Of a stretch of 32,000 bases of DNA, positions 1-32,000 are shown one piece after another. The notes below the pieces were generated by a model, which was not told the origin of the DNA, ran no database searches, and was given only the letters and a program-made list of their open reading frames with translations. Every line of letters starts with the position of its first letter. Within the stretch, counting starts at the first letter, position 1. Origin of the DNA: Synechocystis sp. PCC 6803 substr. PCC-P (lineage in GTDB: Bacteria > Cyanobacteriota > Cyanobacteriia > Cyanobacteriales > Microcystaceae). The stretch spans positions 3,480,001-3,512,000 of the forward strand of contig NC_017039.1 of assembly GCF_000284455.1 (NCBI RefSeq). The letters run 5' to 3'. The position numbers were made by a program, and so were the translations under genes.

Positions 1-115
1 GGTCTGCTATGTCTATCGTCAATGATTATTTGTAATTGCAAACAAATTTGATTATCTTCAATGATGCTAATTTTAAACTTAAAGCTTTGTAGTTATTCGG
101 AAGTTAAATAGGGTT

Positions 116-1234
116 TTAATCTAAAGAAATCCAATGACCATTTAGCCTTTGCACAATTGCTGTTGCCTCTTCATAACTTTTAGCGATCGCCCAAGTATGG
201 TGGGTTTTGCCATTACTTTCCCGCAGATAAATTTGATTGGGTAACAGGGGATGGTCAGCGGTGGTACGGAGATAATCTTTGTTCAATTTGCTATGGAATT
301 GGGAATAGATGGACGTATCCCAGGGTATTCCCCGGTCCCAACCCGGCACCACCAAAGGATTAGCTCCCAATAAAATTTGGCACGGCACTAACATGGGGCC
401 TTTATAAATAGCATAGGCGATCGGCATACAGGTATTAATTGCTAAGGTGACTAATTCACCATATTTATGCATTAATGATTGTTGCCAATATTGGGTAATT
501 AAGGTGAAATCTAACCCCGCACTTCCCCTAGTATCTAAGAGTTTATTGAACTTTTCATATTCCGTTCGCACAGTGGTGATTTCCCGTTGCCAAGCATATT
601 CCAATGGACTTTGACCAAAAACTATCTTGCCTGCTTTGAGTAATTTCCATTTTTCACCAATTTTTAAAACGTCCAATTTTGCCGGTGCTTGTAGAGTAAA
701 TTGATAATTCTTCCCTGGGTTTTCATTAGTTGCTTTAAATAGTTTGGCGAAGCTAGCCAGGGAACTAAAATGGCTAAAGGATTCGGGACGAGGAAATAGA
801 TAAAATCCTTGGTTTTTGAGTTGCATTACCCAAAAGTTACCAACATTATTTTTTTCTAGAACATCTTCTTGGTCAATTAACAGAGAAACCCGCTGACAAT
901 AAACTTCTAATATTTGGGGAGTTTCGTGATAAATGTCAATAATTTTACTGATGGGTAAATCTAATAGAGGAGGGGGTTGTTCAACTATTAAATGGGGATA
1001 GGCATCGGCGGGAAAGGCAGTGGGTCGGCTAACTACAGTCTCAATTTGACTGATTTTTTGTTTAAGGACTTCTATTTCTTTGATTAAGTCAGCATTACTC
1101 TGGGTCTGAACTTCATTATTTTTTTGTGCTTGAAAAAATCGTAGGGCCGCAAACTCCTGTTGTAACTTAAGTTGATTTTTTTCCAACTGAATCAGCTTAG
1201 CTTGATTTAATTTATCCGGTTGATTGCCAGCCAT
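116..1234 (-). CDS. Hypothetical soluble coiled-coil protein and last gene of the tubulin-like/actin-like operon. It carries the shared ~75-aa adaptor domain (aa ~130-208) and a unique ~165-aa C-terminal domain.
   Basis: 372-aa ORF with ATG start, 32 nt downstream of the preceding same-strand gene. The N-terminus is heptad-like and Q/K/E/L-rich (QAKLIQLEKNQLKLQQEFAAL ... LIKEIEVLKQKISQIE) with no TM segment. The motif FYLFP...APAKL...EKWKLLKAGKI aligns to the C-termini of the two upstream genes. HIP1 at 183-190. Confidence 0.7.
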   Translation of the reverse strand: MAGNQPDKLNQAKLIQLEKNQLKLQQEFAALRFFQAQKNNEVQTQSNADLIKEIEVLKQKISQIETVVSRPTAFPADAYPHLIVEQPPPLLDLPISKIIDIYHETPQILEVYCQRVSLLIDQEDVLEKNNVGNFWVMQLKNQGFYLFPRPESFSHFSSLASFAKLFKATNENPGKNYQFTLQAPAKLDVLKIGEKWKLLKAGKIVFGQSPLEYAWQREITTVRTEYEKFNKLLDTRGSAGLDFTLITQYWQQSLMHKYGELVTLAINTCMPIAYAIYKGPMLVPCQILLGANPLVVPGWDRGIPWDTSIYSQFHSKLNKDYLRTTADHPLLPNQIYLRESNGKTHHTWAIAKSYEEATAIVQRLNGHWISLD

Positions 1235-1266
1235 GTTGTTTAATTTATCTCTTACTGTTAATGATT

Positions 1267-2472
1267 TTAATTAAACACGCCTTTTTCGACTATTTGCCAA
1301 CGGCGATCGCCGACTAGGAGAAGTTTAGCGGGCTTGACTAGGTTAGGGTTTTGTAAATTGCCATAGCTGTCAAAAAAGGAACTGTTAGTCAGTAGTCTTT
1401 GCCAGCGGCTGAGCATTAGATTCGGAATTAACCAAATTTCTTCCCCAATGGTAAAGGCCAAATAGGAAGCTTGGCTCCTTTCTCCTTCTTCAAATTCCTG
1501 GCGATCGCCAAGACTAAGATTGCCTGCCTTGCCATGGATAACACTTTCTGTGGGCTTAAGGTATTGGAACTGGGATTGATCATCAAAAAAATTCTTATTG
1601 CCCTGGTTAAAATTAGTGATGCAATATTCTAAGCTGAGGCCAAAAGATTGGGTTGATTTTTCGGTATTTTCTACTTCTACTAAGGCATCTATAGCTTGTT
1701 CTTCATTGCTTATTGCATGGCCTTTGGCATCGATACAATTATTTTCTAAAAAATAATTATAAACATCTGCCTCGATAATCGAATCTGGTGTATTCGGTTG
1801 ATTTTCACCTGGTAAAACAATATCAGTTTGGGTAACATTAATAACTTTGCGTTTTGCACCCCTAGTAAGCCTAGAAGCGGTAATTTTTTTTAAAGTTTTG
1901 CTTCCCATTTGTTGGAGAGATTTATTTTTACTAGGCTTAGTTGAAAAAGCATTCAACAAGTCAACTGCCAACTTGCCGACGACGATACTCAAACCTATGG
2001 TGCCAGCAATAAACAAATAAATCAGAATTATCAAGTCTTGGCTTTTCTGAACACCAATTTCAGTGGTGGTTTCTGCCCTACCCGAATTTACTGTGGGGGT
2101 TGGCGTCGGCGCAATGGTTGGACTGGTCGACTCGTCTGGATAGTAAGGGGTATTATTAACTTGACTTTCCTTTGTTCGTAAACCAATCCAGCCCCTTTCA
2201 TCTACAGAAAAAGTGACAATTTTATACCAGCAAAAACCGTCATAAAATTTGGCATAGATGTCAGACAAAGCAAATCTTCTGCCAGCGGGAATTTCGGCAA
2301 TAATTTCACCATTAATATTGGGAATATCGTAAACGTCCAAATTAAAATCAGAAAATGACATCTGATAATCCCTCATTGCTGGACAAGGATTATTTTGCTG
2401 AGCATAAACTGGACTAATGCTCCGAATTATTACAACAATAAAAACAATTGCAAAATTTCTCAGTCTATTCAT
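1267..2472 (-). CDS. Bitopic membrane protein: signal peptide, bacterial SH3 (SH3b)-like periplasmic domain, P/T-rich linker, TM helix, basic cytoplasmic segment and the shared ~75-aa C-terminal adaptor domain.
   Basis: ATG at 2472 gives MNRLRNFAIVFIVVIIRSISPVYA/QQ (signal-peptide-like) and lies 8 nt after the upstream stop. The longest ORF start (2520) would overlap the upstream gene by 40 nt. SH3b-like segment: LDVYDIPNINGEIIAEIPAGRRFALSD...FCWYKIVTFSVDERGWIGL. Linker: PTIAPTPTPTV. TM: LIILIYLFIAGTIGLSIVVGKLAV, followed by a K/R-rich stretch (positive-inside). C-terminus: IWLIPN...KPAKLLLVGDRRWQIVEKGVF. Confidence 0.72.
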   Translation of the reverse strand: MNRLRNFAIVFIVVIIRSISPVYAQQNNPCPAMRDYQMSFSDFNLDVYDIPNINGEIIAEIPAGRRFALSDIYAKFYDGFCWYKIVTFSVDERGWIGLRTKESQVNNTPYYPDESTSPTIAPTPTPTVNSGRAETTTEIGVQKSQDLIILIYLFIAGTIGLSIVVGKLAVDLLNAFSTKPSKNKSLQQMGSKTLKKITASRLTRGAKRKVINVTQTDIVLPGENQPNTPDSIIEADVYNYFLENNCIDAKGHAISNEEQAIDALVEVENTEKSTQSFGLSLEYCITNFNQGNKNFFDDQSQFQYLKPTESVIHGKAGNLSLGDRQEFEEGERSQASYLAFTIGEEIWLIPNLMLSRWQRLLTNSSFFDSYGNLQNPNLVKPAKLLLVGDRRWQIVEKGVFN

Positions 2473-2480
2473 AAATTCAT

Positions 2481-3287
2481 TTATTTGTCGCCAAAACTCC
2501 CTTTTGAAGTTAGCTTCCAATGATTTTCTTTAATTAACTCTAAATGAGCAGGAAACTTGAGTTCAAATCTATCTGATACGGCATTCATTTCAAATATTCT
2601 ACTATCATTATTTAGTTTAATTAATCTTGATATTTTCGGCATGGTAGCATTGGGAATTAAGTAGAACTGATTATTGAATTGAAAAATAAGGTAAATAGCA
2701 TTGGCTTTATCTGAAATTGACTTAAACTCTATAATTGGTTCCCCATCAATAGCTCGTCTATTGTCTTTAGATTCTTCTGTTAGCTCAACAGGAATAAAGT
2801 TAGGATGATTGAAATAATCGACATTTAGTTGTGCGTACTGCTCAAGAATAATTTTTACTTGATCAATTTGTTCTTTTTGTTGCTCTATTTCCCCTACTTG
2901 AAGTTCATTTACATTAAAGCTTTTTGGCCGATTGTCGTGGTATCGATTGACTGAATTTAAATAATTTAACTGACTGCTCAGGTCGGCTACCTTTGTGTGT
3001 AAAGTAATATTTTTTTCTTTATATTTTTGAATTTGATTACTTAATACATTTAGTTGTTGTTGCACTTGATTGATATCGGAAGTATTCAAAAGTATTTTTT
3101 TTCCTTGTGTTTCTACGGTTTCACTGATTTTTTTGACTTTTCTGAAGTCTGATGAAAATCCACGCATTTTTTTGTTATTTAAAATACTAATAGCAATACT
3201 AACCATTGAAAATATGAAGGCAAGTATTGAAGCGGTAATGGAGATTGATATCCACGACTGTTCTGATATAAGTTTAAAAAATTCCAT
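2481..3287 (-). CDS. N-terminally TM-anchored coiled-coil protein with the shared ~75-aa C-terminal adaptor domain.
   Basis: 268-aa ORF, 49 nt downstream of the 1072-aa gene. TM: WISISITASILAFIFSMVSIAISIL, followed by NNKKMRGFSSDFRKVKK (cytoplasmic side). About 120 aa are heptad-rich (QQQLNVLSNQIQKYKEKNITLHTKVADLSSQLNYL). C-terminus: FYLIPN...KFPAHLELIKENHWKLTSKGSF. Very AT-rich with no HIP1. Confidence 0.72.
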   Translation of the reverse strand: MEFFKLISEQSWISISITASILAFIFSMVSIAISILNNKKMRGFSSDFRKVKKISETVETQGKKILLNTSDINQVQQQLNVLSNQIQKYKEKNITLHTKVADLSSQLNYLNSVNRYHDNRPKSFNVNELQVGEIEQQKEQIDQVKIILEQYAQLNVDYFNHPNFIPVELTEESKDNRRAIDGEPIIEFKSISDKANAIYLIFQFNNQFYLIPNATMPKISRLIKLNNDSRIFEMNAVSDRFELKFPAHLELIKENHWKLTSKGSFGDK

Positions 3288-3336
3288 GAGTTTGATTTTT
3301 TACCTAATTTAAATTCTATGAGACTATCAATTATAT

Positions 3337-6300
3337 TTAAGATTTAGACCACTTATCTGCAATTAAATCAATAAAACATTTAAGTACGATTAAAAAAGTT
3401 GGCTCTGCTTCAAATTCAGATACTGGGCCATGTTTCCGAAGACAAGCTTTCTTAATACGAGATTTCAAAATTACTTGATCGTCATTGCTCAACTGATAAA
3501 GTCCAGATCCATCAAAATTTCTCAATATATCAACTTCATTTATTCCTAATTCTTTGACTGTCTGATTAAAATTTTTAATATAATTTTCTAATTGGGAAAA
3601 AGACGCAATTTCAAACTGATTTATTTCTTCCCACTCATCATCAGTTTGTAATAAATCTTCAGATCCATAATCCTTACCATTGATTGTGCAAGACTCCCCT
3701 AGAAAAGGATAAGTTTTCTGGTTAGTTGCAATGCCCTGAAGCTTTTCTCCATCTTCTGGAACAACTAACCCTCCACACACTTCTTCTTTGGGATATTCAG
3801 ATAGCGTAGAAACCTCTGGATTGTATGATAGCCCAGATGCTTTTGTTAAAAGTCCCTGAAAAAGAATATTTACTTCCGATGATTCTGAAAATTCACCTGT
3901 TGGAGTTAGCCAATGTAGAAATCGAGAACCATTGCCACCAAAGAGAAAAGTAGTTGCTATTCCATCCGTGAAATGCTTATTTTGTACGTGTAGTATTCTT
4001 TGGATTAGTCCAACATAGTGAAATAGACCTCCGACAGCAAAACTAATTAGCGTTCTGAATTCACGATTTCTCCGCTTGTCGCAGTTGATAGCATAACCTT
4101 CCGATAAAATTCTTTCTGCATTACTTCTCATATAAGTATCAAGGGCAGAATCAAAGTTATTACCACTTAATACTTTCGCAACATTACGAGCAGCTTCTGG
4201 CGGCAAACCAAAAATTTCATCAGTAAAATTAAGATTACTTTCTAAAATGCGGTGAAAGATATTTCTTCCAGCAAATGGCACCGAAACTTGATGTATTAAA
4301 TTGTTATCTTGCCAAATTGAAATATCTGATGTGCCGCCTCCAATATCAATACAAGTTGTGTTAATGAGATTCTTTTTGAGAATATCGGCAAAAAATTGTG
4401 CAAAAGCAACGCTTTCAGTTCTTAGTCCTCTGTCATCTACGATGTGATTTTGTCCACTGACTAAATTCAACTGGTCTAGTACACGCTTCCAAGTAATCTG
4501 GTAACGATTGAGATCCATCGTGGAAAAAGCAGATGGATAAGAAATGGACCATTTTACTTCTCGAACTTCTTGCCATGCCGCTTGGGCAGCAATCATGCGT
4601 GCCAGTTGTGATAAAAATGGACGCTGATGCTGTACTTTTTCCCATTTAATGTTTGTTTTAATAAACTCTTTATTGAGTTCATATTTATCGAGCCGAGGAA
4701 AATATATTCGACCATCTACCACAAGCTCTGGAATATCTCCATCTATTTCTTGCCATCCCCTGGTGGTTAGCATTGCTAGCATGGGAGGATTATTACCTTC
4801 CGGTAAAAGCAGATCAGGAATGAAAAATTCTCGATAAATTACTGTTTGAATATCTTCCAAACTGTGGGTGATTTTCAGCAAATTAGTTTGGAGTTGCAAC
4901 CTTTCTGGAGTACCGCTAGAGCCTTTCCGCACGTAAACATTGGTAAATGACGTGCCGAAATCTAATCCCACCGTCCAAGTGGTGGCATTTCCGCCCTGGG
5001 CTTTGGGTATCCGCAGAGGAATAAGACCAAGCGGCTGGGCATTTTTATCAATCGCCAGGAGGACATCGGGGTAGGCATCACATTTCCAGTACTGATAACT
5101 TTCCTGACCCGATCGTCGATTTTCCGCTTGGGCATTGGGAGTGGGCTGATCCACCCGAAAAGCTAACTCACCATACTCTTCCGTGGTTTCCACTAGCAAG
5201 AAATATTCTTTCCATAAACTGGGAGGCACATTGGGCCAAAGCGCCAAGGTGGGAAAATCCTGCTTAATTTCATTTTCCGCCTTGAGGGGATATTCCTGGG
5301 ACATTGTATAGGCCACAGGCCGCTCAAATCCTGATATTTGCACCGTCAGCGAAATCCGTACCCCCGGGCCTTCAGGAGTGGAAACCGGGGCTAACTCCAC
5401 CTGTTTTTCCAAATCTTCACTGCTGAAATATTCCCGCAGAAAGGGCTTAAAGGGTAACAGAATGGTCAGATTATCCAGATTTAGCTTTTGGTCTAACCAA
5501 GTGCCCGGTAACAAACCCTTTGTTTTGTGGAAATAAAGATTATCTTGGAAAATATCCGCCGGGGTAGCAAAAATGGCATCGGAACGCCGGTGAAGATTAG
5601 GATCAAAATTGAGCAGAGGGGACGCGTCAATAACATTAATTTCCTGGGGTTGTTTACCTAACAGTCCTGGTAGTTGTACTGGATCAAGAATATAAAGTTG
5701 CTTACTGGGATTGCGACTGGCTGAAGCAATTACCCTCACATTGGAAGGATTTTGTACCGCCTCCGCTGGATATAAAGCATTCAACGGAGGTGGAGCTAAA
5801 GGAATACCAAACGGTAAATTTTTTGTAGTAGGTTGAAAGACATTACTGGTGGTGACCCCCAAATCTTGGATATAGTCGTCAATCATCCCCGAAACCCGTC
5901 CCGCCAAATCCTCATTTTGGGGATTACGCATCAAATTACCCTTCAAATTTTCCAACCAAGGCAACAACACCTCCTTTTGATTGGGAGCCAAACCATTGCC
6001 AATGGGATTAGTGAAAAAGCCATTTTTTATCCACGCAATACGGCGACTTAAATGCTCAGGAAAATAACCCGTGGGGCAAACAATGGTGGCCGGACTAGTC
6101 ATACCGATCGCCACGCCGTCCAGTTCAAACAAATACAACTCCGCCCAGGGACCATCGGGGGGAACCATGGCCAACACATTATCTTTATCGTTGGGGCGCA
6201 ATTTCCAAAGACAGCGGGCAAATTCCTTATCTTGATAATCCTTGAGCCGCACCTGGGTGGCAGTGATCTTAAGATTTAAATTTTCCGCCAGGGCTAAAGC

Positions 6301-6555
6301 CGTTAATAAACCTCGATATTGCTCAATTAACCAATCCCGACTGGGGTATTGTCGGTTGCGAAAAGCCGAAATTAATTGCAACGGCCGAGACCAAGGACTA
6401 GGGATAGAATTTACTTCCCGGTAGGCTCCTGCTTCAAACTCCAAACTATTACCCAAGCGGTTAAACAATCCCACTCCCTCGGCGATCCATTCCCCTGGAG
6501 CAGCGCCACCAGCAAAATCTTGATTAGTTTTGGGAAGTAGGGGTTGGTTAGTCAT
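3337..6555 (-). CDS. Large (1072 aa) two-part protein: an unrecognised ~525-aa N-terminal region plus a C-terminal actin/Hsp70/sugar-kinase-fold (ASKHA) ATPase domain.
   Basis: Uninterrupted 3.2-kb ORF. Phosphate-1 motif TWTVGLDFGTSFTNVY is encoded at 4933-4980. Phosphate-2 motif TCIDIGGGTSDISIW is at 4312-4356. The adenosine-like motif FLFGGNGSRFLHWL is at ~3905-3960. Order and spacing are as in Hsp70/ParM/MreB-type folds. I recognise nothing in the N-terminal half. Confidence 0.85.
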   Translation of the reverse strand: MTNQPLLPKTNQDFAGGAAPGEWIAEGVGLFNRLGNSLEFEAGAYREVNSIPSPWSRPLQLISAFRNRQYPSRDWLIEQYRGLLTALALAENLNLKITATQVRLKDYQDKEFARCLWKLRPNDKDNVLAMVPPDGPWAELYLFELDGVAIGMTSPATIVCPTGYFPEHLSRRIAWIKNGFFTNPIGNGLAPNQKEVLLPWLENLKGNLMRNPQNEDLAGRVSGMIDDYIQDLGVTTSNVFQPTTKNLPFGIPLAPPPLNALYPAEAVQNPSNVRVIASASRNPSKQLYILDPVQLPGLLGKQPQEINVIDASPLLNFDPNLHRRSDAIFATPADIFQDNLYFHKTKGLLPGTWLDQKLNLDNLTILLPFKPFLREYFSSEDLEKQVELAPVSTPEGPGVRISLTVQISGFERPVAYTMSQEYPLKAENEIKQDFPTLALWPNVPPSLWKEYFLLVETTEEYGELAFRVDQPTPNAQAENRRSGQESYQYWKCDAYPDVLLAIDKNAQPLGLIPLRIPKAQGGNATTWTVGLDFGTSFTNVYVRKGSSGTPERLQLQTNLLKITHSLEDIQTVIYREFFIPDLLLPEGNNPPMLAMLTTRGWQEIDGDIPELVVDGRIYFPRLDKYELNKEFIKTNIKWEKVQHQRPFLSQLARMIAAQAAWQEVREVKWSISYPSAFSTMDLNRYQITWKRVLDQLNLVSGQNHIVDDRGLRTESVAFAQFFADILKKNLINTTCIDIGGGTSDISIWQDNNLIHQVSVPFAGRNIFHRILESNLNFTDEIFGLPPEAARNVAKVLSGNNFDSALDTYMRSNAERILSEGYAINCDKRRNREFRTLISFAVGGLFHYVGLIQRILHVQNKHFTDGIATTFLFGGNGSRFLHWLTPTGEFSESSEVNILFQGLLTKASGLSYNPEVSTLSEYPKEEVCGGLVVPEDGEKLQGIATNQKTYPFLGESCTINGKDYGSEDLLQTDDEWEEINQFEIASFSQLENYIKNFNQTVKELGINEVDILRNFDGSGLYQLSNDDQVILKSRIKKACLRKHGPVSEFEAEPTFLIVLKCFIDLIADKWSKS

Positions 6556-6657
6556 GGTTAGTCAGGCAATTAAAAATAAAGCTGGGGGAAGGGAAAAATA
6601 GGGTGCAATTAGCCTAGGTCAAAAAGCTGATTCACAGTTAAATGAACGTAAAGCGGA

Positions 6658-8145
6658 CTAAAGTAAATCAAACAGGGCATGGGCTAAGCCAAAAACGCCT
6701 TTATCATAACTTTTGCCCTCATCTGCTAAACGGTTCTTGATTGTGTCCAGGCGATCGCCACTTTGCGCCGCTTGACTTTTCTCCTTATCAATAATTAATT
6801 GGTGGAGATGTTCACGATAACCGGGGTTTTGTTTCAGATCGTCCAAATGTTTGAGCTGAAAAAGTTGCTCGCCATTGACATGGGCAGAGGAAACCTGTTG
6901 GGCCCATTGCAAAAACTTCTTGGCCCAGGCTGTGAGTAGATCATTTTTGGCCACTTCCTGGGCATTGTCCACCAGGGGTTTATCCTCTTCCCCTGCCCTA
7001 AGAGCAAAAAAGTGTTGGAACCAAGGAGCACCCTTCGCAAACTTTTTACCTCCCAACTTCCGGGCCGCTTCCAACTCCAAGGAAAAGTTATAGAACCAAG
7101 CGTAGGCAAAGCGCACTCCCTTACTGAGGGCTAATTTAGCGATTTCGTCATCCGGCAAGTCCGTCCAAATCAGACTATTGATATCCCCCCGACTGATGTA
7201 GTGGGCCACCGTTTCCCCCATGGGTTGATCGAAACCATGGTTAGCGGCCAGGGCGGCGTACAGTTCGACAAAATGGGCCCCATTTTCCTGATTTTTGCCC
7301 CCAGTGTGGGAATCATACCTAGTTTGGGCATTGTCCCCAATCAAGTACACACTATCAAAACAGCCTTGGGACTGCTCCGTTAAGTATTGCAATGCCGCTT
7401 GGGTATTGAGGGCAAAAAAGCGAGTTTCGGCAAACACCGTTTGATCGCCGTCGTCAGGACGTTCAAAGGCAAAGTACGGTAACAACAAAGATGCGTGAAT
7501 ACGAACTCGAAGATTGTCCTGTTTTAACTGATTACTAATTAGTTTAGCCAGGGTAGGAACCCCGGAAGCTCCTGTTCCCCCAAAGATACTGCCAAAGAAA
7601 TGCACCACCACATCATTGCCCCGACCTACCCCTAAATCCGTGGTTAGATTATTAAATAGCTGTTGCCATCCCCCAGCCTGGGTTTGCTGGAGACTATCCA
7701 GTTCTAAACGACTCATCACCGCTGAACCGATGGGAGGCCGGCCCCGAAACCCCACTCCTAGATCGGCAGTTTGTTCCGCTGGACTGTAAAGGGCATCAAA
7801 TAATTTTGCTAAGGGAGGAGCACTGGCCCGCAAAGCTTGTTTGTTAAAAACCCCTGCTAAGTTGTTGTTATGAACTTGGTCCCCCAGGGGATTCCAGGTG
7901 CCGTAGTGGAAAAATTGTCCACTCATTAAGGGGCTTTTCCCTTGGCCAAAAGCTTTTTGGGCATCGTCGGTGGTACGGAAGTTGACCCCAGTTCTTTGAG
8001 AGTTGCCGTTAGAGGTATCTGCATCGACCAATAAAATTCTTAGTTCGGAGTTGTCGCCGTACAGCCCCAGGGAATGGAGAAAAATGGCCGCTTCCACGCA
8101 TTTAGCTCCACTGCCCCCCACACCGATGGCATAAATTTTTTGCAT
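6658..8145 (-). CDS. Divergent tubulin/FtsZ-superfamily GTPase (Tubulin_2 / FtsZ-like-type).
   Basis: 495-aa ORF. Motifs appear in canonical order: T1 IGVGGSGAK (aa 7-15, nt 8101-8127); T3-like GVGFRGRPPIGSA (aa ~130-142); T4 tubulin signature FGGTGASG (aa 188-195, nt ~7561-7584); then LLLPYF and YLIGDNAQ (aa ~267-274, compare tubulin xDNEA / FtsZ xPN). The ATG is 10 nt after the upstream stop, with a purine tract GGAGGTTAGAGG just upstream. HIP1 at 6751. Confidence 0.82.
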   Translation of the reverse strand: MQKIYAIGVGGSGAKCVEAAIFLHSLGLYGDNSELRILLVDADTSNGNSQRTGVNFRTTDDAQKAFGQGKSPLMSGQFFHYGTWNPLGDQVHNNNLAGVFNKQALRASAPPLAKLFDALYSPAEQTADLGVGFRGRPPIGSAVMSRLELDSLQQTQAGGWQQLFNNLTTDLGVGRGNDVVVHFFGSIFGGTGASGVPTLAKLISNQLKQDNLRVRIHASLLLPYFAFERPDDGDQTVFAETRFFALNTQAALQYLTEQSQGCFDSVYLIGDNAQTRYDSHTGGKNQENGAHFVELYAALAANHGFDQPMGETVAHYISRGDINSLIWTDLPDDEIAKLALSKGVRFAYAWFYNFSLELEAARKLGGKKFAKGAPWFQHFFALRAGEEDKPLVDNAQEVAKNDLLTAWAKKFLQWAQQVSSAHVNGEQLFQLKHLDDLKQNPGYREHLHQLIIDKEKSQAAQSGDRLDTIKNRLADEGKSYDKGVFGLAHALFDLL

Positions 8146-8155
8146 GGCTTAACCT

Positions 8156-8659
8156 CTAACCTCCATAAATTTTGCGTAATAACATTGACCCCGGTGGCAC
8201 GTAGCGCATGGATTTGGGAGTGGCTAGGGCCGTGGGCAGCCAGAAAATTAACAAGACATCGACAATGATGAAGCCCAGTAGCCAGAAAAATGGTTCTAGG
8301 TTACGGCTGTCATCAAACCAGCCGTTAAGGAAACTCAGACCCACTAGAGCCAACATGGTCACTACACCGAGGACAATGGCAAAAATCCACCAAAGACCGC
8401 CGGTGCTGAGCACGTCCTGGGCCTTGGTGAAGCCACTGCTGAGGGCTTTAGCAATCCAGAATAGGAGTAACAGCGCTCCCAATACATAAACCACGTAAAG
8501 GGTGGGGAATAAAATCTCTGCGGCCCATTTATCCAAGTTACCCCGGGATAAACTCAAAGGCAGTCCACTTCCCCCTAGCAACCATGGCTGTAACCCAAAA
8601 ATGACAATGGTGGCGATCGCTACTGTAACCACCAGGGCCACTATCTCCGTAATTTTCAT
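8156..8659 (-). CDS. Small integral membrane protein with 4 predicted TM helices.
   Basis: 167-aa ORF with four hydrophobic ~20-aa segments at aa ~5-23, 50-70, 88-110 and 122-145. It lies 57 nt downstream of the vWA gene and 10 nt upstream of the tubulin-like gene. HIP1 at 8613. Confidence 0.75.
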   Translation of the reverse strand: MKITEIVALVVTVAIATIVIFGLQPWLLGGSGLPLSLSRGNLDKWAAEILFPTLYVVYVLGALLLLFWIAKALSSGFTKAQDVLSTGGLWWIFAIVLGVVTMLALVGLSFLNGWFDDSRNLEPFFWLLGFIIVDVLLIFWLPTALATPKSMRYVPPGSMLLRKIYGG

Positions 8660-8716
8660 AACCCCTATCCTGCCGAACTAATACGTGAAGATTAGCAAAA
8701 ATTTTGATTAAGCAAT

Positions 8717-10126
8717 TTAATAGTGGCTATAGCCGAGACAAAACTTAACAGCATCTTGATTATTGGCCACCGCCCCCCGTAGTCCCGATACAAAAAGCAG
8801 TAAATTTTGGGTTCTGGCCCCGTCCGGGTTACTAATGTCCATATCCCAATCCCGCCACACTGCCTGATCCAATTGGCGATCGCCAAGGGTGACGTAAACT
8901 AATTTTCCTTGCCCCTGGGGTACCTGATTGCCATCAAAAACAGCGGTTAATAAAAGGCGGGCATTCTCTCCCCCGGGATTTTGAGCAATTTCTGCTTTTT
9001 TCACCGTCAAAAAGGGTTCAGACACATTGAAAAGATCTGGGGTTAGCTCTCCACCAGTGAGGGAAACGGTACTTTTAGAAGGAATATTTAACTCCAACGG
9101 TGGCAGAGGGCTAGCAGAATTTTCACCACAATTGGTTTGTTCGACCATAAGCCAATCCTTTTCCTGGTCTTGGTTTGGCCTCTGACGGTCTATGGAACCA
9201 ATGTCAATTACGCATTCTTGAATAGTGCCTTTTAAAGAACTGTTGTCTAGAGTCACCGTATCTGCTTGGCCAAGCTCAAAGGCGGAGGCCCGAAAGGCTT
9301 TATTGACATCTAAGGGAAGCTGACGGAATTCCCTTACCAATTCATCCACCGTTTCCTGGGGCCCCGTCATCAGGATAAAAAATGGTCTGCCCTTTTGATC
9401 CACGTCCTGGCCAGTGGTGTTGTAAACAAAAGTGGGATAACCAGCGTTGGCAGAATAAACATTGCCCCGGAACTGACTCCGAACTCCCAAGAGCACGGCT
9501 TTATAGTTGGGATTATTGTTTAACTCTTTGCTGATCAGGCCAGAAATTTGTCCCACAGCGGCATCGTCCGGTTCTAGGTCGGTGAGTAAAATTTTCAGAC
9601 TGCGGGTAGCACTGGTATTGGTGGAAGTGTTGCTATCCTCTTCACTCCCTTCATTTCTTTCCCCTTGATTATTAGATGTGCCGGCGGCCGGGCTTTCCAA
9701 TTCATAAAGTTGCCCCAAAGTACTGGAAACACAAGGATAATCCGCTATTGGCTGATCCCGACGACAATAAAAGGGCGCTTTACTGGCGGCCAGAAATTGG
9801 TTAGCAGAAATCGGTTGGGCCTGACTAATATTTTCATTGCTCCCCACCCGCCAATAGGAAGTGGGCAAATTTTTGTTTTGCAAAAGGGTGTGCAAAGAGG
9901 CGATCGCCTGGCCATAGCGACCACCAGGTTGACTGACAAAACCCACCATGGACTCACTGGCATCTACCCCCACCATTACATCCAGGTTTTCAAAAGGCCC
10001 AGGGGAAGATTGTTCGTCTCTGCGCTCTACCATCCCTTGGTCTGTTTCCACACAGGGTAAACCTCCCCTCTGGCCACAACCGGCTAATACTAGAGCCAAC
10101 AAAGAGAACAAAATCCAGCTTTTCAC
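8717..10126 (-). CDS. von Willebrand factor A (vWA) domain lipoprotein and first gene of the operon.
   Basis: The N-terminus MKSWILFSLLALVLAGCGQ is a signal peptide with lipobox L-A-G-C. MIDAS DxSxS motif VGVDASESM is at nt 9948-9977. The downstream KILLTDLEPDD matches the vWA 'LLTDG' strand. 469 aa. HIP1 at 8876 and 9900. Confidence 0.85.
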   Translation of the reverse strand: MKSWILFSLLALVLAGCGQRGGLPCVETDQGMVERRDEQSSPGPFENLDVMVGVDASESMVGFVSQPGGRYGQAIASLHTLLQNKNLPTSYWRVGSNENISQAQPISANQFLAASKAPFYCRRDQPIADYPCVSSTLGQLYELESPAAGTSNNQGERNEGSEEDSNTSTNTSATRSLKILLTDLEPDDAAVGQISGLISKELNNNPNYKAVLLGVRSQFRGNVYSANAGYPTFVYNTTGQDVDQKGRPFFILMTGPQETVDELVREFRQLPLDVNKAFRASAFELGQADTVTLDNSSLKGTIQECVIDIGSIDRQRPNQDQEKDWLMVEQTNCGENSASPLPPLELNIPSKSTVSLTGGELTPDLFNVSEPFLTVKKAEIAQNPGGENARLLLTAVFDGNQVPQGQGKLVYVTLGDRQLDQAVWRDWDMDISNPDGARTQNLLLFVSGLRGAVANNQDAVKFCLGYSHY

Positions 10127-10516
10127 GCAAAAACCCAGAAAGACAATAATGGAAATGATTCATCAGAGCGGGAGTTCGCCCATTAGCCTAATGCACTGCT
10201 CTGAAAAAATCAAGCGCCTGCGGGTGAGCCCAAGTCATTTCGATTCTAAGCGAGAGTTCCTTGAGTTATTCCCTAAAGCTTTAATAGTCACGGCGCCAAT
10301 ATTAAAGTGACCCCATCCCTTATCCATTGCCATTACACAGGTTCAAACAACTTAAACTGTTTTGTATTGTTACTAACAGATTAAATTTTTACTGACCGGG
10401 GACGCTTAGAATCTCCCCAAGCTGATAGCCCTGCTAACTAATTAAGCACAGACAGAAAGCACCCGGTTTGAATTGCCTCCAGGATAACCAGATAAAATGG
10501 GAACTTAATCACCCTT
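10127..10516. promoter_or_regulatory. 390-bp divergent intergenic region between the vWA/tubulin-like operon (-) and the helicase gene (+). It presumably holds both promoters.
   Basis: This is the only long non-coding gap next to the operon start. It is AT-rich (e.g. ttttgtattgttactaacagattaaatttttac). TAAAAT at 10493-10498 is a possible -10 for the helicase gene. No TSS data are available, so the call is positional only. Confidence 0.35.
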
Positions 10517-13500
10517 TTGCCTAAATCTGTGAAAACCCTAGCCTACGCTAACCCTGCTGATCTATTCGCCTTTCCCTTGGATGACTTCCAACAAGAGGCG
10601 ATCGCCGCCCTGGACCAAGACCAGTCAGTGGTAGTGTGTGCCCCCACAGGTTCCGGTAAAACGGTAGTCGGAGAATATGCCATCTATCGAGCCATTGCCA
10701 GGGGAAAAAGGGTTTTTTATACTACGCCTTTGAAGGCCTTGTCCAATCAAAAAATTCGGGATTTCCAGGAAAAATTAGAGAAGTTAGGCCTAGAAAATGC
10801 GGCCCAACTAGTGGGCTTAATTACCGGTGATACGGTGATCAATGCCGATGCCCCGGTGGTGGTAATGACCACGGAAATTTTTAGGAATATGCTCTACGAA
10901 ACCCCCATTGGGGAAGTAGGCACTTCTTTGGAGGACGTGGAAACAGTGGTGTTTGACGAAGTCCATTACATCAGCGACCGGGGTCGGGGCACTGTGTGGG
11001 AAGAGTCAATCATTTATTGTCCCAGCACCATTCAACTGGTGGGTTTGTCCGCCACCATTGGCAACCCGGAACAGTTGACCGAATGGATTAATCAAGTCCG
11101 CACTGGGGTTTCCCTGAAAGTATTACGCCAGGGAGAGCAACGTAATGATTCCCCCCCCTGTGTGCTGGTCAATTCCGATTTCCGTCCTGTGCCCCTCACC
11201 TTTCACTACAGCACCCGCAAAGGTTTATTTCCCCTGTTGAATGAGAAAAAAACGGGAGTTAATACTCGCCTATTGCCCAAGGCTGGGAATAAAAATACCC
11301 GTTCTGGTAAAAATCGCCGCATGCGCCGGGAGGATTGTCCCTATCCCCTGTTGGTGATGCAACAGCTACAGGAACGGAATTTGTTGCCGGTAATCTATGT
11401 AATTTTTAGTCGGCGGGGCTGTGAACAGGCGGCCCAATCCCTGGAAGATTTATCTTTGGTGGAACCGGCGGAGCAGGAAAGTATCCAACTGCAACTACTG
11501 GATTTTTTCTTTGGCAAAAATCCCCTACTGCGGCAGAAGTTGGAACGGGATTTGGCCAATGGTTTGCCGGATTTAGTCCAAGCGGTCGTTGCCTATTTGG
11601 ATCATCCCCAGGACAGTGAAGCGGCCCAAAGACTTTTGACTGCGTTGGCGATCGATCCAGAAGGTATGTTCAAACTCTGGGGTTGGATTGCCCAATCTTC
11701 TCCCATGACTAGGTTCGAGCAGATTGAACCCCTTTTACGGGGCATTGCGGTGCACCACGCCGGCATTTTGCCAGATATGAAAACCCTGGTGGAAAAGTTA
11801 TTTGAGCAGGGCTTGATCAAAGTGGTATTTGCCACAGCCACCCTCTCGGCGGGGATTAATATGCCTGCTCGCACCACGGTGATTTCTGCCCTATCCAAAC
11901 GTACCAATGAAGGTCATGCCATGCTCAGTCCTTCGGAATTTTTACAAATTGCGGGGCGGGCTGGGCGGCGGGGTATGGATACGGAGGGCCATGTAATTAC
12001 GGTGCAAACTCCCTTTGAAGGGGCCAATGAGGCCTCTTACTTAGCTCTAGCGGAGGCGGAACCGTTAAAAAGTTGGTTTACCCCTTCCTATGGCATGGTG
12101 CTGAATCTGTTGCAAAAACATGATTTGGAAGAAGTAAAAAGTTTGCTGGAACGGAGCTTTGCCGAATACTTGGCCCAGTTTGCCCTGGAACCCACTAAGG
12201 TGGCGATCGCCGAAACGGTGAAAAAATTATCCCAATTGGATATTAAGTTGGCAGGCATTGGGGAAAAGGATTTACGCAGTTACGAAAAATTCCGGGGGCG
12301 ACTGCGGGAAGAACAAAGGTTGCTGAAAATTCTGGAAGAACAGGCGGAAAAAGAACGAAAGCAACAGTTAAAGGATCAACTCAAAACCCTGGCACCGGGT
12401 CAGCTTTTATATCTCAAAGGTCGCCACGTCAAAATCCATCAACCTCGTTTAGCGGTCATTGTTGCCCCCCTGGCCCCCGCCCATAATTTGCCCCAATGGT
12501 GCTGCCTGGGCAGTGATAACCGTTGGTATCATGTCACTGTGGGGGATATTTATGCGGTGCCCATTGGTAATCTGTCCCCAGCCCAATGGCAGCATTTAAC
12601 CCCGCCCCCAGCGGAACTTTTGGCTCCCGGTAAATCGGTGAAGGGAGATGAGGAAACATTGGCGATCGCCGCAGGCCTAGACCCCCAAACCTATCCCTTA
12701 GAACCCAGCCCAGAACTGGTAGAACAACAGGCCAGGGTAGACCATGTGGAAAAACTGTTGGCAGTACATCCCCTGGCTAGCCAAAAACATCCCGGCAAAC
12801 TTTTGGAGCAGTTCCACCAACGGCAAGAACTACGTAAAACCCTAAGCAAACGACAACAGGAGTATGATCGCCTACAATCCCGTCAATCCTACTATTGGCA
12901 GGAGTTCCTAGACTTAATTGACATTTTGCAGGAAATGGAAGCCCTGGAGGAATATACCCCCACACTGTTGGGGGAAGTGGCCGCCACCCTGAGGGGGGAA
13001 AATGAATTGTGGTTGGGTTTGGCCCTGATTTCCGGCAAATTCAACGATTTGGAACCAGAACAGTTGGCCGCCGCCGCCAGTGCCCTCATTACGGAAACTC
13101 CCCGTTCCGATGCTTGGACTGATTTCAAGCCTTCCCCTGTAGTGTTGGCCGCTCTCCGTCCCAGTAATGATTTGTTTGGCCTATTATTTTGCCTTAAACA
13201 CCCTCAACCTCCCCTTGCCCTCTGGCAGGCTATGACGGTGGCGGATCATTTGCAACGGCTTAATCTCTGGGATCTACGACGTAAATTGATCAAAGCTCAA
13301 AATCAACGGGCGATCGCCATTCCCCTTTGGTTGGAAGTGGATTTTATGGGCTTGGTGGAACAGTGGGCATTGGGCATGGAGTGGGAAAACCTCTGCCGCC
13401 AGACCAGTTTGGATGAGGGGGATTTAGTCCGACTTTTCCGGCGCACGGTGGATCTGCTTTGGCAAATTCCCCAGGTGCCCCACCTTTCCCCCCGACTAAA

Positions 13501-13549
13501 ACGGAATGCTCGCATTGCGGTGCAACAAATGAAGCGTTTTCCCCTCTAA
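10517..13549 (+). CDS. Ski2-like (HelY/Mtr4-type) DEAD/DEAH-box superfamily-2 RNA helicase with a DSHCT-like C-terminal domain.
   Basis: Motif I CAPTGSGKT, motif II VVFDEVHYISD, motif III SAT and motif VI QIAGRAGRRG are present. The C-terminus LVEQWALGMEWENLCRQTSLDEGDLVRLFRRTVDLLWQI is typical of DSHCT. There is no in-frame ATG near the 5' end, so the start is TTG 10517 or GTG 10529. Confidence 0.9.
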   Translation: MPKSVKTLAYANPADLFAFPLDDFQQEAIAALDQDQSVVVCAPTGSGKTVVGEYAIYRAIARGKRVFYTTPLKALSNQKIRDFQEKLEKLGLENAAQLVGLITGDTVINADAPVVVMTTEIFRNMLYETPIGEVGTSLEDVETVVFDEVHYISDRGRGTVWEESIIYCPSTIQLVGLSATIGNPEQLTEWINQVRTGVSLKVLRQGEQRNDSPPCVLVNSDFRPVPLTFHYSTRKGLFPLLNEKKTGVNTRLLPKAGNKNTRSGKNRRMRREDCPYPLLVMQQLQERNLLPVIYVIFSRRGCEQAAQSLEDLSLVEPAEQESIQLQLLDFFFGKNPLLRQKLERDLANGLPDLVQAVVAYLDHPQDSEAAQRLLTALAIDPEGMFKLWGWIAQSSPMTRFEQIEPLLRGIAVHHAGILPDMKTLVEKLFEQGLIKVVFATATLSAGINMPARTTVISALSKRTNEGHAMLSPSEFLQIAGRAGRRGMDTEGHVITVQTPFEGANEASYLALAEAEPLKSWFTPSYGMVLNLLQKHDLEEVKSLLERSFAEYLAQFALEPTKVAIAETVKKLSQLDIKLAGIGEKDLRSYEKFRGRLREEQRLLKILEEQAEKERKQQLKDQLKTLAPGQLLYLKGRHVKIHQPRLAVIVAPLAPAHNLPQWCCLGSDNRWYHVTVGDIYAVPIGNLSPAQWQHLTPPPAELLAPGKSVKGDEETLAIAAGLDPQTYPLEPSPELVEQQARVDHVEKLLAVHPLASQKHPGKLLEQFHQRQELRKTLSKRQQEYDRLQSRQSYYWQEFLDLIDILQEMEALEEYTPTLLGEVAATLRGENELWLGLALISGKFNDLEPEQLAAAASALITETPRSDAWTDFKPSPVVLAALRPSNDLFGLLFCLKHPQPPLALWQAMTVADHLQRLNLWDLRRKLIKAQNQRAIAIPLWLEVDFMGLVEQWALGMEWENLCRQTSLDEGDLVRLFRRTVDLLWQIPQVPHLSPRLKRNARIAVQQMKRFPL

Positions 13550-13659
13550 CCAATTGGCGATCGGGAGGATTTCCTCGAAAACGCTGGGAATATATCGATC
13601 ACTTGGCCACTAAACACTAGGCGGCCATGGCCTTTTACTACCCCCAACAAGACCTATTT

Positions 13660-13995
13660 CTACAGGCGACCTTGGCTGGCCAATTTATAGCCAACGGCCA
13701 TGGAGACAAAAGAAAGCAGAAATTCCCACAGACTAGTGGGATTAAGGATCGCTCGACTGCTAAAAAACACCAGCACCACGCCGATGATAATCGGTATCCA
13801 GCCCCAGGATTTTTCCCTGGCGGGCAAAAAAACTAACATCATCACCCCAGCAATGAGGGCCAAAATTGAGCCATCGGCGGCAATACCCCGCCAAAAGTAA
13901 GGATAAACGTTGGTAGTGAAAATGATGTTGTTACCCAGAAAATAGATGCCGGTGCCAATGAGAACTATGCCGATCAGTCTTGCTATTAGAGCCAT
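13660..13995 (-). CDS. Small hydrophobic membrane protein (3-4 TM), function unknown.
   Basis: 111-aa ORF made almost entirely of hydrophobic helices (LIGIVLIGTGIYFLG..., ILALIAGVMMLVFL, IPIIIGVVLVFF). Native-like GC. The antisense ORFs overlapping it look like shadows. Confidence 0.6.
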   Translation of the reverse strand: MALIARLIGIVLIGTGIYFLGNNIIFTTNVYPYFWRGIAADGSILALIAGVMMLVFLPAREKSWGWIPIIIGVVLVFFSSRAILNPTSLWEFLLSFVSMAVGYKLASQGRL

Positions 13996-14032
13996 GGTAT
14001 TGTCGTGGTAATTGATTTATTGATAATGGGCA

Positions 14033-15340
14033 TTAAACTTTGGGTTTTAGCTTGATATTTAGTTTAGGGACAAAGCTTTTGATTAAAACTGATTCTATTT
14101 CCTGCAGATAATGTTTAGGTAGCGAAGTTATGAAAGCAATTTTGCCATCTTCTATTAAGTCAAAATCAGATTGTCTGTGATGAGAATACCAACGCTTTTG
14201 AAGGTTGACTGACATTCCAATATATTGAATTGCATCATCTTTGTTGAGGACAAAATAAATTCCAGGCTGTTCTGGTAGTTCGTCCCTTTCTTCAATTGGT
14301 ACTGCTGACAATTTTGCGGGATTAATTTGAGTTATTTCCAAAAAAATTCCATCGTAAATGAATTTTGAAATATATTCAATAAAGGAAAGGAATAAAAAAT
14401 CAGAGCTATTCCAGGAATTTAATTCTTCTGGTAATTCTGAATCTAAAGGATCAAATTCCTGACCATCGAGGACACACATAAAAGAAGCGATTATGTTTTC
14501 CCATTCATAAACATATTTTTTAGATTTATAGCGGTTCTGCCATTTATCTAGCCAATTTTGTGCATCATTCCAAGCTTCTGGATAATACCATTCTTGCCAT
14601 AATTGTTTTAGTTTATTCGCCGTCGGTGGTTTTGGTGGATCGCAATATTCGCGGTCGTAAATATTTTTCCATGCTTTCCTAAATATTGAGTATATTTCAC
14701 TAGGTAACTCTGGGATTTCAAATTCTTTTTGCTGATAGCTTTGGATTTCTGGATCAATATCAATATATTTAGTGATTTCGTTGGATTCGTTGTTTTGACC
14801 CATCTTCATCTCTACTTGTGTCAATCCAGATTCTAATAAAGGAATAAAGTTGCTAGTTTCTAAAAATTCTCCATCAATAACTTCATCATTTATTTCTTCT
14901 TCTTTGGGTGTGTTAAGCAAAAGTGACAACTGTAATCCCAGCGCCCCAGAAATCCATTCTCTACCCGGAAACAACAAGTCAACTTGATATTTGTCTTCCA
15001 AAAGTAAACTAAAATTACCCTTAATTGAGTTGAGGTAATATTTTTTGACTTCAGATATTATTTCTTCGTAAAATTGTGACAAGATTTTAACTTCATTTGC
15101 CGCTTTTCCTTTGGTGTGTAAATAAGGCTTAACAACTACACTACCATGCTCACTTAAGGGATCTAGTTCCTCTGTTATCCACTCCTTAACATCTTCAATA
15201 TCAAGGGAGCCTAATCCTTTATTTTCTCGACGTAAAAGTTCTGTCTCTATTGCTTTTCGGCAAATATCAGACCAATTTGCGTCTACCTTTGCCATTCGAC
15301 TTTTTAAATCATCGGTCACATAAACATTGAGTGCAGGCAT
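14033..15340 (-). CDS. GIY-YIG nuclease-domain protein with an RHH/antitoxin-like N-terminus and a ~300-aa unknown middle region, encoded on an AT-rich island.
   Basis: C-terminus: PGIYFVLNKDDAIQYIGMSVNLQKRWYSHH...LQEIESVLIKSFVPKLN. This gives GIY-x10-YIG plus the conserved R, H, E and N in canonical order (nt ~14033-14290). N-terminus from ATG 15340: MPALNVYVTDDLKSRMAKVDANWSDICRKAIETELL, which is ribbon-helix-helix-like. The longest ORF start at 15421 adds 27 non-descript aa. Hand-counted GC is 18-33% per 60 nt, against ~55% in adjacent ilvD. No HIP1. Confidence 0.8.
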   Translation of the reverse strand: MPALNVYVTDDLKSRMAKVDANWSDICRKAIETELLRRENKGLGSLDIEDVKEWITEELDPLSEHGSVVVKPYLHTKGKAANEVKILSQFYEEIISEVKKYYLNSIKGNFSLLLEDKYQVDLLFPGREWISGALGLQLSLLLNTPKEEEINDEVIDGEFLETSNFIPLLESGLTQVEMKMGQNNESNEITKYIDIDPEIQSYQQKEFEIPELPSEIYSIFRKAWKNIYDREYCDPPKPPTANKLKQLWQEWYYPEAWNDAQNWLDKWQNRYKSKKYVYEWENIIASFMCVLDGQEFDPLDSELPEELNSWNSSDFLFLSFIEYISKFIYDGIFLEITQINPAKLSAVPIEERDELPEQPGIYFVLNKDDAIQYIGMSVNLQKRWYSHHRQSDFDLIEDGKIAFITSLPKHYLQEIESVLIKSFVPKLNIKLKPKV

Positions 15341-15546
15341 GGTTAAACCATAAGTAGAAGTATAAAGAAGATTATACGCATATTCTCTGGGTGCGACAAC
15401 CAAAATTATGCGCACATGCAATTATTCTTTACAAAACTTAGGTTCTATCTCCCTAAGTTGACTTTTTGTGGCCAGGCTTGAGCAAAGGGGAATAAACCAT
15501 CGACAATGGACAGAAGCATAGATTCGCTACGAGACAGGAGAGAACA

Positions 15547-17232
15547 ATGTCCAACAATCCCAGAAGCCAGGTAATTACCCAGGGCACCCAACGGAGTCCC
15601 AACCGGGCCATGCTCCGGGCCGTTGGTTTTGGCGATGATGACTTTACGAAACCCATTGTGGGTATTGCCAACGGGTACAGCACCATTACCCCCTGCAACA
15701 TGGGCATTAATGATCTGGCTCTACGGGCCGAGGCCGGCTTACGGACAGCGGGGGCCATGCCCCAATTGTTTGGCACTATCACCATCAGTGACGGTATTTC
15801 CATGGGTACGGAAGGGATGAAATATTCCCTAGTTTCCCGGGAAGTGATTGCTGATTCCATCGAAACAGTATGCAATGGCCAACGCATGGACGGAGTTTTG
15901 GCGATCGGGGGCTGTGATAAGAATATGCCGGGGGCAATGATTGCCATGGCTCGCCTCAATATTCCCTCTATCTTTGTTTACGGTGGCACTATTAAACCCG
16001 GACATTATGCCGGGGAAGATTTAACAGTGGTCAGTGCCTTTGAAGCGGTGGGCCAGTACAGCGCTGGCAAAATTGATGAGGAAACCCTCTACGGCATTGA
16101 ACGGAATGCCTGTCCTGGGGCTGGTTCCTGTGGGGGGATGTTCACCGCCAACACCATGTCCTCCGCCTTTGAAGCTATGGGGATGAGCTTGCCCTATTCT
16201 TCTACCATGGCCGCAGTGGATGGGGAAAAAGCCGACAGCACCGAGGAGTCCGCCAAGGTTTTGGTGGAAGCCATCAAAAAACAGATTTTGCCCAGTCAAA
16301 TTCTGACCCGGAAAGCTTTTGAAAATGCCATTGCCGTGATTATGGCCGTGGGGGGCTCCACTAATGCAGTGCTCCATCTGCTGGCGATCGCCAACACCAT
16401 TGGGGTGCCCCTAAGCTTGGACGATTTTGAAACCATTCGCCACAAAGTACCTGTACTGTGCGACCTCAAACCTTCCGGCAAATACGTCACCACTAATCTC
16501 CACGCCGCCGGTGGCATTCCCCAGGTGATGAAAATATTGCTGGTCAATGGCATTCTCCACGGTGACGCTTTAACGATTACAGGACAGACCATTGCTGAAG
16601 TTTTAGCCGATATTCCTGACCAACCCCCTGCCGGCCAGGACGTAATCCATTCCTGGGATGACCCTGTTTATCAAGAAGGTCACCTGGCAGTGCTCAAAGG
16701 TAACCTGGCCACCGAAGGCAGTGTGGCTAAAATCAGCGGTGTTAAAAAGCCGGTGATCACTGGTCCCGCCAAAGTATTTGAATCTGAAGAAGATTGCCTA
16801 GAAGCGATTCTAGCCGGCAAAATTCAAGCAGGAGATGTGGTGGTCGTGCGCTATGAAGGGCCCAAAGGTGGCCCCGGTATGCGGGAAATGCTAGCCCCCA
16901 CTTCTGCCATCATTGGGGCAGGGTTGGGAGACTCCGTTGGCCTAATCACCGATGGCCGCTTTTCTGGTGGTACCTATGGCTTAGTGGTGGGTCACGTTGC
17001 CCCCGAAGCTTATGTGGGAGGGGCGATCGCCTTGGTGCAAGAGGGGGATCAAATCACCATCGATGCTGGCAAGCGGTTACTGCAACTCAACATCAGTGAA
17101 GAGGAATTGGCCCAACGGCGGGCCCAATGGACTCCTCCTCAGCCCCGCTATCCCCGGGGGATTTTAGCCAAGTATGCCAAGTTAGTTTCCTCCAGCAGCC
17201 TTGGTGCAGTGACTGATATAGACTTGTTCTAA
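15547..17232 (+). CDS. ilvD: Dihydroxy-acid dehydratase.
   Basis: 561 aa and full-length. It has hallmark IlvD/Edd family sequences ([47 protein letters not shown]). Confidence 0.97.
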
Positions 17233-17404
17233 AATTCCCCCATGGGCTAGGGACTAAGGGCATCGCCTAGGGATTTCTTAGAGAGCAATGGGGCTGGGGG
17301 GTGTAGGCTATCGAGATGAAACAGCCTCCTTCTTGGGGTTAACGCCAAAATAACTTGTGGGTTCTACCCTGGTAGGGAAATGTACAAGTCTGGGAGTTTT
17401 TTCC

Positions 17405-19822
17405 ATGGTTACATCCCCCTTTTCCCTTAGTCCCTTTGGTCAAGCTAGATCCACCGTCACTGGCAATCCCCTTGACCCGACAGAACTTAACCAAATGCAC
17501 GGTTTTTGGCGGGCAGCCAACTACTTGGCAGTGGGCATGATTTATCTGCGGGATAATCCCCTTTTGCGGGAACCGCTTCAACCGGAACAGATCAAGCATC
17601 GCCTGTTGGGTCACTGGGGTTCTAGTCCCGGCATTAGTTTTCTCTACACCCATCTCAACCGCATTATCAGGAAATTTGACCAGGATATGCTGTACATGGT
17701 GGGGCCTGGCCACGGCGCACCAGGCTTTTTGGGGCCCTGCTACCTAGAAGGGAGCTATTCTCGCTTTTTTGCCGAGTGTAGTGAAGATGAGGACGGCATG
17801 AAGCGCTTTTTCAAACAATTTTCCTTTCCCGGTGGCATTGGCAGTCATTGCACTCCCGAAACCCCTGGTTCCATCCACGAGGGGGGAGAATTGGGCTACT
17901 GCCTATCCCATGCCTATGGCGCTGCCTTTGATAATCCCAATTTAATTGTGGTCGGTTTAGCGGGGGATGGGGAGTCGGAAACAGGCCCCTTGGCTACCTC
18001 CTGGCATTCCAATAAGTTTATTAACCCGATTCGGGATGGGGCAGTTTTACCGGTTCTGCATCTCAATGGGTACAAGATTAACAATCCAAGTGTTTTATCT
18101 CGCATTAGCCATGAAGAATTAAAGGCTTTATTTGAAGGTTACGGTTATACCCCCTACTTTGTTGAAGGCTCTGACCCGGAATCTATGCACCAAGCCATGG
18201 CAGCCACGTTGGATCATTGTGTGAGCGAAATTCATCAAATCCAACAAGAAGCTCGTAGTACGGGCATTGCCGTGCGCCCCCGTTGGCCCATGGTTGTGAT
18301 GCGGACTCCCAAGGGATGGACGGGGCCTGACTATGTTGATGGCCATAAGGTAGAAGGTTTTTGGCGATCGCACCAAGTTCCCATGGGGGGCATGCACGAG
18401 AATCCAGCCCATTTGCAACAGTTGGAAGCTTGGATGCGGAGTTATAAGCCGGAAGAATTGTTCGACGAGCAAGGTACTTTAAAACCGGGATTTAAGGCGA
18501 TCGCCCCGGAGGGAGATAAGCGTTTAGGCTCTACTCCCTACGCCAATGGTGGTTTGTTACGGCGGGGTTTGAAAATGCCGGACTTTCGTCAATATGGTAT
18601 TGATGTGGACCAACCAGGCACCATCGAAGCCCCTAATACTGCACCCCTGGGAGTATTTCTGCGGGATGTGATGGCCAACAACATGACCAATTTCCGCCTG
18701 TTTGGCCCCGATGAAAATAGTTCCAATAAACTCCATGCCGTCTACGAGGTTAGCAAAAAATTCTGGATTGCTGAATATCTAGAAGAAGACCAGGATGGGG
18801 GGGAATTAAGTCCCGATGGTCGGGTGATGGAAATGTTAAGCGAGCACACCTTAGAAGGTTGGTTAGAGGCCTATCTTTTAACCGGGCGTCACGGCTTTTT
18901 CGCCACCTATGAATCCTTTGCCCATGTGATCACTTCCATGGTTAACCAACACGCTAAATGGTTGGATATTTGTCGACACCTCAACTGGCGGGCAGATATT
19001 TCCTCGTTAAATATCTTGATGACGTCCACCGTGTGGCGACAGGATCACAACGGGTTTACCCACCAAGATCCCGGTTTTCTCGATGTCATTCTCAATAAAA
19101 GCCCCGATGTGGTGCGAATTTATTTACCCCCCGATGTTAATTCTCTGCTTTCCGTAGCGGACCATTGTTTACAGAGCAAAAACTACATCAACATCATCGT
19201 TTGCGATAAGCAAGCCCACCTGCAATACCAGGACATGACTTCCGCTATCCGTAACTGCACTAAAGGGGTGGACATTTGGGAATGGGCCAGTAATGATGCC
19301 GGTACGGAACCGGATGTGGTGATGGCAGCGGCGGGGGATATTCCCACCAAAGAGGCCTTGGCGGCCACAGCCATGCTAAGGCAATTTTTTCCTAATCTGA
19401 GAATTCGCTTTGTCAGCGTGATTGATTTGCTCAAACTGCAACCGGAATCGGAGCATCCCCATGGCCTGAGCGATCGGGATTTTGACTCCCTCTTTACCAC
19501 CGATAAACCGATTATTTTTAACTTCCACGCCTATCCCTGGTTAATTCATCGGTTGACCTATCGACGGACTAACCATGGCAATCTCCATGTGCGGGGCTAC
19601 AAGGAAAAGGGCAACATCAACACCCCCATGGATTTAGCGATTCAAAACCAGATTGACCGTTTCAGCCTCGCCATTGATGTGATCGATCGCCTGCCCCAAT
19701 TGCGGGTGGCCGGAGCCCACATCAAGGAAATGCTCAAGGATATGCAGATTGACTGCACCAACTACGCCTACGAACACGGCATTGATATGCCAGAAATCGT
19801 TAATTGGCGCTGGCCCCTCTAG
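17405..19822 (+). CDS. xfp: Xylulose-5-phosphate/fructose-6-phosphate phosphoketolase (ThDP-dependent).
   Basis: About 805 aa from ATG 17405 ([12 protein letters not shown]...). XFP family signatures are present: [46 protein letters not shown]. The 16 extra codons of the longest ORF start at a non-ATG codon. Confidence 0.95.
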
Positions 19823-19947
19823 ACCTTAACTAAAATCCCTGACATCGTTCTAGTTTCTGTTCCAATAGGTTAGCTAGGCCATGGGGGACAACGCTGGTCC
19901 AGCAAAATTTTGGCAGAAGCTAGAGCAAAGTTGGGGAGCTTTTCCCG

Positions 19948-20229
19948 TTAAAGATCGGCAAAGGTTTCCCCTGCCAGTAAGCCAGCATTAATTTTGTTGG
20001 TGACCAGTTCCCGGTACATGGCTAGTTCCTGGGATAGTAATTCATACCGGGGCTTGGAGTGGAGTGCCAAGGCCTTAATGTTGGATTCTTCTTCCTTGGT
20101 GACCACACCATCGGCCACGGCCTGCTCGATCAGGGCTCGTAAATAGTCTAATTCTTGGGTTTCTTCCCCACTCAATTGCTGGGAATTAGGACGTTCTACT
20201 TTCACTGCCCACCTCCTAGTCATCGCCAC
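19948..20229 (-). CDS. Small conserved-looking hypothetical protein (93 aa), acidic and helical.
   Basis: An ORF with native codon/GC character lying upstream of and co-directional with the SRPBCC gene. No recognisable motif. Confidence 0.5.
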   Translation of the reverse strand: MAMTRRWAVKVERPNSQQLSGEETQELDYLRALIEQAVADGVVTKEEESNIKALALHSKPRYELLSQELAMYRELVTNKINAGLLAGETFADL

Positions 20230-20280
20230 TGCTTATTTCTTCCAGCTTAACTCAAGATTTTGGTAGGGAAACCCCGAGAA

Positions 20281-20736
20281 TTAACTATGTAGGCCGCTGT
20301 TGATATATTCCCTTTCCGCCACCTGTTTTAACCGTCGCAGTTGAGCTTGCATGTCCGCACTGGTCCAACGGGCCGCAAACATTTGAAAGCCCCATTGCAC
20401 AACGGGGTTGGGCACAGTGAACTCGAATCTATTCAGTAAATAGGTACCTTCTTCTAGGGGGCGACATTCCCAACGGTCTTGCCCTTGGAAAAATCCTTTG
20501 AATTGCCACACCACTAACCCTGGCGATCTCTCCACCACGACGCTTTTCAGGCTGGGTTTGAGCAGGGGAATTTGGATAGTAAAACGACTCCGGCCACCGA
20601 TCGCCGTGGACCATTGACCGATGGGTTCACAACGCAGGGCCGGGTTGAGCCAAAGGTGCATCAGATCCAAATCAGTGAAACACTGTTCTACCACTGTGGC
20701 ACTGGCCTTAATTTCAATGCCTTGCTCAAAGATCAC
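20281..20736 (-). CDS. SRPBCC (START/polyketide cyclase-dehydrase-like) family protein.
   Basis: 151 aa. The overall pattern is MIFEQGIEIKASATVVEQCFTDLDLMHLWLNP ... WQFKG ... YLLNRFEF ... followed by a C-terminal helix, which is typical of SRPBCC ligand-binding proteins. Confidence 0.65.
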   Translation of the reverse strand: MIFEQGIEIKASATVVEQCFTDLDLMHLWLNPALRCEPIGQWSTAIGGRSRFTIQIPLLKPSLKSVVVERSPGLVVWQFKGFFQGQDRWECRPLEEGTYLLNRFEFTVPNPVVQWGFQMFAARWTSADMQAQLRRLKQVAEREYINSGLHS

Positions 20737-20940
20737 AAAAGTTTAGGAAAAAGCTAGTTCAAGGGGGGCTGGTTTATCTTTTGGGGATGGTAACAGATTT
20801 CCAGGGGTCTTAACTGTTGGGGCCGATGGGAGAAGCCGGAGGAGAAGGATGGCCCAGGGCCATGTTCTGCTAGATTAGCCGAGGTGCGAATCAATTCATC
20901 TTCAAAGAATCGTACCCAGAAAAAGTTAGGAATTCCCTCG

Positions 20941-23613
20941 ATGCAGTCCCCCCGTGCTCCCCGCTGGAATCTTTCCCATTGGGCCATTGACCATCCCCGT
21001 TTTACCATCGGTTTTTGGTTGGCGATCGCCGTGGCGGGGCTATTGACTTTTAGTTCCCTCAAATATGCCCTCTTTCCGGAAGTGAGCTTTCCGGTGGTGA
21101 TTGTCCAGAGCAGTGGTGCGGGGTTGGATTTGGCCCAAACGGAGCAGAAGTTAACCATTCCCCTGGAAGAAAAACTAGTTACCATTGCCGATGCGGACGT
21201 GCAATCTTCCACCTACCCGGGGCAAACGGTGGCATCGGTGATTTTTTTAATGGGCCAATCCCTGGAACAGGCCACCACGGCGGTGGAACAATCTTTACAG
21301 GGAGTAACTCTACCAGCGGGCAGCGAAATTACCGTTGCTCCCTACAACTTGAACGAATCAGTGGCGGTGACCTATGCGGTGGCGTCCGAGACGTTATCCC
21401 TAGAGGAAATGGCGGCACCGTTGCAACAAGAATTAATGCCCCAGCTCCAAAACATTGCAGGGGTACTGCGGGTGGATTTACTGGGGGATGCTAACTTTCG
21501 ATCGCCAGGGGTCAAGGCGTTGGCCCAACAAACCATCAATCCCCCCACCTTGACTCGTCATAACGGCCAGGATGTGTTGGCGGTGCAGGTGGTCAAAACA
21601 GCCCAGGCCAATACCCTGGAAGTGGTGGACCGGGTGGAGCAGTTAATTGTGGAGCAAGCCCCAAAATTTCCCCAGTTAAAATTCATTGAAGCAGAAACCA
21701 CAGCGGGTTATATCCGGGAAGCAACCCAGGCCACCATTGAAGCCCTGTTGGGAGCGATCGTCTTGGCGGTGTTGATTATTTACCCCTTTCTCCGTAGCGG
21801 TTGGGCCACCCTAATCTCGGCGATCGCCATTCCCCTTTCCTTGCTGGGCACTTTCATCGTGATGGCGGCGTTGGATTTTAACCTAGAAACCCTGACCCTG
21901 TTGGCTCTAGCGTTAATTATTGGCATTGTAGTGGACGATGCCATTGTGGATGTGGAAAACATTGCCCGCCACGTTGAAGCAGGGGAACCTCCCAAACGGG
22001 CCGCCAAAATTGGCACTGAGGAAATTGGCCTAACTGTGTCTGCCACCACTTTTTCCATTGTGGTGGTGTTTCTACCCATTGCCCTGTTGGGGGGAACTTT
22101 AGGGGAATTTTTCTTCCCCTTTGCGGTCACCGTATCTGCGGCTGTGATCGTTTCCCTGCTGGTGGCCCGTACCCTATCTCCCGTGTTGACAGTGTTGTGG
22201 CTACGAACCCAAACTCCCCGGCCCCAGTCCTGGTTCAGTCGTGGTTTAGATGCCCTCGGCAATGGTTATCAACGGGTTCTAGCTTGGTCTTTGGGACACC
22301 GTTGGTGGATTGTGGCCCTGGCCCTAGTCAGTTTAATGGCAGGCTTAGCCATTATTCCCCTCATTCCCCAGGGATTTGTTCCCACCCTGGACCGGGGGGA
22401 ATTTAACGTTATTTTTCAATCCGCTCCCCCCAAAATTGCTGGGGCATTGTCTACTCCCCCCAGGGGTAATAACAACGACACAAGCGCTGGTGGAGCCTTT
22501 GGCTGGATTGATCAACTGGCCACTAATCCGGAAGCAGTGCTATTACGACGGGGACGACGGGTGGCGGAAGAGTTGGAACCCCCAATTTTGGCCGATCCTG
22601 CCGTGACGGAAACGTTTACTGTGGTGGGCATCCAGGGCAATCCCCTCCAAGGCAAGATCTATGTCAAACTGGACTCAGACCGCGAGGTGACTACCCAAAC
22701 AGTGCAAACGGAAGTGCGGGAAGCTCTGCCGGAAATTCCCCGGGTAACCACCAGGGTGGAAAATATCCTCTTTGTGCAAACGGGGGACGATACGCCCCTC
22801 AAGTTAGCTTTGTTGGGCAATGATTTAGACCTGTTACAAACCACGGGTAAAGCTCTGGAGGAAAAGGTGATGGCTTTGCCCGGTTTAACCCAAATCAGCC
22901 TCACTGGGGCCGAACCTGACAGCACAGGGATTTTACGTTTGCGGGGACAGAGAGCCGTCTATCTCAGTGCTTCTTTACTACCTAATTACGCCCTTGGGGA
23001 TCTCACCCAACAGGTAACGGCGATCGCCGAGGGGTTATTGCCCCCAGGGGTAGAACTGAGTGTGCAGGGTGAATCGGCCCGGGTCGGATCAGTATTTCGA
23101 GAATTTGCCCTCGCCTTTTTACTTTCCTTGTTGGGCATGGCGGCCATTTTTCTGGGGCTATTCCGCCGTTTACTGGAACCCATGGTGGTGTTACTTTCCT
23201 TACCCCTATCCATTGTCGGGGCGATGGTGGGACTGCTGGTCACCCAGAGCGAATTTGGCATGATTTCCCTGATTGGCCTAATTTTTCTCCTGGGCCTATT
23301 GGACAAAAACGCCATTCTCCTGATTGACTATGCTAACCAACTGCGCCATCGGGGTTTATCCCGCCAGGAAGCCCTATTGCAAACCGGCCATATCCGTCTG
23401 CGCCCCATTTTGATGACCACCAGTTCCACTATTTTGGGTATGCTCCCCCTAGCTCTGGGATGGGGGGCCGGGGCGGAACTCAGGCAACCCATGGCGATCG
23501 CCATCATTGGGGGTCTATTCACTTCCTCCGTACTTAGTCTGGTGGTGGTGCCAGTTTTATATAGTTTGCTGGACGATGTTTGGGGGCAGAAGCCCAGGCC
23601 GGAAAAAACCTGA
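20941..23613 (+). CDS. RND-family (AcrB/AcrD/AcrF-type) efflux transporter inner-membrane subunit.
   Basis: About 890 aa from ATG 20941 (MQSPRAPRWNLSHWAIDHPRFTIGFWLAIAV...). It has the two-fold repeated 6-TM architecture and conserved RND stretches (IGIVVDDAIVDVENI; LGLLDKNAILLIDYAN; RLRPILMTTSSTILGMLPLA). The longest ORF start at 20884 overlaps nothing useful. Confidence 0.93.
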   Translation: MQSPRAPRWNLSHWAIDHPRFTIGFWLAIAVAGLLTFSSLKYALFPEVSFPVVIVQSSGAGLDLAQTEQKLTIPLEEKLVTIADADVQSSTYPGQTVASVIFLMGQSLEQATTAVEQSLQGVTLPAGSEITVAPYNLNESVAVTYAVASETLSLEEMAAPLQQELMPQLQNIAGVLRVDLLGDANFRSPGVKALAQQTINPPTLTRHNGQDVLAVQVVKTAQANTLEVVDRVEQLIVEQAPKFPQLKFIEAETTAGYIREATQATIEALLGAIVLAVLIIYPFLRSGWATLISAIAIPLSLLGTFIVMAALDFNLETLTLLALALIIGIVVDDAIVDVENIARHVEAGEPPKRAAKIGTEEIGLTVSATTFSIVVVFLPIALLGGTLGEFFFPFAVTVSAAVIVSLLVARTLSPVLTVLWLRTQTPRPQSWFSRGLDALGNGYQRVLAWSLGHRWWIVALALVSLMAGLAIIPLIPQGFVPTLDRGEFNVIFQSAPPKIAGALSTPPRGNNNDTSAGGAFGWIDQLATNPEAVLLRRGRRVAEELEPPILADPAVTETFTVVGIQGNPLQGKIYVKLDSDREVTTQTVQTEVREALPEIPRVTTRVENILFVQTGDDTPLKLALLGNDLDLLQTTGKALEEKVMALPGLTQISLTGAEPDSTGILRLRGQRAVYLSASLLPNYALGDLTQQVTAIAEGLLPPGVELSVQGESARVGSVFREFALAFLLSLLGMAAIFLGLFRRLLEPMVVLLSLPLSIVGAMVGLLVTQSEFGMISLIGLIFLLGLLDKNAILLIDYANQLRHRGLSRQEALLQTGHIRLRPILMTTSSTILGMLPLALGWGAGAELRQPMAIAIIGGLFTSSVLSLVVVPVLYSLLDDVWGQKPRPEKT

Positions 23614-23703
23614 TCTAGCTACCCTGGTAATATTTCCCTCGCCTAGCCATTGGTAGAGGGGAATGCCAAAATGAAGACAACGTTGTTTTCGGTAAGAATT
23701 ATT

Positions 23704-24096
23704 ATGTTGCGGGACTTAGTGCAAAAAGCAGTCTATTTAGGGGTTGGCATTGCTTCCTATGCCGCCGAAACAGCCAATAGCAATATCAAAGAATTGGGTA
23801 ACCATGCCCAGAAGTTAGTGGATACCCTGGTGGAAAGGGGGGAAATGAATGCGGAAGAAGCCCGTCGCTATGTGGATGAATTAATTAGAGAGGCCCAAGG
23901 GGAGGCGATCGCCCATGGGGAAGGGGAAAATAAACAGCCCCGGCGCATTGAAATCATCACCGATGAAGAGGAAGCCAACCCCGATCCCCTCGCCCAAAAA
24001 ACTCCTGCCCAGTCCCAAACGGAGGACGTGGAAGCCCTACGACGACAGGTGGCGGCCCTCCAGGCAGAATTGCAACGTTTGAACCGTCAACCCTAA
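23704..24096 (+). CDS. Hypothetical helical protein (phasin/COG3937-like N-terminus?) with an acidic middle and a coiled-coil C-terminus.
   Basis: ORF directly downstream of the RND gene. ATG 23704 gives MLRDLVQKAVYLGVGIASYAAE..., the N-terminus I would expect for this kind of cyanobacterial protein. Alternative starts are ATG 23671 and TTG 23650. The functional label is weak. Confidence 0.55.
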   Translation: MLRDLVQKAVYLGVGIASYAAETANSNIKELGNHAQKLVDTLVERGEMNAEEARRYVDELIREAQGEAIAHGEGENKQPRRIEIITDEEEANPDPLAQKTPAQSQTEDVEALRRQVAALQAELQRLNRQP

Positions 24097-24166
24097 CCTA
24101 ACCATAGGGGAAACCGTCTACCGCAAGTTGTCAACACTGCAAATAGCAAAAAATAGCAAAACAGTT

Positions 24167-24643
24167 ATGGAAGATTGGGAGAAAAACCTCTGGTTAGCGG
24201 TGGAAACCTTGACCACAGCGGTGGAGACTTGGGTGGAAGACATGGAGAACGCCCTAGGGGAAGCAGCCGAAACCATCGAAGAGGAATTGGGCACCGAACT
24301 GCAATGGTTCTGGCAGGAATGGTCCACCTTCTGGGAAGACTTGTCAGACTTTGACGGGGACTTAAGCGACCTGGGGGAATTTGGCGATCGCCAGGGCCGG
24401 GAAGGACGGAACAATCAAACGGATGATCGAGGCTATTCCTCCCTGGTGCCCTGGTCTTCCCTGGACGGGGACTTTGGTCTTAATCCCCATCTGCCGGCCA
24501 ACGCCAATCATCAACCGGCTTGCCAAGGTTGTCAGCATTACCATGGCTATGTGTACAACGGGCAACTGTTGGTGTGTGCCATGCATCCCTACGGTTGGGA
24601 AACGGAACAATGTCCAGACTGGCAAGGCCCCAATCCCAATTAA
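24167..24643 (+). CDS. Hypothetical protein: acidic W/E-rich N-terminal half and a Cys/His-rich C-terminal module.
   Basis: ATG 24167 (MEDWEKNLW...). The track ORF starts at TTG 24128. C-terminus: CQGCQHYHGYVYNGQLLVCAMHPYGWETEQCPDW (CxxC...C..H...C), which is zinc-ribbon-like. HIP1 at 24384. Confidence 0.6.
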   Translation: MEDWEKNLWLAVETLTTAVETWVEDMENALGEAAETIEEELGTELQWFWQEWSTFWEDLSDFDGDLSDLGEFGDRQGREGRNNQTDDRGYSSLVPWSSLDGDFGLNPHLPANANHQPACQGCQHYHGYVYNGQLLVCAMHPYGWETEQCPDWQGPNPN

Positions 24644-24754
24644 TTGTTTCTGCTAACTTCCAACAACTCTTTTCAACGGCCAAAGCAGGCGATCGCCAAA
24701 GGGAACTGCTAAGGTTTTTGGTGGCCGCCCCTTAACTCCAGCAATTCTCCCCCT

Positions 24755-25645
24755 ATGTTTGGTTTCCTCAATCTCCATAAACCTCTGCACCTCACTTCCC
24801 ATGATTGTGTGGCCAAGGTGCGTCGTCTATTAAGGCAAAAACGGGTGGGGCACGGAGGCACCCTAGATCCTTTGGCGGAGGGAGTATTGCCCCTGGCGGT
24901 GGGGTCGGCTACCCGTTTACTGCCCTACTTACCTGGGGCAAAGCAATATCAAGCCCTTATTCGCTTTGGGGTACGTACCGACAGCGATGACCTAGCTGGG
25001 GAGGTATTAGAGAGTAAAAATGTTAGTTATTTAACCCTTGCCGCCGTTGAACAGATTTTACCGACTTTTTTGGGGGAAATTGAGCAAATTCCCCCTCAAT
25101 ACAGCGCTATTCAGGTTAATGGTAAGCGTTTGTATGAATTGGCCAGGGCTGGCATTCCCCAAGCAGTGCCCAGTCGCATGGTGACTATTAATGATTTGAA
25201 AATACTCGGTTGGCGATCGGGGAATCAGCCGGAATTAGATTTACAAGTTACCTGTGGGGAAGGAACCTACATTCGAGCCTTAGCCAGGGACCTTGGCGAT
25301 CGCCTGGGAACAGGGGCAACGTTGGCGGGCTTGGTACGGCAACAGAGTGGGGGCATGGCCCTGGATAATAGCGTTGGTTTAACCGCCCTGGAAAAAATCG
25401 TGGCGGAGGAGGAGCATATTCCTCTCATTCCTCCCCAGGAAGCGTTAAGCCATTTACCCACAGTTCAACTGAATAGCGAATTGGAAAAAAGGTGGTTCCA
25501 CGGCCAAAGATTGCTCTTGCCAGATCTACCCGTGGGAGTGGTACTAATCACATCGGAGCTAGGCCCAGTAAAATGCTTGGGCGTTGCCCTGGTGACTCCA
25601 GAAGACCATGGCACGGTGTTACGGCCAAAAGTTGTGCTGAATTAA
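24755..25645 (+). CDS. truB: tRNA pseudouridine(55) synthase.
   Basis: 296 aa. It has the TruB catalytic motif GHGGTLDPLAEGVLPLAVG and QIPPQYSAIQVNGKRLYELAR. Confidence 0.95.
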   Translation: MFGFLNLHKPLHLTSHDCVAKVRRLLRQKRVGHGGTLDPLAEGVLPLAVGSATRLLPYLPGAKQYQALIRFGVRTDSDDLAGEVLESKNVSYLTLAAVEQILPTFLGEIEQIPPQYSAIQVNGKRLYELARAGIPQAVPSRMVTINDLKILGWRSGNQPELDLQVTCGEGTYIRALARDLGDRLGTGATLAGLVRQQSGGMALDNSVGLTALEKIVAEEEHIPLIPPQEALSHLPTVQLNSELEKRWFHGQRLLLPDLPVGVVLITSELGPVKCLGVALVTPEDHGTVLRPKVVLN

Positions 25646-25755
25646 AAATTAATCTAACTAATCTTGGATTTCATTAACTTTTGAACAAAATTTAGTTAAA
25701 AACTTGCAAATTTACTTTTTTAAAGAATCAAATAATTGTTACCCTCATCTTAACT

Positions 25756-26391
25756 ATGGCTAACGAAAAAATTATTGTTTTTGACCTCGATGGAGTATTA
25801 ATCGACTCCGAAGAAGCTAACTACCAAGCCTTTGCCTATGGCATTGAACAGTTAGGCTTACCTAGGCCCGATCGCCAAACGGTGGTTTCCCTAGTGGGAC
25901 TGAAAGCTTCCCTCATGCTAGAAAAATTAGGCTGCCCTAGGCAAGAAGTAGAACGTATTTTTAAAGATTTTGTCCAACCTTTTTACATCGAAAATCTCCC
26001 CCAACTGGCGGCCCCCATGCCCAACGCGGTAACGGTTTTAACTACTTTAAAGCAACGGGATTACCGCATTCTAGCCTGCACTTCCGGCGATCGCCGTACC
26101 CAAACAGCGGCCTTGCAAGGAGTGGGTTTATGGTCGGCCATTGAAACCATGCTGGCGGCGGATGATTCCCCATTTGCCAAGCCCGATCCCCGTTACCTAC
26201 AACAATTGCTCGCTCCCTACGATTACCAAACCCTGTTGCACGTAGAAGATGCAGAAGTGGGCATTCGCATGGGACAAGCCTGCGGCGCAGTGAGTATTTT
26301 TGCTGAGTATGGCTATGGTTCCCTCCCAGCGGATTTGCCAGTGGATCATCGCCTCAGCCAACTGGCCGATATTTTGGCGATCGCCCTTTAG
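25756..26391 (+). CDS. HAD-superfamily hydrolase (phosphoglycolate phosphatase-like, subfamily IA).
   Basis: Motif I is IVFDLDGVLIDSE, motif II is ACTSG, and there is a later K...D/ED acidic motif. 211 aa. Preceded by a 110-bp AT-rich gap. Confidence 0.85.
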   Translation: MANEKIIVFDLDGVLIDSEEANYQAFAYGIEQLGLPRPDRQTVVSLVGLKASLMLEKLGCPRQEVERIFKDFVQPFYIENLPQLAAPMPNAVTVLTTLKQRDYRILACTSGDRRTQTAALQGVGLWSAIETMLAADDSPFAKPDPRYLQQLLAPYDYQTLLHVEDAEVGIRMGQACGAVSIFAEYGYGSLPADLPVDHRLSQLADILAIAL

Positions 26392-26589
26392 AGCGTGTTT
26401 GAAAAGCCCCCCTGGCTCCACAAGTTTGGGGGGAAACTAAGTCAAAGTCCCCCAGTATTGCCGGAGCTTTAGTGAGGAGATTTAGGGGGCAGAATCAGAC
26501 TTTATAAACAGGTTCTTAGAAGGCTACGCTATCCTAAAATTTATTCCCACTGCGGTGAAGACTTGACGGTGATCTAATGGCAGGAAATT

Positions 26590-28224
26590 TTGCTCAAACA
26601 TAATTACGGTCATCAATTGAAACAAATTCGACAAATATTAGCATTCCATTGCACAATTCTCTGCCAAGGAGCGTTGCTGGCCGGTTCTGTATTTGCCAAT
26701 GAAGTTTACCCTAGTTATCTCAGCGAAAAGGGCATCGAAAGTGAGTTTTTGCATCAGTCTCCCCACAGTCTAACTGGTCGCAAGATCGCCATTGGCCAGA
26801 TGGAAATGGGTCGGCCAGTGCAATATCTTTGGGATAAGTTGGGCGGTTGGCAACCCCCTTACCGTTTAACAGGGGTGTTTCATCTCAATCAAATTTCCCC
26901 CCGCAATCGTTTTTTTGACGACCATGCCGGTATGGTGGCCCAGGCCATGGTTAGCCGGGATAAACGTTATCCAGGGGTAGCACCGGAAGCTCGACTTTAC
27001 TCCACCGCCATGGGGCCACTATCAGAAAATTTGCAACCCCAACAATGCTTGGCCGGACAATTTGTTAGTCGCCAAGATGGGAGCAACATCCGGGCAGTCA
27101 ATTTGAGCTATGGGGAGTCGTTGGAGCGGGACGCTAGGGGGGATGCCCAGTTGGACGGCAATGCTTTATTAACTTTGTGTTTAGATTGGCTGACCCAACA
27201 GCAAAATCTACTCTTTGTGGTGGCCGGAAACCAGGGTACGGGAGGCATTGCCATTCCGACGGATAACTATAATGGCATCACCGTCGCCTACACTGTCCAA
27301 TCTGCCGATCGCCAGGGGCGCTATGACCGCATGGCCTTTACAAATCTGAGTCGGCAACCGGAGGGCATGGGCAAAAGAATAGTGGAACGGGAAATCAATC
27401 AGGGGAGACGCCAGGGGGTGAGCTTGGTGGCTCCAGGCAGTGATTTTTATCTGTATGACATGAAGGGGCGAGTGGAATGGGTCAGTGGCAGTAGCTTTGC
27501 CTCCCCTCTGGTGACGGGCACCGTTGCTTTATTGCAGGAATTTGGCGATCGCCAGTTATTGGTCAATACCAACAGTAGCCGCTGGAATTTAGATGCCCGC
27601 AGGCCCATGGTGATGAAAGCGGTGTTACTCAATTCAGCAGTAAAAATTCGCAATGCCGGTTTGGGCACAAACTACACTCTTTACAGCAGTAAAAAACGGG
27701 ATTGGCTAGCAACGGAAGCTTACCGAGACCCCGTCCTACCGTTGGATTTGGAAATGGGAGCTGGTCAACTGAACGCCCGTCGAGCCCTAGAACAATTCCA
27801 GTCTGGAGCCTATGGGCCTGGGGAAAATGATCTCCCGGCGATCGCCTGGGATTACGGGGCAATTCAACCGGGACAGACCATCAGTTATTCTTTGTCTAAA
27901 CCTTTAAAGGGAGGAGAATTTGCCAGTGTCACCCTTGTGTGGGAAAGACTAGTGCAATTGTTGGACAGTAATGGTAATCAACAATATGACCTAGGGGAGA
28001 GTTTTCAAGCCCAGCCCCTAAGTAACCTAGATCTATTTATCACTGACCAAGGCGGGGCTACCCCGGTGGTTTGTTCTTCTCAAAGCAAAGTTGATAACGT
28101 AGAACATTTTCTCTGCCCCATTGCTAGTACGGGGAAATATACTATTCAAGTCAAACATCAGGGCGGTGGAACTGCACCCCGACCAGAAAACTATGCCCTG
28201 AGTTGGTGGACTGTTACTAATTGA
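26590..28224 (+). CDS. Secreted subtilisin-like (S8) serine peptidase homologue with a C-terminal beta-rich extension.
   Basis: His box DDHAGMVAQA, oxyanion AVNLSYG and Ser box SGSSFASPLVTG (Ser codon 27493-27495). N-terminal signal-like ILAFHCTILCQGALLAGSVFA/NE. There is no ATG start, so the candidates are TTG 26590 or TTG 26614. The position of the catalytic Asp box reads IAIGQMEMG (Glu, nt 26803-26805). Confidence 0.85.
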   Translation: MLKHNYGHQLKQIRQILAFHCTILCQGALLAGSVFANEVYPSYLSEKGIESEFLHQSPHSLTGRKIAIGQMEMGRPVQYLWDKLGGWQPPYRLTGVFHLNQISPRNRFFDDHAGMVAQAMVSRDKRYPGVAPEARLYSTAMGPLSENLQPQQCLAGQFVSRQDGSNIRAVNLSYGESLERDARGDAQLDGNALLTLCLDWLTQQQNLLFVVAGNQGTGGIAIPTDNYNGITVAYTVQSADRQGRYDRMAFTNLSRQPEGMGKRIVEREINQGRRQGVSLVAPGSDFYLYDMKGRVEWVSGSSFASPLVTGTVALLQEFGDRQLLVNTNSSRWNLDARRPMVMKAVLLNSAVKIRNAGLGTNYTLYSSKKRDWLATEAYRDPVLPLDLEMGAGQLNARRALEQFQSGAYGPGENDLPAIAWDYGAIQPGQTISYSLSKPLKGGEFASVTLVWERLVQLLDSNGNQQYDLGESFQAQPLSNLDLFITDQGGATPVVCSSQSKVDNVEHFLCPIASTGKYTIQVKHQGGGTAPRPENYALSWWTVTN

Positions 28225-28932
28225 GCAGAGTAACCGAGAACCTAACCAGTCTCCGGAAACTTGAGGGTGATGTGGCCAATCAGGTAAATTACACCAAGTC
28301 TTAAAACGATATCGCTCTTCTATCATTGTGGGTAGGATAAGATGGAGAAGATAGTCTGAAATGCAGAGGTGGTATATGGTTGCCCCACGTGAAGCAAAAG
28401 AAACAGTACAATTCATTGACAAATACTGCGAAGGATACAGAGACTTATTTTATTTCCAAAAGTGAGAAGCTTTGAATACTTTAAATACTTGCATCTAGGA
28501 TTAATTGCGAATATAAAGAGAAAAACCTTCCCAGAAATAGCTAAGGTAGTAGGACTAGAAAATGGACAAGGATTTGACTATTTCTTCGGTAACAGCCCTT
28601 GGTCGTTAGAGGAGGTAAGGGAAAGAAGAATTAATAAAATTCTGAGTTTTGCGGAAGGAGAAGCAATAACAATGCTCATAGACGAAACAGGGGATAGGAA
28701 AAAAGGAAGAAAGACAGATTATGTTGCGCGTCAGTATATTGGCAATCTAGGAAAAATAGAAAATGGAATAGTAGAGGTGATGTGTTATGGAATTATAAAG
28801 GGAATGACAGTACCATTAATCAGCAAAGTATATAAACCAGAGACAAGACTAAAAGAGGGGGATAAATACAAAAGTAAACCAGAGATAGTAGGGGAAATTA
28901 TCAAAGAAATAAAAGAGCTTGGTTTCAATATA

Positions 28933-28956
28933 TAGTAGTTTAAAATAAAGCTGAGA
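28933..28956. repeat. ISY100 terminal inverted repeat (stop-codon side of the transposase gene).
   Basis: TAGTAGTTTAAAATAAAGCTGAGA matches 18/24 positions against the reverse complement of 29856-29879. Confidence 0.7.
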
Positions 28957-28958
28957 CG

Positions 28959-29807
28959 CTAAACGCCACAGTAAGAACGGATAATTTCATCAAGAGACGT
29001 GTCAATAGGAGCGTACATTCTAGCTCGTTTCAAGGCACTAAAGTCATGCTCAATATCATTTAAATCAGGAGAATATTTCGGCAAAAAAAGAACTTCATGA
29101 CCTGCTTCTTTAGCCAATTCTTTAATGGCAGTTTTACGATGAATAGGAGCATTATCCATTATTAATATTGATGGAATGTCGAGGGAGGGTAGCAAATATA
29201 ATTTTAACCATCCTTCAAAGCCTTCTGCATTCAAACTCCCGGTAAAAACCATCGGCGCAATCAAATCTTTTTTTCCTTTTCTTCTCCCTGCTACTAGATT
29301 TTCTCTGACTCCCCTTTTTCCTTGTCTATCTCCATAAACTTTTTTTCCTTTTTTTGACCAGGCATAAATACAAGCCTGGATTGCTTCGAATCCAGATTCA
29401 TCTATGTAAACTATAGCTTGACTACCATAGAGCTTAATTAGTTCTCTTAACATTCTATAGTACTTAACTCGTTCCTCCCGGTTTCTTTCTCGATAACGTA
29501 GTTCTTTTTTTTTTCTGTTTATTTTCATTTTCTTTAATGCGTAATATACGGCACTCGGCCTCACTCCAAATTTCTTGGCTCTGTCTATCAATCTTGCATC
29601 GGGATTTTCTTCTACGTCTTTTTTTAGAGCTTCCCAGTCTAATTTCCTATGGCGACGCTCTACTTTTGTTGGGCTTAAATCTACTCTATTTAACCATCTG
29701 TATATCGAGGCTTTTCCTATTTTATATATCTTGGAAGCCTCAGTTATTTTTCCTCCAGCTTCTATATAAGCTACTACCCTTTGCCTTAAATCTAAACTGT
29801 AAGCCAT
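28959..29807 (-). CDS. IS630/Tc1-family (ISY100) transposase.
   Basis: 282 aa. The N-terminal HTH region is MAYSLDLRQRVVAYIEAGGKITEASKIYKIGKASIYRWLNR. The DDE domain has YIDESGF ... LIMDNAPIHR ... FLPKYSPDLNDIEHDFSALK. Confidence 0.92.
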   Translation of the reverse strand: MAYSLDLRQRVVAYIEAGGKITEASKIYKIGKASIYRWLNRVDLSPTKVERRHRKLDWEALKKDVEENPDARLIDRAKKFGVRPSAVYYALKKMKINRKKKELRYRERNREERVKYYRMLRELIKLYGSQAIVYIDESGFEAIQACIYAWSKKGKKVYGDRQGKRGVRENLVAGRRKGKKDLIAPMVFTGSLNAEGFEGWLKLYLLPSLDIPSILIMDNAPIHRKTAIKELAKEAGHEVLFLPKYSPDLNDIEHDFSALKRARMYAPIDTSLDEIIRSYCGV

Positions 29808-29855
29808 TGTTTAAACCTGTTCATTTTGTACACTCCATAATTTTACATTAAATTC

Positions 29856-29879
29856 TCTCATCGTTAATTGAAATGACTA
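29856..29879. repeat. ISY100 terminal inverted repeat (start-codon side of the transposase gene).
   Basis: The reverse complement reads TAGTCATTTCAATTAACGATGAGA, which matches 18/24 positions to 28933-28956. It is followed by TA. Confidence 0.7.
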
Positions 29880-30784
29880 TAAAGGTAGTATTAGCATATA
29901 GTGAATATGGAGAGAGCAGCGAGAACTTTGTAAGAGTATTAGAAAAAGAAAATCTAGAATATGTACTAGCTATAAGGAGTGATCATGGAGTCTGGCTTGG
30001 GAAAGAGGAAAGAGTAAGAGCGAACAAATGGAGAAAATTTGAGAGAGAATTTGCAAGTGGAAAGTCGGAAGTAAGATACGAATAAGATACGTGAGAGAAA
30101 TTATTTATGGAAGGAGAGGGGAAAAAAGATATTAGCAAGTAACGGATAACAAGGAGAAAATGCCGTCAAATTCAACGTATTTTATTATGACAAAAGTATC
30201 AGAAATAAAATATAAAGAAGTGGGTAACTTATATGGAGCAAGGAACTGGATAGAGTATGGATTAAAGCAAATAAAGAATGAACTGGGGTGGGCAGATTTT
30301 AGAATGATGGACTATTCCAGAATAGAAAAATGGCGGGAAATAGTGATGAGCGTATATTTAATGGTAAGTCTTCAGATAGAAAATTTGCCTCCGCATGATA
30401 ACTCCTTAAACAAATCAAAACAGACTAGGGAGATAGCTTATCAGAATATACAAAAACATCCTTGGTGGAATCAAAAAAGTGGATGGAAAAACATACTTAA
30501 CAACATGAAATTAATAATTCAGCCATTATGTTACTTTAATTTATTAAAGCCGTGGATGACGGTGATTTATACACCTCAGTTATTGAAAAACTTCCATTGC
30601 TTATTTGACAGATTGAAGAAGGCAGTAATGGCTTTAGGAGACCTTATTATTGCTCCAATTATTTTACCTTTCCACCTACACTGATAGAAGAGTGATAAGT
30701 TGGAAATTAAGAACATCTTCGCTGATACTAAACATTAACCCGATCATATCTCAGCACTTTCTGTTTGATTAACTGTAGAGGACT

Positions 30785-30837
30785 AAAAAAGGTAGAAGAG
30801 AGAACCCCTTAGCAAATAGGATTAACTGACTTCTACC
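30785..30837 (-). terminator. Possible intrinsic terminator of htpG.
   Basis: On the minus strand, GGTAGAAG (30837-30830) and CTTCTACC (30798-30791) form an 8-bp stem. It is followed immediately by TTTTTT (30790-30785), about 40 nt after the htpG stop. The 31-nt loop is long for a canonical terminator. Confidence 0.4.
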
Positions 30838-30875
30838 CTACAACCTATTGACAGGATGCTGTTTTGATGGATAAT

Positions 30876-32000
30876 TTACTGTTTGGTCAAACGGGTTAAT
30901 ACCGCATTAGAGCGTTCAATGAAACCTTTCATGCCCTCCGCATCAAAACCTTTTTGGGCCATCAATGCCAAGTCATAAACATGTTGACAAAGGGATTTTG
31001 CTAATTCTGCTGAGGGAGATTCCCCACTGCCAGTGACAATACCGCCTTGGCTGAGGGAAAGAATGTTTTTAATTAGGGGGTGGTTGGTGTTAATGGCTAA
31101 CACATGTTGTTCCGGGAAAGCCATCGCCTGCTGTTGCATCATGGCAGTCATTTCCTGGAGGCGTCGCATGGCTTCCGGTAGAAGTACCATGGCTGGAGGG
31201 GTAGATTGGGGATCGTCGGATTTTAATGATTGGGTTTTGATGTTGATGTTGGGATTATTGAGGGCCTTTTCAAAGATTTCTTTGATTTGCTCACTGCGGG
31301 ATTTGTTGGTGGCGGGGTCCACAATGTCGCTGGCTTTATCCTCTTCAATCAAACTTTGATCCAGTTCTGAATCTACCCGGGAAAATTTGACGTCACTGTA
31401 TTCTTTTTCTAGGAAAGGAATGAAGTAATTAGTGTCAATGAAAGAATCCATAAATAGGACCTCAATACCCTGGTTTTTATACAGTTCCACATAGGTGGCT
31501 TGGGTAGCTTGATCGGTGCAGTAAAAAACTCGATTTTCGTGGCGTTCTTTATTGCGTTCCAAATAACGTTTCAGGCTGGTGTAACCTTCTTTTTCGTAGG
31601 GATTAACCCCGTCACTCTGGTTAGTTTCAGCCCAGGCATCACCATCTTCGGTCAGAACTTCTACCTTTGGTTCCGTACTTTCTGCTGTGGCTTTATAGGT
31701 GGTGCGGTAGAGCAATAAATCTTCTACTTGTTGTTTGAATTTATCTTCCCGCAGGGAACCAAATTTGACAAAGGTACCAATGTCTTCCCAACATTTGAGA
31801 TATTCTGCCGGATTTTCGTCGTACAAAGATTTAAGGCGATCGCCAACTTTTTTGGCAATGTAATCAGCAATGCGACGCACAGTGCGGTGATTAGTGAGGG
31901 CACTGCGGGAAACGTTGAGGGGAATATCGGGACTATCAATTACCCCCCGGAGCGGCATCAAAAATTCGGGAATGACTTCTTCGCAATGGTCACTGACAAA
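30876..32000 (-). CDS. htpG: Hsp90-family chaperone HtpG, C-terminal ~374 codons (the 5' part lies beyond the window).
   Basis: The reading frame stays open to the window edge: ...FVSDHCEEVIPEFLMPLRGVIDSPDIPLNVSRS..., which is the conserved Hsp90 middle-domain motif. The rest is collinear with the HtpG C-terminal half. HIP1 at 31836. Confidence 0.95.
   Translation of the reverse strand, partial: FVSDHCEEVIPEFLMPLRGVIDSPDIPLNVSRSALTNHRTVRRIADYIAKKVGDRLKSLYDENPAEYLKCWEDIGTFVKFGSLREDKFKQQVEDLLLYRTTYKATAESTEPKVEVLTEDGDAWAETNQSDGVNPYEKEGYTSLKRYLERNKERHENRVFYCTDQATQATYVELYKNQGIEVLFMDSFIDTNYFIPFLEKEYSDVKFSRVDSELDQSLIEEDKASDIVDPATNKSRSEQIKEIFEKALNNPNINIKTQSLKSDDPQSTPPAMVLLPEAMRRLQEMTAMMQQQAMAFPEQHVLAINTNHPLIKNILSLSQGGIVTGSGESPSAELAKSLCQHVYDLALMAQKGFDAEGMKGFIERSNAVLTRLTKQ

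What the first reader, a model, noticed from the sequence alone, without database searches (positions are those of the whole stretch)
116..10126. Seven-gene operon combining a tubulin/FtsZ-like GTPase, a giant actin/Hsp70-fold ATPase, a vWA lipoprotein, a 4-TM protein and three paralogous adaptors: a candidate undescribed envelope-spanning system
Seen in the sequence: seven co-directional minus-strand ORFs are separated by only 57, 10, 102, 49, 8 and 32 nt. A purine-rich SD-like tract (GGAGGTTAGAGG) spans the stop of the 4-TM gene just upstream of the tubulin-like ATG. There is one 390-bp upstream gap. The predicted topology forms a coherent machine. A periplasm-facing vWA lipoprotein and a periplasmic SH3b domain sit outside. 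Three kinds of membrane anchor are present (4-TM, bitopic, N-terminal TM). On the cytoplasmic side are a GTPase of the tubulin superfamily, an ATPase of the actin superfamily, and coiled coils. Having homologues of both cytoskeletal NTPase superfamilies in one operon with vWA and SH3b modules does not match any characterised system I know of (cell division, plasmid/phage segregation TubZ/PhuZ, BtubAB, MreB, or the named anti-phage systems). Inference: it is either a membrane-remodelling/cytomotive device or an NTP-dependent conflict (defence) system with a variable distal module.
Basis: partly seen in the sequence, partly recalled or inferred. Interest (0 to 1): 0.92.

Follow-up and report, generated by a model that had tools for sequence, protein, structure and literature searches.

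The report
Conserved tubulin-actin envelope gene cassette
This gene cluster, found in many cyanobacteria, on some of their plasmids and in at least one Prevotella, pairs a tubulin-like GTPase with a giant actin/Hsp70-like ATPase, envelope proteins and a swappable set of adaptor proteins; I found no study of it, and it is probably either a new anti-invader system or a membrane-shaping machine.

Summary
The seven minus-strand genes, their spacings and the SD-like tract are as described.

**Core.** Four genes form a conserved core: lipoprotein, 4-TM protein, 495-aa Tubulin_2-type GTPase and a 1072-aa protein. All four occur together in 67 of 79 cyanobacterial loci. The same order occurs on plasmids and in a Prevotella.

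**Giant protein.** Its C-terminal half is a confident actin/Hsp70 fold with intact ATPase motifs. Its N-terminal 525 aa fold confidently but match nothing in PDB or BFVD.

**Distal genes.** All three carry one undescribed ~135-aa domain. That domain marks 1-5 genes in 68 of 79 loci, elsewhere fused to WD40, TPR or FGE-sulfatase modules.

**Mosaic.** Against close Synechocystis relatives, identity falls from about 95% to about 55% at residue ~600 of the giant protein, where GC also drops. The variable module therefore starts inside that gene.

**Unproven.** "vWA" rests only on a conserved MIDAS-like motif. "SH3b" rests on one weak hit.

**Closest relatives.** These are computationally predicted, uncharacterised systems: FtsZl1-vWA operons and tubulin/HSP70-containing conflict systems.

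**Best reading (0.45).** A mobile, NTP-dependent, envelope-linked conflict system. The main rival is a membrane-remodelling machine.

The parts
10127..10516 (.). 390-bp intergenic region between the lipoprotein gene and a divergent Ski2-like helicase gene. It is the likely promoter region of the cassette.
   Evidence: Coordinates; helicase domains. Similarity to the S. salina locus L004 ends at about window 10270-10280, inside this gap. No promoter consensus stands out above chance.
8717..10126 (-). 469-aa lipoprotein (core gene 1) with lipobox LAGC (Cys17), a second conserved Cys25, a MIDAS-like DxSxS...TD motif and a conserved Trp-rich C-terminal part. It is possibly a vWA domain, but this is not shown.
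   Evidence: Sequence. D55, S57, S59, T182 and D183 are invariant in 20 homologues. In 73 diverse members S59 is invariant and D55 and D183 are at least 90% conserved. The family has 576 representative clusters. No VWA profile or PDB hit was found. Present within 9 kb upstream of the GTPase gene in 72/79 loci, 36 on the same strand and 36 divergent.
8156..8659 (-). 167-aa protein with four hydrophobic helices (core gene 2), apparently translationally coupled to the GTPase gene.
   Evidence: Hydropathy. Present directly upstream of the GTPase gene in 76/79 loci. The gap to the GTPase start is 10 nt here; in six of the seven other loci read it is 10 nt or less or a 4-nt overlap, and 23 nt in L071. 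No Pfam, NCBIfam or PADLOC hit.
8153..8164 (-). Purine-rich SD-like tract GGAGGTTAGAGG spanning the TAG stop of the 4-TM gene, ahead of the GTPase ATG at 8145.
   Evidence: Read directly.
6658..8145 (-). 495-aa tubulin/FtsZ-superfamily GTPase of the Tubulin_2 (FtsZl1-related) type in a short form (core gene 3). Motifs: T1 loop GVGGSGAK (aa 8-15), T4 FGGTGASG (188-195), T5-like LLPYFxFE (221-228), invariant W327/D329, and a conserved C-terminal peptide GxxGLAHxLF.
   Evidence: PF13809 hits. Invariant columns. hhalign to the N-terminal domain of Nostoc punctiforme long FtsZl1: probability 62%, E 7e-5. The alignment to E. coli FtsZ places T4, T5 and a T7-like Asp, but at low probability. At least 1238 homologues; relatives in 226 genome stretches.
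4981..6555 (-). N-terminal half (aa 1-525) of the 1072-aa giant protein (core gene 4). It is a confidently modelled multi-domain region with no detectable structural relative. Within its low-confidence first ~55 residues are invariant short motifs (L6-L7-P8; S50, P52, W55).
   Evidence: AF2 model: pLDDT 85.0, pTM 0.78. Foldseek best E 0.02 in PDB and 0.06 in BFVD. No significant Pfam or PDB sequence hit. Invariant residues.
3337..4980 (-). C-terminal half (aa 526-1072) of the giant protein: an actin/Hsp70-fold (ASKHA) ATPase. Motifs: phosphate-1 DFGTS (532-536), connect E714-S715, phosphate-2 DIGGGTSD (737-744), adenosine GGNGSR (873-878).
   Evidence: AF2 full-length model: pLDDT 82.9, pTM 0.73. 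Foldseek top hits are Mbl/MreB, DnaK/BiP nucleotide-binding domains, BeeR, MamK and EutJ, E about 4e-8, probability 1.0, TM to target up to 0.57. FtsA/MreB sequence hits lie around phosphate-2. Invariant motif residues. The gene is directly downstream of the GTPase gene in 72/79 loci.
4700..4800 (.). Approximate recombination breakpoint inside the giant gene. Upstream of it (gene 5' part) the sequence is nearly identical to other Synechocystis and has about 0.47 GC. Downstream it is diverged and has 0.26-0.43 GC (1-kb windows 0.31-0.39).
   Evidence: Identity in 50-aa bins against S. salina L004 and P0123 is 92-100% in most bins up to aa ~600 (one bin at 76-78% in each; P0123 dips from ~aa 550), then 46-74%. 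GC profile.
2481..3287 (-). 268-aa adaptor protein 1: N-terminal TM helix, coiled coil, and a C-terminal adaptor domain (aa 140-264, window 2496-2870). This is the most variable position of the cassette.
   Evidence: TM. Weak coiled-coil-type Pfam hits. Leave-out HMM E 3.6e-14. BLASTP to the 417-aa protein E 8e-8. Only 25-31% identity to the gene at the same position in L004 and L001, where the core is 72-95% identical.
1267..2520 (-). 417-aa adaptor protein 2 (401 aa if it starts at the ATG at 2472): signal-like segment, a possible SH3b-like periplasmic domain (aa ~62-112, window 2185-2337), a Pro/Thr linker, a TM helix (aa 163-181) and a cytoplasmic adaptor domain (aa 284-416, window 1273-1671).
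   Evidence: Hydropathy. SH3_3 E 0.03, below threshold. Leave-out HMM E 2.9e-11.
116..1234 (-). 372-aa adaptor protein 3: N-terminal coiled coil, adaptor domain (aa 85-206, window 617-982) and an uncharacterised C-terminal domain. No TM segment.
   Evidence: Leave-out HMM E 1.5e-24. Homologues lie upstream or downstream of the core in other loci. No Pfam hit for the C-terminal part.

Best explanation
**What it is (shown).** This is an accessory, horizontally mobile gene cassette with a constant four-gene core and a variable array.
- The core is a periplasm-facing lipoprotein, a small 4-TM protein, a short Tubulin_2-type GTPase and a giant protein. The giant protein joins a novel N-terminal region to an actin/Hsp70-fold ATPase.
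- The array consists of genes that all carry one undescribed ~135-aa adaptor domain. That domain is joined to changeable modules: here a TM helix with a coiled coil, a periplasmic SH3b-like domain with a TM helix, and a coiled coil with an unknown domain. Elsewhere the modules are WD40, TPR or FGE-sulfatase.

**How it most likely works (inferred).**
- The lipoprotein and the periplasmic or peptidoglycan-binding modules sit in the envelope.
- The 4-TM protein, translationally coupled to the GTPase, ties the GTPase to the inner membrane.
- The GTPase and the ATPase form an NTP-dependent assembly or switch.
- The adaptor domains dock the variable modules onto the C-terminal (ATPase) half of the giant protein.

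**Most likely role (inferred).** It is an NTP-gated conflict (anti-phage or anti-invader) system. An envelope-level or intracellular cue triggers NTP-dependent assembly, which deploys the variable membrane-active or ligand-binding modules. In that respect it is analogous to the predicted tubulin/vWA/HSP70 conflict systems.
For: **Conserved core**
- All four genes occur in 67/79 cyanobacterial loci. The giant gene follows the GTPase gene in 72/79 and the 4-TM gene precedes it in 76/79.
- The same order occurs in Prevotella sp. oral taxon 299 and on two distant contigs.

**Both NTPases look active**
- The T1 and T4 motifs are invariant.
- The phosphate-1, phosphate-2 and adenosine motifs are invariant.
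- The actin/Hsp70 fold is confirmed.

**Constant core plus variable array, as in known conflict systems**
- The adaptor domain occurs in 1-5 genes in 68/79 loci, often in several copies per protein.
- It is fused to WD40, or to TPR plus FGE-sulfatase. Kaur et al. list these module types for their conflict systems (PMC7159879).

**Module swapping**
- Identity to close relatives drops from about 95% to about 55% at residue ~600 of the giant protein, together with a GC drop. The first adaptor gene is only 25-31% identical.
- The adaptors therefore co-vary with the ATPase half.

**Mobility and accessory status**
- The cassette is on plasmids of four Picosynechococcus strains and on a 47.5-kb MOBP plasmid of Gloeothece verrucosa PCC 7822.
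- Its chromosomal flanks differ between this window and S. salina.
- Two diverged copies occur in single MAGs (L005/L018 and L038/L059).
- Uma2 and MNT/HEPN genes are inserted between the GTPase and giant genes in relatives.
- One distant copy lies beside Fic, TelA and type I R-M genes.

**Link to signalling**
- N-terminal Ser/Thr kinase fusions exist to both the GTPase and the giant protein.
Against: - No recognisable toxin or effector enzyme (nuclease, TIR, protease, pore-former) is present in the window.
- There is no PADLOC hit.
- The window neighbours are housekeeping genes, not a defence island.
- The cassette is kept in a simple, uniform form in streamlined picocyanobacteria. That fits a physiological role as well.
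- WD40, TPR and FGE-sulfatase domains are common in cyanobacterial proteins generally.
- No experiment or expression data were available.
- All protein-protein contacts in the model are inferred.
Confidence: 0.45

Rival explanations
1. A facultative cytoskeletal or membrane-remodelling machine, as Makarova and Koonin proposed for FtsZl1 operons. The tubulin-like GTPase and the actin-fold ATPase would form membrane-attached filaments, analogous to FtsZ-FtsA. These filaments would shape, constrict or vesiculate the inner membrane or envelope. The lipoprotein and peptidoglycan-binding modules would anchor them, and the adaptor proteins would act as localisation factors.
For: - The GTPase is related to Tubulin_2/FtsZl1.
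- FtsA and MreB are among the best sequence and fold matches of the ATPase.
- There is a T5-like motif and a possible T7-like Asp329.
- A conserved C-terminal peptide on the GTPase recalls the FtsZ C-terminal peptide.
- Distant versions end with a large membrane protein plus an OmpA/MotB-like protein, as classical FtsZl1 operons do.
- The cassette is stably kept in picocyanobacteria.
Against: - The distribution is accessory, plasmid-borne and mosaic.
- Adaptors are hypervariable and carry ligand-binding repeat modules.
- FtsZl1-type proteins lack a recognisable T7 region and C-terminal polymerisation domain according to PMC2875224.
- The alignment to FtsZ has only 3.8% probability.
- The ATPase superposes slightly better on Hsp70 nucleotide-binding domains than on MreB.
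Confidence: 0.3
2. A trans-envelope sensing or stress-signalling device, or a surface-structure or transport apparatus, with no killing function. Periplasmic ligand binding by the MIDAS-like lipoprotein would be relayed through the 4-TM protein to NTPase switches and associated kinases, which would adjust envelope physiology.
For: - Topology spans the envelope.
- The MIDAS-like motif is conserved.
- Ser/Thr kinase fusions exist.
- No effector enzyme was found.
- Some versions carry OmpA/MotB-like partners.
Against: - No output domain (DNA-binding, cyclase, receiver) is present in the cassette.
- Expansion and swapping of adaptor genes are unusual for a housekeeping sensor.
- Plasmid carriage.
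Confidence: 0.12
3. A DNA or plasmid segregation system of the TubZ/PhuZ or ParM type, carried by mobile elements.
For: [quoted passage not shown]
- The cassette occurs on plasmids.
Against: - The Gloeothece plasmid already carries ParA/ParB.
- There is no DNA-binding adaptor of the TubR or ParR type and no centromere-like repeats.
- The cassette includes a lipoprotein and membrane proteins.
- Most copies are chromosomal.
- No phage copies were found.
Confidence: 0.03
4. A fortuitous cluster of unrelated genes with no common function.
For: No transcript data are available, and no promoter or terminator signal rises above chance.
Against: - The gene order is conserved in 67-76 of 79 loci, across phyla and on plasmids.
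- Gaps are very short or overlapping.
- The giant protein's C-terminal half and the adaptors were swapped together.
Confidence: 0.01

Closest known systems
FtsZl1 (Pfam Tubulin_2, PF13809) operons with vWA, OmpA/MotB-like, membrane and kinase genes (Makarova and Koonin 2010, PMC2875224). These are predicted membrane-remodelling systems and have never been characterised.
   Same: - The GTPase is of the same divergent tubulin/FtsZ branch.
- An upstream gene encodes a secreted or membrane protein with a MIDAS-like motif.
- Membrane partners are present.
- Ser/Thr kinase fusions occur.
- Distant versions of this cassette end with a large membrane protein plus an OmpA/MotB-like protein. The cyanobacterial FtsZl1 operons likewise run vWA, FtsZl1, B7, COG1360.
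   Different: - Here the GTPase is 495 aa, without the coiled coil and helical C-terminal domain of the ~1050-1130-aa cyanobacterial FtsZl1 proteins.
- Marine Synechococcus, where this short family is common, does not appear in the 2010 lists.
- The partner is a 1072-aa actin/Hsp70-fold protein that the paper does not mention.
- The adaptor-domain array is new.
- The vWA identity of the lipoprotein is unproven.
DO-GTPase/GAP1-N2 'GTPase-centric' conflict systems with tubulin plus vWA, or with HSP70/GrpE/DnaJ components (Kaur, Burroughs, Iyer and Aravind 2020, PMC7159879). These are predicted only.
   Same: - A constant NTPase core is combined with highly variable linked genes.
- Tubulin-family, vWA-like and Hsp70-fold proteins and TM components are used.
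- Module types are shared (WD40/TPR repeats, FGE-sulfatase domain).
- The proposed logic is NTP-dependent assembly acting as a threshold switch.
   Different: - No DO-GTPase, no GAP1 and no FNIII protein were found.
- In the paper the tubulin and HSP70 themes are described as non-overlapping and sit in Firmicutes and Actinobacteria.
- Here both NTPases are in one cyanobacterial or Bacteroidete cassette.
- The Hsp70-fold protein is not a DnaK-type chaperone.
The FtsZ-FtsA pair of the bacterial divisome.
   Same: - A tubulin-fold GTPase gene lies adjacent to an actin-fold ATPase gene.
- FtsA is the best Pfam, NCBIfam and PDB sequence match of the giant protein's phosphate-2 region.
- The GTPase has a conserved extreme C-terminal peptide, like the FtsZ peptide that binds FtsA (the analogy is an inference).
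   Different: - The cassette is not in a dcw cluster.
- No FtsZ_C domain was found, and Tubulin PF00091 scores only E 0.022.
- The gene order is reversed.
- The ATPase carries a 525-aa novel N-terminal region.
- The cassette is accessory and plasmid-borne.
TubZ/PhuZ and ParM/AlfA segregation systems of plasmids and phages.
   Same: Divergent tubulin-like or actin-like NTPases are carried on mobile elements.
   Different: - Those systems use one NTPase plus a DNA-binding adaptor and a centromere.
- This cassette has both NTPase types, envelope proteins and no DNA-binding protein.
- It is absent from the phage collection.
- The host plasmid has its own ParAB.

Membership tests
Tubulin_2 / FtsZl1 family (PF13809; PMC2875224) | Profile match to PF13809 at or above the curated cut-off | tested here: inconclusive
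   The window protein scores 20.8 bits, E 2.6e-4, below the cut-off of 27. Ten of 12 family members hit it at E<=0.01 (best 4e-7), and more than 60 homologues at ~40% identity carry a precomputed PF13809 hit. hhalign to the long FtsZl1 of Nostoc punctiforme gives probability 62%, E 7e-5.
Tubulin_2 / FtsZl1 family (PF13809; PMC2875224) | Glycine-rich T1 loop and GGGTG(S/T)G-type T4 GTP-binding signature | tested here: met
   GVGGSGAK (aa 8-15) and FGGTGASG (aa 188-195). G8, G10, G11, G13, G189, G190, T191, G192 and G195 are invariant in 32 sequences.
Tubulin_2 / FtsZl1 family (PF13809; PMC2875224) | Architecture: N-terminal FtsZ-like domain, extended coiled coil and helical C-terminal domain (~1000 aa) | tested here: not met
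   The protein is 495 aa, as are its homologues at 490-510 aa. The cyanobacterial FtsZl1 proteins in the paper are 910-1127 aa, mostly over 1040 aa.
Tubulin_2 / FtsZl1 family (PF13809; PMC2875224) | Operon partners: vWA (COG2304) protein; often a membrane protein 'B7' and an OmpA/MotB-like protein | tested here: inconclusive
   The upstream lipoprotein has only a MIDAS-like motif. No OmpA gene is in the window. OmpA/MotB-like and large membrane proteins close the cassette on distant contigs L088 and L089. Homologues of the large membrane protein follow the cassette in picocyanobacteria.
von Willebrand A (vWA) domain (claimed for the lipoprotein) | MIDAS motif DxSxS plus downstream Thr and Asp | tested here: met
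   D55, S57, S59, T182 and D183 are invariant in 20 homologues. In 73 diverse members S59 is invariant and D55 and D183 are at least 90% conserved. The Prevotella and L088/L089 homologues have no DxSxS match by pattern search.
von Willebrand A (vWA) domain (claimed for the lipoprotein) | Significant match to a VWA profile or to a solved vWA structure by sequence | tested here: not met
   There was no VWA family hit for the window protein, for 24 aligned homologues, for 10 distant relatives or for the isolated domain. Profile searches of PDB gave nothing relevant. hhalign against E. coli YfbK and YehP and Nostoc punctiforme vWA gave probabilities of 2% or less; only the MIDAS strand aligned.
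von Willebrand A (vWA) domain (claimed for the lipoprotein) | Rossmann-like alpha/beta fold with MIDAS at the top of the sheet | not tested
Actin/Hsp70/sugar-kinase (ASKHA) ATPase superfamily (giant protein, C-terminal half) | Two-lobed actin fold | tested here: met
   AF2 model pLDDT 82.9. Foldseek probability 1.0 to Mbl/MreB, DnaK, BiP, BeeR, MamK and EutJ, with 328 PDB matches at E<=0.001.
Actin/Hsp70/sugar-kinase (ASKHA) ATPase superfamily (giant protein, C-terminal half) | Phosphate-1, connect-1, phosphate-2 and adenosine motifs | tested here: met
   D532, F533, G534, E714, S715, D737, G739, T742, D744, G873 and G874 are invariant in 22 homologues down to 22% identity.
Hsp70 chaperone proper (DnaK type) | Substrate-binding domain with DnaJ and GrpE partners | tested here: not met
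   There was no HSP70, DnaJ or GrpE Pfam or NCBIfam hit in the cassette. Only the nucleotide-binding domain is matched structurally.
DO-GTPase/GAP1 conflict systems (PMC7159879) | TRAFAC-clade DO-GTPase(s) and a GAP1 protein (N, M and C domains), usually with FNIII repeats | tested here: not met
   None of the seven proteins has a P-loop GTPase, GAP1 or FNIII hit. That Pfam holds models for these domains is from my memory and was not checked.
DO-GTPase/GAP1 conflict systems (PMC7159879) | Constant core plus highly variable linked genes carrying repeat, lectin-like or effector modules | tested here: met
   An adaptor-domain array is present in 68/79 loci, with WD40 and TPR+FGE-sulfatase fusions. 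Module swapping between close relatives is seen.
FtsZ/FtsA divisome pair | FtsZ GTPase plus FtsZ_C domain; FtsA with a 1C subdomain and a membrane-targeting helix; dcw context | tested here: not met
   Tubulin PF00091 scores only E 0.022 and there is no FtsZ_C hit. FtsA PF14450 scores 25.1 bits, below the cut-off of 31.8, over one motif only. The neighbours are not division genes.
Known or candidate anti-phage systems (PADLOC-DB v2) | Match of any component to a defence-system model | tested here: not met
   Nothing reached E<=0.001. The single hit at the 0.1 limit was DruC, E 0.067, to the coiled coil of the 268-aa protein.
Bacterial SH3 (SH3b) domain (claimed for the 417-aa protein) | Match to an SH3b profile | tested here: inconclusive
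   SH3_3 PF08239 scores E 0.03, 14.9 bits against a cut-off of 27, covering 45 of 54 profile positions. It was the only hit for that segment.

The most novel reading that the evidence does not exclude
This would be a previously unrecognised class of trans-envelope machine in which a tubulin-like GTPase and an actin/Hsp70-like ATPase work as one NTP-driven assembly. The ATPase carries a domain of new fold. A dedicated new adaptor domain plugs interchangeable sensor or effector modules into that assembly. In effect this would be a cytoskeleton-based innate-immunity or envelope-surveillance system, spread by plasmids among cyanobacteria and into Bacteroidota.
Probability: 0.3. Interest if true: 0.9.

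Novelty: new variant of a known kind. Interest (0 to 1): 0.72.

Why it matters
- Divergent tubulin-like (Tubulin_2/FtsZl1) proteins are widespread, but to my knowledge none has a demonstrated function. This cassette gives a compact, mobile, genetically tractable example, because it sits on plasmids of Picosynechococcus strains.
- If the two NTPases cooperate, it would be a second natural tubulin-actin partnership in bacteria besides FtsZ-FtsA, and it occurs in a phylum that lacks FtsA (established knowledge).
- If it is a defence system, it would add a cytoskeleton-type mechanism to prokaryotic immunity, and it would matter for cyanophage ecology.
- The analysis also defines two uncharacterised protein modules for structural study: the 525-aa N-terminal region and the ~135-aa adaptor domain.

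Tried and rejected
**vWA test.**
- I tried Pfam on the window protein, on 24 homologues, on 10 distant representatives and on the isolated domain.
- I tried PDB profile searches with 24- and 73-sequence alignments.
- I tried hhalign against E. coli YfbK and YehP and against the vWA partner of a classical FtsZl1.
- None was significant. I therefore do not call the lipoprotein a vWA protein.

**N-terminal half of the giant protein.** I modelled it separately and searched PDB and BFVD. Only insignificant Ig-like beta-sandwich noise came back.

**Adaptor domain.** No Pfam family covers it; no family matched more than 2 of 101 members. It has no PDB sequence relative.

**Other negative searches.**
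- PADLOC and NCBIfam gave nothing useful.
- Rfam gave nothing in the window.
- Promoter and terminator scans were at chance level.
- Megablast of the cassette against plasmids gave no near-identical copy.
- The phage collection gave no homologue.
- hhalign of the GTPase family to E. coli FtsZ gave only 3.8% probability. The T7-like Asp329 is therefore a lead, not a finding.

**Literature.** Searches for this specific cassette found nothing. CoCoNuT Hsp70-like components belong to McrBC systems and are unrelated.

**Rejected readings.** I rejected the cell-division cluster, plasmid partition and a chance gene cluster.

Full report
**1. The observation**

The window carries seven minus-strand ORFs:
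- 8717-10126 (469 aa, GTG start)
- 8156-8659 (167 aa)
- 6658-8145 (495 aa)
- 3337-6555 (1072 aa)
- 2481-3287 (268 aa)
- 1267-2520 (417 aa from a TTG start; an in-frame ATG at 2472 gives 401 aa)
- 116-1234 (372 aa)

The intergenic distances are 57, 10, 102, 49, 8 (using the ATG at 2472) and 32 nt. A 390-bp gap separates the first gene from a divergent Ski2-like helicase gene. The tract GGAGGTTAGAGG at 8153-8164 spans the stop codon of the 167-aa gene, just before the ATG of the 495-aa gene.

Consensus promoter-like and terminator-like sites occur at chance frequency: 21 against 22 expected, and 8 against 12 expected. Co-transcription is therefore plausible from the spacing but not shown.

Hydropathy supports the stated anchors:
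- four TM segments in the 167-aa protein
- one N-terminal TM in the 268-aa protein
- a signal-like segment plus one central TM in the 417-aa protein
- none in the two NTPases or the 372-aa protein
- none in the first protein either; it has a lipobox (LAGC, Cys17)

**2. What the individual proteins are**

*GTPase.*
- The 495-aa protein hits Pfam Tubulin_2 (PF13809) only below threshold (E 2.6e-4).
- Its family is large: at least 1238 homologues of about 500 aa.
- Ten of 12 members hit PF13809 (best 4e-7).
- The T1 loop (GVGGSGAK) and the T4 signature (FGGTGASG) are invariant.
- hhalign links the family to the N-terminal domain of a classical long FtsZl1 from Nostoc punctiforme (probability 62%, E 7e-5).
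- A low-probability alignment to E. coli FtsZ places T4 and T5 (LLPYFxFE against KPFNFEG). It also places the invariant D329 opposite the catalytic T7 Asp212. That last point is a lead only.

*Giant protein.*
- Sequence methods see only the phosphate-2 region, matching FtsA and MreB.
- An AlphaFold2 model built on 22 homologues is good (pLDDT 82.9, pTM 0.73).
- Foldseek matches residues ~526-1072 to Mbl/MreB, DnaK/BiP nucleotide-binding domains, BeeR, MamK and EutJ at probability 1.0.
- All ATPase motif residues are invariant down to 22% identity.
- The N-terminal 525 residues, modelled separately (pLDDT 85, pTM 0.78), have no significant match in PDB (best E 0.02) or BFVD.

*Lipoprotein.*
- D55-x-S57-x-S59 and T182-D183 are invariant in close homologues and largely conserved in 73 diverse ones. 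This looks like a MIDAS site.
- Every profile test for vWA failed.
- I treat vWA as unproven.

*SH3b.* The call for the periplasmic part of the 417-aa protein rests on SH3_3 at E 0.03.

*Known systems.* No component matches a PADLOC model or a curated NCBIfam family.

**3. The three distal genes share a new domain**

- BLASTP links the C-termini of the 268- and 417-aa proteins (E 8e-8). It aligns the same motifs weakly in the middle of the 372-aa protein.
- An iterated HMM finds this ~135-aa domain in 168 ORFs from 67 of 80 related loci. They lie almost always right after the giant gene, with one to four copies per protein.
- An HMM built without the window or its closest relatives scores the three window proteins at 3.6e-14, 2.9e-11 and 1.5e-24.
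- No Pfam family covers the domain, and it has no PDB sequence relative.
- In other genomes the same domain is fused to WD40 propellers, or to TPR repeats plus an FGE-sulfatase domain.
- It behaves as an adaptor that attaches changeable modules to the system.

**4. Synteny**

A scan of one genome per species found 226 stretches encoding relatives of the GTPase. I examined 80 loci.

At ORF and HMM level, among the 79 usable loci (tblastn counts):

| Feature | Loci (of 79) |
|---|---|
| Giant gene directly downstream of the GTPase gene | 72 |
| 4-TM gene directly upstream | 76 |
| Lipoprotein gene within 9 kb upstream | 72 (36 same strand, 36 divergent) |
| All four core genes | 67 |
| At least one adaptor-domain gene | 68 |

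- Most of the missing cases are contig ends. Only L009 and L011 are genuine solo GTPase paralogues.
- The gap between the 4-TM gene and the GTPase gene is 10 nt or less, or a 4-nt overlap, in six of the seven other loci read, and 23 nt in L071.

The cassette also occurs elsewhere:
- It is on plasmids of four Picosynechococcus strains. It is also on a 47.5-kb mobilizable plasmid of Gloeothece verrucosa PCC 7822 that has its own ParAB.
- It is not in the phage collection.
- Prevotella sp. oral taxon 299 has the same order outside cyanobacteria: lipoprotein, small multi-TM protein, GTPase (E 2e-32), giant protein (E 2e-27).
- Two distant metagenomic contigs carry lipoprotein, 4-TM, Tubulin_2 and giant genes. 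These are followed by adaptor-domain gene(s), a large membrane protein and an OmpA/MotB-like protein.
- Homologues of that large membrane protein follow the cassette in picocyanobacteria.

**5. Mosaic structure**

- GC falls from about 0.47 to 0.26-0.43 (1-kb windows 0.31-0.39) below window position ~4750.
- Against Synechocystis salina and another Synechocystis protein, the giant protein is 92-100% identical in most 50-aa bins up to residue ~600. Beyond that it is 46-74% identical.
- The first adaptor gene is only 25-31% identical to its positional counterpart, while the core genes are 72-95% identical.
- The variable module therefore begins inside the ATPase domain. It was exchanged together with the adaptors, which argues that the adaptors work with that half of the giant protein (inference).
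- The chromosomal flank upstream of the lipoprotein gene differs between this window and S. salina.
- Relatives carry Uma2 or MNT/HEPN genes inserted in the GTPase-giant gap.
- Some MAGs have two diverged copies.

**6. Comparison with what is known**

*FtsZl1 (Makarova and Koonin 2010).*
- They described FtsZl1 as roughly 1000-aa proteins with a coiled coil.
- These sit in operons with vWA, OmpA-like, kinase, GTPase and membrane proteins, and the authors proposed a membrane-remodelling role.
- Their cyanobacterial examples run vWA (COG2304), FtsZl1 (910-1127 aa), B7, COG1360.
- The present GTPase is a short relative with a different main partner.

*Conflict systems (Kaur et al. 2020).*
- They predicted GTPase-centric conflict systems built on DO-GTPase and GAP1.
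- These carry either a tubulin-plus-vWA theme or an HSP70 theme, in Firmicutes and Actinobacteria.
- They also have variable repeat and FGE-sulfatase-type modules.
- This cassette shares that organisation but lacks the defining DO-GTPase and GAP1.

*FtsZ-FtsA.* This pair is the functional precedent for a tubulin-fold and actin-fold partnership.

*Literature on this cassette.* I found no paper on it.

**7. Interpretation**

*Shown:*
- a conserved, mobile four-gene core
- two apparently active NTPases of the tubulin and actin/Hsp70 folds
- a novel N-terminal region in the giant protein
- a novel adaptor domain in an expanding, recombining gene array

*Inferred:*
- an envelope-spanning arrangement
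- membrane tethering of the GTPase by the 4-TM protein
- docking of adaptors on the ATPase half

*Role.*
- The accessory, plasmid-borne and mosaic character favours an NTP-gated conflict system (0.45). So does the pattern of a constant core with variable modules, and so do the kinds of modules involved.
- Three points keep the membrane-remodelling or cytoskeletal reading alive (0.30): no effector enzyme was found, there is no defence-island context in this window, and picocyanobacteria retain the cassette stably.
- A non-lethal envelope-sensing role is also possible (0.12).

**8. Verdict**

It is best filed as a new variant of the predicted, uncharacterised Tubulin_2-centred systems rather than as something without relatives. 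The vWA and SH3b labels should be dropped until a structure or a better profile supports them.

Noticed in passing
window 14033-15421 (-): A low-GC (0.34) 462-aa ORF with a C-terminal GIY-YIG nuclease domain (E 2.5e-7) sits between the helicase gene and ilvD, amid housekeeping genes of ~0.50 GC. It may be a mobile or defence-type insertion.
   Followed up: no
window 28959-29807 (-), within low-GC stretch ~28000-31000: An IS630-family transposase (HTH_Tnp_IS630 plus DDE_3) lies in a region of 0.35-0.39 GC with strong GC-skew swings, next to an HtpG (Hsp90) gene at 30876-31961.
   Followed up: no
L004:11495-12586, L001:11657-12351, L006:11519-12082: In close relatives the short gap between the GTPase and giant genes (102 nt in the window) holds inserted selfish modules. 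These are a Uma2 endonuclease (L004, L006) and a nucleotidyltransferase, which is followed by a HEPN gene in L001 but stands alone in L004. The gap looks like an insertion hotspot.
   Followed up: partly
L001:12332-15644: In the MAG closest after Synechocystis, the giant gene is split into two overlapping ORFs (12332-12844 and 12747-15644). This is a frameshift, a pseudogene or an assembly error.
   Followed up: no
L044:17406-19598: Sphaerospermopsis kisseleviana has a second, N-terminally shortened paralogue of the giant protein (730 aa, aligning to residues 315-1065) embedded among the adaptor genes.
   Followed up: no
L009:31-1581 and L011:9938-11488: Solo paralogues of the GTPase (58% identity) occur without any partner gene. 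They lie next to a NurA-domain gene and an HtrA-like protease gene. At least one of these genomes also has a second homologue.
   Followed up: partly
P0040 and P0157 (metagenomic proteins): An N-terminal Ser/Thr protein kinase domain is fused to the GTPase (820 aa) and, separately, to the giant protein (1418 aa). This echoes the kinase fusions of planctomycete FtsZl1.
   Followed up: partly
window 6391-6555 (giant aa 1-55) and 6661-6702 (GTPase C-terminus): Invariant short motifs sit in the low-confidence N-terminal ~55 residues of the giant protein (L6-L7-P8; S50, P52, W55). The GTPase has a conserved extreme C-terminal peptide (GxxGLAHxLF). These could be docking peptides, by analogy with the FtsZ C-terminal peptide.
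   Followed up: no
L090 (Nostoc punctiforme pNPUN01 137000-152000): The classical long FtsZl1-vWA pair on this conjugative plasmid sits between a caspase-family gene and TPR, CHAT and Uma2 genes. That neighbourhood is typical of predicted conflict systems.
   Followed up: no
L085 (Picosynechococcus PCC 7003 plasmid, 222307-247824): The plasmid copy of the cassette lies next to an alternate F1Fo (N-type) ATPase operon and ergothioneine genes. RefSeq names two of its adaptor-array genes 'prefoldin domain-containing' and 'TM2 domain-containing'.
   Followed up: no

Follow-up and report, generated by a model that had tools for sequence, protein, structure and literature searches.

The adaptors of FtsZ and MreB are unrelated scaffolds that link one polymer to the membrane, the periplasm or one another; among them are membrane anchors, cross-linkers, and proteins that cross the membrane and carry periplasmic domains. 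FtsA, ZipA, SepF, EzrA and ZapD are adaptors on the conserved C-terminal peptide of FtsZ, and RodZ is the adaptor for MreB. Effector-associated domains (EADs) of NTP-dependent conflict systems were reportedly described by Kaur, Burroughs, Iyer and Aravind in 2020. According to the relevant passages of Makarova and Koonin (2010, PMC2875224), the FtsZl1 family forms its own vertically inherited cyanobacterial clade. We analyzed a window of 32,000 nucleotides from Synechocystis sp. PCC 6803 (NC_017039.1:3480001-3512000) that holds the operon sll0443-sll0449, with the minus-strand order sll0445-sll0446-sll0447-sll0448-sll0449 (Table 1). As in the FtsZl1 (PF13809) operons covered by those passages, Sll0445 belongs to the same tubulin/FtsZ-like family, and a MIDAS-like lipoprotein and membrane proteins are present in the operon as in the vWA/FtsZl1 operons. 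Unlike in that account, the adaptor genes here share one domain, named X here for the cyanobacterial FtsZl1-operon adaptor domain, and follow a giant actin-fold ATPase, of which the relevant passages of PMC2875224 make no mention as an FtsZl1 partner.

Table 1. Genes, domains and regulatory site of the operon, numbered from the first nucleotide of the window.
Feature	Position	Strand	Description and evidence
sll0447	2481..3287	(-)	268 aa; N-terminal TM, coiled-coil-like region, C-terminal X domain (ORF, leave-out HMM)
sll0447 transmembrane segment, aa 15-33	3189..3245	(-)	Score 2.32 (Kyte-Doolittle, 19-aa window)
X domain of sll0447, extended, aa ~141-268	2484..2867	(-)	β core aa 186-266 = nt 2490-2732
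sll0448	1267..2472	(-)	401 aa (ATG start); signal peptide and SH3b-like domain (periplasmic), followed by TM, basic linker and X at the C-terminus
sll0448 periplasmic domain, SH3b-like	2185..2337	(-)	Pfam SH3_3 E 0.033, under cut-off
sll0448 transmembrane segment, Lys/Arg-rich stretch after	1978..2034	(-)	Hydrophobicity 2.72
X domain of sll0448, extended	1270..1641	(-)	β core nt 1270-1503
sll0449	116..1234	(-)	372 aa, without TM; N-terminal coiled-coil-like region, internal X, C-terminal ~165-aa domain
X domain of sll0449, aa 91-207	614..964	(-)	β core nt 617-868
sll0446	3337..6555	(-)	1072 aa; N-terminal ~500 aa and actin/HSP70-fold ATPase; candidate X target
sll0445	6658..8145	(-)	495 aa; tubulin-like GTPase, FtsZl1/Tubulin_2 family; alternative X target
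sll0444	8156..8659	(-)	167 aa; hydrophobic, probably multi-pass membrane protein of conserved core
sll0443	8717..10126	(-)	469-aa core lipoprotein; VDxSxSM motif resembling MIDAS, vWA-like in motif alone
Putative SYCRP1 (cAMP receptor protein) site, upstream of operon	10498..10513	(-)	Exact match, 0 expected by chance

A sequence-only reading of the window had placed one shared domain on the three consecutive minus-strand genes sll0447, sll0448 and sll0449. The ORFs lie where it put them, and its coding positions for the domain (2484-2740, 1270-1500 and 611-847) agree with the measured β cores. By BLASTP, the C-termini of sll0447 and sll0448 are 28% identical over 74 residues (E = 8e-8) and sll0447 matches sll0449 with an E-value of 2e-4, whereas the direct comparison of sll0448 with sll0449 was not significant (E = 1.4). 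With the domain regions shuffled 2000 times as the control, Smith-Waterman z-scores were 14.8 for sll0447/sll0448, 8.3 for sll0447/sll0449 and 2.2 for sll0448/sll0449. Using small orthologue groups, hhalign gave probabilities of 94.6%, 85% and 57.5% for the three pairs (E = 7e-8, 6e-6 and 1e-4). The decisive test was a search of the 122 ORFs of the window with an HMM trained on 193 copies of the domain, all from other cyanobacteria and none from the window or its two nearest relatives. This leave-out HMM matched sll0449 (E = 2.7e-25), sll0447 (2.5e-17) and sll0448 (9.1e-14) and no others, and the matches span almost the whole model, including residues 294-416 of sll0448 in the 417-residue numbering. 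The three regions are thus homologous. The domain is larger than the approximately 75 residues first proposed, as it comprises about 120-125 residues with a conserved N-terminal helical part before the β core.

X is built of an N-terminal helical hairpin and a β-rich core. The helical part carries the conserved motif lv..YN..p..l...ai.Vs.T..S, and the core the motifs GNYWI, YLVP, KPAKV and WxLxEKG. In an AlphaFold model of X from sll0449 (pLDDT 91.2, pTM 0.85), the helical part and the β core belong to one compact domain. Almost no variation is seen at the positions Y, V, G, L, F, P, A, W, L and G; no catalytic-type motif is found among them, and X is therefore probably non-enzymatic. A search for structural neighbors of the model using Foldseek returned none in the PDB (best E = 0.8, TM ≤ 0.25) or in BFVD (best E = 0.19), and the X profile had 0 matches at E ≤ 10 among PDB sequences. 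In these PDB structure and profile comparisons, X matched no solved fold such as the SH3-like, Tudor, PRC and OB barrels. No family of Pfam-A, NCBIfam or PADLOC reached its cut-off anywhere on the window proteins, and none covers X in consensus-like members or in the family consensus. In these last two, the sole listing at a cut-off was PF22415 on a four-copy protein (locus L063), whose 27.0 bits equal the cut-off; no domain stretch passes alone (residues 483-505), and therefore no family covers X. X is a domain that no domain library models, with no match to a known family or solved structure. Two existing labels do not hold. The "DivIC domain" of Sll0447 (PF04977; Xu et al. 2021) scores 15.3 bits (E = 0.018) against a cut-off of 28.9, and this match covers residues 69-111, in the coiled-coil region outside X; all Pfam matches of sll0447 are coiled-coil ones, and weak. 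The name "DUF2860 domain-containing protein" (PF11059) of the S. salina Sll0448 orthologue corresponds to 13.1 and 13.8 bits (E = 0.054 and 0.033; cut-off 22.9).

We found 202 X copies, of which 183 lie on the strand of the operon, in 170 ORFs of 69 cyanobacterial loci, out of 81 sources; a locus has 1 to 7 X genes, and a protein carries at most 4 copies. At E ≤ 1e-3, a weak 4-sequence profile retrieved 134 representatives from 1.84 billion proteins, and an independent HMM confirmed 109 of 133; a weak X match on a kinase-like protein (P0272) from a phage-like contig is not confirmed by the core HMM. The scaffolds are hypervariable: a TM, a signal peptide with an SH3b-like domain and a TM, a coiled coil, or WD40 repeats, the WD40 fusions being recurrent and the non-X parts falling in 80 clusters. 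Copies of X number 2-4 in 27 of the 170 proteins, typically two with a coiled coil between them. BLASTP, cluster analysis and the leave-out HMM all uphold the view of one module on three unrelated scaffolds in the window; the proposal of three partners is too narrow, as X defines an expandable adaptor array throughout the family. The scaffold of sll0448 (417 residues if started at the TTG at 2520, the deposited Sll0448 being the 401-residue form) reads as signal peptide, SH3b-like domain and then TM. SH3_3 (PF08239) scores below its cut-off of 27 on two orthologues, with 14.8 bits for sll0448 (E = 0.033) and 16.1 bits for that of locus L001 (E = 0.013), over profile positions 4-48 of 54, and the S. 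salina orthologue is named "SH3 domain-containing protein" in UniRef. A hydrophobicity scan found no hydrophobic segment in sll0449; its C-terminal domain has no Pfam match, and its non-X parts are kept in 7 loci.

X lies in the cytoplasm, as first proposed for the three window proteins, to judge by the charge topology of the TM segments and the many soluble forms. The TM of sll0447 is followed by NNKKMRG, with the positive charges on its C-terminal side, and family-wide the C-terminal flank of a TM before X is the more positive one in 29 proteins versus 9. A hydrophobic segment is absent from 95 of the 170 X proteins, and only 3 of the 27 multi-copy proteins are not soluble. Membrane-anchored X proteins occur in 61 of 69 loci and soluble ones in 53 of 69, most loci having both.

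X appears to be specific to the operon that encodes the FtsZl1 GTPase (Sll0445) and a giant actin/HSP70-fold ATPase (Sll0446). The linkage to the tubulin-like and actin-fold genes, a neighborhood raised in the sequence-only reading, is strong in the sampled loci, both in searches anchored on the tubulin-like gene and in those anchored on X; copies outside the operon may exist. Where the flanking DNA was sufficient, X genes always lie downstream of the ~1090-residue actin-fold gene, which itself follows the FtsZl1 tubulin-like gene. A same-strand X gene is found downstream of 64 of the 67 full-length sll0446 homologues, at a median gap of 49 bp and with 11 overlapping pairs, so that the gene order of the window recurs in 64 of 67 loci. 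In 59 of 60 cases X forms the very C-terminal end of the first X protein. In the two genome and two metagenome loci measured, an X gene comes directly after an additional short sll0446 paralogue, with a 4-bp overlap in three (L045, L060, L091) and direct abutment in L088. On the Gloeothece plasmid NC_014503.1, the sll0446 paralogue and X gene overlap by 23 bp and all five X copies lie inside a complete operon copy. All 10 X matches from a DNA-pattern scan of metagenomes were true; a sll0446 homologue adjoins the array in the 4 of 4 scanned loci with enough context, and the X representatives on long contigs are in such arrays in 3 of 3 cases. Picocyanobacteria have two X genes, one of them convergent.

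The locus evolves as a mosaic. Between Synechocystis PCC 6803 and S. salina, the last ~215 residues of sll0446 and the whole of sll0447 are replaced as one block; Sll0445 is 94.5% identical. The same mosaic was observed in Waterburya/Myxosarcina, Nostocales and Chamaesiphon pairs. Physical adjacency within one recombination tract could by itself account for this joint replacement. In the mirror-tree comparison the partial correlations are weak, at 0.27 (ATPase core), 0.09 (its C-terminal part) and 0.13 (tubulin-like protein).

Sll0446 carries the phosphate-1, phosphate-2 and adenosine motifs of the actin/HSP70 superfamily; DFGTS..., DIGGGTSD and GGNGSR are conserved in the family alignment, and its FtsA and MreB matches are both weak. 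We count Sll0445 as a FtsZl1/Tubulin_2 member from the GGSGAKC and GGTGASG motifs, invariant in the alignment, and from PF13809 assignments on many homologues (precomputed, at 40% identity), Sll0445 itself scoring 20.8 bits against Pfam Tubulin_2 (cut-off 27). Its C-terminal helix, GVxGLAHALFxLL, is conserved. A conserved sll0444 gene precedes the tubulin-like gene in almost every locus. Sll0443 has a lipobox-type N-terminus (LptM_cons); in its alignment D55 and S59, within VDGSGSM, are invariant and a TDLE motif is also present, and no Pfam or PDB profile match to a vWA fold was found among 20 homologues.

A single transcription unit with a putative SYCRP1 site is given for the seven genes (PMC2633013, Table 1 therein). 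In a lexA mutant, sll0443-0445 and sll0448 are up 4-6 fold together. Sll0445, Sll0446 and Sll0447 co-fractionate, and insertion mutants of their genes are impaired in phototaxis (PMC9880817). Sll0446-Sll0449 are absent from the list obtained by the one published affinity purification, that of Sll0445-GFP (Xu et al. 2021), in which the C-terminal tag would mask the conserved C-terminal helix of Sll0445.

We propose, at a probability of roughly 0.55, that Sll0447-Sll0449 are paralogous adaptors in which X plugs different scaffolds into the NTPase core, most likely through Sll0446. We infer both the docking role of X and the choice of partner. Sll0446 is favored because of the tight gene coupling and the joint cassette replacement, and Sll0445 is the alternative. 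X would be a cytoplasmic, non-enzymatic protein-binding module. Through it, Sll0447 would join a membrane anchor with a coiled coil to the core, Sll0448 an envelope-spanning protein with a periplasmic SH3b-like domain, and Sll0449 a soluble coiled-coil protein with an extra domain; in other loci, bivalent X-coiled-coil-X cross-linkers and WD40 propellers would be joined in the same way. The complex might thus span the envelope and influence type-IV-pilus-dependent motility. The conserved C-terminal helix of Sll0445 could serve as a hub, reminiscent, by function only, of the C-terminal peptide of FtsZ. Unlike the FtsZ adaptors with their unrelated binding domains, the X adaptors share one domain, lie in one array and number 1 to 7. 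The arrangement also recalls, by logic only, that of J-domains and Hsp70, in which a small common domain on many scaffolds serves one ATPase of the actin/HSP70 superfamily. However, the J-domain is a four-helix domain, whereas X is β-rich with two N-terminal helices and has no HPD motif, and Pfam DnaJ does not match.

The strongest of the other explanations, though an unlikely one, is that X is a self-association module, X-X binding building an adaptor lattice or hub without docking on the tubulin-like or actin-like protein. Loci nearly always encode at least two X proteins, as the two of picocyanobacteria illustrate, the multi-copy proteins would suit such a lattice, and the NTPases themselves lack X (hhalign probability 0.9% against the Sll0446 family and 0.2% against the Sll0445 family). 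This absence therefore excludes homotypic recruitment to the NTPases. Self-association leaves unexplained, however, both the tight, often overlapping coupling of sll0446-type and X genes and why the sll0446 3' half and the first X gene were exchanged together, and X-coiled-coil-X proteins fit the cross-linking of a polymer equally well.

Somewhat less probable still, the target of X may not belong to the operon and could be, for example, a component of the type IV pilus, the inner face of membrane or thylakoid, or a small ligand or second messenger, in which case other adaptor parts would couple the NTPase machine to that target. The co-fractionation of Sll0445, Sll0446 and Sll0447 is reported to extend to Slr2015/Slr2018 and the photosystems (PMC9880817), and the operon is co-regulated with motility genes via SYCRP1 and LexA. 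Against this, X is the only element common to the adaptors, X genes are found only beside core genes in the sampled loci, one plasmid carries core and adaptors as a single portable unit, and the non-X parts are too variable for a common link to the core.

That the operon works as a diversifying system of defence or conflict, with X recruiting variable sensors or effectors to an NTPase switch, is improbable. Such a system would match the hypervariable low-GC cassette at the operon 3' end, the expanding, mosaic arrays, the recurrent WD40 fusions and the complete operon on a mobilizable plasmid beside TIR-domain and WD40 genes; two locus pairs also each stand under one isolate label, so that some metagenome bins hold two loci, chimeric bins being possible. 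Like an EAD, X is a small adaptor domain on several genes of one NTPase-containing operon with variable partner domains. EADs, however, are said to occur also on the NTPase and to act homotypically, and we rejected X as an EAD since the core NTPases lack it. PADLOC matches none of the seven proteins, the X proteins examined carry no recognizable nuclease, protease, pore or TIR effector, and the known phenotype is a motility defect. The core is moreover near-universal in cyanobacteria and, according to the relevant passages of PMC2875224, vertically inherited there. Finally, a chance or compositional likeness of low-GC, Asn/Lys/Ile-rich sequences, to which the 31-39% GC of the region and the insignificant direct comparison of sll0448 with sll0449 might point, is ruled out for practical purposes by the leave-out HMM, which matched these three window ORFs only, by the same motif order in hundreds of homologues and by the confident single-domain AlphaFold model from the family alignment.

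The proposed docking of adaptors on the NTPase core through X bears on a little-studied, motility-linked FtsZl1/actin-like machine of cyanobacteria. As a more tentative extension, which we consider possible rather than probable, nearly all cyanobacteria may have an unrecognized envelope-spanning cytoskeletal machine with an expandable, rapidly exchanged array of X adaptors, which would co-diversify, as one cassette, with the C-terminal half of the ATPase. Its parts would be the vWA-like lipoprotein, the membrane protein, the FtsZl1 tubulin-like GTPase and the ~1090-residue actin/HSP70-fold ATPase, and the adaptor array, attached via one fold without solved relative, would set its output. If true, strains would rewire the connections of this machine, for example to peptidoglycan, the membrane, WD40 platforms or the pilus apparatus.

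The C-termini of Sll0447 and Sll0448 align in BLASTP with an E-value of 8e-8 (28% identity over 74 aa), and Sll0447 aligns with the middle of Sll0449 with an E-value of 2e-4; Sll0448 and Sll0449 alone give no significant BLASTP match. Local alignment scores lie 14.8 (Sll0447/Sll0448), 8.3 (Sll0447/Sll0449) and 2.2 (Sll0448/Sll0449) standard deviations above the mean of 2000 shuffles, and hhalign comparison of small orthologue groups yields probabilities of 94.6%, 85% and 57.5%. The strongest test of shared homology is a leave-out HMM, trained on 193 domain copies from other cyanobacteria, without the window or its two closest relatives. Among the 122 window ORFs it matches exactly three, each over nearly its full length: Sll0449 (E 2.7e-25), Sll0447 (2.5e-17) and Sll0448 (9.1e-14). 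The shared domain that a sequence-only reading had proposed for these proteins, here called X, is thus real, and the coordinates proposed for it are correct within a few codons. Its size had been put at about 75 aa; because a further conserved stretch (lv..YN..p..l...ai.Vs.T..S) lies N-terminal to the beta-rich core (GnYWI ... yLvP ... LF ... KPAkV ... WqL.EkG.L.F), the unit instead comprises about 120-125 residues.

No Pfam-A, NCBIfam or PADLOC model covers X in the window proteins, in consensus-like members or in the family consensus, its profile has no match among PDB sequences, and no description of the domain was found in the literature. The "DivIC domain" label for Sll0447 (Xu et al. 2021) and the "DUF2860" label for a Sll0448 orthologue correspond to sub-threshold matches and should be dropped. 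From residues 91-210 of Sll0449 and a 43-sequence alignment of representative-search matches, AlphaFold2 predicts a single compact domain (mean pLDDT 91.2, pTM 0.85) in which two helices at the N-terminus are followed by a strand and a three-stranded meander, then by a pair of short helices and a C-terminal meander of four strands. With a 4-sequence alignment the pLDDT was 59.6 and the Foldseek matches were meaningless. The best Foldseek match of the X model in the PDB has an E-value of 0.8, with TM-scores of at most 0.25, and nothing similar is present in BFVD. As modelled, X has no solved relative in these two collections, and we do not claim a new fold. Hydrophobic or structural residues (Y, V, G, L, F, P, A, W, L, G) occupy the near-invariant positions, with no catalytic-type pattern among them, which fits a binding module.

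The three genes belong to a run of seven minus-strand ORFs, sll0449 to sll0443, whose translations all equal the deposited proteins exactly. Across the 3' part of sll0446 and the genes sll0447, sll0448 and sll0449, GC content is 0.31-0.39, down from about 0.48. The run is listed as a single transcription unit with a putative SYCRP1 (CRP-like) site (PMC2633013), which we located at the very start of the divergent gene for a 1010-aa Ski2-like DEAD/DSHCT helicase. In a lexA mutant, sll0443-0445 and sll0448 rise together 4-6 fold (PMC4759255), and a comFB mutant shows deregulation of Sll0445 and Sll0446. Co-fractionation has been reported for Sll0445, Sll0446 and Sll0447, and insertion mutants of the three show impaired phototaxis (PMC9880817). 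The FtsZl1 family, to which Sll0445 belongs, was defined by Makarova and Koonin, who noted vertical inheritance in cyanobacteria, vWA partners, and operons in which most other genes lack recognisable domains (PMC2875224). Since 2010 the family has counted as a predicted membrane-remodelling system.

Coordinates of features in the window, in compared loci and on the Gloeothece plasmid
Feature	Sequence	Position	Strand	Description
sll0449 to sll0443	window	116-10126	minus	seven ORFs
sll0443	window		minus	469-aa lipoprotein
sll0444	window		minus	167-aa membrane protein
sll0445	window		minus	495-aa tubulin-like protein
sll0446	window		minus	1072 aa, actin/HSP70-type ATPase core
sll0447	window		minus	268 aa
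sll0448	window		minus	401 aa
sll0449	window		minus	372 aa
Sll0449 C-terminal domain	window	116-607		aa 210-372
Putative SYCRP1 site	window	10498-10513
Helicase gene	window	10517-13549	plus
GIY-YIG ORF	window	14033-15421	minus	462 aa
IS630-family region	window	28462-29807
Hsp90 (HtpG) ORF	window	30876-31961	minus	361 aa
Insertion, S. salina	L004	11488-12792		about 1.3 kb
Short sll0446 paralogue	L045	17406-19598
Short sll0446 paralogue	L060	18317-20515
Short sll0446 paralogue	L088	7541-9835
Short sll0446 paralogue	L091	5136-7388
Short sll0446 paralogue	plasmid	747-3239
Gloeothece plasmid operon	L081/L082	37627-47534 and 8-8020

Elsewhere in the window, an ORF with a C-terminal GIY-YIG nuclease domain lies in an isolated patch of GC 0.34 in surroundings of about 0.50. 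Immediately behind a DDE_5 transposase fragment (157 aa, plus strand) comes an intact gene for an IS630-family transposase (282 aa, minus strand); they lie in a low-GC stretch at 28-31 kb with strong GC/AT skew swings, and this resembles a pile-up of insertion sequences. A further ORF, at the far end of the window, matches the middle/C-terminal part of the Hsp90 (HtpG) profile (positions 265-487 of 518), its N-terminal part being absent. No Rfam match was found in the window.

We performed searches for X in other genomes. Full-length sll0447 recovered only itself and one orthologue cluster (70%) from 5.8 billion proteins, because its scaffold is lineage-specific, and a profile of the three window domains, too weak for a database of this size, returned no match in the same index. 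The neighbouring Sll0445 has more than 1200 homologues, and their alignment was used to retrieve 80 cyanobacterial loci with 10-kb flanks. Iterating the three-domain profile to convergence over all ORFs of these loci revealed 202 X copies in 170 ORFs from 69 sources, 183 of them on the strand of the tubulin-like gene. The conserved layout comprises an sll0443-like lipoprotein gene (divergently transcribed in some loci), an sll0444-like membrane protein gene, the tubulin-like gene, an sll0446-like gene of about 1090 aa and then one to six X genes. Picocyanobacteria carry a minimal form with one downstream and one convergent X gene, and Snowella-type loci place the sll0449-like gene upstream of the operon. 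An X gene follows the full-length sll0446 homologue in 64/67 cases, with a median spacing of 49 bp and overlap in 11 pairs. In two exceptions (L048, L061) the sequence ends no more than about 1.1 kb past the sll0446 homologue; in the third (L080) no X was detected in the roughly 6 kb downstream.

X-anchored searches gave the same picture. The X consensus matched a single record by tblastn among 72,556 plasmids, the 47.5-kb mobilizable NC_014503.1 of Gloeothece verrucosa PCC 7822, and none was found in phage genomes. All five X copies of this plasmid lie inside a complete operon copy spanning the record origin. This copy holds genes for a lipoprotein, a TM protein, the tubulin-like protein, an ATPase of 1118 aa and its second, shorter paralogue, together with five X genes and an X-WD40 protein. 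Next to it, the opposite strand carries genes for TIR-domain and large WD40 proteins. A 46-bit degenerate DNA pattern (GxYW[IVL]-x7-YL[IVLF]P-x34-KPAx[IVLFM]) retrieved 10 metagenome stretches, all true X domains, and in each of the four loci whose flanking DNA sufficed, an sll0446 homologue adjoins the X array. Among 1.84 billion representative proteins, 134 matched a weak four-sequence profile at E <= 1e-3; an independent HMM derived from the loci confirmed 109/133 of the representative matches. The three that could be placed on long contigs each belong to an array downstream of an sll0446 homologue, and one of these arrays holds seven X genes with nine X domains. The three X-anchored searches say that the linkage of X to the NTPase genes is not an artefact of anchoring on sll0445, and the idea that X neighbours tubulin-like and actin-fold genes holds with either anchor. 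X, a pan-cyanobacterial domain with a probable adaptor role, is missing from domain libraries and appears specific to the FtsZl1/actin-like operon.

Several single cases were recorded along the way. A protein with Fib_succ_major repeats (P0262) was treated as a false positive. A 1116-aa protein with a RIO/ABC1-type kinase-like domain (P0272, L084) matched the X profile weakly and was not confirmed by the core HMM; its short contig also carries RusA and an N6/N4 methylase and has a phage-like look. One Sll0445 homologue (P0103, 820 aa) is fused to a protein kinase domain. Tubulin-like loci occur on two contigs of one MAG isolate in three cases: L005/L019 and L039/L062, with an sll0446 homologue and X genes at both loci, and L007/L012, where L012 has the tubulin-like gene only and the sequence of L007 breaks off before an X gene is reached. 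Such pairs point to two paralogous systems in one genome, comparable to the chromosome-plus-plasmid case, with the proviso that bins can be chimeric.

The scaffolds that carry X are diverse. Sll0447 has a single TM (aa 15-33) followed by NNKKMRG; in Sll0448 a signal peptide and a weakly SH3b-like domain precede a TM with a Lys/Arg-rich linker behind it; and Sll0449 has no hydrophobic segment. The 170 X proteins have no hydrophobic segment in 95 cases, one before X in 43 and two in 25, and of the two TM flanks in single-TM forms, the C-terminal one is more basic in 29 proteins vs 9. X is therefore cytoplasmic, as the sequence-only reading had it. At least one membrane-anchored X protein is present in 61 of 69 loci and at least one soluble one in 53. 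When X is masked, the 170 proteins group into 80 similarity clusters, WD40 propellers being recurrent partners. Two to four X copies occur in 27 proteins, all but 3 soluble, typically as two copies separated by a coiled coil, the layout expected for a bivalent cross-linker. Seven sll0449-like proteins, from Merismopediaceae, Snowella and Petrachloros, conserve the C-terminal domain of Sll0449, which is about 165 aa long and has no match in Pfam. Its kinship with the "X(99-184)+tail" C-termini of Nostocales was ruled out (hhalign probability 0.1%).

Comparison with S. salina LEGE 00031 revealed a mosaic. Sll0445 is 94.5% identical, Sll0446 84-98% over residues 1-600 vs 50-66% over residues 600-1072, and sll0448 78%. 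DNA similarity vanishes from window position 3991 to 2432 (L004 15363-17153) between flanks 80-85% identical; the last ~215 sll0446 codons and the whole of sll0447 were thus swapped as one block. This block coincides with the drop in GC. The S. salina locus also carries an insertion between its homologues of sll0445 and sll0446, genes separated by only a 100-bp spacer in the window. Besides the window/L004 pair, the mosaic recurs in independent lineages, namely in Waterburya/Myxosarcina, Nostocales and Chamaesiphon (L051/L053, L053/L056, L040/L060, L075/L076). Identity within the mosaic pairs is at least 0.89 for the tubulin-like protein and at least 0.82 for the N-terminal part of the ATPase, 0.67-0.80 for ATPase residues 501-850, 0.51-0.70 beyond 850 and 0.25-0.47 for the first X domain. 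X resides on hypervariable scaffolds in a recombination-prone cassette, and the recurrent exchange of the ATPase 3' half with the first adaptor points to co-adapted partners.

We infer a docking function for X and lean towards Sll0446 as the target, with a probability of about 0.55 (docking on the GTPase or the ATPase had been suggested beforehand). Neither the Sll0445 nor the Sll0446 family contains X, and an origin of X as a diverged part of either was rejected (hhalign 0.2% and 0.9%, respectively), so recruitment of the adaptors to the core NTPase would be heterotypic. Sll0446 is favoured because X genes directly follow sll0446-type genes, and because of the block replacement and the recurrent mosaic. 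Extra short sll0446 paralogues (~730-830 aa) embedded in X arrays are likewise each directly followed by an X gene, with a 4-bp overlap of stop and next start in L045, L060 and L091, direct abutment in L088 and a 23-bp overlap on NC_014503.1. Mere adjacency in recombination tracts could also explain the gene coupling, the block replacement and the recurrent mosaic, and mirror-tree partial correlations were too weak to pick a partner of X. Another plausible place for docking is the conserved C-terminal helix of Sll0445 (GVxGLAHALFxLL), which would resemble the FtsZ C-terminal peptide in this role. Sll0446-0449 are not among the proteins listed for a published Sll0445-GFP purification (Xu et al. 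2021), in which the C-terminal tag would mask this helix. That X serves for self-association is unlikely, and a target outside the operon somewhat more so. The operon being a conflict system is improbable.

Few "hypothetical" proteins of Synechocystis have a phenotype; Sll0445-Sll0447 do (impaired phototaxis), yet they lack a mechanism. The cassette exchange marks an unusual diversification hotspot within an otherwise conserved, housekeeping-like operon. Recognition of X provides an annotation HMM and a predicted fold without a solved counterpart. With a cytoplasmic domain of about 120 aa in common, the operon's anonymous downstream genes become one interpretable adaptor class, in cyanobacteria from Synechocystis and Nostocales to marine picocyanobacteria.

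Follow-up and report, generated by a model that had tools for sequence, protein, structure and literature searches.

Within the 32,000-nucleotide stretch of Synechocystis sp. PCC 6803 substr. PCC-P DNA analysed here (the window), coordinates 3337..6555 of the minus strand encode a 1072-aa giant ASKHA-fold protein, the core of which (aa ~525-935) shows in its predicted structure the actin/Hsp70 (ASKHA) fold with all nucleotide-binding motifs intact. On the best explanation, the ORF encodes a founding type, as yet without a name, in a large family of cytoplasmic ATPases of ~1,100 residues. We estimate at roughly 0.55 the probability that this ATPase and a tubulin-like GTPase encoded next to it represent a two-NTPase module of the FtsA/FtsZ kind within a machine anchored in the envelope, with a leaning to a conflict system.

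Architecture of the ASKHA protein and its family

From its ATG start to the stop codon within the coordinates, the ORF list and translation give 1072 uninterrupted codons on the minus strand, on which all features described below are likewise located, while the plus-strand frame is riddled with stops. An earlier note on this DNA gave the same extent and protein length, and is corrected here as to the coding strand. The three motifs that it named are all present: VGLDFGTS (aa 529-536), IDIGGGTSD (aa 736-744) and FGGNGSR (aa 872-878). Their conservation was read from three alignments, comprising 33, 50 and 40 homologs. In the phosphate-1 motif GLDFGTSFT (aa 530-538; 4942..4968), G530, D532, F533 and T538 are invariant, and G534 shows no variation in the alignments of 33 and 50 sequences and almost none in that of 40. 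The phosphate-2 motif DIGGGTSD (aa 737-744; 4324..4347), with D744 invariant and D737, G739 and T742 invariant or nearly so, pairs in alignment with DLGGGTFD of DnaK and DIGGGTMD of FtsA. The adenosine motif FLFGGNGSR (aa 870-878; 3922..3948), in which G874 is invariant and G873, N875 and G876 are invariant or nearly so, is collinear with ILVGGQ of DnaK, and a fourth collinear, connect-2-like motif, YPKEEVCGG (aa 921-929), is the counterpart of the Hsp70 NPDEAVAIG. The four motifs, at positions 532/737/870/921 compared with 8/194/338/366 in E. coli DnaK, follow the same order with parallel spacing. E714 is likewise invariant, alongside D532, F533, T538, D744 and G874, in all three alignments, and full-length homologs reach down to 21% identity. 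The motif set of the ASKHA superfamily (DxG[TS][TS], DxGGG[TS]xD and GG) is thus found ordered and conserved, and since its residues are invariant or nearly so in homologs and the predicted structure has the actin/Hsp70 fold, the motifs are not chance matches.

The AlphaFold2 (AF2) model of the whole protein (pLDDT 85.9, pTM 0.76) retrieved 337 PDB matches with Foldseek at E<=1e-3, the top 50 of which are all Hsp70 nucleotide-binding domains (NBDs), MreB, BeeR, MamK or ParM, matched with probability 1.0 over ~450-500 aligned columns. TM-scores are 0.52-0.55 (on target) for the Hsp70 NBDs versus 0.42-0.51 for MreB and ParM, and the structural alignments to Hsp70 NBDs show 12-14% identity. The earlier note had made its claim depend on the two RNase-H-like lobes of the fold, and the predicted structure does have the actin/Hsp70 fold. 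The ATPase core (aa ~521-935; 3751..4995) is supported by Foldseek, PDB profile matches (FtsA, BeeR and MreB), hhalign (FtsA with a probability of 90% versus 71% for DnaK) and sub-threshold Pfam matches. The general description of the protein, in which an N-terminal half that resembles nothing recognisable precedes an ATPase of the actin/Hsp70 fold, is therefore borne out by motifs, AF2 model and Foldseek alike.

The N-terminal 520 residues, modelled separately, are predicted with confidence (pLDDT 87.5), and Foldseek of this model found 0 matches in PDB and BFVD, in line with the failure of the first reading to recognise this half. What had been described as a single 525-aa domain can be divided into two modules or more, with one at aa 1 to ~330 and another at aa ~335-520. 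The N-terminal module (aa 1 to ~330; 5566..6555) is disordered over residues 1-52, alpha/beta thereafter and without a fold match; within it, LLPK (aa 6-9) and SIPSPWSRPL (aa 50-59) are conserved motifs, and P8, P52, W55, G82, W175 and W200 are invariant. Short family members, which start at query positions ~295-395, dispense with this module. The beta-rich middle module (aa ~331-520; 4996..5565; DSSP strands at aa 386-514, pLDDT >90) accompanies the ATPase core always, in the short forms too, and gave with Foldseek only weak Ig-like noise (best E 0.02). A C-terminal ~135-aa alpha/beta tail (aa 936-1072; 3337..3750; DSSP helices 987-1002, 1024-1039 and 1053-1071) is the most divergent part of the protein, with the lowest identity to orthologs.

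A profile search identified 2,972 cluster representatives at E<=1e-3, including 1,108 at E<=1e-30, mostly ~1,100 aa long (1,050-1,150 aa) and distributed over at least four phyla as well as cyanobacterial plasmids; one member (P0037) is fused to a kinase. No phage-encoded members and no published description were found, and Pfam, NCBIfam and PADLOC assign the ASKHA protein to none of their families. Its matches to FtsA (Pfam 25.1 bits, cut-off 31.8; NCBIfam 18.6, cut-off 175.9) and MreB (Pfam 15.4, cut-off 27) are confined to the phosphate-2 hairpin and all fall below the gathering thresholds; among 40 diverse members, sub-threshold Pfam matches were obtained to MreB in 34 and to FtsA in 33. 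PF00012 (HSP70) gave 0 matches at E<=1, either for the ASKHA protein or for these 40 members. These results, together with the large N-terminal half, agree with the earlier view that the architecture is unlike that of DnaK or MreB.

The tubulin-like partner, the cassette and its mosaic structure

The ASKHA gene is part of a tightly spaced, same-strand cassette. The other products of this cassette are a periplasmic lipoprotein, a protein with four predicted transmembrane (TM) segments, the tubulin-like protein and a variable array of small paralogs, most of them anchored in the membrane. The partner (6658..8145) is a 495-aa divergent GTPase of the tubulin/FtsZ superfamily, with the motifs GVGGSGAK (T1-like) and GGTGASG (T4-like). 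All nine of its orthologs searched match Pfam Tubulin_2 (PF13809; best E 2.2e-10) and six of the nine match PF00091; the window copy, with 20.8 bits, stays under the Tubulin_2 cut-off of 27, its profile matched no tubulin or FtsZ in PDB, and hhalign aligned it weakly to E. coli FtsZ (probability 3.5%). The Gloeothece ortholog is named 'tubulin-like domain-containing protein' in RefSeq, and partner length is 495-509 aa across the loci examined.

In every full-length locus with a readable upstream region, the tubulin-like gene lies immediately upstream of the ASKHA gene. This pairing was observed in cyanobacteria (the window, Richelia, two metagenomic loci, and Synechocystis, Picosynechococcus and Gloeothece plasmids), on a 4.8-Mb metagenomic contig, in Longimicrobiales and in Clostridiales. 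Two representatives from separate 50%-identity clusters (P0104 and P0163) are tubulin::ASKHA fusions, in which a linker of ~15 residues connects the tubulin C-terminus to the N-terminal module of the ASKHA protein, the LLPxL N-terminus of which is intact. The position downstream of a tubulin-like GTPase, which had been called unusual, was if anything understated, as the pairing crosses phyla and is sometimes a fusion. Gene fusion and synteny point, if indirectly, to a physical association of the two NTPases. The module aa 1 to ~330 is a candidate for docking on the tubulin-like protein: forms without the first ~330 aa are solitary or have no tubulin gene adjoining. Certain members with a different N-terminus nonetheless adjoin a tubulin-like gene, so that either N-terminal docking does not hold throughout the family or the two parts evolve together.

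Upstream of the tubulin-like gene lie two conserved cassette members. The 167-aa protein (8156..8659), whose four TM segments were predicted by hydropathy scan, has orthologs in L001, L004 and L042 (BLAST) and in L003 (profile search). The 469-aa lipoprotein (8717..10126; lipobox LAGC) has LptM-type signal/lipobox matches in Pfam and NCBIfam and carries the vWA/MIDAS-like motifs DASES and LTDLE, with conserved DxSxS and TD motifs and invariant D55, S59, T182 and D183; the vWA resemblance is at the motif level, as Pfam gave no vWA match and PDB no profile match. Downstream of the ASKHA gene, the earlier note had counted three adaptor proteins; three do exist, and are here redefined as paralogs with one common ~110-aa domain. 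The 268-aa protein (2481..3287) has an N-terminal TM segment, a coiled coil and the common domain at its C-terminus, and its gene is a variable slot, replaced by other genes in the L042 ortholog locus; the 417-aa protein (1267..2520) combines two TM-like segments with the common domain at its C-terminus, and the 372-aa protein (116..1234) a coiled coil with an internally placed common domain. Distant loci also encode a long coiled-coil protein and a peptidoglycan binder of MotB/OmpA type, the latter present in L003, L004, L009 and L049 and absent from the window cassette and the Synechocystis ortholog locus. None of the seven cassette proteins contains a Walker A motif, with no GTPase match in Pfam, and none matches PADLOC-DB v2 at E<=0.01.

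The ASKHA gene of the window is a recombinant mosaic, of which the ATPase part, together with the downstream genes, is a low-GC replacement. At ~aa 550, the ~92% identity shared with the Synechocystis ortholog gives way to 46-74%, and GC3 falls from ~48% to ~23%; the recombinant block, defined by identity, GC3 and GC, extends from this point through the three downstream genes (116..4905), and its genes have a GC content of 0.30-0.39 compared with 0.48-0.50 upstream. Relative to the L042 orthologs, the N-terminal module is 92% and the tubulin-like gene 93% identical, versus 46-74% for the ATPase part. Because of this shared identity of 92-93%, and because short forms lack an adjoining tubulin gene, the N-terminal module appears to go with the tubulin partner, and the ATPase part with the adaptors, since the replaced block spans both.

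Proposed role and competing explanations

On the reading that we prefer, the ASKHA and tubulin-like NTPases would act as a physical pair with FtsA/FtsZ logic. The tubulin-like GTPase would self-assemble and the N-terminal module of the ASKHA protein would dock on it; ATP binding and hydrolysis by the ASKHA core would constitute a conformational or oligomerisation switch, linking the tubulin-like assembly to the membrane adaptors, which are variable. The assembly would be tied to the cell envelope by the TM, lipoprotein and OmpA components, an association suggested by the lipobox, TM segments and OmpA/MotB proteins. The weakest step of this explanation is that the cassette may be a conflict system (anti-phage or abortive) in preference to housekeeping membrane remodelling. 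This leaning comes from the exchange by recombination of the ATPase part along with the adaptors, from copies on plasmids, from a patchy distribution over several phyla and from neighbouring defence genes; these last, namely PbeC, SoFic, a Mokosh-like helicase and type IIG R-M, are anecdotal (5 loci overall). In the same direction, a type I R-M system adjoins L003, MNT/HEPN plus Uma2 form an insertion within the operon at one locus, and P0037 is a kinase fusion. Against a conflict role, PADLOC matched no cassette protein, phage-encoded members were not found, and the window cassette is flanked by housekeeping genes. A more far-reaching and doubtful version is that of an unrecognised, horizontally mobile, envelope-spanning actin-fold/tubulin-fold machine acting as an immune or abortive-infection system, in which specificity would come from the small, variable membrane proteins together with the exchangeable ATPase module, and NTPase assembly would trigger disruption of the envelope or membrane, or compartmentalisation. 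If true, a further couple of the FtsA/FtsZ kind would exist that has no relation to division.

The structural and profile evidence can also be read differently. An Hsp70-like chaperone or clamp, whose core would drive ATP-dependent remodelling or 'thresholding' of the variable small proteins or of the tubulin-like protein with no polymer binding, is favoured by the top Foldseek TM-scores, by the parallel of SYPSAFS, TES-A-A, DIGGGTSDIS and YPKEEVCGG with the Hsp70 motifs TVPAYFN, NEPTAAA, DLGGGTFDIS and NPDEAVAIG, and by the invariant K637, which could match the Hsp70 catalytic lysine; moreover, amb2961, a 1,626-aa COG0443 (DnaK) protein, occurs in a Magnetospirillum FtsZl1 operon, and tubulin and HSP70 themes have been described in conflict systems (Kaur et al. 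2020, PMC7159879). We nevertheless consider such a chaperone unlikely, given the lack of PF00012 matches and the preference of hhalign for FtsA; no substrate-binding domain follows the core, DnaJ and GrpE were not found in the cassette with Pfam and NCBIfam, and the DO-GTPase component that defines those conflict systems is missing. The matches to the filament formers MreB, BeeR, MamK, ParM and FtsA, including the sub-threshold Pfam matches to MreB and FtsA in 33-34 of 40 members, could instead indicate a self-polymerising actin-like cytomotive filament (ParM/MreB/MamK/BeeR type) operating alongside a tubulin-like filament in a dedicated, non-conflict cytoskeletal or membrane-remodelling system. 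This would extend the Makarova-Koonin idea of FtsZl1 operons, for which membrane remodelling is predicted (PMC2875224), and would suit the envelope-associated partners and the long coiled-coil protein of distant loci. It is, however, quite improbable, as the ~650 additional residues around the fold may block canonical longitudinal contacts, every Pfam score is under the gathering threshold, and a housekeeping cytoskeleton would not usually be distributed patchily, located on plasmids or recombined internally.

The remaining candidates are very improbable. A distant SrfB homolog in an SrfABC-type toxin complex (a secreted virulence or toxin component) was a lead of the earlier note that finds little footing: although the size is alike (Xenorhabdus SrfB, of 114 kDa, shares its operon of three genes with an SrfA of ~51 kDa) and PF07520 matches 2 of 40 members faintly (best E 0.063), neither PF07520 nor the NCBIfam SrfB model matches the ASKHA protein at E<=1, 38 of the 40 members have no match, tblastn with a proteobacterial member revealed no SrfB-annotated gene on plasmids, signal peptide and secretion genes are absent, and the conserved partners differ from those of srfABC. 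Equally hard to credit is a metabolic ASKHA enzyme with accessory domains (a kinase, phosphatase or reactivase, such as sugar kinase, EutA, hydantoinase or Ppx/GppA), for the faint Pfam matches to EutA (19/40), Hydantoinase_A (6/40) and Ppx-GppA (2/40) are limited to the generic phosphate-2 hairpin, the structures matched best are those of Hsp70 and actin-like proteins and not of kinases, and the cassette has no conserved metabolic genes.

Comparison with known systems

SrfB (PF07520) of SrfABC resembles the ASKHA protein as a ~1,000-aa protein from a small operon; there is no significant sequence relationship, and partners and phyletic range are different. The ASKHA protein superposes best on the Hsp70/DnaK NBD (TM up to 0.55) and has four motifs that are collinear with those of this domain and similarly spaced, whereas large N-terminal additions and the absence of a substrate-binding domain and co-chaperones set it apart. 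The conflict systems with DO-GTPases/GAP1 and tubulin or HSP70 themes, in which ATP-dependent remodelling or 'thresholding' is proposed for the HSP70 components of GTPase-centred systems (Kaur, Burroughs, Iyer & Aravind 2020, PMC7159879), likewise combine tubulin and Hsp70 superfamily NTPases with TM and variable components and with vWA proteins, of which the cassette shows the motifs; regulated conflict assemblies are proposed for them. Unlike these, the cassette is missing DO-GTPases and FNIII and has no P-loop protein, a comparison made on the GTPase criterion, as the libraries used offer no public GAP1 model; here, furthermore, both folds occur together, not only in cyanobacteria but in other phyla too, and the ASKHA protein differs from canonical Hsp70.

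The FtsZl1 (Tubulin_2) operons with vWA and OmpA proteins, a predicted membrane-remodelling system (Makarova & Koonin 2010, PMC2875224), in which OmpA/MotB-type peptidoglycan binders occur often but not always, are similar in that a divergent tubulin-like protein, here with orthologs that match Tubulin_2, is accompanied by membrane proteins, by a protein of vWA type or, here, with vWA-like motifs and, in distant loci of the present family, by an OmpA/MotB protein, and in being common in cyanobacteria. Classical FtsZl1 is ~900-1,130 aa long (tubulin domain, coiled coil and helical domain), compared with ~500 aa here, where a separate ~1,100-aa ASKHA protein follows the tubulin-like protein and where vWA is found in the lipoprotein at the motif level alone. 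The text of PMC2875224 has no actin/Hsp70-fold component; the DnaK-like giant amb2961 appears in its supplementary table alone.

The cassette resembles FtsA-FtsZ in the adjoining genes for an actin-fold ATPase and a tubulin-fold GTPase, a pair that in FtsA-FtsZ acts at the membrane, and FtsA is the best Pfam, NCBIfam, PDB-sequence and hhalign match of the phosphate-2 region of the ASKHA protein. It differs in its reversed gene order, in the size of the ASKHA protein, 2.5 times that of FtsA and including a ~520-aa N-terminal half whose fold is unmatched, in a partner that is not FtsZ and probably belongs to the Tubulin_2/FtsZl1 branch, and in being an accessory, patchy and plasmid-borne cassette with periplasmic and variable components.

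Catalytic motifs and predicted fold of the ASKHA protein

The ASKHA protein, named after the actin/Hsp70/sugar-kinase fold superfamily, is encoded by an ORF of 1072 codons with an ATG start, located on the minus strand at the coordinates proposed in an earlier note (3337-6555); the plus-strand frame across this interval contains many stops. Its translation holds the three nucleotide-binding motifs quoted in that note, phosphate-1 (VGLDFGTS, aa 529-536), phosphate-2 (IDIGGGTSD, aa 736-744) and adenosine (FGGNGSR, aa 872-878), and a fourth collinear motif, YPKEEVCGG (aa 921-929), which is the counterpart of NPDEAVAIG in Hsp70. The order and spacing of the motifs (positions 532/737/870/921) parallel those of E. 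coli DnaK (8/194/338/366; reference sequence from NC_000913.3). In alignments of 33, 50 and 40 homologs, with identities down to 21%, residues D532, F533, T538, E714, D744 and G874 are invariant, and G534, D737, G739 and T742 are invariant or near-invariant. Because the catalytic residues are conserved to this extent, chance matches can be ruled out as the origin of the motifs, and the sequence identifies the protein as an ATPase with its catalytic motifs intact.

An AlphaFold2 model of the whole protein, built on the 33-sequence alignment, had a mean pLDDT of 85.9 and a pTM of 0.76, and its comparison with the PDB using Foldseek returned 337 matches at E<=1e-3, the best 50 of which all belonged to the ASKHA superfamily (Hsp70/DnaK/BiP nucleotide-binding domains, MreB, the BeeR filament protein, MamK and ParM), with a probability of 1.0, approximately 450-500 aligned columns and 10-15% identity; target-normalised TM-scores of the Hsp70/DnaK/BiP nucleotide-binding domains were at most 0.55. 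The refuting condition set in the earlier note, a predicted structure lacking the two RNase-H-like lobes, is not borne out by the model and its matches, and the claim of an actin/Hsp70 fold stands. The ATPase core spans approximately aa 525-935 and is followed by an alpha/beta tail of about 135 aa. Among PDB sequences, the family profile matches FtsA, BeeR and MreB chains near phosphate-2, and hhalign aligned SYPSAFS, TES-A-A and DIGGGTSDIS with TVPAYFN, NEPTAAA and DLGGGTFDIS of DnaK (probability 71%), and phosphate-2 and onward with E. coli FtsA (probability 90%).

Membership of the canonical Hsp70, MreB or FtsA families was rejected, the Pfam and NCBIfam scores of the window protein and of 40 diverse members being below threshold or absent; sub-threshold Pfam signals recurred for MreB (34 of the 40), FtsA (33) and EutA (19). 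SrfB, the relative suggested in the earlier note, gave a Pfam signal in two of the 40 members (best E 0.063), and membership was rejected on Pfam and NCBIfam scans of the same proteins and on tblastn with a proteobacterial member; SrfB may at most be a remote relative. The observation and main interpretation of that note were correct, its SrfB lead was not. Polymerisation as in MreB/ParM, client clamping as in Hsp70 and tethering as in FtsA are candidate modes of action of the core.

Family range and the N-terminal half

The ASKHA protein represents a new, unnamed family inside the ASKHA superfamily. By word-indexed homolog search the family looked small and cyanobacterial, with just 59 matches to cyanobacterial 'hypothetical proteins'. 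This picture was corrected by an exhaustive profile search of 1.84 billion representatives, which yielded 2,972 members at E<=1e-3, with 1,108 of them passing E<=1e-30; most have lengths of 1,050-1,150 aa. Members are found in the cyanobacteria Synechocystis, Snowella, Nostoc and Richelia, on plasmids of Picosynechococcus, [Synechococcus] NIES-970 and Gloeothece, and in Sericytochromatia, Caulobacter, Clostridiales/Oscillospiraceae, Longimicrobiales, Longimicrobium and Rhodocaloribacter. None carries a functional name or, save for an occasional faint FtsA, a precomputed Pfam domain, and tblastn against 50,697 phage records returned zero matches. A genome scan seeded on the phosphate-2 motif alone recovered mostly ordinary genes of FtsA size (L010-L041), which were left out.

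The N-terminal half matches nothing recognisable, as the earlier note had stated: Foldseek comparison of aa 1-520, modelled separately with a pLDDT of 87.5 and a pTM of 0.79, gave nothing significant, the best E-values being 0.02 for the PDB (Ig-like noise at probability 0.3) and 0.037 for BFVD, and none of the Pfam, NCBIfam and PADLOC models touches this half. It is conserved throughout the family: the 50-sequence alignment shows no variation at P8, P52, W55, G82, P121, W175, P184, W200, P368, P435, P441, W448, P496 and G510. It comprises at least two modules, aa 1 to approximately 330 and a beta-rich one covering aa ~335-520. Although disordered, the first ~52 residues bear the conserved motifs LLPK and SIPxxWARPL. 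Many members of 690-800 aa begin at approximately position 295-395, retaining the second module and missing the first. This confidently predicted half is a candidate new fold. In one member from an ENA metagenome (P0037, 1418 aa) the conserved LLPK start is preceded by a fused, N-terminal domain of the Ser/Thr protein-kinase type, an arrangement that recalls the kinase fusions of planctomycete FtsZl1.

The cassette, its tubulin-like partner and its mosaic structure

The ASKHA gene is the fourth in a tightly spaced, same-strand cassette, with gaps of 57, 10 and 102 nt among the first four genes. It is preceded by genes for a 469-aa lipoprotein (lipobox LAGC), a 167-aa protein with four TM segments and a 495-aa tubulin-like protein, and followed by genes for small proteins of 268, 417 and 372 aa. 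The conserved DASES and LTDLE of the lipoprotein are reminiscent of a vWA MIDAS site; a profile search of PDB sequences with the lipoprotein gave no match. The order of the first four genes is kept in Richelia (L001), two distant metagenomic loci at 23-25% identity (L003 and L004), Synechocystis CP007542.1 (L042), the Picosynechococcus and Gloeothece plasmids (L047 and L048), a 4.8-Mb metagenomic contig (L049) and Longimicrobiales (L009), the first gene being divergently oriented in Richelia and Gloeothece; in the Clostridiales locus L007, too, the ASKHA gene comes after a tubulin-like one. A MotB/OmpA-type peptidoglycan-binding protein terminates L003, L004, L009 and L049, preceded in the last three by a long coiled-coil protein. 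Membrane and periplasmic partners accompany the ASKHA ATPase. The three small proteins and their Synechocystis and Richelia counterparts are paralogs with one ~110-aa domain in common (signature [YW]-L-[IFVM]-P ... KPAK ... W-x-L ... G), joined to differing N-terminal TM or coiled-coil parts. The operon of Richelia sinica FACHB-800 contains a second ASKHA paralog (L001, 16765-18963), which is N-terminally truncated (732 aa), shares 54% identity with the longer one and is interleaved with four paralogous small proteins.

The tubulin-like neighbour described in the earlier note is a genuine, divergent tubulin-superfamily protein by its sequence. Pfam Tubulin_2 was matched by all nine partner orthologs (best E 2.2e-10) and PF00091 by six of them, the window's partner being sub-threshold for Tubulin_2 (20.8 bits vs 27), and RefSeq names the Gloeothece copy 'tubulin-like domain-containing protein'. 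Profile searches of PDB sequences with the partner gave no match, and hhalign with E. coli FtsZ was weak, though the GGTGASG loop was aligned. P0104 (1605 aa; one uninterrupted ORF within its contig) and P0163 (1341 aa), the representatives of different 50%-identity clusters, are natural fusions, in which a complete tubulin-like protein is joined by a ~15-residue linker to an intact ASKHA-protein N-terminus with the LLPxL motif. The ASKHA ATPase and the tubulin-like GTPase show obligatory synteny and occasional fusion. In L049 the tubulin-like gene is split into ORFs of 245 and 191 aa (8443-9886), reflecting either a frameshift/pseudogene or an assembly error.

When compared with the Synechocystis chromosome CP007542.1, the cassette is a mosaic. 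The lipoprotein, the TM protein and the tubulin-like protein are 87%, 92% and 93% identical, and the first ~550 residues of the ASKHA protein ~92%; beyond approximately aa 550, some 20 residues after phosphate-1, identity is 46-74%, and at this same point GC3 drops from ~48% to ~23%. The first downstream small-protein gene has different genes in its place (307 and 593 aa), and for the last two small-protein genes identity is back at 73% and 87%. Gene GC is 0.48-0.50 upstream versus 0.30-0.39 downstream, and the low-GC block (116-4905, minus strand; gene GC 0.30-0.42, GC3 ~23%) extends over the three downstream genes and the 3' ~60% of the ASKHA gene. Low GC and the identity drop mark a recombination junction near aa 550; the ATPase part and the adjoining small proteins were therefore exchanged as one block, and the N-terminal half remained with the tubulin-like gene. 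In CP007542.1 the operon carries an insertion (L042, 8482-9925), made up of a gene for a Uma2-family endonuclease and an MNT/HEPN (NTP_transf_2 + HEPN) toxin-antitoxin pair, that separates the tubulin-like and ASKHA genes, which are just 102 nt apart in the window.

Divergent from the cassette, a Ski2-like DEAD/DSHCT helicase of 1010 aa with a TTG start is encoded on the plus strand (10517-13549), and the ~390-nt intergenic region between them presumably holds the cassette promoter. The minus strand encodes a 462-aa protein (14033-15421, lying in a local GC trough of 0.39-0.42) with a C-terminal GIY-YIG nuclease domain (Pfam E 2.5e-7) and ~380 N-terminal aa without assigned domain, which may be a mobile or defence-type gene; an IS630-family transposase (28959-29807; HTH_Tnp_IS630 + DDE_3) in a second low-GC stretch at 28-31 kb; and a 361-aa ORF (30876-31961) with a match confined to the C-terminal region of HSP90/HtpG (positions 265-487 of the Pfam profile). 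As this last ORF stops ~40 nt before the window edge, it may represent a truncated gene or one with a miscalled start.

Putative role and comparison with known systems

The two great families of cytomotive proteins are the actin-fold and the tubulin-fold NTPases, whose best-known bacterial partnership is that of FtsA and FtsZ in cell division. The ASKHA protein and the tubulin-like GTPase would form a complex with FtsA/FtsZ-like logic, in which the N-terminal module docks the tubulin-like protein. Such docking is suggested by the fusion geometry, by co-inheritance with the tubulin-like gene in the mosaic, and by N-truncated forms without an adjacent tubulin gene (the 732-aa paralog of Richelia and P0125, a solitary form of 756 aa); against docking as a general rule, the L049 member has a different N-terminus and a tubulin-like neighbour nonetheless. 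The ATPase core may switch or oligomerise upon ATP and engage variable membrane adaptors exchanged along with it, and ties to the envelope would come from the lipoprotein and the 4-TM protein, as well as from the coiled-coil and MotB/OmpA proteins in those cassettes that have them.

The role of the cassette tilts toward a conflict system, based on internal recombination, the variable paralog array, plasmid copies, a patchy distribution across phyla, the Uma2 + MNT/HEPN insertion within the Synechocystis operon and defence-gene neighbours. The neighbours, which are anecdotal evidence, comprise PbeC in Richelia, SoFic and a type I R-M system in L003, a Mokosh-like helicase in L009 and a type IIG R-M system in L049. 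Against this role, housekeeping genes flank the window cassette and no phage carries the family, as judged from the 50,697 records; PADLOC recognised none of the cassette proteins and found no known defence system. Tubulin-containing and HSP70-containing operons have been placed in GTPase-centred conflict systems defined by DO-GTPases and GAP1 (Kaur et al. 2020, PMC7159879), neither of which was recognised in the window cassette; a DO-GTPase system was rejected, there being no P-loop protein in the cassette.

No description of an operon pairing a tubulin-like with a giant actin/Hsp70-like protein was found in the open-access literature; subscription-only papers may contain one. This second actin-fold/tubulin-fold NTPase partnership is widespread, with ~3,000 sequence clusters in several phyla, plasmid copies and natural fusions that make it directly testable, and it provides a name and a testable hypothesis for thousands of 'hypothetical proteins' of a large, cross-phylum and experimentally untouched family. 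Synechocystis and Picosynechococcus are tractable hosts in which to ask whether machines for conflict or envelope remodelling have recruited cytoskeletal proteins of prokaryotes.

The cassette is most aptly classed as a variant of FtsZl1-type tubulin/vWA/OmpA systems, whose operons were predicted to be membrane-remodelling machines (Makarova & Koonin 2010, PMC2875224). FtsZl1 proteins have a coiled coil and a length of ~900-1,130 aa, and the discussion there includes no component with an actin fold (PMC2875224); the window cassette differs by a short tubulin-like GTPase coupled to a giant actin/Hsp70-fold ATPase. The FtsZl1 operon of Magnetospirillum magneticum AMB-1 (amb2957-amb2961) ends in amb2961, a 1,626-aa protein of COG0443 (DnaK/HSP70) that appears solely in a supplementary table (Additional file 5) and is not discussed in the text (PMC2875224). 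This may be an independent pairing of a tubulin-like with a giant Hsp70-like protein. With the ASKHA protein, the 2010 prediction of membrane remodelling by FtsZl1 systems gains a missing ATPase component.

Follow-up and report, generated by a model that had tools for sequence, protein, structure and literature searches.

The question raised by this locus is whether an open reading frame of 495 codons encodes a GTPase of the tubulin/FtsZ superfamily, as a reading of the sequence alone had proposed, and in what kind of system such a protein would work. The DNA analysed, referred to as the window, is a stretch of 32,000 nucleotides from Synechocystis sp. PCC 6803 substr. PCC-P. The open reading frame at 6658..8145 is real and ATG-initiated and lies on the minus strand, which the sequence-only reading had not given. 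It is the third gene of a seven-gene operon (116..10126, minus strand), and neither this operon nor the Hsp70/actin-fold partner that it encodes had been noticed in the sequence-only reading. The features are collected in Table 1.

Table 1. Features of the operon, in order of transcription (aa, residue numbers in the protein concerned).
Feature	Position in window	Strand	Basis
Gene A, lipoprotein, 469 aa, lipobox LAGC, DASES (DxSxS-type) motif	8717..10126	minus	ORF, sequence motifs
Gene B, 167 aa, four predicted TM helices, basic C-terminal tail	8156..8659	minus	ORF, TM prediction
Putative tubulin/FtsZ-superfamily GTPase gene, short Tubulin_2-like form (495 aa)	6658..8145	minus	ORF + Pfam + Foldseek
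T1 loop IGVGGSGAK, aa 7-15	8101..8127	minus	translation, alignment
T2-like VDAD, aa 40-43, closing strand S2	8017..8028	minus	D43 invariant; strand 33-40 in model
Start of family-specific, mostly helical insertion (S3 to T3-like loop), aa 85-129	7759..7893	minus	model
T3-like loop GVGFRGRPPIGSA, aa 130-142	7720..7758	minus	translation, alignment
T4 signature FGGTGASG, aa 188-195	7561..7584	minus	translation, alignment, PF00091 match
T5-like motif LLPYFAF, aa 221-227	7465..7485	minus	alignment
YLIGDNAQ, aa 267-274, strand S6 and the loop after it	7324..7347	minus	translation, alignment
Predicted all-alpha C-terminal domain, aa 331-495 (~165 aa)	6661..7155	minus	model, alignment
Gene D, 1072 aa, N-terminal ~525 aa followed by a predicted Hsp70/actin-fold (ASKHA) ATPase in the C-terminal half	3337..6555	minus	
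D motif DFGTS, aa 532	4948-4962	minus	translation, alignment
D motif DIGGGTSD, aa 737	4324-4347	minus	translation, alignment
D motif GGNGSR, aa 873	3922-3939	minus	translation, alignment
Gene E, 268 aa, one TM helix, coiled-coil-like middle, ~110-aa C-terminal domain shared by E, F and G	2481..3287	minus	
Gene F, 417 aa, two TM helices, C-terminal domain shared by E, F and G	1267..2520	minus	
Gene G, 372 aa, coiled-coil-like N-terminus, domain shared by E, F and G, extra C-terminal domain	116..1234	minus	

Motifs and predicted fold of the tubulin-like protein

Translation and alignment place five motifs in the canonical tubulin/FtsZ order, and every motif quoted in the sequence-only reading is an exact translation at the residues assigned to it there. 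Invariance was judged from an alignment of 25 sequences that share 40-76% identity, while motif and spacing counts were taken from 136 full-length representatives of 50%-identity clusters. In the T1 loop G8, G10, G11, G13 and K15 are invariant in the alignment, and GG[STA]G is found close to the N-terminus in 134 of the 136 representatives. The VDAD tetrapeptide, for which the 'NTD' of FtsZ is the natural comparison, is probably T2-like. The T3-like loop has V131-G135, P137 and G140 invariant and recurs as G..G.P..G in 129 representatives. G189, G190, T191, G192 and G195 of the T4 signature, which is present in 126 representatives, are likewise invariant, and T4 is the sole stretch of the 495-aa protein that also matches PF00091. 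A T5-like motif comparable to PFxFEG of FtsZ was missing from the earlier list; its residues L221, L222, P223, Y224, F225 and F227 are invariant. The proposed distance of ~180 aa between T1 and T4 agrees with the 181 aa measured (median 174, range 161-205 among the 136 representatives). The likening of YLIGDNAQ to the DNEA of tubulin did not survive alignment: only Y267 and G270 are invariant among the 25 sequences and, because the 'DN' is not conserved in the family, this segment should not be taken as the T6/DNEA equivalent. A word-indexed search gave 1238 homologues at E<=1e-3, and an exhaustive one 2164 clusters at 50% identity at the same threshold, 1056 of these at E<=1e-30. With these counts and the invariant residues, the motif pattern is far beyond chance.

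Membership of the superfamily, the central claim of the sequence-only reading, is supported by Pfam profiles and by Foldseek comparison of an AlphaFold2 model. Against Pfam the protein matches Tubulin_2 (PF13809, E=2.6e-4) and PF00091 (E=0.022), but its 20.8 bits lie below the curated gathering threshold of Tubulin_2 (27 bits). Tubulin_2 is matched by all 25 aligned family members (best 1.9e-7) and PF00091 by six of them. P0133, placed in the family by E=6e-115 against the family profile, reaches 45.9 bits with Tubulin_2 over positions 2-322 of the 356 in the model, above the curated cut-off. Searches of NCBIfam, PADLOC and PHROGs gave no match for the tubulin-like protein. The AlphaFold2 model (pLDDT 79.6, pTM 0.84) has the fold of the tubulin/FtsZ GTPase core, and the best 50 Foldseek matches in the PDB are all FtsZ, tubulin, CetZ or TubZ (E 1e-4 to 2e-3, probability 0.98-1.00), with no P-loop or other Rossmann NTPase among these 50. 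In the viral library phage tubulin and FtsZ-like proteins lead, with PhuZ at rank 14 (E 4e-2). The target-normalised TM-scores of the best 50 PDB matches are low (0.32-0.41) and the fold match is therefore confined to the GTPase core.

These low TM-scores, together with a Pfam score under the curated cut-off, would also agree with a protein that is no tubulin/FtsZ homologue but another Rossmann-like or P-loop NTPase, in which T1 and T4 are mimicked by chance. The family profile, moreover, has no significant match among all PDB sequences, its sole match being glutamate 5-kinase (E=1.3). An hhalign comparison of the family with one E. coli FtsZ sequence aligned T1 alone (probability 4%), which would point the same way but was counted neither way because one sequence makes too weak a template. 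Chance mimicry is nevertheless very improbable: it would have to account for Tubulin_2 matches throughout the aligned family, one of them over nearly the full profile, for Foldseek matches that are tubulin-superfamily proteins in all of the best 50 from the PDB and at the head of the viral library, for five motifs in canonical order and for the absence of a Walker A motif. The protein is thus assigned with high confidence, from profiles and a predicted structure, to the tubulin-superfamily GTPases.

In the model a ~330-aa tubulin-type GTPase core with its T1-T5 loops intact is followed by a ~165-aa all-helical domain that replaces the T7/activation domain. The insertion that begins after S3 continues with more helices beyond aa 129, up to S4 at aa 179; aa 85-165, a stretch that includes the T3-like motif, are modelled at low pLDDT (49-65). 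The C-terminal helices span residues 333-364, 366-372, 374-378, 395-419, 432-438, 458-463, 466-479 and 483-494, with pLDDT mostly 80-97, and W350, N353, E357, G372, P374, W375 and W414 of this domain are invariant in the 25-sequence alignment. The domain has no Pfam match. The sequence-only reading had held that the C-terminal region is not the FtsZ/tubulin activation domain, and this stands, the region being all-helical from ~aa 333 and giving no FtsZ_C or Tubulin_C match in Pfam. The model thus bears out the GTPase core of the superfamily, but neither it nor the Pfam search revealed a T7 loop or an activation domain. A loop with the invariant pattern W327-x-D329-x-P331 (25-sequence alignment) is a candidate acidic loop. 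Since neither a T7 loop nor an activation domain came to light, polymerisation-coupled GTP hydrolysis of the FtsZ type is unsupported.

The operon and its Hsp70/actin-fold ATPase

The operon encodes, in order, a lipoprotein (A), a 4-TM protein (B), the tubulin-like GTPase, a 1072-aa protein (D) and three paralogous TM/coiled-coil proteins (E, F and G). Genes for the tubulin-like GTPase, B and D are found together in ~77 of 85 loci compared; clustering of the ORFs at these loci recovered the tubulin-like protein in at least 79, B in 77, D in 77, A in 73 and the E/F/G family in 63. A homologue of B lies directly upstream of the tubulin-like gene in 77 of the 85 loci, and in the window the stop codon of B is 10 nt ahead of the tubulin-like ATG, with GGAGG within the last codons of B. 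Homologues of A are present in 73 of the 85 loci, one of them source-annotated as 'lipoprotein'. A has DASES, the consensus of its family reads VDGSGSM and TDLE, and a vWA fold is suspected. Four attempts at confirmation failed, and for this reason A is not called a vWA protein: there was no Pfam VWA match in 21 members, no profile match in the PDB, no Pfam match on homologues and no hhalign match to the gene beside a canonical Tubulin_2 gene. The E/F/G family comprises 133 ORFs in 63 loci, usually as 1-4 copies flanking the core. Among close strains whose tubulin-like proteins share 86-95% identity, that of E is no higher than 24-27%. Searches of NCBIfam, PADLOC and PHROGs were empty for A, B, D, F and G and gave coiled-coil-type noise only for E, and none of the seven operon proteins has a Walker A motif. 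No Rfam family or tRNA was detected in the window, where matches to promoter and terminator consensus sequences stayed at or below shuffle expectation and are uninformative.

The C-terminal half of D has the motifs of the ASKHA ATPases and, in its predicted model, their fold. Residues D532, D737, G739, T742, D744, G873 and G874 are invariant in two alignments, and G740 and N875 are invariant in one and at least 90% conserved in the other. When the family was compared with Pfam, FtsA was matched by 21 of 22 members and MreB by 15, and a D profile run against PDB sequences matched actin, FtsA and MreB. The model of D (pLDDT 83) gave Foldseek matches to the Hsp70 NBD, MreB and ParM, with E between 2e-7 and 4e-6 and TMt up to 0.56.

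In 77 of the 85 loci D lies downstream of the tubulin-like gene; the median distance between the two is 42.5 nt, and in 61 of 70 loci it does not exceed 300 nt. The identities of the two proteins to their counterparts in the window are closely correlated (r=0.94), and natural fusions of the tubulin-like protein to D have arisen in at least two lineages, represented by P0166 and by the 1605-aa P0213, whose D part is matched at E=7e-104. It is highly likely that the tubulin-like protein and D form an obligate pair.

Such covalent fusion suits a 1:1 complex better than a homopolymer, and the tubulin-like protein could be a non-polymerising switch. It would then be a regulatory GTPase acting as a monomer or dimer, or a nucleotide-loaded cofactor for the Hsp70-like ATPase, and its helical C-terminal domain would be a docking module only. 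The C-terminus, all-helical and with neither a T7 loop nor FtsZ_C or Tubulin_C detected, is consistent with this, as is the report that T6-H7 was not identifiable in the FtsZl1 proteins and that these may not form filaments (Makarova & Koonin, PMC2875224). The GTP-binding loops, however, show the same strict conservation as those of relatives that polymerise. TubZ and PhuZ, moreover, are divergent tubulins that do polymerise, by way of atypical interfaces. A purely regulatory GTPase is unlikely.

Distribution, neighbourhood and possible role

The 85 loci are cyanobacterial almost throughout, and a scan of 185,579 species representatives with peptide patterns derived from cyanobacteria yielded 179 relatives. 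Carriers include Synechocystis, some S. elongatus genomes, Picosynechococcus plasmids and marine picocyanobacteria; in S. elongatus the protein was found on 4 contigs only. The cassette was found on five cyanobacterial plasmids, one of 47.5 kb and mobilizable, and some genomes (RI_101, bin-0982 and samp_4340) have two copies. Most copies are chromosomal and lie among housekeeping genes, and no record in the phage collection carries the tubulin-like family. The cassette is accessory and mobile in character, not universal. Between close strains its divergence is mosaic, with identities of 95% for the tubulin-like protein, 84-98% for aa 1-600 of D, 50-66% for aa 600-1072 of D and 24% for E, and the drop in identity coincides with a fall in GC from ~0.47-0.50 to 0.31-0.39. 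A Ser/Thr kinase domain is fused to the tubulin-like protein in P0040 and to D in P0303.

Tubulin-type and actin-type NTPase folds both serve plasmid partition elsewhere, and with its occurrence on five plasmids the cassette might be taken for a DNA-segregation system of TubZ/ParM type that the chromosome captured from a plasmid or another mobile element. Its partners, however, comprise a lipoprotein and several TM proteins, neither a DNA-binding adaptor nor a centromere-like repeat partner came to light, and the chromosomal setting of most copies and the lack of any phage record with the cassette speak against a partition function, which is hardly probable at all.

The working proposed here starts from the direct results, namely the fold family, motif conservation, operon, co-occurrence, fusions and mosaicism, and favours a membrane-anchored assembly of two NTPases that serves either conflict (defence) or envelope remodelling. 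The tubulin-like protein would be a cytoplasmic GTP-binding protein, and the 4-TM protein B would probably tether its pair with D at the inner membrane; lipoprotein A and 1-4 variable E/F/G paralogues would complete the module. On the membrane, bound GTP may cause the tubulin-like subunit to self-associate or to switch conformation; D would bind this subunit, as FtsA binds FtsZ, and use ATP to remodel or propagate the assembly. The extracytoplasmic lipoprotein A, perhaps as a sensor, and the variable E/F/G proteins might link this assembly to an event at the envelope.

A strain-variable, envelope-triggered conflict system, directed against phages or other invaders, is put forward tentatively as the most likely role, narrowly ahead of envelope or peptidoglycan remodelling; related operons of tubulin, vWA and TM proteins have been read as conflict systems (PMC7159879). 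A ZorA-like gene is linked to the cassette in 16 loci and an OmpA/MotB-like gene in nine, in four different arrangements, with PADLOC ZorA models matching the linked ZorA-like genes at 1.8e-17, and one marine locus is flanked by GmrSD/HsdR and ZorAB-like genes. The window itself has no homologue of the ZorA, OmpA, IMS or amidase neighbours of the relatives. The 149 flanking ORFs sampled from 63 loci are heterogeneous and mostly housekeeping, with scattered defence matches only, which weakens the idea of a defence island. Three further findings were counted against a defence role: the recurrent neighbours are related to the cell wall (ARC6-like IMS, Amidase_2, beta-lactamase-like, TM2), PADLOC and PHROGs have no match for any of the seven proteins beyond the noise with E, and the seven proteins include no recognisable nuclease, toxin or pore effector.

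The alternative is a dispensable cytoskeletal or membrane-remodelling device, in which the tubulin-like GTPase and the actin-fold ATPase would form filaments on the membrane that mould or mend the envelope, the peptidoglycan or vesicles and have no part in conflict. Two cytoskeletal folds within one operon, TM and lipoprotein partners, the cell-wall-related neighbours, among which the OmpA/MotB peptidoglycan-binding domains can be included, mostly housekeeping flanks and the lack of matches in defence libraries all accord with such a device, and FtsZl1 operons with vWA have been proposed as membrane-remodelling systems (PMC2875224). Its distribution fits less well: the relatives are patchy down to the level of strains in the scan with cyanobacteria-derived patterns, as the few S. 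elongatus contigs illustrate, the cassette is carried on plasmids and in several copies in some genomes, and its distal part is hypervariable and mosaic. Such patchiness, plasmid carriage, multiplicity and mosaicism are unusual for a morphogenetic machine, and a remodelling device without a conflict role is less likely than not. The best overall explanation joins the superfamily assignment, the obligate partnership with D and the conflict role, and as a whole is about evenly poised between right and wrong.

A more specific form of the conflict role would be an envelope-triggered immune machine of a kind not yet described, in which the membrane-anchored, nucleotide-driven assembly of the tubulin-like protein and the Hsp70/actin-fold ATPase would act as the effector in its own right. 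The sensors or specificity modules would be the hypervariable E/F/G proteins, and in picocyanobacteria a ZorAB-like proton-driven stator would give the envelope input. This has a low probability; if true, it would be the first case of both cytoskeletal NTPase folds acting as a unit outside cell division. The locus is of wider interest in other respects. The Tubulin_2/FtsZl1 branch was predicted 16 years ago, and a search of the literature found neither an experimental study of the branch nor an experimental report on the cassette. The 495-aa form is compact, occurs in tractable cyanobacterial genera and has a clearly defined partner set, and its strict adjacency and occasional fusion to an Hsp70/actin-fold ATPase lead to a testable idea on how a tubulin fold without a T7/activation domain could be regulated. 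Should the pair assemble, the result would be a two-NTPase filament or scaffold of a new type; should the operon protect from cyanophages, the defence systems of ecologically important phototrophs would gain a new class.

Comparison with known systems

TubZ and PhuZ resemble the tubulin-like protein as divergent tubulin-fold GTPases of accessory elements, and both are among its Foldseek matches. The cassette differs from them in its C-terminal domain and operon, in that no TubR-like DNA-binding partner was seen, and in having no phage record with the tubulin-like family. The likeness to Zorya lies in the ZorA-like and OmpA/MotB-like genes beside the cassette in part of the related loci; the window, in contrast, has no ZorA/ZorB homologue, and no ZorC/D/E-type effectors were seen.

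The pairing with D recalls that of FtsZ with FtsA, in that a tubulin-fold GTPase gene adjoins an actin-fold ATPase gene, membrane attachment is expected, and D finds its best Pfam and PDB-sequence matches in FtsA, MreB and actin. In the divisome gene order ftsA precedes ftsZ, whereas here the order is reversed. The tubulin-like protein, unlike FtsZ, showed no FtsZ_C domain or NxDxxD T7 loop, and D differs from FtsA in its 1072 aa with a 525-aa N-terminal half and in a fold nearer the Hsp70 NBDs. The cassette is also accessory. Homology of the two pairings is not implied.

A comparable theme is found in the DO-GTPase/GAP1-N2 conflict operons, in which Tubulin_2-type proteins with helical C-terminal domains occur with vWA and TM proteins, or with HSP70-domain proteins, and which have been read as systems that assemble cytoskeleton-like complexes close to the membrane in a regulated manner (Kaur et al. 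2020, PMC7159879). The tubulin and HSP70 themes and the membrane components are common to both, but in the cassette tubulin-type and HSP70-type proteins occur together, and in cyanobacteria. Membership of the DO-GTPase systems, whose operons have one or two TRAFAC-clade DO-GTPases plus GAP1, was considered and rejected, as no Walker A motif and no Pfam or NCBIfam GTPase match was found in the seven proteins; with general profile libraries neither GAP1 nor FNIII was detected in the operon.

The nearest relatives are the FtsZl1 proteins. Common to them and the present family are T1 and T4 loops rich in glycine, a 'G..RP.IG' variant of T3 and extended family-specific inserts that separate T1 from T4. 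In both, the C-terminal region is helical, and neither T6-H7/T7 nor an FtsZ/tubulin C-terminal domain can be identified; the operons of both include genes for exported or membrane proteins, together with genes of MotB/OmpA type and fusions to Ser/Thr kinases in some lineages. The tubulin-like family aligns colinearly with a canonical Tubulin_2 fragment from Synechocystis CACIAM 05, T3-like loop included (GFRGRPPIG against GANGIRPIG), in what is a weak single-sequence hhalign match (E 0.005, probability 7%). The differences are those of size and company. At 495 aa the protein is about half the length of FtsZl1 proteins, those of cyanobacteria having 910-1127 aa, and the 2010 census of FtsZl1 has no Synechocystis or Synechococcus entry (PMC2875224). 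[quoted passage not shown] The adjacent gene in FtsZl1 operons encodes a vWA protein with a MIDAS; here the upstream lipoprotein A is a suspected vWA protein that the profile tests did not confirm. The invariant partner is the giant Hsp70/actin-fold ATPase, which is missing from the FtsZl1 operons described. These sequence comparisons make the family a branch of the FtsZl1/Tubulin_2 group with a short form of ~500 aa, almost exclusively cyanobacterial in the present sample.

The tubulin-like GTPase and its helical extension

The tubulin-like GTPase, Tub, is encoded by an ORF with an ATG start, the third in a run of genes that all read along the minus strand, and it is clearly a genuine gene, subject to selection. 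With a word-indexed search, 1238 homologs were obtained at E ≤ 1e-3; the nearest ones with a named source are both Synechocystis (CACIAM 05, 97%; S. salina, 95%). An exhaustive HMMER search, with a profile built from a 25-sequence alignment, gave 2164 clusters (50% identity) at E ≤ 1e-3, 1056 of these at E ≤ 1e-30; the best 150 of the 2164 are mostly 480–520 aa in length. Translation of sub-intervals reproduced the four motifs quoted in the sequence-only reading, each at its residues (see table). Among 136 full-length representatives the T1 loop is kept in 134, the T3-like G..G.P..G in 129 and T4 in 126, with a median T1–T4 spacing of 174 aa, and this is, as expected, the conservation that a working nucleotide pocket would predict. 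The sequence LLPYFAF (aa 221–227), which resembles T5 (PFxFEG) of FtsZ, is invariant in the alignment. The likening of YLIGDNAQ to the DNEA of tubulin is unsupported, as its D and N vary across the aligned family. No Walker A motif is present in Tub.

Searched alone, Tub matches Pfam Tubulin_2 (PF13809) with E = 2.6e-4 and 20.8 bits, under the cut-off of 27, and Tubulin (PF00091) at a sub-threshold E = 0.022, but the signal is consistent at the family level: Tubulin_2 is matched by all 25 aligned members (best 1.9e-7) and PF00091 by 6 of the 25. The family member P0133 (E = 6e-115 to the Tub-family profile) scores 45.9 bits over positions 2–322 of the 356-position Tubulin_2 model. The family profile gave no match to PDB chains, and hhalign of the family against one FtsZ sequence aligned only T1. 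An AlphaFold2 model calculated on the alignment (mean pLDDT 79.6, pTM 0.84) resembles the tubulin superfamily, the top 50 Foldseek matches in the PDB being FtsZ, alpha/beta-tubulin, CetZ or TubZ throughout (E 1e-4 to 2e-3, probability 0.98–1.00). Among viral predicted structures, phage tubulin and FtsZ-like proteins lead, with PhuZ at rank 14. TM-scores are low (query-normalised 0.19–0.29; target-normalised 0.21–0.41, with 0.32–0.41 for FtsZ, CetZ and TubZ chains) and the alignments span about 270–310 columns, so the match is confined to the GTPase core. Model confidence is low in the insertion bearing the T3-like motif (aa ~85–165).

From about aa 333 the model is wholly helical and well predicted, with W350, N353, E357, G372-P374-W375 and W414 invariant. 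No FtsZ_C, Tubulin_C or T7 motif was found in Tub, in agreement with the earlier view that this region is not of the FtsZ/tubulin type. [quoted passage not shown] The fold assignment is not new to automatic annotation, since one plasmid-borne member is already named 'tubulin-like doman-containing protein' in RefSeq and the S. elongatus member 'Tubulin/FtsZ GTPase domain-containing' in UniRef.

Features of the window and of related loci (L-numbers denote collected loci)
Feature	Position	Strand	Description
A	8717..10126	-	469-aa lipoprotein, lipobox LAGC, DASES motif
B	8156..8659	-	167 aa, four predicted TM helices
Tub	6658..8145	-	495 aa, tubulin-like GTPase
IGVGGSGAK	Tub aa 7-15	-	translated sub-interval
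GVGFRGRPPIGSA	Tub aa 130-142	-	T3-like; translated sub-interval
FGGTGASG	Tub aa 188-195	-	translated sub-interval
YLIGDNAQ	Tub aa 267-274	-	translated sub-interval
D	3337..6555	-	1072 aa, Hsp70/actin-fold ATPase in C-terminal half
E	2481..3287	-	268 aa
F	1267..2520	-	417 aa
G	116..1234	-	372 aa
Low-GC segment	3337-4500 and 116-3287		3' third of D and genes E-G
Helicase gene	10517-13549	+	1010-aa Ski2/Hel308-like DEAD-box helicase, C-terminal DSHCT domain, divergent from operon
GIY-YIG ORF	14033-15421	-	462 aa, C-terminal GIY-YIG nuclease domain, low GC (0.34)
DDE_5 transposase fragment	28462-28935	+	truncated, adjoins IS630-family gene
IS630-family transposase gene	28959-29807	-	
htpG	30876-31961		truncated, after transposase pair
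Tubulin_2 (FtsZl1-type) gene	L086:108-2393		Synechocystis sp. CACIAM 05, CP019225.1; split into 275-aa and 128-aa fragments
Uma2-family gene	L004:11535-12098; L011:9519-10082; L016:7226-7789		between Tub and D genes
Orphan Tub copy	L090:8001-9488		Cyanobacteria bacterium RI_101

Operon partners and their conservation

The stop codon of B lies 10 nt from the Tub ATG, and GGAGG occurs within the last codons of B. A vWA assignment of lipoprotein A was attempted and never confirmed (Pfam on 21 members and on homologs, PDB profile, hhalign). In D the motifs DFGTS, DIGGGTSD and GGNGSR are invariant; Pfam FtsA is matched by 21 of 22 family members and MreB by 15, and in the PDB the family profile finds chains of actin, FtsA and MreB. 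The AlphaFold model of D (pLDDT 83) resembles the nucleotide-binding domains of Hsp70/BiP/DnaK, MreB and ParM (E 2e-7 to 4e-6, target-normalised TM up to 0.56), with no match reported for its first ~525 aa. Proteins E, F and G share a C-terminal domain of ~110 aa (G.YW...L.P...LF...PAKL...WQL..G) preceded by variable N-termini containing TM or coiled-coil segments.

The gene set, or cassette, was compared across 85 loci, 80 of them in species-representative genomes and the other 5 reached through contig look-ups. These are almost all cyanobacterial (Synechocystis, Snowella, Microcystis, Nostocales, Pleurocapsales, and marine and freshwater picocyanobacteria), a range that may be underestimated because the peptide patterns used in the scan came from cyanobacterial sequences. 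ORF clustering places Tub in at least 79 loci, B and D each in 77 and A in 73; the E/F/G family, with 133 ORFs, is represented in 63. Gene order follows three recurrent patterns: Nostocales and Pleurocapsales have A< B> Tub> D> G> G> G>; Synechocystis, Snowella and S. elongatus have [G>] A> B> Tub> D> F/G>; and picocyanobacteria have A> B> Tub> D> (341-aa gene)> G<, often continued by ZorA-like> OmpA/MotB-like>. The same architecture surrounds Tub in the distant representative P0266. The spacing between Tub and D is 42.5 nt at the median and at most 300 nt in 61 of 70 loci; longer gaps hold small ORFs or an inserted Uma2-family gene. This putative restriction-endonuclease-like gene lies exactly between Tub and D in six related loci, three of which are tabulated.

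In P0213 (1605 aa) and P0166 (1341 aa), which share <50% identity, Tub and D form a single polypeptide with Tub N-terminal and D beginning at about residue 507 (D part, E = 7e-104 and 7e-86, respectively). These natural fusions provide Rosetta-stone evidence for joint action of the two NTPases within one complex. P0040 has a Ser/Thr kinase domain joined to Tub, and P0303 has one joined to D.

A few Tub paralogs are orphans lacking partner genes. Two such copies (58% identity), in RI_101 and in locus L015, lie amid housekeeping genes without A, B or D; RI_101 also carries a complete cassette (L012).

In several lineages (L093, a Picosynechococcus PCC 73109 plasmid; L001; L027–L029) TM2-domain, ARC6-like IMS-domain, and beta-lactamase-like serine hydrolase or Amidase_2 genes recur no more than a few kb from the cassette, which hints at an extended cell-wall-related neighbourhood.

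Mobility, mosaicism and surrounding genes

Five cyanobacterial plasmids carry the cassette, which makes up about a fifth of a 47.5-kb mobilizable plasmid of Gloeothece PCC 7822. Some genomes hold two copies, and the S. elongatus Tub protein was found on only four contigs. Compared with S. salina, Tub is 95% and D residues 1–600 are 84–98% identical, whereas D residues 600–1072 are only 50–66% and E 24% identical. The GC content falls from ~0.47–0.50 to 0.31–0.39 below coordinate ~4500, coinciding with this breakpoint, and the two changes in one segment suggest that the distal module of the operon was replaced by recombination. Plasmid carriage, extra copies, the few S. elongatus contigs, mosaicism and linkage to Zor-like genes all suggest that the cassette is an accessory module, both mobile and diversifying.

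The window also contains ilvD, phosphoketolase, RND pump, truB and htpG genes, which, taken with the nearest relatives of Tub, identify it as part of a Synechocystis chromosome. The Ski2/Hel308-like helicase gives strong PADLOC HamB-type matches (E 1e-34), with no HamA-like partner adjacent. The GIY-YIG ORF sits between the helicase gene and ilvD; as these are only ~130 nt apart in CACIAM 05, it seems to be an insertion specific to this strain and could be a mobile endonuclease gene. The transposase pair, in a region of low GC with strong strand-skew flips (28462–29807), probably represents one IS that landed in or next to another.

Possible roles and comparison with known systems

As defined by Makarova and Koonin, FtsZl1 proteins are roughly 1000 aa in length, with inserts between T1 and T4 and an unidentifiable T6-H7, and their operons include vWA proteins, kinases, a GTPase, membrane proteins and OmpA/MotB-like proteins (PMC2875224). 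The cyanobacterial members in their supplementary census are 910–1127 aa (e.g. Ava_1848, MAE_58770, alr2043), with no Synechococcus or Synechocystis entries (PMC2875224); the Tub family, in contrast, is present in S. elongatus, marine Synechococcus and Synechocystis. In CACIAM 05 the orthologous cassette has a fragmented canonical Tubulin_2 gene a few kb away, and this single sequence aligns colinearly with the Tub family through T1, T2, T3 (GANGIRPIG against GFRGRPPIG) and T4, with weak statistics. The Tub family is therefore best regarded as a short offshoot of the Tubulin_2/FtsZl1 group, differing from it in architecture and operon. The split gene and a 334-aa gene upstream of it lie just past ilvD; in the window the phosphoketolase gene occupies its place, CACIAM 05 being the closest complete genome.

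A conflict or defence role for the cassette is a tentative possibility. Of the related loci, 16 have a ZorA-like gene beside it and 9 an OmpA/MotB-like gene, the arrangement taking four different forms; PADLOC ZorA models match the linked ZorA-like genes (E 1.8e-17), and one marine locus is flanked by GmrSD/HsdR and ZorAB-like genes. Kaur et al. read related operons combining tubulin, vWA and TM components, as well as separate HSP70 operons, as conflict systems (PMC7159879). Those systems are built around DO-GTPases and GAP1 (PMC7159879). Against a defence role, the window operon has no DO-GTPase and no recognisable toxic effector, and none of its seven proteins has a meaningful PADLOC or PHROGs match. 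Furthermore, 149 sampled flanking ORFs are mostly housekeeping genes, the recurrent extra neighbours (ARC6-like IMS-domain, Amidase_2, beta-lactamase-like and TM2 proteins) are cell-wall-related, and ZorA, OmpA, IMS and amidase homologs are all absent from the window. Envelope or peptidoglycan remodelling, the original idea of Makarova and Koonin, is a slightly less likely alternative.

A literature search found no paper on the short form or its operon. Tub is a new architectural variant of a known family for which the literature search likewise gave no experimental characterisation, and its well-defined, apparently undescribed operon has a tubulin-fold/actin-fold NTPase pair as its core. In the mechanism we propose, Tub would bind GTP via T1–T5 and, as it lacks a T7/activation domain, would either assemble through a non-canonical interface or act as a switch. 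Its strongly conserved helical domain would probably be where D or B docks. For a membrane anchor, the simplest candidate is the 4-TM protein B, whose translation would be coupled to that of Tub, and lipoprotein A and the variable E/F/G proteins may connect the cytoplasmic Tub–D pair to the envelope. By analogy with the FtsZ–FtsA system, D, a putatively ATP-competent ASKHA protein, could engage Tub much as FtsA does FtsZ.
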